64,000 bases of DNA from Lytechinus pictus (taxonomy: Eukaryota), in NCBI RefSeq assembly GCF_037042905.1, contig NC_087245.1, positions 28,832,001-28,896,000 on the forward strand, read 5' to 3'. Made by a program: the position numbers and the translations under genes. Shown here one piece after another: positions 1-64,000 of this stretch; the first letter of the stretch is position 1, and each line of letters opens with the position of its first letter. A model generated the notes under the pieces. It saw only the letters and a list, made by a program, of their open reading frames with translations, was not told the DNA's origin and ran no database searches.

Positions 1-654
1 ATTTTCTGAATATTATGTCAAAATCACAAAATTTTATATTTTAATAAAGAAAGTGGAAATTTTTGCTTTGGCTTCACAACTGTTTAATACATTTTACCCG
101 ATCTGCCATATCTAGCTCCTTCAAAATTGACTCAATACACCATTGCCGTTAAAAGACATGAATCCTTTCCTGTTTGTCCTGTCAAGCACATAAACTTGGT
201 GAAGGATTCAATAACACTTTGAAAATAGGATTCATGTCTTTTATAGGTACCATAACATAATTTGTTCACATAATAAAAGGATTTGAATAATTACAAATTC
301 TCCCAATTAATAATGCAAATCTTCTTACTTGGGTTGACAAAAAGTGTTTTCTTCTTACTTTCAAAATTCAAAGTTAAAAGAATTTTAACTGAAAAACAAA
401 ATAATTCAGGTAAATAAATAAATTTGTAAACGAAATTTGACAGCATAATTACAAAATTATGGCAAAGACAATGAAAAGAAAAAGACTCGGAAGTCTGCTG
501 ATTAGCCAAAAGTCTAATCATCATCATTTTTTTAAGTAGTATTTCAGAGATAACATCTCAGAGCATCTATTAACATCAAAATATAGATATAATTATTTGA
601 AACAAATTTTTTTATAGACTTTTCAAAACTGTCCCGTTTTTTTTATACGCACTG
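1..654. mobile_element. Right end of a Tc1/mariner-type MITE, cut off by the window start
   Basis: Ends GTCCCGTTTTTTTTATACGCACTG followed by TA, the same terminus type as the intact element at 28279-29098. The left end is not visible. Confidence 0.45.
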
Positions 655-1509
655 TATATCCAACAAGCTATGAACACGGGTCTGAAAGTAACCGTTTTAT
701 GACATGCTATGTTACAATTGACTATTTCGTATATTCCCTTTGCTCTGCTTTCTTATGTGTTCTCTTAGATGTGTTTTCTTATATCTGTTATTACTTACCT
801 GTATACTCATGTACCCGTATGTAATAGAAATCTAGCATGTATTGAAACAAACATGACAAAGTCTTTTCATTCTCCTCATTATTTAGATCCTTGATCCTTT
901 AATTAACCTTAATTTCTACAACTTGAGAGCCATTCAGATGTAAGCCCACTGGACCTCCATTACTCGGTATTTTTTTCTCTTCATATTCAGTTCAAACATA
1001 GGCTGCATAAACATGAAAATGATACTTACTCTCCTTTGATTGCCCTGTCAGATTTCCTCGTTTCTTTATAAATGTGCAATATGCGTAATGTAGTAGAAAT
1101 AACAATTATGATGATAGCATTAATAGTAATGACAATAGTAGAAGTAGTCAGAGTATCAGTTATAGTGGTAGACAGGACAATTTTAATAATGCATGATAAA
1201 AATATGAATGATAAAAAAATGTTATTAACAATAATGATGATTATATAAAACAACTGAAGGTTGATTACGATTAAATCATATACCTTTATACATGCATATA
1301 ATTGTAACTTTAAGTTAAATCTAGGCTATCATATTGTATTATATATTTTGTGCCGAGATCACTGATGATCGAAAGCTTGACGAATAAGGAGTATACGAAG
1401 CTCCGACCGCCTCATAGCGCTAGCCAATTTATTCCTCTTAATAACATTATATAATCCTTACCAACTATGAGTGACTGACAGTGTTTAGCTCTTGGATAAT
1501 TACTTCCAC

Positions 1510-1646
1510 TATATATATATATATGTGTGTGTGTGTACGTGTGTGTGTGTGTGTATGTGAGAGAGAGAGAGGGTATGTGTGTGCGTGCGTGTGGTTGTGT
1601 GTTGCGTGTACATGTATGTATGTGGGTAGATGGGTGTGTTTGCATG
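1510..1646. repeat. Compound (TA)n/(TG)n/(GA)n microsatellite
   Basis: Directly visible dinucleotide runs. Confidence 0.9.
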
Positions 1647-1795
1647 TGTGGAGCGTTGTGGTCTGGTGATTCTGACTATTGCCTTTGAAACAGGTTAGCG
1701 AGTTCGAATCCCAGCCATGGCGTGATTTCCTTCAGCAAGTAATTGATACACACTGTGCTGCACTCAACCCAGGTGAGGTGAATGGGTACCGGCAG
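1647..1795 (+). mobile_element. tRNA-derived SINE, family 1 (DeuSINE-like core)
   Basis: A-box-like TGGTCTGGTG, B-box GTTCGAATCC, then core TGCTGCACTCAACCCAGGTGAGGTGAATGGGTACC shared with copies near 20910, 36240 and 45720. Confidence 0.75.
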
Positions 1796-2892
1796 TCTTG
1801 CCGCCTTATATAAGGGTACCCTCAGTTTAAAAACATGTATCTAAATAAATACGGTAAAATTTACATAGCAAAACGCTAAAAGATTCATTAAATCTGATAG
1901 TTATTGAATTCCAAATTCAAGAAATATTTTGTAGATACAGCTGTATCCACACCGTCATGAACATTCAATAGGGAGACTAATGTATGTTTCTTATGTTATT
2001 ACATGAAATCCCAATTCTTTTATATTTTCATACATGTGTGAATGATTGGTCTCGCTTGCAACGAAATGGGTTGCAGAAATTATTTTCTTGACATTCAATA
2101 AGATATGAATCATTTTGTATTTATTCTTGGTGGACAAAATTTGAATAAATATAATTTCATATGATAAAGTATGAAATGATGATGGGGGATAAGACATAAT
2201 CCGCTTGTCCTTTACATTTTCATGAAGAAATGTAAATAAGTGTTCCACCAAAATGCAATACTTCAAAATGTCATAACTTTGTTATTCCTTTTCTGATTTT
2301 GATGAACCTTTCAGTGCTTTGTATGATTTTAATTTGTCTGTCAAAGTATTTTGTTTTTAGTCCCGTATAGCATGTATAATTGTTTATTTATTGTAGGCAA
2401 CCTACCAGACAGGACAATCGCTTAAATATTTTGATATCTCAGCACTTGTCGTGAGCATACCCAATTTGCTTGTCAGGCTAATCCCAAAATGATGCGTATT
2501 TTGCTGTTTTTTTTTTGTGCACTCAATTGTTGCTATTGTTGAAATGAGAGATTTGTAAGAGTTTCGATGTGAACGTCGTAGGATGAACTGCACGCAGGAG
2601 ATGTTAGATTTGTATGTTGCATACTGCTTTGTCACTTTCAATTTTAACACTACGATTTCTTATTCAGGCAATCGCCTCGTGGAATTTAGAACGAGGAAGT
2701 AGTCATACCAAGTTACCTCCATGGTCATACCAGCACAGATAAAGAGATGGGAGGTCTATTGTATTTGGACCACTCGATAATTCACAAGTGTAGAATAGGG
2801 AAAGACTATAGAAGAGTCTGATGCTCCTTTATATAGGCCTGCTGGCCTGGCATGTTTTGGTCATGAAAGAGAGAGGGAGAGGGAAGGGGGGA

Positions 2893-2926
<34 letters not shown>

Positions 2927-3398
2927 GGCTATACATTAATAAGATTATTCAAAATGGAAATAATATTATAGATAAGTCAGTAACTAATATTTTTGGTGTA
3001 TTCTGTATTTCAATCTTTAATCACTAACAGATTTATCAAGATTGATACATGTAATCAAACCGTGCCCCTGAACATCTAAGCTGACCACATCGTAATTCGG
3101 GGTGGGGTGGGCGGGAGGATAGTCAAAAACGTTATTGTAACAAAAGTGCAAATTCGCGGCCGGCACGCGTCTTCAAACCACCGAAGCGCGAAATAAACAA
3201 AAGATGGAGACGACAAAGATCCATCTGCCATCAGGTCATCGGAATCTCACAAAAAGCAAGAAGGTACAAACGGAACGATAGCCTATGAATTCGTTACATT
3301 GTCGAAACATAGAAATCTGTCTTGAAAAGACGAAAGCAACTCCGTCGAATTTTCCCAGTGTTGTCATGCTAATTCCAGGACATTATTTATTTCGTGTT

Positions 3399-3443
3399 TG
3401 AACTTTGGGTATAAAGAGTGTTGGGAGCACGAAAGCATCAGTT
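3399..3443 (+). promoter_or_regulatory. Core promoter of gene A: TATA box plus initiator, with an adjacent HNF4-like site
   Basis: TATAAA at 3410-3415 starts 30 nt before the A (3440) of TCAGTT, which is 36 nt before the ATG at 3476. TGAACTTTG (CAAAGTTCA on the minus strand) lies at 3399-3407. Confidence 0.6.
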
Positions 3444-3475
3444 TGCCTTCTTGATTTACAAATTTTCCTGCTACT

Positions 3476-6400
3476 ATGGCTGATGGCATAGGAATGGAGG
3501 CCGATCCTCGCATTAGTGTGCTTGGAATAGAGGTAAGACAGGAACAGCCCTTAAATATTATCTACCACATCACTTTAAATAACCTTATATTGATATGTGT
3601 GACTTTTTTTTTATTATGACTGTATTGGTGATTTGTGCTGATAAAATCCTTGAGCCCTTTACAAAGGGTAGGATATATTTCTTTTCGTAGAATTTACGTG
3701 CGTATCGAAAAGGAAATGCAGATTTTCAGGGCTAATCTTTAAGAGATTATTGAATGTTACATTTCAGATGTACAAGAATATAGTAAAGAAACTCCACGGT
3801 TCTTTTAATTTTGCGTGCGATCCGTTGCGAACGCCACGATCTGCCTTTCGTAACTGATCGCGATTTTTTTTTGAACCGTTAAAAAATCTACGATCAATAC
3901 GATTGTCACGACTGATAATATGATCCGATCTGATCCGAGCATGCACGATTTCTACACGATACAGATCACCGTTTCAATCGTAGCGGAAATCGTGACAATG
4001 CCAGTGGGATGATGGGATGATGGGATGGTAAGGCTGAGATGAACTTTTCACTGATACTTCAGCTGAGTGATTTCTTTGTCAATGGACATGATTACTTTAA
4101 ATTGACCTTTTGTAGGCTATTCTAAATGAATACAAGCCAAAAAAAGTTGCAGTTCCGCAATGACTGATCAGTGTCCATAATGCACCCATTTACCCCAAAA
4201 TGGGGGATGGGTTGGATTCTGCATCTTTTGTCTTTCAAATCGATTCATTCACATGATTCAGTCATGAATGAAAAAAAAAATAATGGTGCAAGCCTGCGCG
4301 GTACAAGGTATCAATAAAAACAGAATACTTTTTTTTACTATCTTACTGTTGGACAATATCCAGTACTATTAAAAGTATGAAAGGGCAAATGCCATCAAAT
4401 GGGACAGATATGATCCCTTCCCCCACTCGCCCAGAATAGTTACTGCCATATTTGTGTATGCGATATATTTTTTCTGTGGAAATTCACCCGGTTTCTTACA
4501 TGAGGTCACCTGGCAATGACCATTTCTGAAATCTAATCAGTATATTATTTACTCATCAGGCTGAGACCGGTGAATCGGGAGATATTCAAGAGCCACTCCA
4601 TCGTCCCCCACCAACCATTGACGATATTGAAATACCACCACCACCCCCTCCAGAAGAAGATGTTGTCCCACCACCACCAGAGGAACAAACACACCCTCCA
4701 CCAGTATCTGGGGATCAGCCACTCCCTCCACCAGTATGTGGGGAACAGGCACCCCCTTCACCAATACGTGGGGAACAGGCACCCCCTCCACTACTCTCAG
4801 AAGACACACCAGCTAAGATACCCCCAGAGGAGGACACACCCCTTCCACCACCCATCAATGAGGACACACCCTCTGGCATACCCCCTCAGATGGAGTCTAC
4901 TCCCGCCTTAACATGCGGTGACCATGGTGACTTGGAACCCATTGAAGGTATCTGCAAAAAAAAACACACACAGACAAATAACCAAACCAAGAAAAAAACC
5001 TCTCTATCAATTTCAAGGAAAATGAAACCCTTGGATTCAGCTTAATTCATATAAGAGAAAAATAACAAATCAATGAAAGTTTGAGGAAGATTGAATAATA
5101 ACAAAGTTATGAGCATATGGATATTGAAATCACTAATGTTATTTAGATCCTCATCCTGGCAATGCGATCAGGACACACGTACAACTTCCCAATTACTTTC
5201 GTATAGTCTATCGCTAGATCAAATGTTCTTTTTTATGATAAGACATGTAAGAAAGGTTTCAAAACATATCATGGATACATTGTTTGTCCTTTTATAAGAA
5301 TGAGCAAAAAAAAAACCCATTATGAATTACATTTTTCATCCCAGTGTCCAAAGGGGAGAGCTGCGCCACATCTAAGATATCAAAGATCTTGGTCGCATTG
5401 CCAATAGGAGGATCTTCATAGCATTAGTAATCTCGGCATTCCAGTGCTCATAATTTCTTGTTACTTGTCCAATCTTACTCAATTCTCCGATTTTTCTGAT
5501 TTCACACAAGCTAACTTGCTCCAAGGGTTTAATCATGGAACTATATAGCTCCATGCTTTAATTGTCATTTTTAAAACTAGAACAAAATGCATTTTCCGTG
5601 CAGACTTCATCTCTGTTAATGTTTTGGGTTGATATGTACCATTATTTTGCAGTGTAATGTTTACCTTGATCCTAATTAGGCTGACCTAATAACACGGTCA
5701 TCAAAGATGCAGCGCGAATTCATATAAACTGATAAGGCAAATAGTTCAGTAAAAACAATGAGAAATGATTGTCTTGGTCATTTTTATTCATTTATTTTTA
5801 TATATTAATTTTAATTTATTCCTTCGACAATTTCAGATAAACTTTTGGTTTTGCTTAGCTGAAAATGACTGATCTGAGACTTTTACTATGGTTACATTCG
5901 GAGAAGAACAACTTGCAATTTGTTACGGCTTTCATGAAACATTTCCCTGGTCGCTATATAAATCATGAATACTTTTTAGGCTTCTTCAATCTCCCCAAAA
6001 CCGATATCCTATTTAAAACTAATTTTAGAATCGTCTTTGTTGACTCATAGTTGATGAAGTCCCTGTAGCACCTGAAGACCAACCGGTCACGGGTCCCCAA
6101 GATCTTTCAGAGGTTCACGAGGAAGGGGTAGACCAGTACCCTCCTACCATTGACTGTGGATCACCTCTTCCTCCATACAATGACAGTGGCGTAGATGTTC
6201 CCTCTATGTCTACTGCTGATGCATCGGTGCTGGAAGGGAAGGAACTTCACAGCGAAATTGATGAAATCCAAATAGAAGGTATGTGGCTCTCGCAACTGCG
6301 GAGGAAACGGGTACAAAGATTTAGAGTTATAGAAGTAACATTAACACATTCTGAAATGCATTTTTACTTCATTTTTTAGAAAGTGACATGACCTGAGATT

Positions 6401-9400
6401 AACTATCCATGTATTTTAAATTATGTAGGCCCAAGTCCTCAGAGAAGAGCGATGACCCATTTTATTAACCCTTAAGAGCTAAGGTAAGGACTCAATCATG
6501 TCAATTTTATGAATTGCATTACTTGCGTTACAAACACTTGAGATGGGAATGAAAAAAAAAGACCGTTAGAGCCGAATTTCCTTTGAGAGGAAAATCTTAA
6601 TGCATATATATTTTTTTCATTTTCTCCTGCAGTTCCTGATGATACCTCCAATGGTATACACAACGCCAGCACACTCCCGTCCAAACGATCAATGGGAACC
6701 ACCACACCGACCGCCAACCAGCACTCGAAGCTTACCGGCTACATCGAGATGTCTCCAGAGGAAACCAAAGCAGAGATGACCAGGGTGTCAACGTATCGAA
6801 GGGAAGCCGTGATGTGGGTCACCATCTTCCTTATGCTGGCGGGAGCTATTGCCGTCATCTTCTACTTCACCTTCAACATCGTAAATCTTTCTGATGGTAA
6901 GATTGGTATTTTGGAGTTTTGATTGATTCCTTCTCCAAGATATTCAGGATCTGTTAGGAAACATCAAGTGGGTGCTATTGTTCCTGTCAAGGATCTGTGA
7001 GAACACCCGACCCAATTGTATGCTCCTTCTTGAAACGCGGAAACGCTTCTGCGCGCTACCTTAATAGTGGATTTCATGACATTTTATTCAGAAAAAACGG
7101 CATTGAGTCTGCCCATAGACACTGGCAGGCTGGATCCGTGAATATATATATAATATGCAGTATAGACAAATTCCACCACTAGTTAATATATTTGACCCTC
7201 TTTCCATGCTATCGGCGAAACAAGCTGCTGTGGTCATAGCGGTGGGCGAACGCGCTGAACGCGATTGGATCTGTATACAAAATCAATAAAAGATTTAAGA
7301 TTTGCCCTGATGGTGTGTCATTAAAAAAATTATAGAAATCAAGAAAAATAAAGCGTAGACACCTGGGCTTATTGCATAAGATGTCATATCTGACAGATGA
7401 AGGTATAAAGTATTTTTGGAATTTCGTTTCATTTTCCCATTAATTTGTCATAGAAAGTGCAAGAGTTAATGATGACCAAAAATCGCAATCGATTTTTAGC
7501 CGCTTGCTAACTTGACTGAACAGTACACGTTTTCATTCATGAATTTGTGCGTCTAATAAGAATGTAACAGCAATTAATCTATTTTGCTACATACCACACT
7601 ATCTTTCTTGACTTTAAAGTAGATTTTACACACTGGTGACAACTTCCTTTCCACCCGTGCCCCTCTACTACTACTACTTGATTTATAACATGATACCAAA
7701 TTCGAAAAAGGGCGATTCTGGAACTAAATCTTGGTTTTAAAAATGGGGGCTCCGAATCAACGATTGCTAAATATGCAATGCTCTGGAACTGACATCAAAA
7801 TGGGGGTCCCCGGAACTTATGACTCCGCGTCGATCGAGCTCGCCCCGACTGGCTTAGTATGATGGGCGCGCACTGGAACGAGAAGCCACAAATTTGAGGG
7901 TCTCTGGAACGGGGAAAATAGGAATTTCTATGGATTTCTAAATTTAGAATGAAAATGAGGGTCTCGACCGCGGCACCTAATGAATCCTACATCTATACAA
8001 AGAATACAAAGTAGCCCCCCCCCCCCTGCCTTTCCATTCATCAGCTCACGGTCAGCCAAGGGCTACGATGCGACTTCCCATGCGGAAAGGCTTCATATTA
8101 AGTAATAGCTTCCAATTTTTAAGCTTCAATTGTTGTGGCAATTGAACACATCATATAAGTATGCGACCTGCATATCTCCAATGGAACGAAATGAATATAC
8201 TCAATTGACATCAGTTCTACCAAAGTTGTAGTGTCAACCGCAGAGTAGAATATATTCACAATGTGTAGTATGAGCCATCCAAAATAATTTTTCTTTTTAC
8301 CTCGTTGTTTAATCCGGTCACTCTAACAACTATTGTTTAAAGTTTTAAACTATTTGTTTTAAAAAGATTGATCAATTTCAAAAAGTTAAAACTACCTGTT
8401 AGAGTGGCGGGCTAATACAACCTGCTTAAGATTTTAAACGCTTTTGCAGTGTCAGGATGATACATAGGTAAGGAGACTGAGATACGGGTAAGATGATGAG
8501 ATGATGAATGACAGTATGTGCAACAGCGTTACCATGGTTACCAACAATATCGAAAGAAGAGTAACAGCCACAAAATAACGTGAATATTAATCTCAATCTT
8601 GAGATAGCCGTTTGCGTACAAGTATGTTATCTTGATATCCTAAGGGAATCAAACCAATATCACCACAGAAAAAATACCCCGAAAACGTTTAGATTCTACG
8701 CAAAATGTAATAAGCTGACAATGTGTCTTGTGTGAGATTCGTACTTTATTTTTGTGTAATTGTTAATCAGTATAGTACTTTTATCGAACAAAATAATTAT
8801 AAATGTAAATACGTTGTTCTAATATTATTTCACATTTTTTCATTTTATTTTCACAGCTTCACTTCCAGGTAAGAAATAATTCGTAATTAAATTCATATGA
8901 TTTTTGCCACTATTTTAAGCTTTCAGACCGCTTTTGATCATGCTTCAATGTTCATAAGCTCATATTCATCCAATTCTCAGTTGCATGTACAACATTAGCA
9001 AAAAAAAAATTTGAACTTAATCAAACTTTATAATGTAGTTTTCAAAAAAAGTCATTAGGCTATTATTTTCACAACAACGTCCTTCACATGAATCTCGAAC
9101 TGATAACATTCTCTTTCTCTTTCTCTCTCTCACACACACACACACGCGCGCGCACGCACCGGCACACTCATCCGTAATAAGAACACGCCATTCGAACATA
9201 AACATCCATTTTCAAATATTTCCCTCCTTTTTTAATTACTGAAATAAAATAGATATACACAGAGTGACGTACAGATGGGGGCTTTACCTCCCCCTCCTAA
9301 ATAAAAATGATTCATAATCAAGAAAAAAAAAGAGAAATGGAAAGAAAGGGAATATATCATTTTCTGAAAACTATCACAAAATTTGATTCTTGTGATAATT

Positions 9401-12400
9401 GTTTTTGTTCGCTCGCTCGCAACTTTCTATAAAATTTGCCCGATACGCCTATCTTGCCCCTTCATTTTTGTTTGGCTCATTACGCCACTGGATATACAGT
9501 ATTCAAAATAAAATAACTTTTGCTCCTTTCTGTTTTCCTTTGTAATAATACGCATGTAGACTGAGTTTCAGATATGATAACCCTTATAATTCAAATGAAT
9601 GAAATTATAAAGCAAGAGTTTTCAGGTCAAGCATGTTCCTGTGACCCTGTCACTACCTTCTGTATTATTTTCTTCAATTTGATAACACTGGGGCTGCTGA
9701 GTGAGTAGATATTTAAACATTTATTGCTAGTAGCGTTGAATATAAACACATGGCCCTACGCAGAAATATTTTCCGGGGGGGGGGGGGCAAGACGAATTAA
9801 CATTTTAGAAGAAACTCAAAAGCGAAGGAGCTAAGCGACCGAGCTTGACATGGGGGCGCTTTTGCATTTATGAATAAAAGTGAAATTGAAGTATTCATAC
9901 ACACTTTTAGTGGTTCAAGTTATATTGTGCAATTTTTCAGTTTAAAAATGTTAGTATTCAAACTTTGTGGGGGGGGGGCGGTAGGCAACTGCCACCTACC
10001 CACAGCCCCACCCCCCCCCCCCTCCGACTGCGTAAGGCCGTGTGAGAACGTCTGCCACAGACTGGTAGATTGGTGTCGCTCCATCAACATTTGCCAAATA
10101 GTTCAATGTCTCAAAGCATTGGCACCGCATCATTGTAGGTAGACATCTAGAAATACCATCAAGATACATGTTTGGTGAAAATGTGAATAATCATAGACCT
10201 TTCAGCACAGGGGAGAAGGGCGGCCAGGGTTGTAATAAAAACGTTTTTTATAAAAATAAAAAAAAAACAAATAAAACGGTTTTTATTGTTTTAAAACGTT
10301 TTTTTTCAACGAATGATGCAATTTTCTGTAAATTAATGAAACTAACTGACACTAAATACAGTATGATTTAAGCTTTTGATGTTTTAAATAAGAGATGACC
10401 GCTATTTTGTTAATGAATTTCCAACAGAAAAGTTCATATTTCCCCCCAAATTACTAAATCATGGAAATTGAATGCCTACAAAAAAAAGAACACTTAGTAA
10501 GTTGACATTTTATTTCTACTACATGTAGTCCCAAGGTATATTGAGTCTTGTCAATGGGGGGGGGGGGGGGGGGGAGAAGAATTCACACAATGGAAGAAAT
10601 TGACGTACATGGGGTTCCAAAGCTTAATTTCATTACCGGTAAATCAATATGCTTTATTTCATTTGAATCAACTATACAAATTTTAGTGCATGAAATACAA
10701 ACTCAATTCTAATCTATAAATAAAGCCCTTGACTTACTTATCTTTTTAATTCAGGAATTCTGATCAAATGTAAAAGTATTAAAAAAAATCAGTAAGCCTA
10801 TAGAATGTTTTTTAACCCTAATGAGATGTGGGGGCTGATTTAGCCCCCCCCCCCTCGAAATTTTTCGCGATAAATCCACTGCGCAAATTTTTTCTAATGC
10901 GTCACTCACAGACTTTCCTTTTTTTAGTCTAACGCAACTAATGAGACCAAAATCGCGACCCCCTAGTATGCGGTTCCGAAATCACGCAACATTTTGTAAG
11001 TGCATGCAGACCAAAAATTGCTCAAAAACGTCAATTCGTGTACAAATCCAATGCAAATACTGTTTTTAGCCAAAATTCATAAATGTGTCATTATTTTTCC
11101 TTTTACCGATTAAAACAATTAATTTCACCTTGTTTATGGTCAAAATATATTCCCTATTTCCTATTTTTAGTTTATGCATTGGGTAATGCGCGTGCCAATT
11201 TTAAAACACACCGTTTAAAACGCGCCAACCCTGGAAGGGCCTACTTGATAACCAAAAATCATTTTCTGTGATTTGGTCCATATTAAACAGCTACTATCTT
11301 GGCCATCAACGTTGTATACCTCTTGATTTTGTACACATGCAATAAGCTGACAAAGTGACAAATCATTTGATTGGAGTGCGCCCTGGCTGTATAGGGAAGA
11401 ATACTACTTAGATTCCCTTGGGCAGTCATCAGCAGATGTTTCTCCTGTGGGTCTGCTCGATCTCGGGGCACCCACAGAGCCAAGTCCTGGTACGGCTGAA
11501 AGAGGTTATTGGCGACGCGAAACTCGTGTGTATTCACGCTGTCTTCTGTGATTAAGGGAGAGTTGGTGACAATGAAGATCTCCATACCATCCTGCTCTCC
11601 AAGCGCGTCTGGGGTGATGTCAAACTGGTAGATGGTCAACGAAGGGCTGGTTCCTTTGGGCGTGGTGATATACCACTTGGTGACAGCATAATTGCTTTGG
11701 CGAAGTTCACAACTAGTCGAGTAGACCCGTTGATACGGTCCGAGATAAAACTTGTCTAGGACCGTCTTATTCACAACAGCTTCATTAATCCCATGTAAAG
11801 ACATTGGTGGTAACGATTCATCATCGGACGCGTAGTAAACATCATATTCTGGCAATAAAAAAAATGTTTCTGAAAACATGGATAACGGTCCTTTACTGCG
11901 TTACTTTGTTTTTATTACAGGTAATATGCATGGCTAAGTAGGCCTGTATTATTCTAGTGTGTCATGCTTAAGTATTCATACTCATTTTTTCATGCGATGG
12001 AGAATTAGAGTGGATTCAGATTTCATTTTAGTGGTTCTAATTGTTGGTTCTATAAATTTCATTTATTGGTTTCTGCAACACTTTTCATAAACACATTAAC
12101 AAAGAAAATACAATGATAATATACGTATAACTGACAAGCAAAACATTGAACAAATTTGCATATTCTATTAATTATTCGATTTTTAAAAGGTTGCAGTGTT
12201 TGCCACTATAAGCTAAGCTTGACTGCGTGGCAACCCCAGTGACTGCGTGGCAACCCCAAGAAAAGGTGTAATTTGCACATTTCAAAAGCAACACTCGGAG
12301 CTCTTCCAGGAGGGCCATCTTTGCGCAGTGATTAGCTTTCAACACCGCCATAAAGGGCGGAGTTAGCTACTTTTATTTACCCCTTTAGGGATAGGTCACC

Positions 12401-15400
12401 CTTTGAAAGCTAAATCAAAGGAGAAATCGGCATGCACCCTAACACATGCGAAGCTGCTCTTCTTATGGCGAAAACGATTATTTCAAGGTGCAACCAAAAA
12501 CGACAAGTATTTGCTTTCATCTTTATTTTTCATCACAGTACAGTACAGCACCCCACCCCACCCAACTACCTGTATATATAGGGTGCAAACGTGTACTTCT
12601 TTTTATTACTGTGTTTGGGATGTCCTAAATGTTTACTATACTTTGGTGCAAGTTTGAAAATTGTTTTTCACCTACATAATTTTCAAGAATAGAATTTTCT
12701 TGGGATGAACCTCGGGAGGCGGCTCATAAGAAATACTGCACTGAACGTGGCCAGTAACAATAAGTTGCTAATTCAACTGAGTATATGCAGTTCAAATTTA
12801 TATTCAAAGACGATCCATCACGAAAGGATGAACATTTTTGTAAGCTTTTAATAAAATACCAACACCATTCCCACAATTTACAAGACATACCTTCTTCGCA
12901 GAACTCCCCAAAGTAGCAGGGATCGCAAAGACAATAGAACCTTATTGTTGGATCATCATGACAAGTTCCTCCGTTGACACACGGATTCAAATGGCACATC
13001 GATCCTGTATAAGGGATTGTAAAAGAAAAGCCCATTATTCAGAGACCCGAGTTCCGTTTTAGAGTTATGATTGATTCAATCAACTTCAACTATGTGGAAA
13101 TCCATCAGTTTCTTATTTTTTCCTACTGGAAATTTGCACAAACAGTAACTTTGATCTATTCTAATAATAATAATACTTACTGAAAAGCTGGCAAGTGTTT
13201 CCTACGTAGTTTTCCAAACAGTCACAAGTAAATCCGCCAAGACTCTCTCTGCAGCTTCCTCCGTTTAAACACGGCGGGGAAAGGCATGCTGAAAATGAAA
13301 TAAAATGCTAATAGTAATAACAATGATAGATTGCATTTCATCGATTTGCTTCTTTAACGACGCACTACATATCACCCTTGATTTTGCTCAAAATATTCTT
13401 GAAAGGATTCCTTAAGTCTAAATGAAAGAAGAAAGACGTAATCCACGAACTTCGGTAATTAGACGGGAAGTTCACCCTGACGTAATGTTTGCTGTAGAAA
13501 TACCAGAGAAAAAATAATGAAATATATTGATGAGGTTTGAGAAAAATCCATTAAATGATAAGAAAGTTATCTGAATTTTATTATTTTTATCATGTTTATT
13601 TGTTACGTCAAATATACGAGCAGCTGTCCCATATCTTATGCAATATAAAATGCACAAATTTCAATTTTTAAATGCTCCATGATGACTAAAAATTTTCTTT
13701 CAGGATCGGGTTTGAAATAATTTGTCGGTTGAAGGTACAATTAAACACATTTTCATTTTTTTTTGAAAATGTGATTTTATTTTCTTTTCTTTTTAATCAC
13801 GATCCATGGGAAGCTGCTCGCGCATGACACAACAAATAAAAAAATCTAGAAATTCTTTAAATCTTGGATAGATTTTTCTTGAACCGTTAGCGCTAATTGC
13901 CATTTTTTGTTAAACCTACAATATTTTTTTTTTCATTTTTAACTTTCCAGTTAAAGTGAATAAGGCTATTTTTGTCTTTATTCATTGATCGGGTCGAGGA
14001 AAGGTCACGAATTCCAAACTTAGTGAAAGAAAGCACTTATTGTGTTGGTGGGATGTTCACCACGTTCATCATAAATATTTCAATTGTACAACTACAAATT
14101 AAATACTTGGTAAGTTTATTTCGTCATCAATATCTCTTATTGGGGGAGTATAATTATGGAATAGTACAGTGGGAACTAGTAGGCGCTCCACGAATAAGGT
14201 CAGTGCCGTACTGTGCCGTCAGTGCCGTACTCCCCGCATGGGGGGGGGCACCAGCAAACAAAATTGAGTCACTTAGTAGGCGCGCGAAGCGCGCCCAAAG
14301 GCCAGGTATACTGACCCAATAGAGATATTTTAAGGGCTGTGTCATTAAAAGGATATGTATCTCACTAATCAAATAACGCGAGCGCCAAGCGCGGGCTGAA
14401 AACTTCTGATATTCCGACCTAAAAAATAGACATTATTAGCAATTTTTTTTGTAATTACACGTACCTGTCTCACTAAACAAACAATACAAGGGCGAAGCGA
14501 GACCTAAAATTGTTTGCATATATTGACCCCAACCATGGAAATTTTAAGGGCATAGTCATCTAATGCGAGCGCCAAGCGCGTGCAGATTTTTTTTAAATAT
14601 TACAGCTAAACACATTAATGACTTTTTGTTATCATTGTTATCATGAATATGATACGTATCTCACTAATCAAATATAGCGACAGGGAAGCGCGAGCTGAAA
14701 TTTTTTGATATTCAGACCAGAAGAAAGGGACATTTTAAGGACTGTTTTTGAAATTCATGAAGAGCAGACATAGTTCCCCAATCCACCAATGCGAACGTAA
14801 ACACGGACTGGAAATGTTTTATATTCAGACCTTACAGGGGAAATCGCTTTAAGTAGTCATCAAAAGTTGTTACTACATAAATTAATAGAAGCTCGCAGTG
14901 CAAGGAAATATATTTGGTTGTATGTTGACTGGAAAACAGGATTATTAGAACCATTATACCTCCTTGCACAGGATTATTTTTCTCATTAAACAGACAATAT
15001 GCAAGCACCAGGAGTGATACACCCATAGGCCTACGCAAAATATGTTTCAGAAAGTTATGAATAAATATATTTTATGTAATATATTCTCGTATAATATAAT
15101 TTCTTATTCCCCACTGTTTCTCTTTCTTCCTCCCTCTTTTCTCCTTTCCCCCGTTTTTTTTGCCTGCCGATGGGGAGTGCCCCCCCCCCCGTAGTTACCG
15201 CACTAAATAAGGTACCCATGCCCCCCTCCCCCTGCCTTGGAAAATGGGCATTTGACACTCACCTGGAATCGTGCAATGTAGACCTATAGCTCCATTTGTA
15301 TGCGGGGACCCCAATATGCGCCCATCGTAATTTGTCAAGTATTTCAACACCAACCGGATAGTGTCTCCGCTGGGGTTTTGTAGCAATGGGCACGTCAGCT

Positions 15401-18400
15401 TTGACTTAGACATATTATGGTATTGTTGATGTTTGTCTGGGCATGGATTGTTCCTACAAACAAAGACACAAACACAAATCTTCTTAAATTGGCATGCCCT
15501 TGACTTAAGTTTTGATTCCTAATTTACATTTTGAAGATTTTAAGTTTCTTTTTATTTCATATTTTTAGCAGTAAGCCTATTCATGTGGGCCTACTCGCTT
15601 TCACCTTAGATCTCCAGTCATGATTCATGATCATTGTCAAGAAACAAACCCACCAAAACAACTTCTAGAAAACTTAAAGACAGGAACCAAGTCTCGTGAC
15701 CATAAAGCTACGGGAAAGAGATCGAAAGTCGTCAGCAAATTTATCCCCCCCTTTTTTTTTTTTGGGGGGGGGTTAAAGCTCCACCTGACCCTTCCTCATT
15801 GCCACTGCTTGCTCGTGCTACCAACAATCTCTTGTCCAAGTACGAATATAGCCATGTCGAATCGTGCCATTAGAATTTACAAAATATGTAATTGATTAAA
15901 TACAAATAAAAGTCAAATATAGTTACGAATCATGTACAGATCAATTAATAGAAATTGTGCAATAACATTATTTTATGATTACTAAAGCTTGTTAAAAATA
16001 TATCAACTGTGTATCATGGAAATAAGAAGATCCTCTAAGAAGTACTGCTTGTAGAGTGTTTATCGCCTACTACATTAAAATGATTGTGTTTAATAAACAA
16101 TTGAAGAAACTTGAGGAAATTAGTCAAAGCATAGCACTAAAGTTTGTGTCGAAATCAGATGTAAAATTAAAAAACAATTGCATCATTGTAAAGGAGTTGC
16201 ATGTTAATCCCTGTCATAAAGCAAAGTAGAGCCAATGATGTCATACACGCAGTTCATGTCTTTCTTTCGTATTTTTCTATTAATATAAATTGTAATTATT
16301 ATTTATCATTTTCATGAATAGAGCAACGTCACCGATTAATAATAAATTTACTAATACTAATGCTGCTGCTGCTACTATTACTACTACTACTACTACTAGT
16401 AGTAGTACAACAGCAACTACTAATAACAATGATTTACGTTATTTATCAGAAATTGAAATATTGCGGAGTAAGATATACTAGTAAAAAGACACTATAAAAT
16501 AATCATACCCGATGTCCACAAATCGTACATCAAGGTTTTTTTTATAAAGATAAGCGAAACCCAAAAGTGTCATTTGAGCCTATCCAATTTTGAATCGAAG
16601 TAGTGTCGGTGATAAACTTGCTTGTCTTTCTCTAATGTCTTCAAATCAAATTATTCTTGGGTGGATTTGGCCTTAGAAAAATACAATATTTTACACATCT
16701 AGACTTACCAATGAATGCCCAGATGTAGATAAGAATATGCATTTTTCAAGTTTTTAAGATTTGTTCCATTGTTCTGATTGTGAACTAGTGAATAGGGACT
16801 TGTCGTGATAGAACTTCACACCAAGGACTAGTTCGTTCAAAAACAACCGCGTCAATTCAAGGCCATCAACATGATATGGTGGGTAGTCACTAAATTTCTG
16901 GTTCAAAACAATTTCATGAGCTAATGCTAATAGCCGCTGCGGAGTGCATGGGGTTTGATCATAGTTTAACCCCCCCCCCCCCACTTTTTCACCCACTTAA
17001 AGGGGAAAATCATCCTGACGAAAAGTTTATTGTAAAAATAGCAGAAAAAATATTGGTGAAGGTTTGAGGAAATAAAATTCATTATAGATTAAAACACTTA
17101 TCAGAATTTTCAGTCATATATGAGCAGCTGCCTCATGTTTTGTAATTTAATTTCACTTTTTTTAATGATTCATGATTACTAAAAATGCTCTTCATTCAGG
17201 AGCGAGTGTGTGATTATTCGTTGATATGCTAAAGGTAAAACTAAATCATTTTTTTAATTTTGTGAGAAAATGGCATATCATTGTGTTTTTGGGGTATATA
17301 CGAGACATGCGAACCTGCTCGCTTGTGACGTCACAAATCAAAAAGTTATAATTCTGATAACTTTTCAAATCTTTAATGGATTTTCCTCATACCTTCACCA
17401 ATATCTTTTTTATTATTTCTGCTATTTTACAATTATAAACTTTTTCAAAAGGGTTTTATTATTCATATAAAATGAAACAGTTGTGAAACTATTTTTCATT
17501 TACTTGTACCTCGCCTGTCCAACTGAATTTAAGAACAATGTGATCCTTTTAAAACATTTCGTCGTTCGTAAATACTCATTGGCATTCCGCAAGGCTCGGT
17601 CCTAGGCCCAGTATTTGCATTGTTTGTAAATGCGTCTAAGAATATGATATGAGGTAAAGGTGATAACGAAAGTGCAAGGGGTCTTGTGAAGGTCACGCCG
17701 CATTATCATAGAACTATTAGAAATATAGAAAGTCAACTGATTCTCGCTTTGTTTTGATCATGGGCCAGGTTACCATGGTTACATGTATACGCCTGACAAA
17801 AGCAACTTTTCAGCCTGAAGATTGCCTAGAGATTTTTTCAAGTTTTGTCTTTTTTTTTTTTTACTTGTGCATGATTTATGTACGCTTCGGTTTCTTTCTC
17901 CACTTTGTTCTATTTTCTTTCATGCTTCTGCATAATATATTTCATGCATGCCTCATCAAATCAGATTTGCTTTCAGAAGTCACGAATTTTACCATTGTGT
18001 GAGAGTCATTGGTCCCCCTTCATAAAGAATGTGATGGACAATGAGCACGCGTAACCTTGGAAACTGTTGCAATGTCGAAACTGTCGAAATCGTGGCATCG
18101 TGTTTGCCCGACATAATTTTTTCTTTGTAATTTATTTTTTGGTTTATGAGAAAATGTGGCATGGTTGGCATGTTGCTGGCTACGAGGGGCGGGAAGAGGA
18201 GGAGTGCTAGGCCGGTCGCCTCTCTATGCCAAAAAGTAAGGGGCTAAGGGGCAAATTGTGGCTCCGCCCCTTTTAGCATACACATAAGGCGGGTAGGGTG
18301 AGAGGGGTAATAAATAAATAAATTTTGGGGTCGCTGGCTTGGCGCGCGAATAGATTATCTCAATTGGAAATACATTTGTAACATTCAACGGTTTTAAAGG

Positions 18401-21400
18401 TTATAAATGAAATTTACATTATGTCAAAGCTAGTCTAGAATGGGATGCAGTGTACCGACAGAAAATAAGCACTCTCTTTCACAACACACACACACTCACA
18501 CTTTTTTTTAAAACAAGTTCACACCTAGTTACCATTAATGCATATAGCATTTCCATTTATTTGAAAGCAGGATAAAAGGGCATTGTATATTAAATGCCTT
18601 GCTCACGGGCATAGCTGCCGCGGCCGGGGATCGAACCCCGGACTTTTTCATGTATAGCCAGGCGCCTTAGACCACTCGGCCACGGCACACACACTTAGCC
18701 ACACACCCTAGCCCACTCACCTTCACGAACCACAATTCCCGTTTACTCAACATTTGCCTTTTCCCACCTTTTTCTAATAAGGAATGGTTAAAGCATAGAC
18801 CCTACTGGATCCATGGTTAAAGTAAACCAAAATAAAGGAGAGAATCCATCTTAACAGAGAGAATAAAATGAGAGGAGCAATCTAAAACTTGTTTCATTAA
18901 AATTGGTTATAGAATAAGCGAGTTATGGAAGTTTGAAAAGTCTTGTACTTTATATTGGAATCCTCAAATTGACAAACGCGCTTCAAATTGGCTGATTTTG
19001 TGGACTACTCTCCATTTTACAAATTTATTTTACATATTTCACATCTCCTCCTGACCTTGACATATGTGGTGTGAATTATAATTTTCCATGACATATGTTA
19101 TGCTCAGAAGGAGGCAAGATACAGTTTGAAAGATAATGGGAGGTGTCGTGGCTGAGTGGTCTAAGGCGCCTGACTGGAAATGGAAAGTTCGGGCTTCGAT
19201 CCCCGGCCGCCACACGTACCTATGCCCGTGAGCTTTTAATCGGCAATGCTCTTTTATCCTGCATTGAAATAAATGAAAATGCTATAGGTGTGCACTTGTC
19301 AAAAAAAAAAAAAAAGATATTCGGGGGAAATCTGAGAATCAGTACAAAAGAAATGGAGAGTTCTCAATATCTGCAATTCTTAAGCATGGTGGCCAATTTG
19401 AGGATCCCCATACAGAGTACAATAAGACTTTTCAAACGTCCATAACTCTCTTATTTCATAACCGATTTTTGATGAAACTTTTTTTAATTGTTCCTCTTAT
19501 ATGACTCTTTCCAATAAGATTGCTTCTCTTCTTGTGTATTTCGTTTTCTTTGAGAGAGGGCTACCCATAATGTGTGGTATGATTTTGTTAAAATTTATCT
19601 CGTTTCACATCTTAATGTTCTTTACTTTATCAACATTTTCGTTTACAGATGGACAATTCAGAGTTCGTGCTGTAGTGATTCTAGACCACCCTTGGGAAGA
19701 AACTTTAGCGACTTCATCGACCACAGAAAGCATAGAATTAGCCAATAATATCACATACGGTGTGAGTAGTTTATACTAGTAACCATTTTTAGATAAGAAA
19801 AAAAAAAGGGAAAAAAAAGAAGTTGGCCGTAGCTCTGCCAACTTATATTTTTCATTCGAACTCGACCCTCCACCGCGAATTCTATTTTTTTTTATTAGTT
19901 AATTTCATTTCTTTATCAATTTTCAACATACAAATCAGAAATCCGAAAATAAAAATCAATATCAATGGAAAGATTAGGTTCCAGCGACAATTTAGATACG
20001 AAGTGTATTATCACATCCAAATTTTGTGACAATCAAGTAATTTACTAACCAAAACTATTAAAAACAATATGAGTAAATGTACAAGACAATGCGCTGCCTT
20101 CTATAACACACAGTGATACACAGTTTGACAACACTGAGTTTCACTGTGGTCACACTGTGTTAACGCTGTGTTCATAGAATCATTCCAGTGCGATAAATGG
20201 GAACATGCTTTCACACTGTGGTGCACACCGTGGTACATGGTGTTTCAATTACAAATAATGATTTAACCACAGAATAAAAAAAATGTCCAACTTTATCGCA
20301 GTGGAATGAAGATGTATACACAGTATATAGTGAAAATCATTTTTATTTTGTGTGTATTTATTCACTGTTAACGCACTGCGTACTATACAGTGTAAAAATA
20401 AATTCCAATTCATCGCAGTGAAATGAGTGAACACTGGGTGGTAACAGTGTAAACCGCAGTGTGTCGACTGTTTTTTCCGGCAAGGCTATTATTCCACAGC
20501 GATAAACGGGAACGCGTTTTCACATTGTGATGCATACTGTTTCAATTACAAATGGTGACTTAACCACAGTTCGAAAATGGATTATGGCATTGGAGTGAGA
20601 GTACACGTGTGAGATAAAAATGATTTTTTTTTAATTCTATGTGTAAATTAAGTGTTGACGCACTGCTTTTACCACGTGTGAAAATGTATTTCAATTTATC
20701 GGAGTGAAATAAGTGAAGAAAATGTGGCCACATTGTAAATCATTGAGGCGACTGCATTCTTTCCGGTAGGGCTGCCGGATATATCAATGCGTTACCTATT
20801 GATTTTTACCAATTTTGATTTTCAATATACGATTTATTACGATCTAGATCAAACATCGTTTTTCTTTGGCAATGCCCATGTGGAATAGGCATTAATTGAA
20901 TAGGCATTGAGTGCTGCACTCAACCCAGGTGAGGTAAATAAGTACCGGTAGGAAGTAATTCCTTAAGAAGCTGTGTGCGCTCTGAACGCCGAGCTTAGCC
21001 GGGTAATATAGGAGCGCAATATAAATACCCTATATCATTATTATTATTATTAATTGTGACCTACTTTCGTCCCATGCCAGTCTTGTATAAACGGCAACAC
21101 TTAAAATAGAAATATCTTTGTTTCTCCTCCTCAGATAAATTCAACGTTTACTGATCAGAGTTCTTCGTTCAGAGACATCTTCCTGGGCGTAGATATGTTT
21201 TCATTTTCGTGAGTAGCATAGCAAACTTTACCTACAAACATATGCCAAGTCATTCTTAATTCAGTGAATTGCATTTATATCAATCAACTAATTCTTTCAG
21301 TTAAAGTAATGAAACTAGCATTAATTACAAATGATGTAAAATCATCTTCTCACAGAATAACCCTATTTAGTAAATGTACGCTGAACTATTTTCCCTTAAA

Positions 21401-21956
21401 AAAGAAAAAATGTTTTATAATTATTAAACATATATTGTTTTTTAATTATACATATAATTAACAATGAATAGCCTCATAATATGGAAAGACGATATTATCA
21501 GACTGTTAGAAAACCAATCGTGTATCTGATAGTTAAATTTTGTTACATTTGTTCTGGCGTTCAGTCCGGTAATGATATTTTTCAGGGGGTGGGGTGGGGG
21601 CAAGTGGAGGGCAAAAGAAAATGTTTGAGGCAAGGGCGGATTACACCGCTTTTTTTTTAGGGGGGGGGGGGCAACTGATGGGTCCCACCTTGGTGCCACC
21701 ACTGTCCCATTTTTTTTTATCATTTAAAGCTCATTTTCATTGTTTTGTTGATCATTGAAGGAATGACGACGGTGGCATTCGAACATCGTTTCAATGTATC
21801 TTCAGTGGTTCTCCATCAGATGACATCTCGACCAGACATGCCTTCACCGAACTGTTCGTTGCCGAGTTGGAAGACGGATTCGATGACGACAACTTTTTCG
21901 ACCTCGAGTTAAGTGCGGACGAATCGGTGGATGTTTTTCGATTCGTAAAATTATGA
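3476..21956 (+). CDS. Gene A: type II transmembrane protein with Pro/acidic cytoplasmic tail and a single SEA domain, no protease domain (443 aa)
   Basis: Phase-consistent GT-AG exons 3476-3532, 4560-4947, 6051-6278, 6633-6896, 8857-8868, 19649-19761, 21135-21208, 21761-21956 total 1332 nt and stay open to TGA. Starts MADGIGMEADPRISVLGIE, Pro-rich tail, TM AVMWVTIFLMLAGAIAVIFYFTF, SEA-like DGQFRVRAVVILDHPWEETLATSSTTESIELANNITYGINSTF...FSFSNDDGGIRTSFQCIF...VFRFVKL*. Confidence 0.8.
9260..9490. mobile_element. hAT-type MITE
   Basis: Ends CAGAGTGACGTA...TACGCCACTG with a perfect 8-bp TSD GATATACA (9252-9259, 9491-9498). Confidence 0.75.
10225..11233. mobile_element. hAT-type non-autonomous element (CAGGGTTG...CAACCCTG) carrying a piggyBac-like insert from about 10812
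   Basis: 8-bp terminal inverted repeats and a degenerate TSD. Same family as 28016-30179 in the opposite orientation. The internal segment starts TTAACCC. Confidence 0.6.
11283..16742 (-). CDS. Gene B: secreted protein with signal peptide, unassigned region, two EGF-like domains and a CUB-like domain; nested antisense in gene A intron 5; apparent frameshift in exon 2 (possible pseudogene)
   Basis: Exons 16742-16709 (MHILIYIWAFI), 15453-15263, 13288-13181 (ACLSPPCLNGGSCRESLGGFTCDCLENYVGNTCQLF), 13004-12891 (SMCHLNPCVNGGTCHDDPTIRFYCLCDPCYFGEFCEE) and 11848-11283 (CUB-like KWYITTPKGTSPSLTIYQFDI...DGMEIF...SNQMICHFVS). Both EGF exons are symmetric phase 1-1. The total of 1013 nt is one base short of a full frame. 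Confidence 0.75.
18507..18689 (-). mobile_element. tRNA-derived SINE, family 2
   Basis: Minus strand reads GTGCCGTGGCCGAGTGGTCTAAGGCG...GGTTCGATCCCC...TATGCCCGTGAGC followed by an A-rich tail. Homologous to 19143-19315. Confidence 0.75.
18817..19535. mobile_element. Fold-back MITE interrupted by a SINE
   Basis: Imperfect inverted arms (GGAATCCTCAAATTG / CAATTTGAGGATCC). Same family as about 48538-49066. Confidence 0.55.
19143..19315 (+). mobile_element. tRNA-derived SINE, family 2
   Basis: GTGTCGTGGCTGAGTGGTCTAAGGCG (A box), TTCGATCCCC (B box), poly-A tail. Confidence 0.75.
20180..20771. repeat. Diverged tandem duplication of a unit of about 300 bp
   Basis: ATTCCA..GCGATAAA.GGGAAC recurs near 20182 and 20491; both units end TTCCGG.A.GG. 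Confidence 0.6.
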
Positions 21957-23437
21957 TCCTATGCAATCCGCGTGTCTTTGAAACACTGCTCATCGCGCCA
22001 CTTGTTGACATAAGCATTCTGTGGTGTAAAAACTTCTCCATCAAATCGATCGGTAATGTAATGCTTCATTGTTTCTATTAAAAACAATTATATAGATTGT
22101 TATGATTGTTTAGCTTGAGTTTAATGAATATGCCTATATTATATTATCGAATACTCTGTTGCCAGAACGAACTCGTGCACACATAAACTTTTCCGCTTGC
22201 ACACTGACACACACCCCACAACCCCCCCCCCCAAATACACACACACACACCAAACAAAAATCGTTTACATGTTTTCCTGAACAGGGGCCCGTTGCGAAGA
22301 GTTACAATCAATCACAACTCTAAAAATTATGCGTAACTTGATTTTCTACCAATCAACAGCGCGCATTTGGGACTTGCGATTGATTTTTTGACTTGCGTTT
22401 AAACGCAACTCTTTCTGCAACGGACCTCTGTTAGCTAGAGCTTTCCGTTTGTAAGGCATGGTGTATTTAAATTACGTTACTTAGGAAATGAAAAAATCAA
22501 AATAAATCTGTATTAAATAATTAGTGTAAATAATCTCAAAGCACGTCTTAGCTTCAGAGAATGTTTAGTAATGTTAATTGCATTTGAGTATCTACCATTT
22601 CACTCTTTCAAAAGTGGAACGGACTGTCTTATTTTTCTAATGTTGATTCTTTGAAGATAAATATCAATGTCACATTTGGGATTTTGTGCGTTTTGTTTTA
22701 CATTAAAAGGCTCTTCGCACAATTCTCTTACGAACTAGTGATCCCGGCATATCAAGTGATAAAGAATACCCTGAATTTTAAGGTCATTGCATATTTGTGA
22801 AATGTCACAAAAATAGGCCTACGCCGCTATTTATATTTTGATTGGGATTGCGACTACATAGATTTTTCATAATAAATTGCAAAATACATTCACCCCAAAA
22901 AGTTTTTATTTCATTCCATCTACACTAGATAAGTTTAAAGATATGCCAATTCATATATTATGTTGTAAAAATGTGGAAAAGTGAATATTACCTTTACCAA
23001 ATTTTTGATAACAGAGGCTTTAACAAATTGAAATTCGCGTTTTATACTTTAAAAGCTATTCATCAACATTATCCTCAATTATCTTCTGATAAGAAAACTC
23101 GGCAAGTTTATTTAATCTCTCAGGAAACATTGGTTTTGGGTGTATACATAAATGTTATAAAAGCTTACAAAGAAGAACATTCGATATAGAAGTCTTAAAA
23201 TGTATCATGTCAGTATGGAATTATGTACCATGCAAGAGCACACTTTCTTACAGTATCGCTTGAATGTGGAATGTTCGAAGAAACAAACCCTTTATACATG
23301 TTATAAGTTATTTCTTATGATTTATTTATGGAAAACGCTTTGTCAATAATTTGTTGCATTAAATGCACTCACAGTCTGAAATCATATACGTGTATTTTTT
23401 TTCTGTCATTGTTGTCTCAGTATTTTAGTCTTTGTTC

Positions 23438-23610
23438 CACTGTAAAAAATGAAGTGCTAATTTATCACTTACAGTGCTTGTGTAGTGACTGCACTACGAG
23501 TGCTGATTTTCTAGTTCAAAATTAAACTAGAAAATCAGCACTCGTAGTGCAGTCACTATACAAGCAGTCAAGCACTGTAAGTGCTAAATTAGCACTTCAT
23601 TTTTACAGTG
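23438..23610. mobile_element. Palindromic MITE with CACTGTAAAA...TTTTACAGTG ends (CACTA/CMC-like)
   Basis: Near-perfect 173-bp hairpin. A related CACTCTAAAA...TTTTAGAGTG element lies at 25892-26042. Confidence 0.7.
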
Positions 23611-26600
23611 TATTAGCATATTATGTAATTCAACTGAGAAACGTTTTCGTCAATTTCTGCCCTCTTTTCTGGGGTATTCTTGTAGGATCCACGAAAAGCA
23701 AAGTAAGAAAGTTATTGCGTTTCAACATTTCACTTAATTTTACAAAACAGTTCTATGCACATCCAGGTCGGTATGCAAATGAGGGGACCGATCCCATCAC
23801 CCTCTCACTATTTCTTTTGCATGTTGATATGAAATCTATTTCAATGTTTAATCTACATACTCATTTCCCCTGAACAAGTGGGATTACCGCTATTTTAACA
23901 ATTTGTGCTTCTAATTTATCAAAAGGCTCTTTAATTGTCAATCTTAATTGTTAATCTATAAAAATTAAAACATTTCATTGCTCATACAATAAAAAACAAA
24001 GAAATGGTTACATCAACATTCTCACTTGCATATCACTGAGTTGTGCATGATAAATCTTTTGCGAAAATGGGAGAAATATTAAAATTTTATAACTAACTTA
24101 TTTTACATATGACTGATATTTTTTATCGGTGTTATTCTTGTTTTTTCTCTCTTTGTTCAACACAATGTTTTTCTAGAGTGGATTTGAACTTCAAAATATT
24201 CTGTCACATTTTCCTGTTTTGAAATAATAATGGATAATGAATAATATGAAAGATTATTTGGGTATCACGGTCACATGCGAATACAGAAAATAATTATATT
24301 GGGAATGAACTTTGAACAGCGTGGTATGATACGCCTACATGACTAAATATGTATCGAACAAAAACGAAATACAAACAAAAAATAAATAGGCTACCTTATA
24401 AAAAATGCAGACTGAATCAAATATTTCCAGTGTCTGACTGCACTTAACAGAATAATTAATCCTCGTAGAGCAGATCATAATTCAATTATAGGCGCTTCCC
24501 TGAGCTTATCGAAACGAAGCGCCTTTGAAAGTCTGTCAAAATCAATTAAATTTCAAAATATAGGCAACAAATTTGAACATTTCACGGATGTTTTTTTAAT
24601 CTCTTCGATCAAATGACAATGTTTGTTCATGGTTGAATGAACATTGCTTTTTTTTTACAAAGTGCAAAAGTGACCCGCTAATAAAACATGAAAGACTAAG
24701 AGGGGATATGACATGAGTTTGCTCATTGAATATTCATGAATGTTTCACCAAATCAATGCAAATCTTTAAAATGTCATTTATTATTCCTCAACCGTTTTTT
24801 GGTTAAATTTTCTATGTTTTGTTTGTTTAATTTTTCTTTATCTGTTCAAGTAATATCATTTTCAGCCTGGAGTACGTGCCGCTTTAAGAATTGTTTGCGA
24901 ATTTTTTTACTGAATTACAATGAGTAGTAAAAACCCCACCACTTCTGGTTATCAATGCCCTTAATTTGGAATATAATTCTGAAATCAATTATTGTCCAGT
25001 CTTTCCAACTTATGAATCTCTGTGTATCTGTTTCATTCGTTTGTTGATGTATGCCGTCATTTTTGCGTGACGTCCTACTTTGATATTTTTACCACAAACC
25101 GACTGTCAACCGATCCGGACCCACTTTCTCTCGTCACGTCAGAGTTCCGTGGGTCATGGCCTGTTAGACCGGTTCGGTTTTGTTGCAGTCATCCGTCGGA
25201 TGATCTCACTAGATCACAGAGTCGTAAAAGTTATTGTGACGTCATGGTTTTTAGTACAGACAAGGGGACACGGTTTGGTGCATCGTAACAATGAGATTCG
25301 GTCGGCGTATTTACACACAGTCACAGAAGGTAAAAAAAGCCTCTGGGGTTTTAGTCACGCCCAACTTCATTGAAACTCCTGTGCAAACCGAAAGGAACCC
25401 TTTTCGTGTATGTTTGGTACATGAGGCACCGACATTCCAAAATATACTACACATTATTCCCAATTAGAACTTTTTAACAAGGGTTTAACGGGTGGGCGTG
25501 TGTAGGGAATTTTCTGTCGATTCCACATACATGATACTCATCTCACAATAAGCCAACAGTACATCGCTGTAATTTGTAGCAGGCATTGTACTTTACTATC
25601 CAATTGTCCATGACAAAAAGTGATTATTTTGAATATTGATAGAAAACTATGCAAACTATGCTGAGGCGAGGGAATAACAACCATCATACATGAAGTTGAA
25701 ATATCTATATGCGACAGAATAAGACTTCTGCTGGGTAAGTTTTCGTAAAATGCTTATTTTCATACATTTGTTTATACGATCATATCGACTTTAGTAACTA
25801 ACACACCCTATGTTTCCACCGTATTATAGTATAAATATTAATTTGTCCATAAAATGGGAATTCAAATTGTTCAGATGTTGCGTGACCAATACACTCTAAA
25901 AAAAATAAAGGGTGGAAAGGGGTAAATCACCTTTTAAACATGTTGAAAGGGCCGAGGAGGGACAGCATTTTGAGGTTGGAAAACGCTGTTGCTCTTTTCC
26001 ACAACCTTTTCCCACCCTTTTCACCTTTTGTGTTTTAGAGTGTTAGAGTGTATTTCGTATGGAATTATACGAGTATTGGAGTTTTTTCATAAATACAGTC
26101 GAAAGAAACATAGCCGAGGAGTCATCGACCTTGTATTAAAGAATTTTGTACATTATAAATTATATCGACCCTGTCTTAATGGTCTTGAGTTGTGGAAATT
26201 GTATAGGATTATAACACATCTAGATTATAAACAATGTCGACGTGTTGTGACAATATTATGTGTGTCTACTTCTGAATTAAGGAAAAGTCTGAATAATGTT
26301 CCAATTATGTCAACATGGACGTTAATCTCTCAAAAATAAAGGAGGATATTAAACAAAAGCATAGCAAATGTTGATTCAAAAGCTCTTAGACTTTCTTATG
26401 CAGAAAAATGTAGCTCTTGACACCAATGGAGAACAAAGGAAATGACATGACGTAGCCGCCAGCTTAACATGGTGATCTTCTTGCTGTGATCATTGTAGTA
26501 TGGTATATTGATTAGTATAATGACCAAATTACATTATTCGTATCGTCTTTCACCCAGAAATGAGACTGATGGTTGAACGAGGCATGGGTCAAAAGGAATG

Positions 26601-26648
26601 TGCCTGACATATTTGCTGAAAAATAGAATATAACGCTGTTTTACAGAT

Positions 26649-29600
26649 ATGAATGTAAGTACAAACTAATTGAGTAGAATCGTATGTATCTTTTCTAATT
26701 ACGCAACCCATGCAGTGTATAGTTGTTAAGTATAATCTTGATTTCAAACACGATGAAATCAATCTTTAAGGTTTACAATCTTATACTTTTACACATCTCA
26801 GAAGAACTTTGTTCTCCTGATATATTGATTATAAACCCCAATATATTAGTTTAGAGTATCATAAGCATAAGTTTGAATATTATAGGCATATTTATAATAG
26901 TTGTATAGCATTTTAAGCCTCCGTGTATATTGCCTTAGGTAGGAAGTCTTTACTCAGATCATTTAACAATGCCCAGGACATCGCCTAATGGTTCAATGTG
27001 GTACAAACAAGATCTTGATTGTGCTATATGTACGAATGATTAGCACAGTTACTATTTTACTCCGACAAATTAAGAGGTTATCATAAAAAGGGGTTGGGAA
27101 AGATAGTGGAATTCATTTCAAAGTAGAGAAAGCACTTGAAAAGTAAAAATCTTGCTGTTTTGTATCAATACCCTCTTTGATCTTATGAACAATTAGTTTT
27201 TATAAGACAAATGAAATGTTAAAGAATGTTGGGAATTTCGTCCCCTACACCTCTACCATGCCTACCTCCGGCTCTACCTCTTCTGCAGTACAGCATCTTT
27301 GTGAAGAAGCGTATCAGCAATAGCTGTAGATATGTTTCATTATATACATTAATAAGTAATATATATATAAAATACCTTCATAAAATCTGAAAAGAATAAA
27401 TGGCATCTCATTTAAGATTAATCTCGATTAAAAAAGTGAAGAAGATGATAGACTCTTTTTTACTCTGTTTTACTTTTACTTTTTTACTCAGTGGAAGCGA
27501 ACTTCTAGAAGCTACAACTTCAACGAAGCCTTCGTGCTGGGCGAGACTATTCCAAAAGAAAAGCATGAGGAAACCATCAGAGAGAGGTCGGAGTCGCTGT
27601 CTAGTGTCGAGGACGATGGGCCCGTGGCCAACCCGAGGGGGTTACCTACCAAAGCCGCAAGCATCGACTTCGGAGTGGACGATGATGTCGACGACGGGAA
27701 GCCACTGCGGAATTGTTCCATGGGATGTTTCGTCGTCTTTGTCGTGCTGGCCATGATGACCTGTGTGGGGATTCTTCTCTACTTCATTCTGATTAATACA
27801 GGTAAGCAATCACGTGACTCTTGTAGTGAGCATGAGAGACAGTCACACCAAATGAAACCGACTCCAAAGGCACCGATGGTATATCATTGGAAATAACGTA
27901 ATAAATGTGTGGCATAATGGTGCCATTAATGTATTAATGGTAATGATTATTCAGGTATGGATGATGAAATCAAGAAAGAGAGAGAAAGGGAGACAGAGCG
28001 AGAGAGAGACACACACAGAGTTGGCACGTTTTAAACGGTGTGTTTTAAAACATGTTTTAAAACGCGTTTTAAAACACCCTTTTTTTTAATACAAAAAACG
28101 TGTTTTAAAACACCGCATAGGATTGTGTGTTGTAAATTTGCATGGATGTGATTTTAGATGAATGATTTTTTTTTATATACTTTTTGTGTTTTCTTTCTCA
28201 ACACCACTCTCTTTCTCTTTCCTTCTTCTCCCTTTCTCCATCGCTTTGTCATGTTTCTTTCCTTTCTGTTCAATTGTACAGTGCGTCCCAGAAAAAACGA
28301 AACCGAGATTTAGCGATGATTTATCATAACTTAATCACAAATAAAATAGACAAATGACCTACCAATGTAAAGCTTAGAATTTCCTCTTTCATCTGATATT
28401 ACTTAAATTATTTCTCCTTCTCGCATGAGTGAGCAAAAACAATTTGAAGAGGGGATGCCAAAAAGTCATTTGGCGGGGGGTATATGAATTTCAAAAAGAA
28501 AATCACATGTCTTAAAAGTTCAATATCTGCTCTTTAATTTGATACCTCAATTAAAGAAAATGGTCAAGAAATAAGAAAGTTCTGGTTATTTGAAATAAGG
28601 CTTGAATTTCCATAATTTCATTAAATAAACTGTTTTCACCGGTTTCCCACAGAAGCTATCGCATGGTTAACAACAGACCTTAATGCATGGCTGATCGTAA
28701 ACAAAACGGAGTGTCGAGTGGGTTTGAACGCTAGCCTGTAAAACCTCTTCATTTTATGAAATTATTGAAATTCAAGCCTTATTTCAAATAACCAGAACTT
28801 TGTTATTTCTTGACCATTTACTGTAATTGAGGTATCAAATTAAAGAGCAGATATTGAACTTCTAAGACATGTGATTTTCTTTTTGAAATTCATATACCCC
28901 CCGCCAAATGACTTTTTGGTATCCCCTCTTCAAATTGTTTTTGCTCACTCATGCGTGAAGGAGAAATAATCGAAGTAATATCAGATGAAAGAGGAGATTC
29001 TAAGCTTTACATTGGTAGGTCATTTGTCTAATTTATTTGTGATTAAGTTATGATAAATCATCGCTAAATCTCGGTTTCGTTTTTTCTGGGACGCACTGTA
29101 TACATCAATCCATATTAAGAATATTCTCATTTTAACAAATATATCTGAGTGTTGTGCTCACTTTTTGGAAAGGAAAAGAAACACTATTTAAAATATGCTC
29201 AAATACATGTACATGTAGTAGTAGTACTTGAATGAAATTGAAGTGTTGCACAAGCATAATTATATTTAACAAATAGACTGTAAAACTGACATCGTACTCT
29301 TGAGGTACGCACGAAAGCAGGATTTTTGCATTTTGTGAGGATGAAGAAAAAAGTACTTTAAACAGTATATGATAATCAGCTAGCAAACTTTAACTCTAAC
29401 AATCACAGGGGACCTTAATGGCCCCTCAACATTTTTTTATGATAAATCCATAAACACGACAAGGCCACGCCATATTGTTCAAGACTATTTTTTGAGTGCA
29501 TGCATGTGTATGCAATTATGATATCATACAACAAGTGCGTGTCAGCCCGCGAATTGCTCAAAAACGTGATTCATTTCATGTTTAGAGCCAATTGTGAATT

Positions 29601-32600
29601 CTCGCCAAAATTAGTATCTTTATCATTATTTTTACTTTTGTTAATGATTGGAAAATTGTTGCCAATAATTTCCATTCGAAAACAATGTTTAAAAAAGTAA
29701 ACAAACTGTACATGAGGAATTTGGCATAATTGATTCAAATGAAATAAGGCATATTGATTTAATGAAATTAAGCTCTGAAACCCCATAACCTCATTCTCTT
29801 CCATTGTGCAATTTTTTCTCTCCCCCCCCCCCCCAGTTTGACGATACTCAAAATACCCCGGGACTTCATGTATATGTATGAGGAATAAACTTATAAAATG
29901 TCAACTTACTTTAATATTCTTTTTCTTATGCATTCAATTTCCATGATTTAATAATTTGGGGGAAATATGAACTTTTCTGTTGAAAATTCAGTAACAAAAA
30001 TTGTAGTCATCTTTTACTTACTCCAAAAATGTATTTAAAACATCAAAAGCTTGAATCAGGCTGTATAGTTTAAATGATTTAAAGAAAATTACATTATTCG
30101 TGGAAAAAAAACGTTTGAAAACAATAAAAAACGTTTACGTGTTTTTTTTTAATAAAAAACGTTTTTTATTACAACCCTGGACACACACATACTGAGGAAA
30201 AGGAAGTAAGTAACAAAAGAGAGATTTTAAAAAAAGCCAAAGATCAACAAAATCTTTAGGAAGAAGTAGGAGAAGAAGCAGCCAAGCAGGAAAATGTTTG
30301 CAACAACAATAGAGAAGAGGGAGATAAGTTTAGGAAAATAGAAAAAGGAAGACTAAGAAAAGAAAGACAATCTTAAGTGCTGATGATCTCACTTGCACAT
30401 GACTTGTGTGTAAAACTCTTATTTAGGCATGTGATACTTCATTCTTTGAGCCAACTCGCGATCTCTGAACTGAAACCACTGTCTACTTGCTCATTATGCA
30501 AAAAAAGACTTTGTACCATGTTTAACAAAGAAATATTAATGCAAAATGTGTCCCCTTCTGAAAGCATTCGACTTATTTATCCAGAAAAAGATGGAATTCC
30601 TCTGGATAACCAAATCTTCTTAGAGACAAGTTAAAGAAGATTAAGATTAAAAGCGCCTTTCCCCCATATATGCATTATACCTTTGTGGGAATTTGCAAGT
30701 TCAATTTCCTCTTTGCATTTTTTGTATGTTGACAGTAATCGTGTTATCCTAATACAGGAATTATTTTTCTACTCTTGTGATCTATGGCCTAAGGATAAGA
30801 ATGGTTCATTAAATATTTGCAACTGTCAGGTTTATGATCATTTATTGTTCTGCAGACTTTACACAGTTGATGCAGCTATAAAACTGATAAAATATTAATC
30901 TATATTCACCCAGAACCTTCACATAAATTTCAAGCAAGCGGTCTAACTAAAGATTGTAGCTAAAAATAATGTTGTCATAAAACGTGTGCAATCTACAAAT
31001 TTCCTAGGGGTTGTTATTGACTAACATTTAACATGGAATGAAGATATACAAGTCATATCAAGGAATATTGGTGTCATCAGCAAACTGCGCCATTTCTTGC
31101 CACAGTATATTTTGATTTTACTTTACAACTCAATGATTTTGCCTCATTTAATGTATTGTAACATTGTCTGGGCGAACACATGTCCCACTAGGCTCCTTCG
31201 ATTGTTCAAATTACAAAAGAAGATTGTTAGAATATGTTGCATGTCTGATTTTAATGCTCCCTCAAAACCACTTTAAAAAAACTTAATTTCCTAAATGTAT
31301 ATCAGTTGAATCAATATCGTGTAGCATTAATGTTTATTAAACATAAACAAAATAAAGTGCCGTATAATCTCGCCTCTATGATCAAGGGTAAAATATTGAT
31401 GCACAGTTATAACACTAGAAATCCTGAAAATTATTATGCTGAAGAATTAAAAAAATGCAGCATCTTCCTTTTCTTTTAAATTCAAAGGACCTTGCATTTG
31501 GAATTCTCTTCTCCGTAACATCAAACAGATCTCATATTCAAATACCTTTAAATCCAAGCTGAAAAACATTCTTTTCAACCATCCAACATCTTAATTTAAT
31601 TTATCCCATCATATTTCCTAATTATCATAATTATGTCTATTTTATCAGTACAAGTCTTGAATTTTATATTTTACTGTCCATAGGGACTGCCTCGACAGAA
31701 CATTTGCTTTCTCTTTTGCAGCTTCCCATTTCATGTTCATTTTTATGCATGTACTGTAAATATCCTTATACAATCTTAGCCTTTAAAAAAATCTTACTTG
31801 CATCTTACTATGTATCTTTGTTTCTTTATGTATTTTTGATTTTTTTTTAATGCTCAATGTATTCTAATAGACTTGAATAAATAAATAAATGAAATGAAAT
31901 AAAACTAGTGGATAGCTTAACAAGCTTGTCATACTCTAATGCGTAAAATTTACCCAATATTAGAAAGGGGACAAGCATGTTTGCTGTGTGATTTTCCCCA
32001 TATGGGCAAAATGCAAGTTTAAAGGGTAAATTTCAACACAACATTGCGTAAATTTACAAAGTATTTGGTATCATTTTACCCACAAAGCATACATGTATTC
32101 CCATTTTCCCCAATATTGGGAAACTGTTTTTAGAGTGTAGGCATGCAGAGAAATAAGGAATCTTTTATAGAGAACATGAATTGTTTGCTAGCCTGTAATC
32201 GAACATTATGTGAGGCACCAGCTAGTCGCTAGCTAAAGTTTCTAGCTAGCAGCACTTTATAGGGTATTGACCGCTTTTGTTTCTTGCCTCATCTCTTTGT
32301 ACAGTATTCGTTGATAGTGACAGCCGGACCCTCACAGGTAAGCGTTACATTAGTTTGTTTAACTGATCTTTGAAAGAAAAAAGAAACATATGCTTACAAG
32401 CCATTTTCTTACAAGCATTAAGTAATTGTCTGGAATAAAGCATTTGCTTAAAGATATTTCCTTATAACTTTTCAAGTTAGGTGTTTTGAACTTATTTTTA
32501 GTTTTACGTTTGCACCCCTAATGAAACACTGGTCTACATCATCAACCTTGCACCTTAATTGAAAAAAGACCCACAAAATACCATCTGACTATTTTTGCAC

Positions 32601-35600
32601 TCAGAAATGCTCGTTTGCACCCGATAGATACAACTTTGCACTTTTTAGGGTGCATGATATTTTTCGTTAAAAGGTAAATGGCTCATCTCCGTAAGCTTAA
32701 GGGTGCTCAATGTACCTGTCTGCATCCTTAAAGGACAAGTCCACCCCAACCATTAATTGATTTGAATAAATAGAGAAAAATCCAACAAGCATTACACTGA
32801 AAATTTCATCAAAATCGGATGTAAAACAAGAAAGTTATCACATTTTAAAGTTTTGCTTAATTTCACAAAGCAGTTATATGTACATCCTGGTCGGTATGCA
32901 AATGAGGAGACTGATGACGTCATCCACTCACTATTTATTTTGTATTTCATTAAATGAAATATGAAATATTCAAATTTTCTCCTCATTGTCAAGTGAAACA
33001 AAGATTAATTCCTCCCTGAACATGTGGAATTAGCATTGTTTTCATACTATATGGTTCAGTGAAGTTGGTCCCTATTGTCAAATCTGTAAAAAATGAAATA
33101 TTGTATAATTCAAACAATAAAAAACAAAAGAAATAGTGAGTGATGGACATCATCGACTGTCTCATTTGCATTTCACTGAAATGTGCATATAACTGTTTTG
33201 TGAAAAATAAGCGAAACTTTAAAATGTCATAACTTTCTTATTTTACATCCGATTTTGATGAAATTTTTAGCGTTTTGCTTGTTGGATATTTCTCTATTTA
33301 TTCAAATCATCATTTTTCTGGGGTGGACTTGACCTTTAAAGGTGCAAGAATATGCACAATATTGCACTAGTTAGCCAACTATGTGGTGCTGCTATTTTAC
33401 CAATCCCCTTGGCTCAAATTTGAACCTCTATTTCTAATTGTATATGAAAGACGTATTAAACTTTAGAAAAAAAATGAATCCTGTAAACAGAAAAATATCA
33501 GAAAAAAATTACAAGAACATTGATTTGAAAACAATATATATATTCCTGAACAGAAGAACTGCAAAAATATTGTTTGGTATTGGTGAAAATTAAGCAGACG
33601 AATACATGCTTCAGCCACGTGTGCATCCATAAGCAATCGCAACTGAAATCCGAACAGCATTACTGTCCGCCAAGGGCAACTCATAAAATTTTCATAAACC
33701 CTCCCCTGCTCACGCATGCAAGTTGAGCAAAATCTATGAGCGTAAGTAAAGATTCTTATGCCATGTGCTTATAGGAAATCAATTGCTCACTGTCATCTAT
33801 TTATTCGCCTGTGGCACTAGCTGCTTTTGAAAAAAAAAAACGCTCAAGGTGGTGGTGCGTAGAAAACTAACAGGAAACATATGAATATGTGGCTGAGATA
33901 TAGCAAAAGTTCATCTTCCAACCAATTGCTTATTTTTTTGTCCAAACTGATTAGCCAAAATGATTAGAAAAATCATTTGATACTTATGCATTTGGTGCAT
34001 TGTCTTGGTATCTAGACTGCCGTAGTTGCTCTAACAGACCAATCTAATATTCTAATACTTGGCCTACAATTGTGACTCGATGATCAATTTCAAGAGTTTT
34101 TATATATCGATATCATACAACTTTTTGACAAAATAAACAACCGATGGCCTCCGCAGGGCCTCAGTCAGGTGGCCAACAATTTTTATTCAATACATCTAAA
34201 CTGTTTTCATGGGTGATGTTCCATTAACCTATGCACAGGACCATTGACAGTAGAAGGATCATTACTCTTGAATGAGACTTATCATCCAGATTTGGCCGAT
34301 CCAGAATCAACGGCATATAGAGAAATGGAAAATAAATTCACGAGTGCGGTAAGTTGCAACCCAAAGATAAGGATTCCCAATTAAAGAGAGGCGATTCTGG
34401 AAGAGATTTATTTTTGATCAGCAAGCAGCGTGATAATGAAAATTCACGTCGTTGATGATCGGAATCCGGGCTCGGTAGTTCATTCCACAATTGATTTCCA
34501 CATTGTAAAACCTGGGGTGAACTGCCAAAACGCCAGTGTTACTTTAACACCAGCCCGGTGTCTGTAAAGGAAAACGCCAGAGAGGTCTTGAAAAAAACAC
34601 AAGTTTGGCTTTGAGCTAACACCAGATAGGCATTTACATAACACCGGTTAGTGTTAAAACAACATGTTGTTCCAACACTTCGCTTGTTTTTTCCGATATA
34701 GTTACTGGGCTGGTGTTGAAATTAACACGAATGTTTTTGCAGTGTATTAAAACTGACACCAGTTGGTGTCCCTAAAGGACCACACCATTTGATGTTCAGA
34801 TTACCTCCTAGAGATTGAACATAACACCAAAGAGTGTAAAGGTATAAAGCAAATGTGTTGTATAACAGCCATACGTGTTGAACTATAAACACCAAAAATT
34901 TATACTGGAGTGGCTTGGTCCTCTTTGTAAACCACGGTTTTTAGTCATGTACAATAATAGCGAGGCATTAATTGATTGCGCATCAATAAAGTCATAATCT
35001 TCTGAATTCCCGTATACATTTGAAGGATATGTCTGTGTCTCTGACATCGAAGCCTCTGGTAAAAACTTTTAAGCGGAAGGTGAGAGGTGAGCCCCTGTTC
35101 CAGCCTCTGCATGTATCTCTGATAATTTAGAAGACCATGCATGCAAGAAACACTTAAAAATAAAAAAAAATACGATAGACCCCCCAAAATTGCCCAAAGT
35201 CTCATGGCTGTGAAATACAATCATGTTATCAACAGGAATTAATATGGATAATACTGTGTCTCCTCTACAGATGAGTGGATCATTTGGTAATAGTTCCTTA
35301 GCAGACATTTATGACAGAACGAGAGTGGAACGCTTCGAGTAAGTCAACTATTCCATAATTATTCATGTAGAGATACATCGGTAAAGCCTTTTATGATTCA
35401 TTCATAGTCACTGGTTGAGGATTCAAACCAAAATAGATGATGTAGATAACTTTTCGGCGCTTTTTTTTAAAACCTATAATTAGTGTCACTCATAAAATCT
35501 CAAAGTATGGATAAGAATAGGAAATTCACCAATATAACACAACTGATTCCGATACACAGCAACCTAAGAATATCAATCCTTTTTGTTTGAAAACAAGACA

Positions 35601-35719
35601 AAGTTGCACACCTTTATTCATTCTTAATTATGTTTGTGAACCTAAATGTCTATGACAGTATTAATTTTGGAATGTACCACTGGGATGAAGGTTGTAAACA
35701 GTCACCGAGTTCCTTTTCT

Positions 35720-35769
<50 letters not shown>

Positions 35770-38700
35770 TATATGTATCATATCATATGGAGGTCATGTT
35801 CGCCTGACCTAATCGATTTACGTAACTCCTAACTTTAACTGAACGCGAATATTTTCTTTTTCACCATGGTTATCCAGTCATAATATAATGTTTTCCTCCC
35901 TGAGAAACTCTTAACTGTTTATTTCATTTCTTTTCACCTTTCAGGCAAGGAAGCATACGAATAGTTTTCACAGTTTTTCTTTCCTCGACACCGAATGATG
36001 CTGCCTCGGAAATGGAAGTCATTGTCGACGTGCAGGTCACAGTCGGCAATGGCATCTCTTCTGGCTTCTTCGACGCTTTTGACATTTTAGAAGGCTCCTT
36101 AGAATTTACATCTGGTAAGGCAAAGTCTATATTTCAGATCTTTCATAGTATTAAATCATGTTATGTGTCAGTTCATTGAACGATAATGGAAAACCGAGAG
36201 CAAGCCAAAATAATTGGAATTGCCTTGAATCAAACTATGGAATGTTGTGACCCAGTGGGTTAGTCTCTTGACTTTGAAATTGAAGGCCAAGGGTTCGAAT
36301 CCCATCCATGGCGTAATTTTCTTCAGCAAGAATTCGATTCACATTGTCCTGCTCTCGCCCCAGGTGAGGTTAATGGGAAACAGACAGGAATTCAAACCTT
36401 AATTGAAATGCTTGTACGTTTGTAAAAAGGCTTGCCGGGATAAGGCTGGGGTAATATTCAAGTACTTTGGAAGTAGCAAGAGATGTCAAACGGTACATGA
36501 TATGCCTATACAAGAAAGAAACATTATTTTTTTCTATTATAATCATCATTATTATAATTATTATCATCATCATTTTTTATCATTACTAACATCATCATTG
36601 TTATTTATTTATTTATTATTATCAAATGAATCATTCTATAGCAGGGCCCACTGGGAGAATAGTTTTCAGAAATGAAGTGGCTTCCCTGGGTAAATAAGTA
36701 TCTATATCATTATATTATTATTATTATTCATCAAACGGTTATAATCATCTAATTTCTCCCCCAGTTAATCAAGAAAGTCAGACGATGACGACTGTCAGGC
36801 CTCCGACAACGGCCTTCGTCGAATCGACGTCAGAAACAACTGCAAACTCTACAATTCATTCTGTAACTAGTCAGGTCATATTGTCATTAAGTACATTGTT
36901 CTCAACACCCATAACATCTGTAGGAACAGTAGCACCAACAACTATACCGATCACTACTCGAAGTTTTCCACCACAAGCACCAACATTTCCAACTACCAAA
37001 GTAATTACAATGTCTTCCCAATCGATCACTAATTCATTCCCACCACCCTCAACAAGCGAGGTGGCAGCCACAGCATCAACAATGATTGATGACACAACCG
37101 GCACGGATCATCAGACAGCTCAATTGACCACCGTTTCATCATTTCCAACTGATTCACAGACTGTAGGTACCACTTTAGCAAATGTGTCTTCAGTATCACC
37201 CACGAACGTACACAACTCAACCATTCCACCGTCCACAGTCGAATCCGACAGCCCGTTAAATTCCACAGTTGCTACTACTACGTCACCTGTGATTCAATCT
37301 ACAACATCTTCAACGGAAGCAGACCATTCAAAGGGTACTTTGAATGGTACGTCAACGTTGACTACAGTTCCGGTATCACTGGCATCAGACACCACCAGGC
37401 CTTCAATCACGAGTAGAGTATCATCAGTGTTAACAACAGAAGCTGCAACAGCTACTGTATCTCCTACTAACAGTTCACTTACTACTCTGACAACAGCTTC
37501 CCAACGGTCAACCGATCCCGCCACACAAACGACCGCAGACGGCTCCACAGCCTCAAATACAACCACGAGGTCATCGCCATCAACAACCTCAGAAATGGAA
37601 GCGAATGTTACAAGACAACCAAAGATTCATCCGGCTTTACCAGGTACCTTTGAATTTCATTTGACTTTCAGATCCCCTTTGGTTGCTTCCGGTGATGGAT
37701 CTAAATCAGGGGCCTGGGAACGATATTAAGAAACAGCGGGTGATGGTTTGTTAAGTTTCGAATCCAAAATAGGCGAGGGTCATTGTCTTAATGATGCATA
37801 TCATAAAGTGATGATGATTTAAAATAAGAGGATTCTTCTTTTTCATCGGATGAATAGTCTAAACTTGTAAAGTCAGGTCCAGGTTTGAGAAAAGTAGACT
37901 GCCTTGGGCAAATCGTGTTAATGCTGAATTAAGAAATGTTTTAACATAATATGAAGGCGCTGAGTCCACATATGATGTTTGCCAACGTTGAATTTTATGT
38001 TAAAATCCTCAAAATGGCAAAACAATATGGCCGCCATTCTACAGCATTTTTTGCTCTCTTTGACCCCCCAAAACCTGCAACAAAAATGTTTGTCAACTTT
38101 TTCTGGTACTATTTGATGTCAGGAATAACATATTAAAAATTTACCGAAATCCGCATCCGGGAAAGTGGTATTTTCAAGATGGGATGGCCGCCATTCACTG
38201 AAAATTAACATTACCAACTCTTTATCCACCATAGACATCCATTTTCGATGCATATTCAATGGTATAAGGGGTAAAAGGTCTACTGATACAGGTAGAGTGA
38301 ACACTAACACTCCAGGTTACTTCGAAATCCAAGATGGCGTCCAAAATGGCCACCAAAGCCTAAATATTCACAATTCATCTATTGCATATTTTTGTGTCTT
38401 TAATTTTGGTTTTATTCAATGGTTGTTTTAAAGGCCTAGTAGTAATTTGGGGCAGGAAACAAGGACAGTCAGCGGTCCAATATGTGTAAAAATCCAAGAT
38501 AGCTTTTAAAATTTGAGTCTAAAATGGCTGTTGTTATCTAAATCCGCCTGGAAAATATGATTTTGGTGTCTGATCAATGGTTTAAAGGGTCGTATATTGC
38601 ATTTGGATAAGTTACAATGACACTCAGTGGTTCCAGTATGTCAAAAAAAAATTAAAGTGGCTTCCAAAATTGGAGTTAACAATGATTGTTGTTTGCAAAA

Positions 38701-40762
38701 AAATGACATAGTTTGTTTAATATCCGCCTGGGGTATATGATTTTGGTCTTTAACCCATGGTTTAAAGGGTCAAGTGATACATTAGGACAAGTTACAAGGA
38801 TATTCAGCGTTTCACCATGTTCAAAAATCCAAGATGGCTTCCAAAATGGAGTCTAAAATGGTTGTTGTTAACAAATATCTGGCATAGTTTGTTTGATATC
38901 CGCCTGGGATATATGATTATGTTGTCTAACCCTTGATTTAAAGGGTCAAGTTATACATGAGAATAAGTTATAAGGACAATCAATGGTCCTGTATGTCCAG
39001 AATTCCAAGATGGCTTCCAAAGGAGGAGTCAAAGATGACTGATTTTACTTACAAATTGACATAGTTCATTTATAATCCACCTAGTTGATATGATTTTGGT
39101 GTCTACATTATGATTTAAAGGGTTAAATAATAATTTTGTATCAGTTTCAATGGTATGAAGTAGTCCATTTTGCCTAAAACCTCAAAATGGCTTCCAAATG
39201 CGTCAAAAATGAGTCCTATCACATAGTAATGTGAAAAAAGATATTTGATGTCTACGCTATTGTGGTTTGAAGGATCAAATAATACATCTGGACAAATAAC
39301 AAGAATAGTCAGTTTACCTTTATGTCCAAAAAATCAGAAGTGACTTCTAAAATTACGTAAAAATTACTGCTGTTCCTGACTCATGAAACTTTAGGATAGT
39401 CCATAGTGACTCGTCTTGGAAGTATTTATCAGTGAATTATAGTACTTTTTAGGTGAAAGTGTACCCCATTATGTTTTATTTCGGGTTTTTACGTATTGTT
39501 GCACCACAGTCTAATTTTGTAACTTGTAACACTTGTTTTATGAGCCTTAAAAAATAACAGAGACATTAAAATAATGTCTCCACATGGGATAATAATGAAG
39601 TTGTGCCATTTTTGTATTAATGGTGGCCAACTTGAATGCAAATTTGCGAGCCTCCAATTTTTTGACAAAGTGGACAGCAGCGTATCCCTGTAATTAGTCC
39701 TAACCTATATCATTTGACACTTGAAATCATTGGAAAACACAAAAATGTCTCTGGTACACATTATAAGTATGCACGTTGCATCCAATTTTTAAGAAACAGC
39801 AACCATTTTTTAAGTCATCATGAATTTTTTGACAATCGGCACCACTGACAAACCTTGACAATTTTTCAATGTATAGTTTTTCACTTTGAACCATTATTTT
39901 TTTTGTTGGGGAGGGGTCTATTTGGTAGATTTAAATCATTTTGTCATATGAATTTTACACATTTCAAAATTACAACGTCCATTATATACGCCATTTTAGA
40001 AGGTCATTGGATTCTCTGACACACTCACTGCATGACAATCTTGTAAACATATTTCTTGTCTTGAAAACTTCTTGGATATAGGGTCATTCCATGCCAATTC
40101 ACCCAATGAATGTGCAATTTTGCACCCGACCCTCTCGGAATTCGTTGTAAATTGGTACACATAAAATTCACCATGGCCCACGCACAAAACAAAAAAAATA
40201 AGTCCAATTGGTCCGTCGGTTCTCGCGCTACGGCCCGCCCTTTTCTCCTTGTTTTGACAAAAATGGGCGTGACCTTCAACTTTCAATGGCCACTGCGTCG
40301 TAACGTGTTGATCAATTTTCATGAAACAGGTACCATTTATTAGGAAATTCAGAGAGGAATCCAAAACATGCATCAAATAATGTATTCGAGCGATTTATAA
40401 GGTCGTGACCTTTTACCTTTACTTTGACCTTGAGTTTGACCCCCGGACAAATAATTTTTTAACTTGATTTTCATGTATGTTAATTATTAGTATGATATTG
40501 ACAAAATATGTTAAAATCAATGATGATATTTTATTTCTTCACCTTTTAAAACTCTTCCAAAGATACCATGAAATTTCACTCTAGTCCCACATACTGATAT
40601 TCATGTTAGTAAAGTGTTTACCAGTTACATGATTTCTTCCAATCTTAAGTTACAGTATGCATGCACATGAAAAGAAATTAAGCTCATCAGTTCACAAATG
40701 AAACATTAAACATTTATGCTCATGAATAGGTATCTGTTTAGGCATTTTGATGTTGAGCAATA

Positions 40763-40831
<69 letters not shown>

Positions 40832-43800
40832 TTGTTAGTAAATAGGCATATACTCAACAATTTGATGATAAAAGTAAACACTTTACCATTAAACAAGAAT
40901 ATATATATATGATATATATTGCTGAACATCAAAATGCCTAAACAGATACCTATTCATGAGCATAAATATTTAATGTTTCACGCCCATTTTTGTCAAAACA
41001 AGGAGAAAAGGGCGGGCCGTAGCGCGAGAACCGACGGACCAATTGGACTTATTTTGTTTTGTTTTGTACGTGGGCAATGGTGAATTGTATGTGTACCAAA
41101 TTACGACGAATTCTGAGACGGTCGGGTGCAACAACTGGGTGAATCCAGATGGAATGACCCTATAAGCTAATTTTCTGAAGTAAGCAATAGATGATTTACT
41201 TTAAACGAATACAGTTCTGGACGCCATCTTGGATTTCCAGGTACCCTGGATGACGTTTTCTTTACACTATAACCTGTCTCAATAGATTTTGTTTAACCCA
41301 TAGTTTCATCAAATAGATACTTATACCCTATTAAGGAGTTTTGACATTTCAAAAACTTAACATCCGTTAAGATTTTATGTTGACTTCGCCGCCGCCAAAG
41401 TCATTGCTGCCGTCGGAAAAGCGACGTCCATGTCTTGCTTCTGTTATGCTGGTGAGGAAAAAACGGCGAATTTGTTAAAGTTATCACAATATGATTTTGC
41501 CAGCTTCGCCCCAAAATTATCAAATATTTGGCCATTTTATTTATTAATCAACAACCGTGAATCATGGCAGCCATCTTTGAATTAAAGATGGCTGACGAAT
41601 CAATCGGAAGTTTTATGTTTGCATCCCTGGGTATCAAAAATATAGCATAGACCATAATTTCTGAAACATAATCACCCATAGAAATGATTTAATAGGGGAA
41701 ACTGCATTCAAAATACCGCCAATTTGTTTTTGTTTTTTTTGCCGAGTTGTGGATGAAAACGTCGGAATCAAGTTTGGCAAACAGCATTTTTGGATTCAGC
41801 ACCCCTGAATTACCTCAAAACGATTGATAAATCAGCATTAACACAAAATGCCCAAAGAACTTTTTCTGAGCACATTTAAAAAATCTGGACCTGACTAGTG
41901 AAAGAGTTTTTAATAGACAGTCTACACAGTTTACGTATTTGATTGTCTAATATTGTATCCCTTTTTTATCATTTATCATGAGGTAACTGATGGTTGGCTT
42001 GGTGCCAAGTCGAAACAAAGACATTTGTGGGATGTGGCTGGGGTACCAAATAAAGACAGATGGAGGGACATGGGTGGTCTTTTCGAAAAGAAATCAGCTT
42101 ACCAGTCATGGGTAACATCCTCGTTGGTTGTTTCGTTAACCTCTCTTACTTTTGGTCACCAACCTCGTTTATCCCTCTCTCAATCGATAGATACGTGTGG
42201 TGTTCCATCAGCACTGAATGATAGCACTACCGGTGGTGCAGCCCGGATCGTTGGTGGGACTCTAGCACCAAACGGGAAGTGGCCGTGGATGGGTTCGCTT
42301 CGGAGCGGAAGATCACACCAGTGTGGCGCCGTCTTGATACATCAAGAATGGGCCATTACGGCTGCTCATTGTGTGTAAGTACCACAACATTCATAATTAT
42401 GTACCTTGTAAAAACTACTTCCGAGTAAAATCCAATACATGGTGTCTGCAATAGCTTATGGGGTGTTGCAAGACACTTGCAATCAATTGCAAGTCAATTT
42501 CTTCCGTCTGTAAATGACTATTAATTGCAAATTTACACTTGATTGCTGATATGCTTCTTGGAACAAGAAATGAAAAATAATATTGCTACAGTTGGTATGT
42601 CATTTATAAAGTAGCATTTGAAATTTCCAGTTTATTTCAAATATTTTCTTGCAACATCCATCTAGAGACAACAGGAGGAAGAATCACTCTGATGATAATT
42701 AGAGCAGCCTCCTGGAAGTTGGTCTCTGTTGGAAATGTTACTGCGGCAGTTGGCAAAATGATTCAAAATCCTGATGCCAATCATGGCACAAGGGTTAATC
42801 TTTCGGTATAATAGGATTAATAAAGTAAATTTATATTAGACAACTCTGAACTAATTACTGTCTAAAATGCAATTGGAAAACGTTTAAAATGAGCTAACCC
42901 CAAATCTCCCTAGGAGCTTCGAAAGTCGAGGAGTGGCCTTTCGTTGAATTCAGTGAAACAAAGTGGAGAAAAATGTTCCAAGTCCGAACTGAGGTTTGCA
43001 TCGAAGACGCATCTAGGAAGTTATTCCTAAGCGGATTGCTATAACGTATAAATTTGAAATCATGATTCCTTCCATAAGAGATATTTGTCTATCATGTTCA
43101 TTCGAAAACAGAGGATTCTTTGATAACATCGTTCTTGGGGACAACGATCTCGCTGGCACCACAGACACCTCGCCATACCGGGTTGAGCGCAACATCCAAC
43201 ATTTTTCAAATCTAGACTTCAACCCCGTAAACGATGACGGTGACATTGCCCTAGTCCGCCTTACGGAACCCGTGGAGTTCAACGATTACATCCAACCTCT
43301 CTGCATCAATACGTTGACGACGGAAATGACGTCATTCAATAACTGCTTCGTCAGCGGATGGGGCACTGATGATATCGATGTTCGTAAGTTTCAAGCGGGT
43401 CACTGGCTACAATTTCATTCAAGTCTTAATGTGTAAAAAAGAACCTTGATACTCATTGCAATAGCGATTTATGGCTGCATTTCTCGAGACATACAAGCAA
43501 AAAAGCAAACTAACTGATCATGTTATGACATCATCTTAAGACGGAATTTTTTTTGTGATTCATAATTATGTACACCTGCTAGTTTCCATTTCTTCCAATT
43601 TTTTTTTTGTCCCTTACCGGTATCTTGATCCAATCGACTTTGAAAGATGATTATGTCTACCATAATTGTTCATATCCACAATTGATTATCTTTCAGAAGC
43701 ATCAATGAGATATCTAATGGACGCCAATATTCAGATGTTTAACAGGAGTATTTGTAGCGAGTGGTACACTGATATTCACGCCATAACTAATCACCATATA

Positions 43801-45233
43801 TGTGCAGGGGAAGAAAACGGTCGTAGGGACTCTTGTTCGGTAAGGGGCATTTAATTTGACTTCTTAAATAAAGGTTTCAAGTGATGTCACTTATTAGTGA
43901 TAAAGATGAGATGGTGATTTAGATCCTCGTAATTTTAAATTGCATTTAAAGTTCCTGCCATCATGAGGGGTTTTACAACGGAATGTGAAAAGGCCAGTGT
44001 TGTTTCCGAGGCCAAGGCCGGATCACCCGAGGACAAGGCCAAGGCTGGATTTCCCGAGCCAAGGACAAGGCCAAGGCCGACCCATCCGAGGACAAGGCCA
44101 AGGCCGGAATGGTGGAGGCCAGAGCGATACCGAACATTTTTTTTTACAGTATATGCATGTGCACGTGCACAATGATTGCAAAGTCGAGTCTTCGCCACGT
44201 CATTGTCAGTGCAGCATATGCATGCTAGCATTTGCGCGGCATGAATTGGCTTGAAATCAAAATAGAAAGACAAAAGAAAGTAAGATAGAAGGGTGTACTC
44301 ATACAGGTGGATGGGCGTACTCGACAGTTGACTCCCCTCTCTCTCTCTTAGTTTCAATAATATTAGAGAGAAACTGACAACATTCGGCATTTGCACACAA
44401 TTCTCCCGTCCTCGAGGACGAGGCCAAGGACGATTTAGCGGACTCGAGGCCCAGGCCGGCCTCGAGACCCACAACACTGGAAAAGGCAGATGCATTGCAA
44501 GGACAAAAGTTTCCAGACAAATTTCTGGTACTATACTGATTATGTTTCTTGCTATATCATGAGCTTCATAACATAGCAATATTTCCTTTCTTCTCTCTCT
44601 CTCCCCATCCACCTATTTCTCAAGAGATTCATATTTAACAGGAAGACATGTAAAACTTACATGTATACTGTTTTATTTAAAATCAAATTTGTACGATGAA
44701 AAAGTGTGAATTTGGCCATACTCCTAAATACTATGGGAAAAAAATCCCACCGAGGCAATGCATTCAATTCCAACAAAAAGTTTTTTTTTGTTATTCATCG
44801 TGTTCATGTTGCATATCAAAACACAATCATATAAAGTTACATTCCACTTAGGGCCTAGAGTATTGTTGTTCTTTGCCTACATTTGCAATTATACTCCGCT
44901 ATCTTCAAATAACCATTTAAGGATATCGAAAACTTAGAAAGCGATCCGAAGGTACAGATTTTAAGGAATGGTGACATTGCTAGAATGACCTTAATAATTA
45001 TCATGATTTGACAATAACAAAAAAAAACGTGTTTCCTTATTTTTTCTTTTTACTCCCAGGGTGACAGCGGTGGCCCCCTTCAATGCCAGGATGACCAGGG
45101 AATATGGTACCTATTGGGTGTGGTCAGCTTTGGTCAGGGTTGTGGTGAGGAAAAACTGCCCGGTGTCTATACCAGGATATCTACGCAAATATCATTCCTT
45201 CAGGGCATATTAGACACAAATTTAAAATCATGA
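26649..45233 (+). CDS. Gene C: type II transmembrane serine protease (TM - SEA - Ser/Thr mucin-like stalk - trypsin-like S1 protease), 782 aa
   Basis: Exons 26649-26654, 27492-27801, 32305-32337, 34239-34348, 35271-35338, 35945-36114, 36765-37643, 42191-42374, 43112-43383, 43697-43839, 45060-45233 total 2349 nt, phase-consistent and open to [31 protein letters not shown] with [11 protein letters not shown]; activation site R-IVGG; triad motifs TAAHC, GDIAL, GDSGGP; S1 Asp in RDSCSGDS. A probable non-coding exon ends at 25734. Confidence 0.92.
28016..30179. mobile_element. hAT-type non-autonomous element hosting nested insertions
   Basis: Ends CAGAGTTG...CAACCCTG with a perfect 8-bp TSD GACACACA (28008-28015, 30180-30187). 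Confidence 0.75.
28279..29098. mobile_element. Tc1/mariner-type fold-back MITE, 820 bp
   Basis: TA-CAGTGCGTCCCAGAAAAAACG...CGTTTTTTCTGGGACGCACTG-TA. Arms of about 345 bp are nearly perfectly complementary around a spacer of about 125 bp. Confidence 0.9.
30975..31900 (+). mobile_element. 5'-truncated, degenerate CR1/L2-clade LINE (ORF2 C-terminus plus 3' UTR)
   Basis: Translates [18 protein letters not shown]...[40 protein letters not shown]...[13 protein letters not shown]...FKSKLK with a stop and frameshifts; ends in an (AATA)n/(GAAAT)n tail. Confidence 0.8.
32732..33335. mobile_element. Kolobok-like MITE (TTAA TSD, AGG...CCT ends)
   Basis: TTAA-AGGACAAGTCCACCCC...GGGGTGGACTTGACCT-TTAA with long imperfect inverted arms. 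Second copy at 47929-48514; degraded relatives near 1860-2340, 23690-24190 and 49320-49880. Confidence 0.8.
36238..36540 (+). mobile_element. tRNA-derived SINE, family 1
   Basis: GGTTCGAATCCC B box and CCCAGGTGAGGTTAATGGG core, followed by an (ATT/ATC)n tail. Confidence 0.7.
37870..41897. mobile_element. Non-autonomous DNA transposon of about 4 kb with internal tandem repeats (Academ-like ends, tentative)
   Basis: Terminal AGTCAGGTCCAG.TTT / AAATCTGGACCTGACT, imperfect subterminal inverted homology, and ~160-180-bp repeats carrying AATCCAAGATGGC..CCAAAAT (about 38300-39400). Confidence 0.65.
40081..41160. mobile_element. Fold-back MITE nested in the 4-kb element
   Basis: TATA-GGGTCATTCCAT...ATGGAATGACCC-TATA, outer arms of about 190 bp, and an inner hairpin at 40699-40980 around (TA)n. 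Confidence 0.85.
43995..44479. mobile_element. hAT-type MITE in the last intron of gene C
   Basis: CAGTGTTG...CAACACTG with a perfect 8-bp TSD GAAAAGGC (43987-43994, 44480-44487) and subterminal AGGCCA-type repeats. Confidence 0.88.
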
Positions 45234-45715
45234 CCATGTATTTGAAAGACGAAAGCAATATTATGCAATTGGTTCATTGTCATGTCATCTTACGTAAACT
45301 AGGTGGAAAATTGCTTTTAATGTTTTTGTATTGTTTTGAGATGAGCATTGGTTTGAAATGAAAAAAAAATGGGTTGATTTTTCGGTGAAAATAAATTTCA
45401 TGGAAAATTTCACCTAACATCTGATCCATGCTTATTTTTTTCATGAACATGGAAATTCCTTTACCAGAATTAGACAAAAACGAGGTATGTTTCTCTAATT
45501 TGATATAAAATTTAAGAGATGTTCATCTGTGCGGAAATACTCATAACATTCTAATTGCTTCGGTTGAATAATTGAAATACCCATTCTTTCATCTGTTATA
45601 GGCCCAATATACTCAGACCTACCTTCTACTTTGTAGCTATCTCATGATTAGGGAAGAAATGGATTACTGAACTACGTGGAAATTACACTTGATAATTATA
45701 ACTTGCAAATACACA

Positions 45716-45970
45716 ACGGGTTAAGACTCGTTTTTCAATCTGAGAGACGTGGGCTCGATTCCCAGCCATGGCATGTTTTCCTTCAGCAAGAAATTTAACC
45801 ACATTGTGCTTCACTCAACCCAGGTGAGGTTAATGGGTACCGGCAGGAAGTAATTCCTCAAATAGCTGTGAGCACCGGCGGGAATCGGTACACTTAGTCG
45901 GGGTAATATAGGAGCGCCTTGGAGAACGTGGATACGTGCGATATACAAATCCTATATTGTTTTTATTATC
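45716..45970 (+). mobile_element. tRNA-derived SINE, family 1
   Basis: CTCGATTCCCAGCCATGGC...CACTCAACCCAGGTGAGGTTAATGGGTACCGGCAGGAAG. Confidence 0.7.
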
Positions 45971-46619
45971 ATTACATTCAGGAGTAAAAAAAAACGAACC
46001 ACAATTATATATATAATAAATATATATTTCAGAGCTATATATACAAAATATGTCATCATTCACGTGTTTCAATATCATGATGCTATTAAGATGGTAATGC
46101 AAATTACCTAACCATCCCATTCATGTCTGTTTTGAAGAAACATGAGTGTACGCAAAAACCGAGGACAATTGTCATTGTATAATCTTATATCTAGATCTGG
46201 TGCAGTTACATAATCTGAACATTGTGAAATCATAATATATCTCAGTTTTAAAAACGGTTATAATGAAGAACGCCAACAGATAATAAGAACACATGGGACA
46301 GTGTATCATTATGTACTGGGAAAAGACCCGAAATCTGGCTCGAATCCCATGCTTAACGTTTCAGTTATGACATAATTTCAGAAATCCTTTGCCACGTATT
46401 GTTTTATTTGTACATACAGACACTTGGGTGGCAATTTTATGAGATTCTTGCACGAACTCATTTTGAAACGATGTCTGGCATCTATCTATGAGTGATATTC
46501 ATCTTTATATAACATTTATTTTTATATTCCTCATGTCTTGAGAGGGAAAGGATGATTCATAATTATACTGATAAATGTTGTGATATGTAACTTGATATAA
46601 AGATGTATGGTACCCTGCC

Positions 46620-46950
46620 GGCAAATTGCCAATTTGTCTACTACCAACTCGTCCACTTACCATATCATCTATTTTCATTTTGTCTAATGGTCCAACCATC
46701 ATATCGTCTATAAACAAGCTGGTCCATCAAAGTCATTTGCATTCATTTTGCACAATTAACACTTAGTCCAATTAGACCAAATGGTATATGGACTAAATGG
46801 CTATTGGATCAACTGGTTATTAGACGAAATGGTGAGTGGACGAAATGGCAATTGGACCATGTGGATAATGGACGAACTGATGGTAGACCAAATGATAGAG
46901 GACGAGTTGGCAATAGGACCCACTGGCATTAGACCAATTGGAAATAAACC
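46620..46950. mobile_element. MITE with GG...CC ends and ~15-bp subrepeats (Merlin-like, tentative)
   Basis: Flanks ACCCTGCC / ACCCTGCT (7 of 8 match) and repeated (T/G)AGAC(C/G)AA units in inverted arrangement. Confidence 0.55.
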
Positions 46951-47928
46951 ACCCTGCTTTTATCTTGTTAATGTTTTAAATTGTATATTTCTTATTTTCT
47001 TATCAGGGATGAATGATATTGAATAAAAACATTGTTTATCATGAATAAATGAATCCTCCAAGTTTAGTCAATTCATTAATGTTATGAGAATGGGCCTGTA
47101 TGAAACTAGTGATTTTTCTCTTTTTTGTGAGATTTAAGTGTAAAAGAAGCAGTCTCGACTCTTTATTAATTGAGAGCAATGGCGAAATGAGCACACACAC
47201 AAAAGTTAAGGGAGCCAGGCAAGGAGTGTGGGGCAAAACTTACAATGTAGAGCTGCGAGAAAGCGAAGAGCGAGCAAAAATTTTGACACTTGAAACATAG
47301 AACTCTAATTTTGTGACTTCTGTTTTACATAACGTACAAAAGTAATATCACATTTCACCCCGCTTTACTTCCTTTTTATTTCACTTTTTTTTTCATGGTG
47401 GTGAAATTTTTTTAGGGAGTCCATGGCTCCCACGCCCCCATCTTTACGCCAGTGAAGTGCAGTCGGGTAGAAGCCGCGCGTAGCCGACCCAGGAACTGTG
47501 TACATGTAGCATTAGCTCGACAGGCCTAGAGTAGGACTAGATCCGGCAACGTTAGAGATTTGGTCTAGATTACTTAGACATCAGCAAGGACTAGGTCCAC
47601 AATTTAAAGAGGGATATAAACAAATATATCGGGCGTTTCCTTCGAAAGCATAGTGGGAATTATTAATCCTCGGTTATACTGGCAATGTAACTATTTTTCC
47701 CTCGGGGGTTCGCCCCTCGGGAAAAATAGTAATTGCCAGTCCAACCTCGGATAAATAATTCCCACTATACTTTCCCAAAGCCTGATATATTTCTATACTA
47801 TTATGATAACTTTTCCATCCAATGCTAACTACCATGTTAACGCTGATCAACAGCCAATCAAAATCAAGAATTCCATGCAAGTTACCATTGCTTGCCTTGG
47901 CAAAGTTACCATGATAATGGTAACTTAA

Positions 47929-48514
47929 AGGACAAGTCCACCCGAAGAAAAAGTTGATTTGAATACAAAGAGAAAAATCCAACAAGCATAACACTGAAAA
48001 TTTCATCAAAATCGGATGTAAAATAAGAAAGTTATGACACTTTAAAATTTTGCTTAATTTCACAAAACAGTTATATGCACATCCTGGTGGGTATGCAAAT
48101 GAGGAGTCTGATGACGTCATTCACTCACTATTTATTTAGTATTTCACTATATGAAATAGGGAATATTATATTTTTCTCCTCATTGTCAAGTGAAACAACG
48201 ATTAATTCCTCCCTGAACATGTGGAATGAGCATTGTTTAATACTATATGATTCAGTCCAGCTGGTCCTTATTGTCAAATCTATAAAAAGTGAAATATTGT
48301 ATAATTCAAACAATAAAAATCAAAAGAAATAGTGAGTGAGGGACATCATCGACTTTCTCATTTGAGTTATGCATATCACTGTTTTGTGAAAAATAAGCAA
48401 AACTTTTACGTGTTATAACTTTCTTATTTTACATCCGATTTTGATGAAATTTTCAGCATTTTTATTTTGTCTCTATTTATTCAAATCAACATTTCTCTTG
48501 GGTGGACTTGAACT
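47929..48514. mobile_element. Kolobok-like MITE, second copy
   Basis: TTAA flanks and close similarity to 32732-33335. Confidence 0.8.
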
Positions 48515-50539
48515 TTAAGGCAACGCGCGGGACCCAGTTAAAGGAAACCAAAAGCAAGGAAGAAAATCAATCTGACATTAGGGAGTAAAATGAGAGGAAT
48601 AATAAGAAAGTTTCATCAAATCCATTTTAAAGTAAGAGAGTTCTGGAAATTTAAATTGTCTTGTACTTTCTATGGGATCCTCAAATTTGCAAATGACTGA
48701 TTTTGTGAAGAACTCTCGTTCCCCATTATCTTTTAAATTGCATCTTGCCTCGTTCTGAGGACAATATTACGTCATGGGAAAATATAATCCACACCACGTT
48801 ATGTCTAGGTCAGGAGGAGGTAATGCGAAATATGTGAAATGAAGGAGAAAATCTGAAAATTTATGAACAAAACAAATGGAGGGTTGTCCATAAATCAGCC
48901 ATTTGCTAATTTGAGGATCCCAATAGAAAGTACAACAAGACTTATTAAACTTCCATAATTCCCTCGACTGATTTTAATGAAACTATTTTTATATTGTTCC
49001 TCACATTTTCGGCTCATTTTACTCTTTCCGATAAGAATGGTTCTCTCTTCTTGGGCTTTGGTTTCCTAAAAGGACTGGGCTGTTTGTGATGTATTGAGGA
49101 CTTGGGGGGGCGGGGGGGCGTTCGTGCGATTGCGCCGAAATTTGGCAAGCACATTTTTACCACATAAACTACAAGCCAGTATATAAACAAATATCCGAAA
49201 TAAGTATTTCGTATCTATTATAAATAAAATATGCAAATTAAATAATAAAAACATTATTTGCATATTTAACACCCAATTTCACTTCAAATTTTCATTTTTT
49301 TCCGGATGTCATTTTTATAATCTTATCTTGAAGGATTGGACAAAGCAAAATGCTGAAAATTTCATCTAAATCTGACAACAAATGACAGAGTAATTGAGTT
49401 TTGAAATTAAGCAATATTTCGTGAAAACAGTTATATGCACGCCGCATGAATATTCATGAGGTGGGCCGATGATGTCACATCCCCACTTTTCTTTTTCTTA
49501 TGTTACTTCATGAAGTCATAATTATTCGATTTTTCATACATGTGTGAATGATATGTCTCACCTATAATAAGCTAAGTTGCAGTAATGAATAGCTAATTCA
49601 TTAAATCAGTTGTCAATCGATTATTTTTTTTAGAAAAAAAATTGAATAAACCTAATTTTATGTAATCAAATACAAAGAAAAGGTGGGGATATGACGTCAA
49701 TCATTTTGCTCATTGAATATTCATGAAGAGATTCAAAGTTTAAACCGTTTCACCGCAATAATGCATTTTTTAAAAGAATATCACAACTTGTTATTCCTTG
49801 TCCGAAATTGATTAAACTTTTGGTGTTTTATTTTTTCTTTATATGTTCGAAAGATACCTTTTCCAGCCTGGAGTACCCTTTTAAGCGATTTAATATCGCC
49901 ATATTACTGACTTTGAGAACAACTAAGATGAATTAAAGAATAACAACACACAATTCATTTGATAATAGAATACTAAAGTTCATTGAACTTAAATGACCTC
50001 TGGGTATTTTTTTTTTTTTTTTTTTTTTTTTTGGGGGGGGGGGGGGTCGATGATCTGTGATCAATACTGGATTACCCTAATATGTCCAAGCATCATGAAA
50101 TAGATCCATGTATTAAAAGTTATGATGACGTTTCTAAAATCAAAAAAGTGAATGAATGTCAACAATTAATTGAAAAAAGGCACTGCTTGTAAGAATATTG
50201 TAATAGTATTAATAATTTACAAAATAAATTGGTATGAATATTAAAAGAGTAATATGAATTTATTTATCATTATTATATATTGGGCATGCATTTTGAGACT
50301 ACTATCTGACTATGATCAAATTGTTGCAAAATGGGTAAATGGGAATGCATACGGATTGGGGATTCCCCGTTTGTGTTCATGAACTTTGCTTTGTGATATA
50401 TCCTTGGAGATCTCACGTGCAATCGATCCATATTAAAATAAACTGTTTAATGTCAGACGCTACATTCACGATTCGTGTTTTCACCGATATTATTCGATGA
50501 ACAGAACCGAATGTGAATATTAGCAGAATTGTTACCAAA

Positions 50540-50617
50540 ATGGCAGATTTGATGTTAACTTCTCTCCACATTTATCTACAGTACTACTGATGTTGTATAC
50601 CCTAGCAACATGTTAAT
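50540..50617 (+). pseudogene. Disabled copy 1 of the gene D signal-peptide exon
   Basis: A 1-nt deletion (CTACAG vs CTACCAG) gives an early TGA, and AAA has become TAA. The GTAAGT donor is retained. Confidence 0.75.
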
Positions 50618-52434
50618 GTAAGTTCGCTGGCTTGTTGGTTGGTAAAACAAACATGAATGTGAATGAATGTGTTTGTGTTATGTGTGCGCCTTTGTACTTT
50701 TCGGTTTGGTATTCTTAGCAATATCTGAATCTTGAAAATTATGATTTTATTAACCCCATTTGTCAATAATACTCATTGTGTTGATAATGATGAAGATGAT
50801 GATAACGATGATGCCGGTGATGATGATGATGATTTCGAGGATGATGATATTGGCGATTATGACGGTGATGGTGATGATGATGAAAATTAAAACCCACGTA
50901 ATTCAGATAGTGATGGGTATTATACTCGACTGGTCGTTTCTCAGCCATCGAATAGGACCAACGGCTTTCAATCATCTCCGAGATATCGCTATGAGCGTGC
51001 ATTCATGCCTTACGAGGCCGAGGGAGTTATTTTATATGAAACTCACCGTGCCGATGGAATGCAATATCTCTATTTATTAACTTAGCACATAATACATGTA
51101 ATATGATAATTAAACGATATGATCACAATATTGAAAAAAAAAACAATAAAACTAGTTATTACGATGAATGGTGAAGATATTAATGATGATGGTGATGATG
51201 ACGTCGACGATGATGATGATGGTGCTGACGATGATGATGATTATAATGATAATGCCGGTTTTGGAAATAATCGAATTAGCGAAATAATCATTAACAAAAA
51301 TATTCATTGCCATTTCAAACACAAAATTATATGAAAAATAAACTTTTAATAATGATCAGCAGGCCCGTAGCCAGGAATTTTCAGAGGACGGTGCATAAGT
51401 CAAGAAAATGTTTTTTAATACAGTTTGGTAAATAAATAGTTCACATTATATTTCATCAGTGTAGTAAGGAGTGTTTCACAGCTAGACCTAAAAACGGTGA
51501 CATTTTATGCATTTTTTGTAGTAATGAACAGCAACAGGGCGGTCATCTTTCTAAATGAATAATGCAAGCGCAAAGTGTGGGCCGAAACTTTTTGGTTATT
51601 CGATTTTTCAATCTGAAACTGCAAAATTTTAAGCACTTTTGTAATTATAAACAAGATCATAAAGATCATTTCTAACTTAAACAACTATGCGAACGCAAAG
51701 CGCGAGCTTATTTTTTTATTTTACGAACTGGACACTCTATGCACTTTGTGTAACCATAAACAAGATTGGTATATACCTACAGAGTAATGCGAGTGCAAAG
51801 CGGATATTTAGTCACAAGCTTAATTCAGGATGGTTCTAGAATTATGTCTAGAATAATTTATATACTAAAGTTCCCAATTAATCCTAATTTTCTCTAGCTT
51901 TAAGCACCTGTATGTCGGCGTGTCTACAGCCGGGTAATGATAATACACCGCCCTATCACACGGTGAAAAAAATTGTAATTGAATGATGGTTCCAGTGATA
52001 AAATGAGTCAAATGACGTATTTTAGTACGTGTAAAACCAAACTAGAACATGATTCGAATCACGCCCGCCTGCAATCATCATTACAATGATGATTCAAGAT
52101 ACGCGTGTAAAAAGGCCGACAATCAAGTACCAAGCGTATTATAGTGTATGCAATTATAGTTGCTGCGCTATATAAATGGACAAAATTATTTTTTTCTGCA
52201 ATTCTAGATGGCATCCAAAATGCCCGCAATTTCCTGAATTCCTCATAACCCTAGAACCAGATCCTTGGACTACCAGATTCGAGTGTCTAAACCTAAGTTT
52301 TTGAAGATAAGGAACCAAATAGAACACTTTTTCAGAGACACTGAGTGCGAAACATGCAATTACAAATAAAAAATCAGCTGAACTCTTAAAAACAAGATGG
52401 TGTCTTAAGTGACCACTAATTATTCTAAATTTTT

Positions 52435-53340
52435 CAGGGGCGGATTCACGATGTTCTGAAAGGGGGGGGGGGCGGGGCAGATTTTCCCGAGGAAAATTTG
52501 ACAAGCAAAAAAAAAATTTCCTCACTTGTGTTTGAGCGACATTTTCCAATTACAAATTTATGAGTTACAGCGGCACTCGAAAGCTCGTGAACTTGAAAGC
52601 TAGTGAACACTTTTTGCGAGAGTGATCACGAATTTCCTTGTTGCCCATAGTAGATTGCGAGACAAATGAATACCCTCTAGCGATTATTTCAGTCCGCAAT
52701 AATGAACCTATTTAGTATGTAACGTCTTCATGGTTAACTGCAAGCAGTAGGTAGGCCTACCTTTTCGATCAGTTCAAAACGTGTATCAACAATTTCTGCT
52801 CTCGCTTTGCGTTCGTATTATAAATAGTTGCATACACATCTTTTTCAGGATAACAAAAATTGCCTAGAATGTCAAAATTTAAGGAATAAATGCATAGAAT
52901 TTCAAAGAAAAATTGCTTGCGCTTCGCGCTCGCATCATATAAATATGGATTATGATATATATTTATAATGATTTATAAGAATAAAGCGAAGAAGTAACTA
53001 TTACGACTACCCCTTCAAAGAAAAAAATCATGTTCGAGCGGCCGATCGGGGAAAATATGGCTGATTTTTTTTTTCAGGATAACAAACATTGGCAGAATGT
53101 CCAAATGTTAGGGGGGAAAAAAATTAAAAAAAAATTGGCACGCTTCACGCTCGCATTATATATATAAGGATTATGAAGTATATTTATGTTGATTTATAAG
53201 AATAAAGCGAAGAAGTAACTATTACGACTACTCCTTCAAAGAAAAAAAAATCATGTTCGAGCGGCCGATCTATGAAAATATGGCTGAAAAAAAATTCCGC
53301 CGCCCCCCCCCCCTATTTGCGAAGGCAGGATCCGCCCCTG
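52435..53340. mobile_element. hAT-type MITE (CAGGGGCGGAT...ATCCGCCCCTG), repeated in each array unit
   Basis: 11-bp terminal inverted repeats and an internal ~225-bp tandem duplication. Copies at 54192-55059, 55911-56779, 57631-58503 and 61156-62400. No TSD. Confidence 0.8.
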
Positions 53341-53603
53341 ATTATCATATATTGAGCATGCATTTTGAGACTACTATGTAACTATGATCAAACTGTTGCA
53401 ACATGGGTAAATTATGGTAATGCATACGGTGTTGGGATTCCTCGTTATTGTTCATGAATTTTGCCTTGTGATATATCTTTGACGTGCAGTCCATGTTGAA
53501 ATATACCGTTTAAATGTCAGACGCCATATTTATGAGCCGTGTAATCAATGATATTATTCGATGAACAGAACCGAATATGAATATCAGCAGAATTAGTACC
53601 AAA

Positions 53604-53682
53604 ATGGCGGATTTGATGTTAACTTCTCTCCATATTTATCTACCAGTACTACTGATGTTGTGTAACCTAGCAACGTGTAAAT
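53604..53682 (+). CDS. Duplicated signal-peptide first exon, copy 2
   Basis: MADLMLTSLHIYLPVLLMLCNLATCK plus a phase-1 GTAAGT donor. Confidence 0.45.
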
Positions 53683-55322
53683 GTAAGTTCGCTGGCTTGT
53701 TGCCTGGCAAAACAAACATGAATGTGAATGAATGTGTTTGTGTTATGTGTGCGCCTATTTACTTTTCGGTTAGGTGTTCTTATCAATATCTGAATCTTGA
53801 AAATTGTGATTAATTAACCCCATTTGTCAATAATACTCATTATGTTGATAATGGTGATGGTGATGACGATGATGATGATGCCAAGCGTATAATAGTATAT
53901 GCAATTATAGTTGCTGCGCTATATAAATGGACAAAATTATTTTTTCTGCAATTCTAGACGGCATCCAAAATGCCCGCAATTTCCTGAATTCCTCATAACC
54001 CTAGAACCAGATCCTCGGACTACGAAATTCGAATGTCTAAACCTAAGTTTTTGAAGATAAGGAACCAAATAGAACACTTTTTTCAGACACTCTGATTGCG
54101 AAACATGCAATAACAAATATAAATCAGCTGAACTCTTAAAAACAAGATGGCGTCTTAAGTGAACACTAATTATTCTAAATTTCTCGTGTCTCAGGGGCGG
54201 ATTTACGATGTTCGAAAGGGGGGGGGGGGCGGGGCAGATTTTCCCGAGGAAAATTTGACAAGCAAAAAAAAAATGTCCTCACTTGTGTTTGAGCGACATT
54301 TTCCAATTAAAAATTTATGAGTTGCAGCGGCACTCGAAAGCTCGTGAACTTGAAAGCTAGTGAACACTTTTTGCGAGAGTGATCACGAATTTCCTTGTTG
54401 ACCATAGTAGGTTGCGAGACAAATAATGAACCTATTTAGTATGTAACGTCTTCATGGTTAACTGCAAGCAGTAGGTAGGCCTACCTTTTCGATCAGTTCA
54501 AAACGTGTATCAAAAATTTCTGCTCTCGCTTTGCATTCGTAGTATAGTTGCATACACATCTTTTTCAGGATAACAAACATTGCCGAGAATGTCCAAATTT
54601 AAGGAAAAAATACATATAATTTCAAAGAAAAATTGCTTGCGCTTCGCGCTCACATTATATAAATATGGATTATGATATATATTTATATTGATTTATAAGA
54701 ATAAAGCGAAGAAGTAACTATTACGACTACCCCTTCAAAGAAAAAAATCATGTTCGAGCGGCCGATCGGGGAAAATATGGCTGAATTTTTTTTTCAAGAT
54801 AACAAACATTGGCAGAATGTCCAAATGTTAGGGGGGAAAAAAATTAAAAAAAAATTGGCACGCTTCACGCTCGCATTATATATATAAGGATTATGAAGTA
54901 TATTTATGTTGATTTATAAGAATAAAGCGAAGAAGTAACTATTACGACTACTCCTTCAAAGAAAAAAAAATCATGTTCGAGCGGCCGATCTATGAAAATA
55001 TGGCTGAAAAAAAATTCCGCCGCCCCCCCCCCTATTTGCGAAGGCAGGATCCGCCCCTGATTATCATATATTGAGCATGCATTTTGAGACTACTATGTAA
55101 CTATGATCAAACTGTTGCAACATGGGTAAATTATGGTAATGCATACGGTGTTGGGATTCCCCGTTATTGTTCATGAATTTTGCCTTGTGATATATCTTTG
55201 ACGTGCAGTCCATGTTGAAATATACCGTTTAAATGTCAGACGCCATATTTATGATTCGTGTTATCACTGATATTATTCGATGAACAGAACCGAATGTGAA
55301 TATCAGCAGAATTAGTACCAAA

Positions 55323-55401
55323 ATGGCGGATTTGATGTTAACTTCTCTCCATATTTATCTACCAGTACTACTGATGTTGTGTAACCTAGCAACGTGTAAA
55401 T
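55323..55401 (+). CDS. Duplicated signal-peptide first exon, copy 3
   Basis: Same peptide and donor as copy 2. Confidence 0.45.
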
Positions 55402-57042
55402 GTAAGTTCGCTGGCTTGTTGCCTGGCAAAACAAACATGAATGTGAATGAATGTGTTTGTGTTATGTGTGCGCCTATCTACTTTTCGGTTAGGTGTTCTT
55501 ATCAATATCTGAATCTTGAAAATTGTGATTAATTAACCCCATTTATCAATAATACTCATTATGTTGATAATGGTGATGGTGATGACGATGATGATGATGC
55601 CAAGCGTATAATAGTATATGCAATTATAGTTGCTGCGCTATATAAATGGACAAAATTATTTTTTCTACAATTCTAGATGGCATCCAAAATGCCCGCAATT
55701 TCCTGAATTCCTCATAACCCTAGAACCAGATCCTCGGACTACCTAATTCGAGTGTCTAAACCTAAATTTTTTAAGATAAGGAACCAAATAGAACACTTTT
55801 TTCAGAGACTCTGATTGCGAAACATGCAATAACAAATATAAATCAGCTGAACTCTTAAAAACAAGATGGCGTCTTAAGTGACCACTAATTATTCTAAATT
55901 TCTCGTGTCTCAGGGGCGGATTTACGATGTTCGAAAGGGGGGGGGGGCGGGGCAGATTTTCCCGAGGAAAATTTGACAAGCAAAAAAAAAATGTCCTCAC
56001 TTGTGTTTGAGCGACATTTTCCAATTACAAATTTATGAGTTGCAGCGGCACTCGAAAGCTCGTGAACTTGAAAGCTAGTGAACACTTTTTGTGAGAGTGA
56101 TCACGAATTTCCTTGTTGACCATAGTAGGTTGCGAGACAAATAATGAACCTATTTAGTATGTTACGTCTTCATGGTTAACTGCAAGCAGTAGGTAGGCCT
56201 ACCTTTTCGATCAGTTCAAAACGTGTATCAAAAATTTCTGCTCTCGCTTCGCGTTCGTAAGATAGTTGCATACACATCTTTTTCAGGATAACAAACATTG
56301 CCTAGAATGTTCAAATTTAAGGAAAAAATACATAGAATTTCAAAGAAAAATTGCTTGCGCTTCGCGCTCACATTATATAAATATGGATTATGATATATAT
56401 TTATATTGATTTATAAGAATAAAGCGAAGAAGTAACTATTACGACTACCCCTTCAAAGAAAAAAATCATGTTTGAGCGGCCGATCGGGGAAAATATGGCT
56501 GAATTTTTTTTTTTTCAGGATAACAAACATTGGCAGAATGTCCAAATGTTAGGGGAAAAAAAAAAAAAAAAAAATTGGCACGCTTCGCGCTCGCATTATA
56601 TATATAAGGATTATGAAGTATATTTATGTTGATTTATAAGAATAAAGCGAAGAAGTAACTATTACGACTACTCCTTCAAAGAAAAAAAATCATGTTCGAG
56701 CGGCCGATCTATGAAAATATGGCTGAAAAAAAATTCCGCCGCCCCCCCCCCCTATTTGCGAAGGCAGGATCCGCCCCTGATTATCATATATTGAGCATGC
56801 ATTTTGAGACTACTATGTAACTATGATCAAACTGTTGCAACATGGGTAAATTATGGTAATGCATACGGTGTTGGGATTCCCCGTTATTGTTCATGAATTT
56901 TGCCTTGTGATATATCTTTGACGTGCAGTCCATGTTGAAATATACCGTTTAAATGTGAGACGCCATATTTATGATTCGTGTAATCAGTGATATTATTCGA
57001 TGAACAGAACCGAATGTGAATATCAGCAGAATTAGTCCCAAA

Positions 57043-57121
57043 ATGGCGGATTTGATGTTAACTTCTCTCCATATTTATCTACCAGTACTACTGATGTTGT
57101 GTAACCTAGCAACGTGTAAAT
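57043..57121 (+). CDS. Duplicated signal-peptide first exon, copy 4
   Basis: Same peptide and donor as copy 2. Confidence 0.45.
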
Positions 57122-58766
57122 GTAAGTTCGCTGGCTTGTTGCCCGGCAAAACAAACATGAATGTGAATGAATGTGTTTGTGTTATGTGTGCGCCTATTTA
57201 CTTTTCGGTTAGGTGTTCTTATCAATATCTGAATCTTGAAAATTGTGATTAATTAACCCCATTTGTCAATAATACTCATTATGTTGATAAAGGTGATGGT
57301 GATGACGATGATGATGATGCGAAGCGTATTATAGTATATGCAATTATAGTTGCTGCGCTATATAAATGGACAAAATTATTTTTTCTGCAATTCTAGATGG
57401 CATCCAAAATGCCCGCAATTTCCTGAATTCCTCATAACCCTAGAACCAGATCCTCGGACTACCAAATTCGAGTGTCTAAACCTAAGTTTTTGAAGATAAG
57501 GAACCAAATAGAACACTTTTTTCAGAGACTCTGATTGCGAAACATGCAATAACAAATGTAAATCAGCTAAACTCTTAAAAACAAGATGGCGTCTTAAGTG
57601 ACCACTAATTATTCTAAATTTCTCGTGTCTCAGGGGCGGATTTACGATGTTCGAAAGGGGGGGGGGGGCGGGGCAGATTTTCCCGAGGAAAATTTGACAA
57701 GCAAAAAAAAAATGTCCTCACTTGTGTTTGAGCGACATTTTCCAATTACAAATTTATGAGTTGCAGTGGCACTCGAAAGCTCGTGAACTTGAAAGCTAGT
57801 GAACACTTTTTGCGAGAGTGATCACGAATTTTTTCTTGTTGACCATAGTAGATTGCGAGACAAATAATGAACCTATTTAGTATGTTACGTCTTCATGGTT
57901 AGCTGCAAGCAGTAGGTAGGCCTACCTTTTCGATCAGTTCAAAACGTGTATCAAAAATTTCTGCTCTCGCTTTGCGTTCGTAGTATAGTTGCATACACAT
58001 CTTTTTCAGGATAACAAACATTGCCTAGAATGTCCAAATTTAAGGAAAAAATACATAGAATTTCAAAGAAAAATTGCTTGCGCTTCGCGCTCGAATCATA
58101 TAAATATGGATTATGATATATATTTATGCTGATTTATAAGAATAAAGCGAAGAAGTAACTATTACGACTACCCCTTCAAAGAAACAAATCATGTTCGAGT
58201 GGCCGATCGGGGAAAATATGGCTGAAATTTTTTTTTCAGGATAACAAACATTGGCAGAATGTCCAAATGTTAGGAAAAAAAAAATCAAAAAAAGTTTGGC
58301 GCGCTTCGCGCTCGCATTATATAAATAAGGATTATGAAGTATACTTATGTTGATTTATAAGAATAAAGCAAAGAAGTAACTATTACGACTACTCCTTCAA
58401 AGAAAAAAAAATCATGTTCGAGCGGCCGATCTATGAAAATATGGCTGAAAAAAATTCCGCCGCCCCCCCCCCCCCCTATTGGCGAAGGCAGGATCCGCCC
58501 CTGATTATCATATATTGAGCATGCATTTTGAGACTACTATGTAACTATGATCAAACTGTTGCAACATGGGTAAATTATGGTAATGTATACGGTGTTGGGA
58601 TTCCCCGTTATTGTTCATGAATTTTGCCTTGTGATATATCTTTGACGTGCAGTCCTTGTTGAAAGATACCGTTTAAATGTCAGACGCCATATTTATAATT
58701 CGTGTAATCACTGATATTATTTGATGAACAGAACCGAATGTGAATATCAGCAGAATTAGTACCAAA

Positions 58767-58845
58767 ATGGCGGATTTGATGTTAACTTTTCTCCATATTT
58801 ATCTACCAGTACTACTGATGTTGTGTACCCTAGCAACGTGTAAAT
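58767..58845 (+). CDS. Duplicated signal-peptide first exon, copy 5
   Basis: MADLMLTFLHIYLPVLLMLCTLATCK plus GTAAGT donor. Confidence 0.45.
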
Positions 58846-59716
58846 GTAAGTTCGCTGGCTTGTTGCCCGGCAAAACAAACATGAATGTGAATGAATGTGT
58901 TTGTGTTATGTGTGCGCCTATTTACTTTTCGGTTAGGTGTTCTTATCAATATCTGAATCTTGAAAATTGTGATTAATTAACCCCTTTTGTCAATAATACT
59001 CATTATATTGATAATGGTGATGGCGATGATGATGATTTCGAGGATGATGATTTTGGCGATGATGACAGTGATGGTGATGAAAATTAAAACCCATGTAATT
59101 CAGCGGACAGCGGACCAACGCCTTTCAATCATCTCCGAGGTATATCATAGCGTTATGAGCGTGCATGTCTTCCGAGGCCGAGGAAATTATTATTTTATCT
59201 GAAACCCACCGTGCCGATGGATTGCAATATCTCTATTTATTAACTTAGCTATCGCACATAATACATGTAATATGATAATTAAACGATATGATCACAATAT
59301 TGAAAAAAAACAATAAAACTAGTTATTACGATGAATGGTGAAGATATTAATGATGATGGTGATGATGACGTCGACGATGATGATGATGGTGCTGACGATG
59401 ATGATGATTATAATGATAATGCCGGTTTTGGAAATAATCGAATTAGCGAAATAATCATTAACAAAAATATTCATTGCCATTTCAAACACAAAATTATATG
59501 AAAAATAAACTTTTAATAATGATCAGCAGGCCCGTAGCCAGGAATTTTCAGAGGACGGTGCATAAGTCAAGAAAATGTTTTTTAATACAGTTTGGTAAAT
59601 AAATAGTTCACATTATATTTCATCAGTGTAGTATAAGGAGTGTTTCACAGCTAGACCTAAAAACAGTGACATTCTATGCATTTTTTGTAGTAATGAACAG
59701 CAACAGGGTGGTCATC

Positions 59717-60251
59717 CCCGGGGGGGGGGGCACTCGACCAAAAAAGTGGTAGGGATGTGCCGCGGGCGAGGCAAAAAACGGGGGCCTTGGAGCGGGCTTA
59801 TTGTAAAAAGGAGGGTCCTCGGAACGGGCTTCGGAACTACAAATGTTTGTGATAACTGGGGTCCTCGGAACGGATCTCCGTATCTCTGTGAGTGCGTATG
59901 CATCCCTATGGAACGGGCAATCGTGCATGACGCAGCTAGCGCGACCTCCGCCGGGTGCGCTCGCGCTAAGGCGATGGTCGAAAAGCGCTCTACGGCCGCT
60001 TTTCACCAAAATTGTAGCAGATCAATGCGACCGGAACGGCGTAACGAAAAATATGCGAAGCTTTGGAGCTGATTTCTTTCTTCTTTTTTTCTCAATAAGA
60101 AGGAAATGCTATGCCTTGGAGCGGCTTTCTTTGTTCTTTTTCTCAATAAGACAAAAATGCTATGCCTTGGAACGGAAATTTGAGTGTAAAAATGGGGGTC
60201 CCCTCCGCGGCACATACCCACTATGCATTATATACTGAGTGCCCCCCCGGG
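59717..60251. mobile_element. 535-bp non-autonomous DNA transposon, recent insertion
   Basis: Ends CCCGGG(G)nCACTC / GAGTG(C)nGGG with 8-bp TSD TGGTCATC (59709-59716, 60252-60259). The paralogous unit has the empty site near 51540. A degraded relative lies near 7700-8026. Confidence 0.92.
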
Positions 60252-61493
60252 TGGTCATCTTTCTAAATGAATAATGCAAGCGCAAAGGGTGGGCTGAAAC
60301 TTTTTGGTTATTCGATTTTTCAATATGAAACTGCAAAATTTTAAGCACTTTTGTAATAATAAACAAGATCATAAAGATCATTTCTACTTAAACAATTATG
60401 CGAACGCAAAGCGCGAGCTTATTTTTTTATTTTATGAACTTGACACTCTATGCACTTTGTGTAACCATAAACAAGATTGGTATATACCTACAGAGTAATG
60501 CGAGTGCAAAGCGGATATTTAGTCACAAGCTTAATTCAGGATGGTTCTAGAATTATGTCTAGAATAATTTATATACTAAAGTTCCCAATTAATCCTAATT
60601 TTATCTAGCTTTAAGCACCTGTATGTCGGCGTGTCTACAGCCGGGTAATGATAATACACCGCCCTATCACACGGTGAAAAAATTGTAATTGAATGATGGT
60701 TCCAGTGATAAAATGAGCCAAAATGACGTATTTTAGTACGTGTAAAACCAAGCTAGAACATGATTCGAATCACGACCGCCTGCAATCATCATTACAATGA
60801 TGATTCAAGATTCGCGTGTAAAAAGGCTGACAATCAAGTACCAATCGTATTATAGTATATGCAATTATAGTTGCTGCGCTATATAAATGGACAAAATTAT
60901 TTTTTCTGCAATTCTAGATGGCATCCGAAATGCCCGCAATTTCCTGAATTCCTCATAACCCTAGAACAAAATCCTCGGACTACCAAATTTGATCGAGTGT
61001 CTAAACCTAAGTTTTTGAAGATAAGGAACCAAATAGAACACTTTTTTCAGAGACTCTGATTGCGAAACATGCAATTACAAATGAAAATCAGCTGAACTCT
61101 TAAAAACAAGATGGGGTCTTAAGTGACCACTAATTATTATAAATGTCTTGTGTCTCAGGGGCGGATTCACGATGTTCGAAGGGGGGGGGGGCGGGGCAGA
61201 ATTTCCCGAGGAAAATTTGACAAGCAAAAAAAAATGTCCTCACTTGTGTTTGAGCGACATTTTCCAATTGCAAATTTATGAGTTGCAGCGGCACTCGAAA
61301 GCTCGTGAACTTGTAAGCTAGTGAACACTTTTTGCGAGAGTGATCACGAATTTCCTTGTTGACCATAGTAGATTGCGAGACAGATGAATACCCTCTAGCG
61401 ATTATTTCAGTCCGCAATAATGATCCTATTTAGTATGTAACGTCTTCATGGTTAACTGCAAGCAGTAGGTAGGCCTACCTTTTCGATCAGTTC

Positions 61494-61839
61494 CTTTTTT
61501 TTTCATTTAGGTTTTATTTCCACAAATCCGTTATGTTACAAAACTTTGATAACTTAACTGACATAAGTAAGCTGAGCAACCATTACACACGTAGACTATA
61601 TATTATTAAATGTAGATAGCAAGCATTCTTAATCACTACATATTAATACATGTTTAAGTACATAAAAAAACGGAAAAGCGGAGGAAACCTTAGAAGCAGA
61701 ATGCTTGTAGATAAGGTTCCCTTTTTTATACATTACATTTGACATTACTACTTAGTAATAATACACGTGACAACATTTTATCAATTAAATTACACCCCCA
61801 AAAACAACACAACACAGAAACGTGACAAAAAACAAAGAA
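61494..61839 (-). mobile_element. Short 5'-truncated retroelement tail (LINE 3' UTR-like), recent insertion
   Basis: Absent from the other four MITE copies and flanked by an AGTTC duplication. Has a T-run and TTTATT at the left end and a stem-loop AACCTTA..AAGC..GCTT..TAAGGTT. Confidence 0.7.
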
Positions 61840-62660
61840 AGTTCAAACGTGTATCAAAAATTTCTGCTCTCGCTTTGCGTTCGTAGTATAGTTGCATACA
61901 CATCTTTGTCAGGATAAACAAAAATTGCCTAGAATGTCAAAATTTAAGGAAAAAATACATACAATTTCAAAGAAAAATTGCTTGCGCTTCTCGCTCGCAT
62001 TATATAAATATGGATTATGATATATATTTATGTTGATTTATAAGAATAAAGCGAAGAAGTAACTATTACGACTACCCCTTCAAAGAAAAAAATCATGTTC
62101 GAGCGGCCGATCGGGGAAAATATGACTGAATTTTTTTTTCAGGATAACAAACATTGGCAGAATGTCCAAATGTTAGGAAAAATAAAAAATAAAAAATAAA
62201 TTGGCGCGCTTCGCGCTCGCATTATATATATAAGGATTATGAAGTATATTTATGATGATTTATAAGAATAAAGCGAAGAAGTAACTATTACGACTACTCC
62301 TTCAAAGAAAAAAAATCATGTTCGAGCGGCCGATCTATGAAAATATGGCTGAAAAAAAATTCCGCCCCCCCCCTATTGGCGAAGGCTGGATCCGCCCCTG
62401 ATTATCATATATTGAGCATGCATTTTGAGACTACTATGTAACTATGATCAAACTGTTGCAACATGGGTAGATGGTAATGCATACGGTGTTGGGATTTCCC
62501 GTTATTGTTCATGAATTTTGCTTTGTGATATATCTTTGACGTGCAGTCCTTGTTGAAAGATACCGTTTAAATGTCAGACGCCATATTTATAATTCGTGTA
62601 ATCACTGATATTATTTGATGAACAGAACCGAATGTGAATATCAGCAGAATTAGTACCAAA

Positions 62661-62937
62661 ATGGCGGATTTGATGTTAACTTCTCTCCATATTTATCTAC
62701 CAGTACTACTGATGTTGTGTACCCTAGCAACGTGTAAATGTAAGTTCGCTGGCTCGTTGGCTGGCAAAACAAACATGAATGTGAATTATGAACGTATTTG
62801 TGTAATTTGTGCACATAAGTATTTAACGGTTTGGTATTCCTAGCAGTAAATGAATCTTGAAAAATTGTATTTTTATTAACCCCATTTATCAAAAAGCTAA
62901 ATGTTTTCTTCTTTTTCTTCTTTATCAGATCTTATAG
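62661..62937 (+). CDS. Gene D 5' end (partial): signal-peptide exon 62661-62739 plus candidate 9-nt microexon 62929-62937; secreted or type I membrane protein continuing beyond the window
   Basis: AAAATGGCGG start context, hydrophobic MADLMLTSLHIYLPVLLMLCTLATCK, GTAAGT donor, then a long polypyrimidine tract and CAG-ATCTTATAG-GTAGTA (phase 1-1, encoding Y-L-I). Confidence 0.6.
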
Positions 62938-63067
62938 GTAGTATAATAAATAATATCTTTTGTATTGATGATGGTGATGAAAATAGTGATGATGACAATG
63001 ACGACGACGACGATGATGATGAAAATGGTGATGGTGGTGGCGGTGATGATAATGATAATGCTGACGA

Positions 63068-63247
63068 CAGTGGCGTACCTAGGATTTTCCACAGGGGGGG
63101 CAAAACCGTCCGCCCAAAAATTTGACAAGCAAGGTCTTCGATCATAAATAAAGGATTTCGTTCCAGAAAAAAATTGACAAGCAAAAAAAAAAAAAAAAAA
63201 AAAAATCGATCATAAATAAAGGATTTCGTTCCAGAAAAAAATTGACA

Positions 63248-63284
<37 letters not shown>

Positions 63285-63329
63285 TCTTCGATCATAAATA
63301 AAGGATTTCGTTCCAGAAAAAAATTGACA

Positions 63330-63364
<35 letters not shown>

Positions 63365-63502
63365 TCTTCAAGCTCGTCAAGGGGGGCAAAAAAGGTTTTT
63401 CAAGTCCGTCAGGGGGGGGCAAAGATACGTTTTTGCATGGGTTGTGACTCGTCAGGGGGGGCAGAGTGCCCCCCCTGCCCCCCCCCCGTAGGTACGCTAG
63501 TG
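63068..63502. mobile_element. hAT-type MITE with internal poly-A-linked tandem repeats
   Basis: CAGTGGCGTACCTA...TAGGTACGCTAGTG with a perfect 8-bp TSD GCTGACGA (63060-63067, 63503-63510), inserted in a (GAT/GAC)n microsatellite. Confidence 0.88.
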
Positions 63503-64000
63503 GCTGACGATGGTGATGATGATGGTGGTGGTGATGACGACGACGACGATGATGATGGTGGTGGGGATGATGATAATGATTTGTTGATGAGGGTGGTGAT
63601 GATGATAGAGATGATGATGGTGACGATGGTGAAAAGTAAAAAAAAAAACTTTAAAAGTAAAAAGAAAAAAAAAAACCTAATTCAGATATTGGTGGGTATT
63701 ATACCCGACTGGTCACAGCCACCAGCTGAACGGCTTTCAATCATCTCCGAGGCATCGGTATATGTGTAACTTCATGCGTTACGCATCCCAAACCCACCGT
63801 GCCCATGGAGTGTAAGATATCAACTTAGCTATCTCGCATCCTATAATCATAACCACGATATAATAACATCATTAGTTATAGTCAAAACATCAGCTGCATT
63901 GAAAATAATTATTATAATAATGAGTGATAAAGAATTAAAGATAATAATGATAGAGAAAACGATGATGATGATGATGATGATGATGATAACGACGATACTG

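Follow-up and report, generated by a model that had tools for sequence, protein, structure and literature searches.

Duplicated first exons upstream of one gene body have been described for hydra (CG1338) in Drosophila melanogaster by Chen et al. (2007), which has nine of them with at least four heads in use, and the many-headed species shows ~20-fold lower expression, as given in portions of PMC1904467. In the clustered protocadherins (Pcdh) alpha and gamma, tandem units of promoter and first exon lie upstream of shared exons; the variable exon encodes the signal peptide, six ectodomains, the transmembrane segment and a variable tail, and promoters are chosen stochastically in a CTCF-based manner (sections of PMC7811963). 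UGT1A and GCNT2 likewise have first exons in tandem, pseudo-exons and relics among them, each of which carries a signal peptide (parts of PMC1885805 and PMC9013439).

The locus described here is from Lytechinus pictus (GCF_037042905.1, NC_087245.1); the window refers to the whole analysed stretch of 64,000 nucleotides, and all positions are those of the window. As in Pcdh and UGT1A, tandem homologous first exons each have their own upstream region and share the same donor phase. However, what is repeated here is only a leader that is probably cleaved off, at which no domain of the mature protein is encoded and no isoform diversity is gained, whereas the Pcdh exons encode the ectodomain, and the UGT1 exons, whose copies are ancient and divergent with some sites positively selected, encode the substrate-binding domain. 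Thus, the functional analogy to the protocadherin and UGT1 loci, drawn in a sequence-only reading of the window, does not hold (as far as described in parts of PMC7811963 and PMC1885805).

Six leader-exon modules and the downstream gene

The six modules proposed by that reading, each with upstream DNA, an ATG, a leader exon and a GTAAGT donor, were recovered by self-BLAST with E values of 0.0 to 3e-153 (Table 1). About 270 nt of upstream sequence could be aligned in all six copies, copy 1 being 84.5–86.8% identical to the others and copies 2–6 95.5–98.5% identical to each other, and the ~1.2 kb further upstream showed 95.7–97.7% identity among copies 2–6. The exon of copy 1 showed 92–94% identity to those of the other copies. 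The repeat unit far exceeds the 270 nt and the exon, reaching 1.72 kb for copies 2–5, while spacers of 3.1 and 3.9 kb follow copies 1 and 5, respectively.

In copies 2–6, the exon has 79 nt (26 codons and 1 base), and the phase 1 of every donor is a trivial outcome of duplication. Five copies are indeed intact, as had been claimed, and the exon of copy 1 is frameshifted by a 1-nt deletion (78 nt), with a stop at former codon 26 in addition. The variants read at residues 8 and 21 are real as well, F8 being present in copy 5 only and N21 in copies 2–4. Copy 2 has an extra in-frame ATG upstream at −27, and its kB-like site is broken.

Table 1. Positions of the features of the first-exon array in the window
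Feature	Position	Strand	ATG	First intron base	Remarks
Copy 1: dead leader exon behind old upstream module	50269–50617	+	50540	50618	1-nt deletion and in-frame stop
Copy 2: intact leader exon with its upstream module	53341–53682	+	53604	53683	apparent chimera; N21
Copy 3: intact leader exon with its upstream module	55060–55401	+	55323	55402	apparent chimera; N21
Copy 4: intact leader exon with its upstream module	56780–57121	+	57043	57122	apparent chimera; N21
Copy 5: intact leader exon with its upstream module	58504–58845	+	58767	58846	apparent chimera; F8
Copy 6: upstream module, leader exon	62401–62739	+	62661	62740	exon matches LOC129265391 N-terminus
Intron 1 of live gene	62740–64000, continuing past window	+			exon 2 (IgV) beyond 64000
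TIR element in intron 1 of live gene	63068–63502
Four head-to-tail 1.72-kb units	52130–53880, 53881–55599, 55600–57321, 57322–59036 (total 52130–59036)	+			96.1–98.1% identity
Long spacer S	50618–53340	+			old intron 1 relic and repeats; duplicated after copy 5
Long spacer S′	58846–62400	+			duplicate of S; two private insertions
TIR element directly upstream of copy 2	52435–53340	.
Same TIR element before copies 3–6	54192–55059, 55911–56779, 57631–58503, 61156–62400
Private insertion 1, in S′	59706–60248	.			TIR-bounded; 9–11-nt target-site duplication
Private insertion 2, in S′	61494–61843	.			350 nt; T-run at start; short target-site duplication
Putative NF-kB-like 10-mer	62491–62500				−170 in copy 6; resembles the NF-kB consensus
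Further putative NF-kB-like matches	50358–50368, 55153, 56873, 58597				same consensus

The leader, which encodes a signal peptide, is a genuine first coding exon; that of copy 6 is identical to the N-terminus of L. pictus LOC129265391, the gene whose body lies beyond 64000, as had been expected. The phase 1 donor is also in use, as the NCBI model proteins read ...TCK-C-EV..., and the L. variegatus orthologue shows the same phase 1 join, as does an L. pictus paralogue. Four short upstream ORFs are found in the 173 nt before the ATG, which makes an extended 5′ UTR doubtful. The 26 leader residues were modelled as an N-terminal hydrophobic helix ahead of the IgV domain, and are probably removed from the mature protein by cleavage. 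Since the variable exon would encode only this cleaved signal peptide, the array can alter the amount of protein, never which mature protein is made.

LOC129265391 consists of a signal peptide, an IgV domain, a transmembrane segment (TM) and an IFI44-like P-loop GTPase, and shows 87% identity to its L. variegatus orthologue LOC121420984 (XP_041471486.1). Its C-terminal P-loop domain is 26% identical over 227 residues (E 9e-14) to a protein of Branchiostoma belcheri that bears the name IFI44-like, as does a 91%-identical L. pictus piece. The GTPase motifs G1 (GxxGxGKST, 211–219), G3 (DNRG, 263–266) and a G4-like THAD (341–344) are present in the alignment, and the domain showed a fold match to GIMAP2 (E 3.1e-7), while the IgV domain resembles nectin/JAML/CD226 folds; the sequence search against solved structures returned Ig matches only. 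As judged from its sequence, the gene body carries an IFI44-like P-loop GTPase domain, and the gene appears to be immune-related. The P-loop domain is shared with IFI44/IFI44L-like proteins, but here it forms the cytoplasmic portion of a type I membrane protein that also has an IgV domain.

LOC129265391 has no IgC domain, whereas its orthologue LOC121420984 and a close paralogue have one. As this paralogue is annotated beside LOC129265391 and carries its own near-identical leader, it is uncertain that the array has a single gene body. The family, an Ig receptor fused to an IFI44-like GTPase, is present in five named sea urchins and seems undescribed; our literature search returned no description of the locus or the family, which supplements or subscription journals could list. 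Perhaps the gene family, rather than the array, is the better lead.

The units had been read as free of other coding exons, and the six-frame family-profile search of the window found the six leaders only. Relic Ig, TM or GTPase exons were found in the window neither by this search nor by tblastn; thus, tandem duplication of the whole gene was ruled out. The upstream gene at 27400–45233 encodes a membrane-anchored trypsin-family protease and is unrelated to the array. A 9-nt micro-exon-like stretch at 62929–62937 is used by neither of the two current isoforms.

Origin of the array

By their site patterns, the six copies differ in standing: copy 1 is old, copy 6 is live, and copies 2–5 are chimeras of both. 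The chimeras resemble copy 6 as far as intron position 25 and copy 1 from there on. At sites where copies 1 and 6 differ, copies 2–5 agree with copy 6 at 34–39 of 41 upstream positions and at 5 of 5 in the exon, and with copy 1 at 26–27 of 30 between +111 and +270. The four units show incompatible site patterns (5 aabb and 4 abba), and at three novel junctions between units the intron GAT repeat is joined to the unit start.

The intron relic in S is 74–83% like the intron after copy 6 (blocks 50618–50769 and 50882–51014). As the identity between S and S′ is uneven (91% over the first 500 nt, then 100%, then 95–98%), a single crossover is too simple. The TIR element is missing before copy 1, and pieces of it are high-copy in runs X1–X3, three runs of one study whose RNA status was guessed. 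Two long ORFs near 59632–60238, in the private TIR insertion, had no Pfam match; the second private insertion is probably the 3′ end of a retroelement on the minus strand.

We are largely confident that the array originated from an old relic through crossing-over and tandem expansion. The sequence shows the starting point, an old dead 5′ relic (copy 1) separated by one spacer from the start of the live gene (copy 6) downstream of it. Unequal crossing-over between these two copies, resolved 25–44 nt inside the intron, would have duplicated the spacer and left a chimeric head with live upstream DNA and exon and an old intron. The 1.72-kb tandem duplication with this chimeric head would then have expanded to four units, with later exchange among them. 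In both of these steps it is the pattern that is seen, and from it we infer the mechanism.

The array could also be inflated in the assembly, with haplotypes of a heterozygous animal joined in tandem and a lower true number of heads. The 2–4% divergence of the units falls within the range of allelic divergence in sea urchins. Two haplotypes alone, however, cannot explain four distinct 1.72-kb units, a novel junction in three copies, two private insertions that have target-site duplications and a 33-nt deletion common to 3 of the 5 distal spacers, and we find assembly inflation very improbable. The sequence-only reading had itself named an assembly artefact as what would overturn it, against which the private transposon insertions argue.

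Possible use of the extra heads and tests for selection on their exons

The view of copies 2–5 as possible promoters is well founded, since their ~1.2 kb and 270 nt of upstream DNA are ~96–98% identical to those of the live copy; therefore, they could fire. On the basis of this upstream context shared with copy 6, some of copies 2–5 would start transcripts that are spliced to the same exon 2, at a low or variable level, and the product after signal-peptide cleavage would be the same IgV-TM-IFI44-like GTPase. We consider some productive use of copies 2–5 reasonably probable. The array would be tolerated, not selected, and we lean, if only slightly, towards the whole explanation, namely a hydra-type first-exon array that recombination produced within a cluster of immune-type genes prone to instability.

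With the same origin, the extra heads could instead be silent scars, only copy 6 giving productive mRNA, while the heads upstream of it carry methylation or yield transcripts that stop at cryptic acceptors or poly(A) sites and are degraded. All four database proteins with this leader, which are annotated, carry the copy-6-type S8/T21 and none has N21 or F8, as this would predict; annotation pipelines, however, drop multi-mapping reads in 97–100% identical exons, by which transcripts of the other heads would be lost. Every spacer holds, on the sense strand, 2–5 acceptor-like sites, which occur about once per kb across the window, and 2–9 AATAAA hexamers that could divert upstream transcripts, and a leader joined to the T-rich acceptor-like site at 53078, 56519 or 62143 runs into an immediate stop. 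Against such silence, copies 2–5 have the upstream context of copy 6, and two run contigs end exactly at the copy-diagnostic sites 62722 and 62755, weakly suggesting non-copy-6 letters in a probable RNA run; the heads of hydra are often used (in the part of PMC1904467 that treats them). All in all, we regard silent heads as possible but rather unlikely.

Run X1 also has a 234-nt contig with the letters of copies 1–4 at 62550 and 62559. It differs from copy 6 at only 4 sites and fits no single copy (an origin in copy 3 would give 7 differences from copy 6, and copy 5 gives 3 other ones), and may be another copy 6 allele, a graph mosaic or DNA. Among the matches listed, no splice junction was found in the contigs of the three runs; X2 and X3 lack coverage of 62448–62960, a gap that carries no weight either way.

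The exons showed no excess conservation over their flanks, with 2 of 79 variable sites versus 92 of 1619 (p 0.32) or, in the second comparison, versus 16 of 267 (p 0.38), at little power on 79 nt, and both exon changes alter amino acids. The missing conservation signal fits silent heads too, and it bears on the earlier proposal of promoter multiplication, of which the firing of the heads stands as feasible, but for which the extra exons give no sign of selection. According to this proposal, the heads would owe their retention to raising or re-tuning how an immune receptor is expressed, in an early variable-first-exon locus. Five of the six heads are intact, but this is expected by chance at their age, the probability of zero disabling substitutions under neutrality being ~0.63. 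Old copy 1 and four other heads retain the putative kB-like site (5 of 6), although the six kB-like matches are not independent. The gene does look immune-related by its IgV domain (like nectin/JAML/CD226) and its GTPase (like GIMAP2 and IFI44-like). Diversity of the mature protein is impossible, and in hydra more heads go with the lowered expression cited above (same portions of PMC1904467). Selected multiplication is therefore, in our view, doubtful.

Doubtful to a still greater degree is the idea of a promoter amplifier that responds to NF-kB, varies in copy number and drives an undescribed receptor class in which an Ig ectodomain is coupled directly to a cytoplasmic IFI44-like GTPase. Several heads would then fire on immune challenge, individuals would differ in receptor dose according to head number and kB-site state, and both neighbouring paralogous bodies may be served by the heads.

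Comparison with hydra

Two SNPs, at distances of 17 nt (N21, copies 2–4) and 56 nt (F8, copy 5) upstream of the donor, let short reads assign spliced transcripts to heads. As the urchin is genetically tractable, the array is a handy test of additive versus interfering extra promoters, interference having been proposed for hydra. The array would gain in importance if the dose of an immune receptor depends on the number of heads.

As in hydra, young tandem upstream DNA, here near-identical, and a short coding exon 1 are repeated before one gene body, and the first copy is dead, as it probably is in hydra (parts of PMC1904467). Most hydra copies are flanked by a co-duplicated transposon, to which the TIR element before copies 2–6 corresponds here, and unequal crossing-over is the main mechanism proposed for hydra, its signature being the chimera pattern in the urchin (same parts of PMC1904467). 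On the side of hydra stand nine heads of nine codons in a de novo testis gene; at least four of these heads are proven by 5′ RACE, and the array differs in length from line to line (as reported in sections of PMC1904467). The urchin array, known from sequence, has six heads with a full signal peptide in an old receptor family, and a mappable chimera breakpoint. By its layout, it is a clean hydra-type head array in a second phylum, its birth legible as one crossover interval of ~20 nt and one tandem junction.

Layout and origin of the leader array

All six modules described in the sequence-only reading were located in the window with their ATGs and GTAAGT donors, and the ATGs of successive copies are 3064, 1719, 1720, 1724 and 3894 nt apart. 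In the window self-comparison, module pairs gave E values from 0.0 to 3e-153. The leader exon is 79 nt long with phase 1 in copies 2–6, and that of copy 1 carries a 1-nt deletion, with a stop at codon 26 in the old frame. That no other coding exon is visible inside the units, as noted from the sequence alone, agrees with tblastn using six family proteins and with a family profile run over all six frames, which detected no further exons of the gene in the window. In copy 2 only, a G-to-A change at 53577–53579 (-27) makes an in-frame ATG nine codons before the leader; in S. purpuratus and one other relative, an in-frame Met precedes the leader by four codons.

Features located in the window
Feature	Position	Strand	Content
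Leader ATG, copy 1	50540	+	GTAAGT donor follows
Leader ATG, copy 2	53604	+	GTAAGT donor follows
Leader ATG, copy 3	55323	+	GTAAGT donor follows
Leader ATG, copy 4	57043	+	GTAAGT donor follows
Leader ATG, copy 5	58767	+	GTAAGT donor follows
Leader ATG, copy 6	62661	+	GTAAGT donor follows
Type II membrane serine protease gene	27400–45233	+	TM exon, small SEA-like exons, 1-kb Ser/Thr-rich exon, four trypsin exons
Pro-rich exons ending in hydrophobic segment	4530–6922	+	coding pieces
EGF exon and 200-codon ORF without Pfam match	11283–13038	-	coding pieces

The SEA label in the protease gene is our own reading, and the one piece tested gave no Pfam match. At 40077–41164, inside an intron of that gene, a 197-nt inverted repeat (88%) flanks a long (AT)n tract and makes up a large TIR element.

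The sites that distinguish copy 1 from copy 6 show copies 2–5 to be chimeras. Upstream, copies 2, 3, 4 and 5 match copy 6 at 35, 34, 35 and 39 of 41 such sites, respectively, and in the exon all match it at 5/5; from +111 to +270 they match copy 1 at 27, 26, 27 and 26 of 30. The switch from copy-6-like to copy-1-like sequence falls +104 to +123 from the ATG, i.e. 25–44 nt into the intron, and the spacer following copy 1 is found again following copy 5. This pattern, together with the recurring spacer, is the expected product of unequal crossing-over between copies 1 and 6, which would have yielded a chimeric head and a duplicated spacer. Copies 2–5 now form four 1.72-kb units (mutual identity 96.1–98.1%), between which a single new junction (intronic GAT repeat to position 52132) occurs three times, and would have come to sit in this tandem order after the birth of the chimera. 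Site patterns among the units (5 aabb, 4 abba, 0 abab) fit no single tree, so the units have exchanged sequence. The array is real, well resolved and of the Drosophila hydra type; it is very improbable that its number of heads was inflated by assembly.

Identity between the spacers is uneven (about 91% over 500 nt, 100% over the next 250, then 95–98%), which counts against a single clean event. The 250-nt identical tract (approximately 51118–51367 versus 59285–59535), preceded by 500 nt of only 91% identity, is likely a recent conversion tract. Two private insertions with target-site duplications are present in the second spacer, and a TIR element lies directly upstream of copies 2–6 and not of copy 1. 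With 84.5% identity to copy 6 upstream and about 80% in the intron, copy 1 is older than the other copies; it may be what is left of a deleted paralogue or may have arisen by partial duplication.

The gene led by copy 6 and its family

A 40-residue query around copy 6 matched 4 proteins among 5 candidates, all from Lytechinus pictus: three models of LOC129265391, the gene led by copy 6, and one of its paralogue LOC129265380. Current LOC129265391 isoforms read ...TCK-C-EV..., just as the phase-1 donor proposed earlier predicts. The 421-residue isoform (structure model with mean pLDDT 82.7) has an IgV domain (Pfam V-set, E 1.6e-9) and, past a hydrophobic helix at about 150–175, a P-loop domain with G1, G3 and G4-like motifs. 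Over 227 residues the P-loop domain is 26% identical (E 9e-14) to a protein from Branchiostoma that bears the name IFI44-like, and the fold match to human GIMAP2 (E 3.1e-7) came at rank 25, below Ig domains of CD166, JAML and nectins. In the 380-residue isoform the exon for the membrane helix is left out, and its GTPase domain would be predicted in the secretory lumen.

In L. variegatus the orthologue is 527 residues long and 87% identical; it carries an additional IgC domain, and its leader is joined in the same way. By comparison of P0004, the LOC129265391 protein, with proteins P0099 and P0007, LOC129265391 is the derived paralogue; it has no IgC domain, and shows a 9-residue duplication within IgV and an arginine-rich, changed stretch just ahead of the G2 position. 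The G2-position Thr is conserved in most relatives and is Ser in both Lytechinus species. LOC129265380, taken with a 164-residue piece that bears the name IFI44-like, seems to be a split model of a second paralogue in L. pictus, which is 90% identical and has a leader of its own. It and LOC129265391 are presumably neighbours, since their accession and locus numbers are adjacent.

Only in the copy-6 intron, 9 nt (62929–62937) follow a strong acceptor-like site (13/14 pyrimidines) and precede a weak GT; they are a candidate frame-preserving micro-exon, unused in current isoforms. In the older model XP_054759368.1, four post-leader residues are read from almost the same bases.

Family sampling (95 matches with E up to 0.001, 20 of them named, of which P0005 and P0006 came first from a separate search) included 27 proteins scanned for Pfam domains, and 10 of these carried both Ig domains and a GTPase region (L. 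pictus, L. variegatus, S. purpuratus, Diadema antillarum, D. setosum and one Logan record). These sequences point to a sea-urchin family with several members, type I membrane proteins in which signal peptide, IgV, IgC and TM are followed by a cytoplasmic IFI44/GIMAP-like P-loop GTPase; it comprises P0004 and its relatives P0005, P0006, P0008–P0010, P0015, P0016, P0021, P0034, P0045 and P0099. Such proteins would be receptors wired straight to an IFI44/GIMAP-like GTPase. No description of an Ig-TM-IFI44-like family appeared in the literature listings searched.

Possible use of the additional heads

The upstream 1.2 kb of copies 2–6 is 95.7–97.7% identical, which counts for use. On the same side, a kB-like 10-mer, called against an NF-kB-type consensus, lies at -170 in copies 1, 3, 4, 5 and 6 and is broken in copy 2, these matches not being independent. 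Sequencing run X1, from one study and RNA by our guess (it may hold DNA), has cover starting at 62488. In favour of use, a 234-nt contig of this run has the copy 2–4 letters at three sites (62522 C, 62550 A, 62559 T) and stops just short of the N/T site at 62722; on the other side, it differs from copy 6 at no more than 4 positions and matches no single copy. A second contig is unspliced and copy-6-type, its 31st letter being the copy-6-specific site 62755. If the contigs were built from 31-letter words, their ends at copy-diagnostic sites imply that both letters are in the run. Against use, the 62550 and 62559 letters are ancestral, since copy 1 has them too, and could lie on another allele of copy 6. 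Among the rows listed for X1 there were no splice junctions.

In all 4 database proteins with this leader it is of the S8/T21 form, which counts against use of copies 2–5 (N21 in copies 2–4, F8 in copy 5). Each spacer has 2–5 acceptor-like sites and 2–9 AATAAA hexamers, and a leader spliced to the T-rich ones among these acceptor-like sites (53078, 56519 or 62143) would meet a stop at once. That the extra heads are silent is, on balance, unlikely.

Variable sites in copies 2–5 number 2/79 in the exon versus 92/1619 elsewhere in the unit (p 0.32), and in copies 2–6 2/79 versus 16/267 upstream (p 0.38); both exon changes alter the amino acid. No excess conservation of the exon was seen, and the chance of no disabling substitution at the unit-wide rate is about 0.63, so the four intact extra leaders are explicable without selection, although the test is weak. 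Selection of the extra heads for dosage is unlikely. The most likely reading, which we favour by a modest degree, is that recombination made the array, that it is tolerated and that the extra heads are used to some extent.

Comparison with known first-exon arrays

The array had been likened to the clustered protocadherin and UGT1 loci. The protocadherin variable exon encodes the whole ectodomain together with the TM and a portion of the tail (PMC7811963), and that of UGT1 the signal peptide and substrate-binding domain (PMC1885805). The likeness fails in this defining feature, a variable exon with a mature-protein domain, since the L. pictus array repeats the leader only. The close match is Drosophila hydra (PMC1904467; see also PMC9013439). 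In PMC1904467, hydra has nine heads of recent origin whose CDS spans nine codons, a co-duplicated transposon and a probably dead first copy, and is attributed to unequal crossing-over; at least four heads are used, array length varies between lines, and expression is about 20-fold below that of the sister species with fewer heads.
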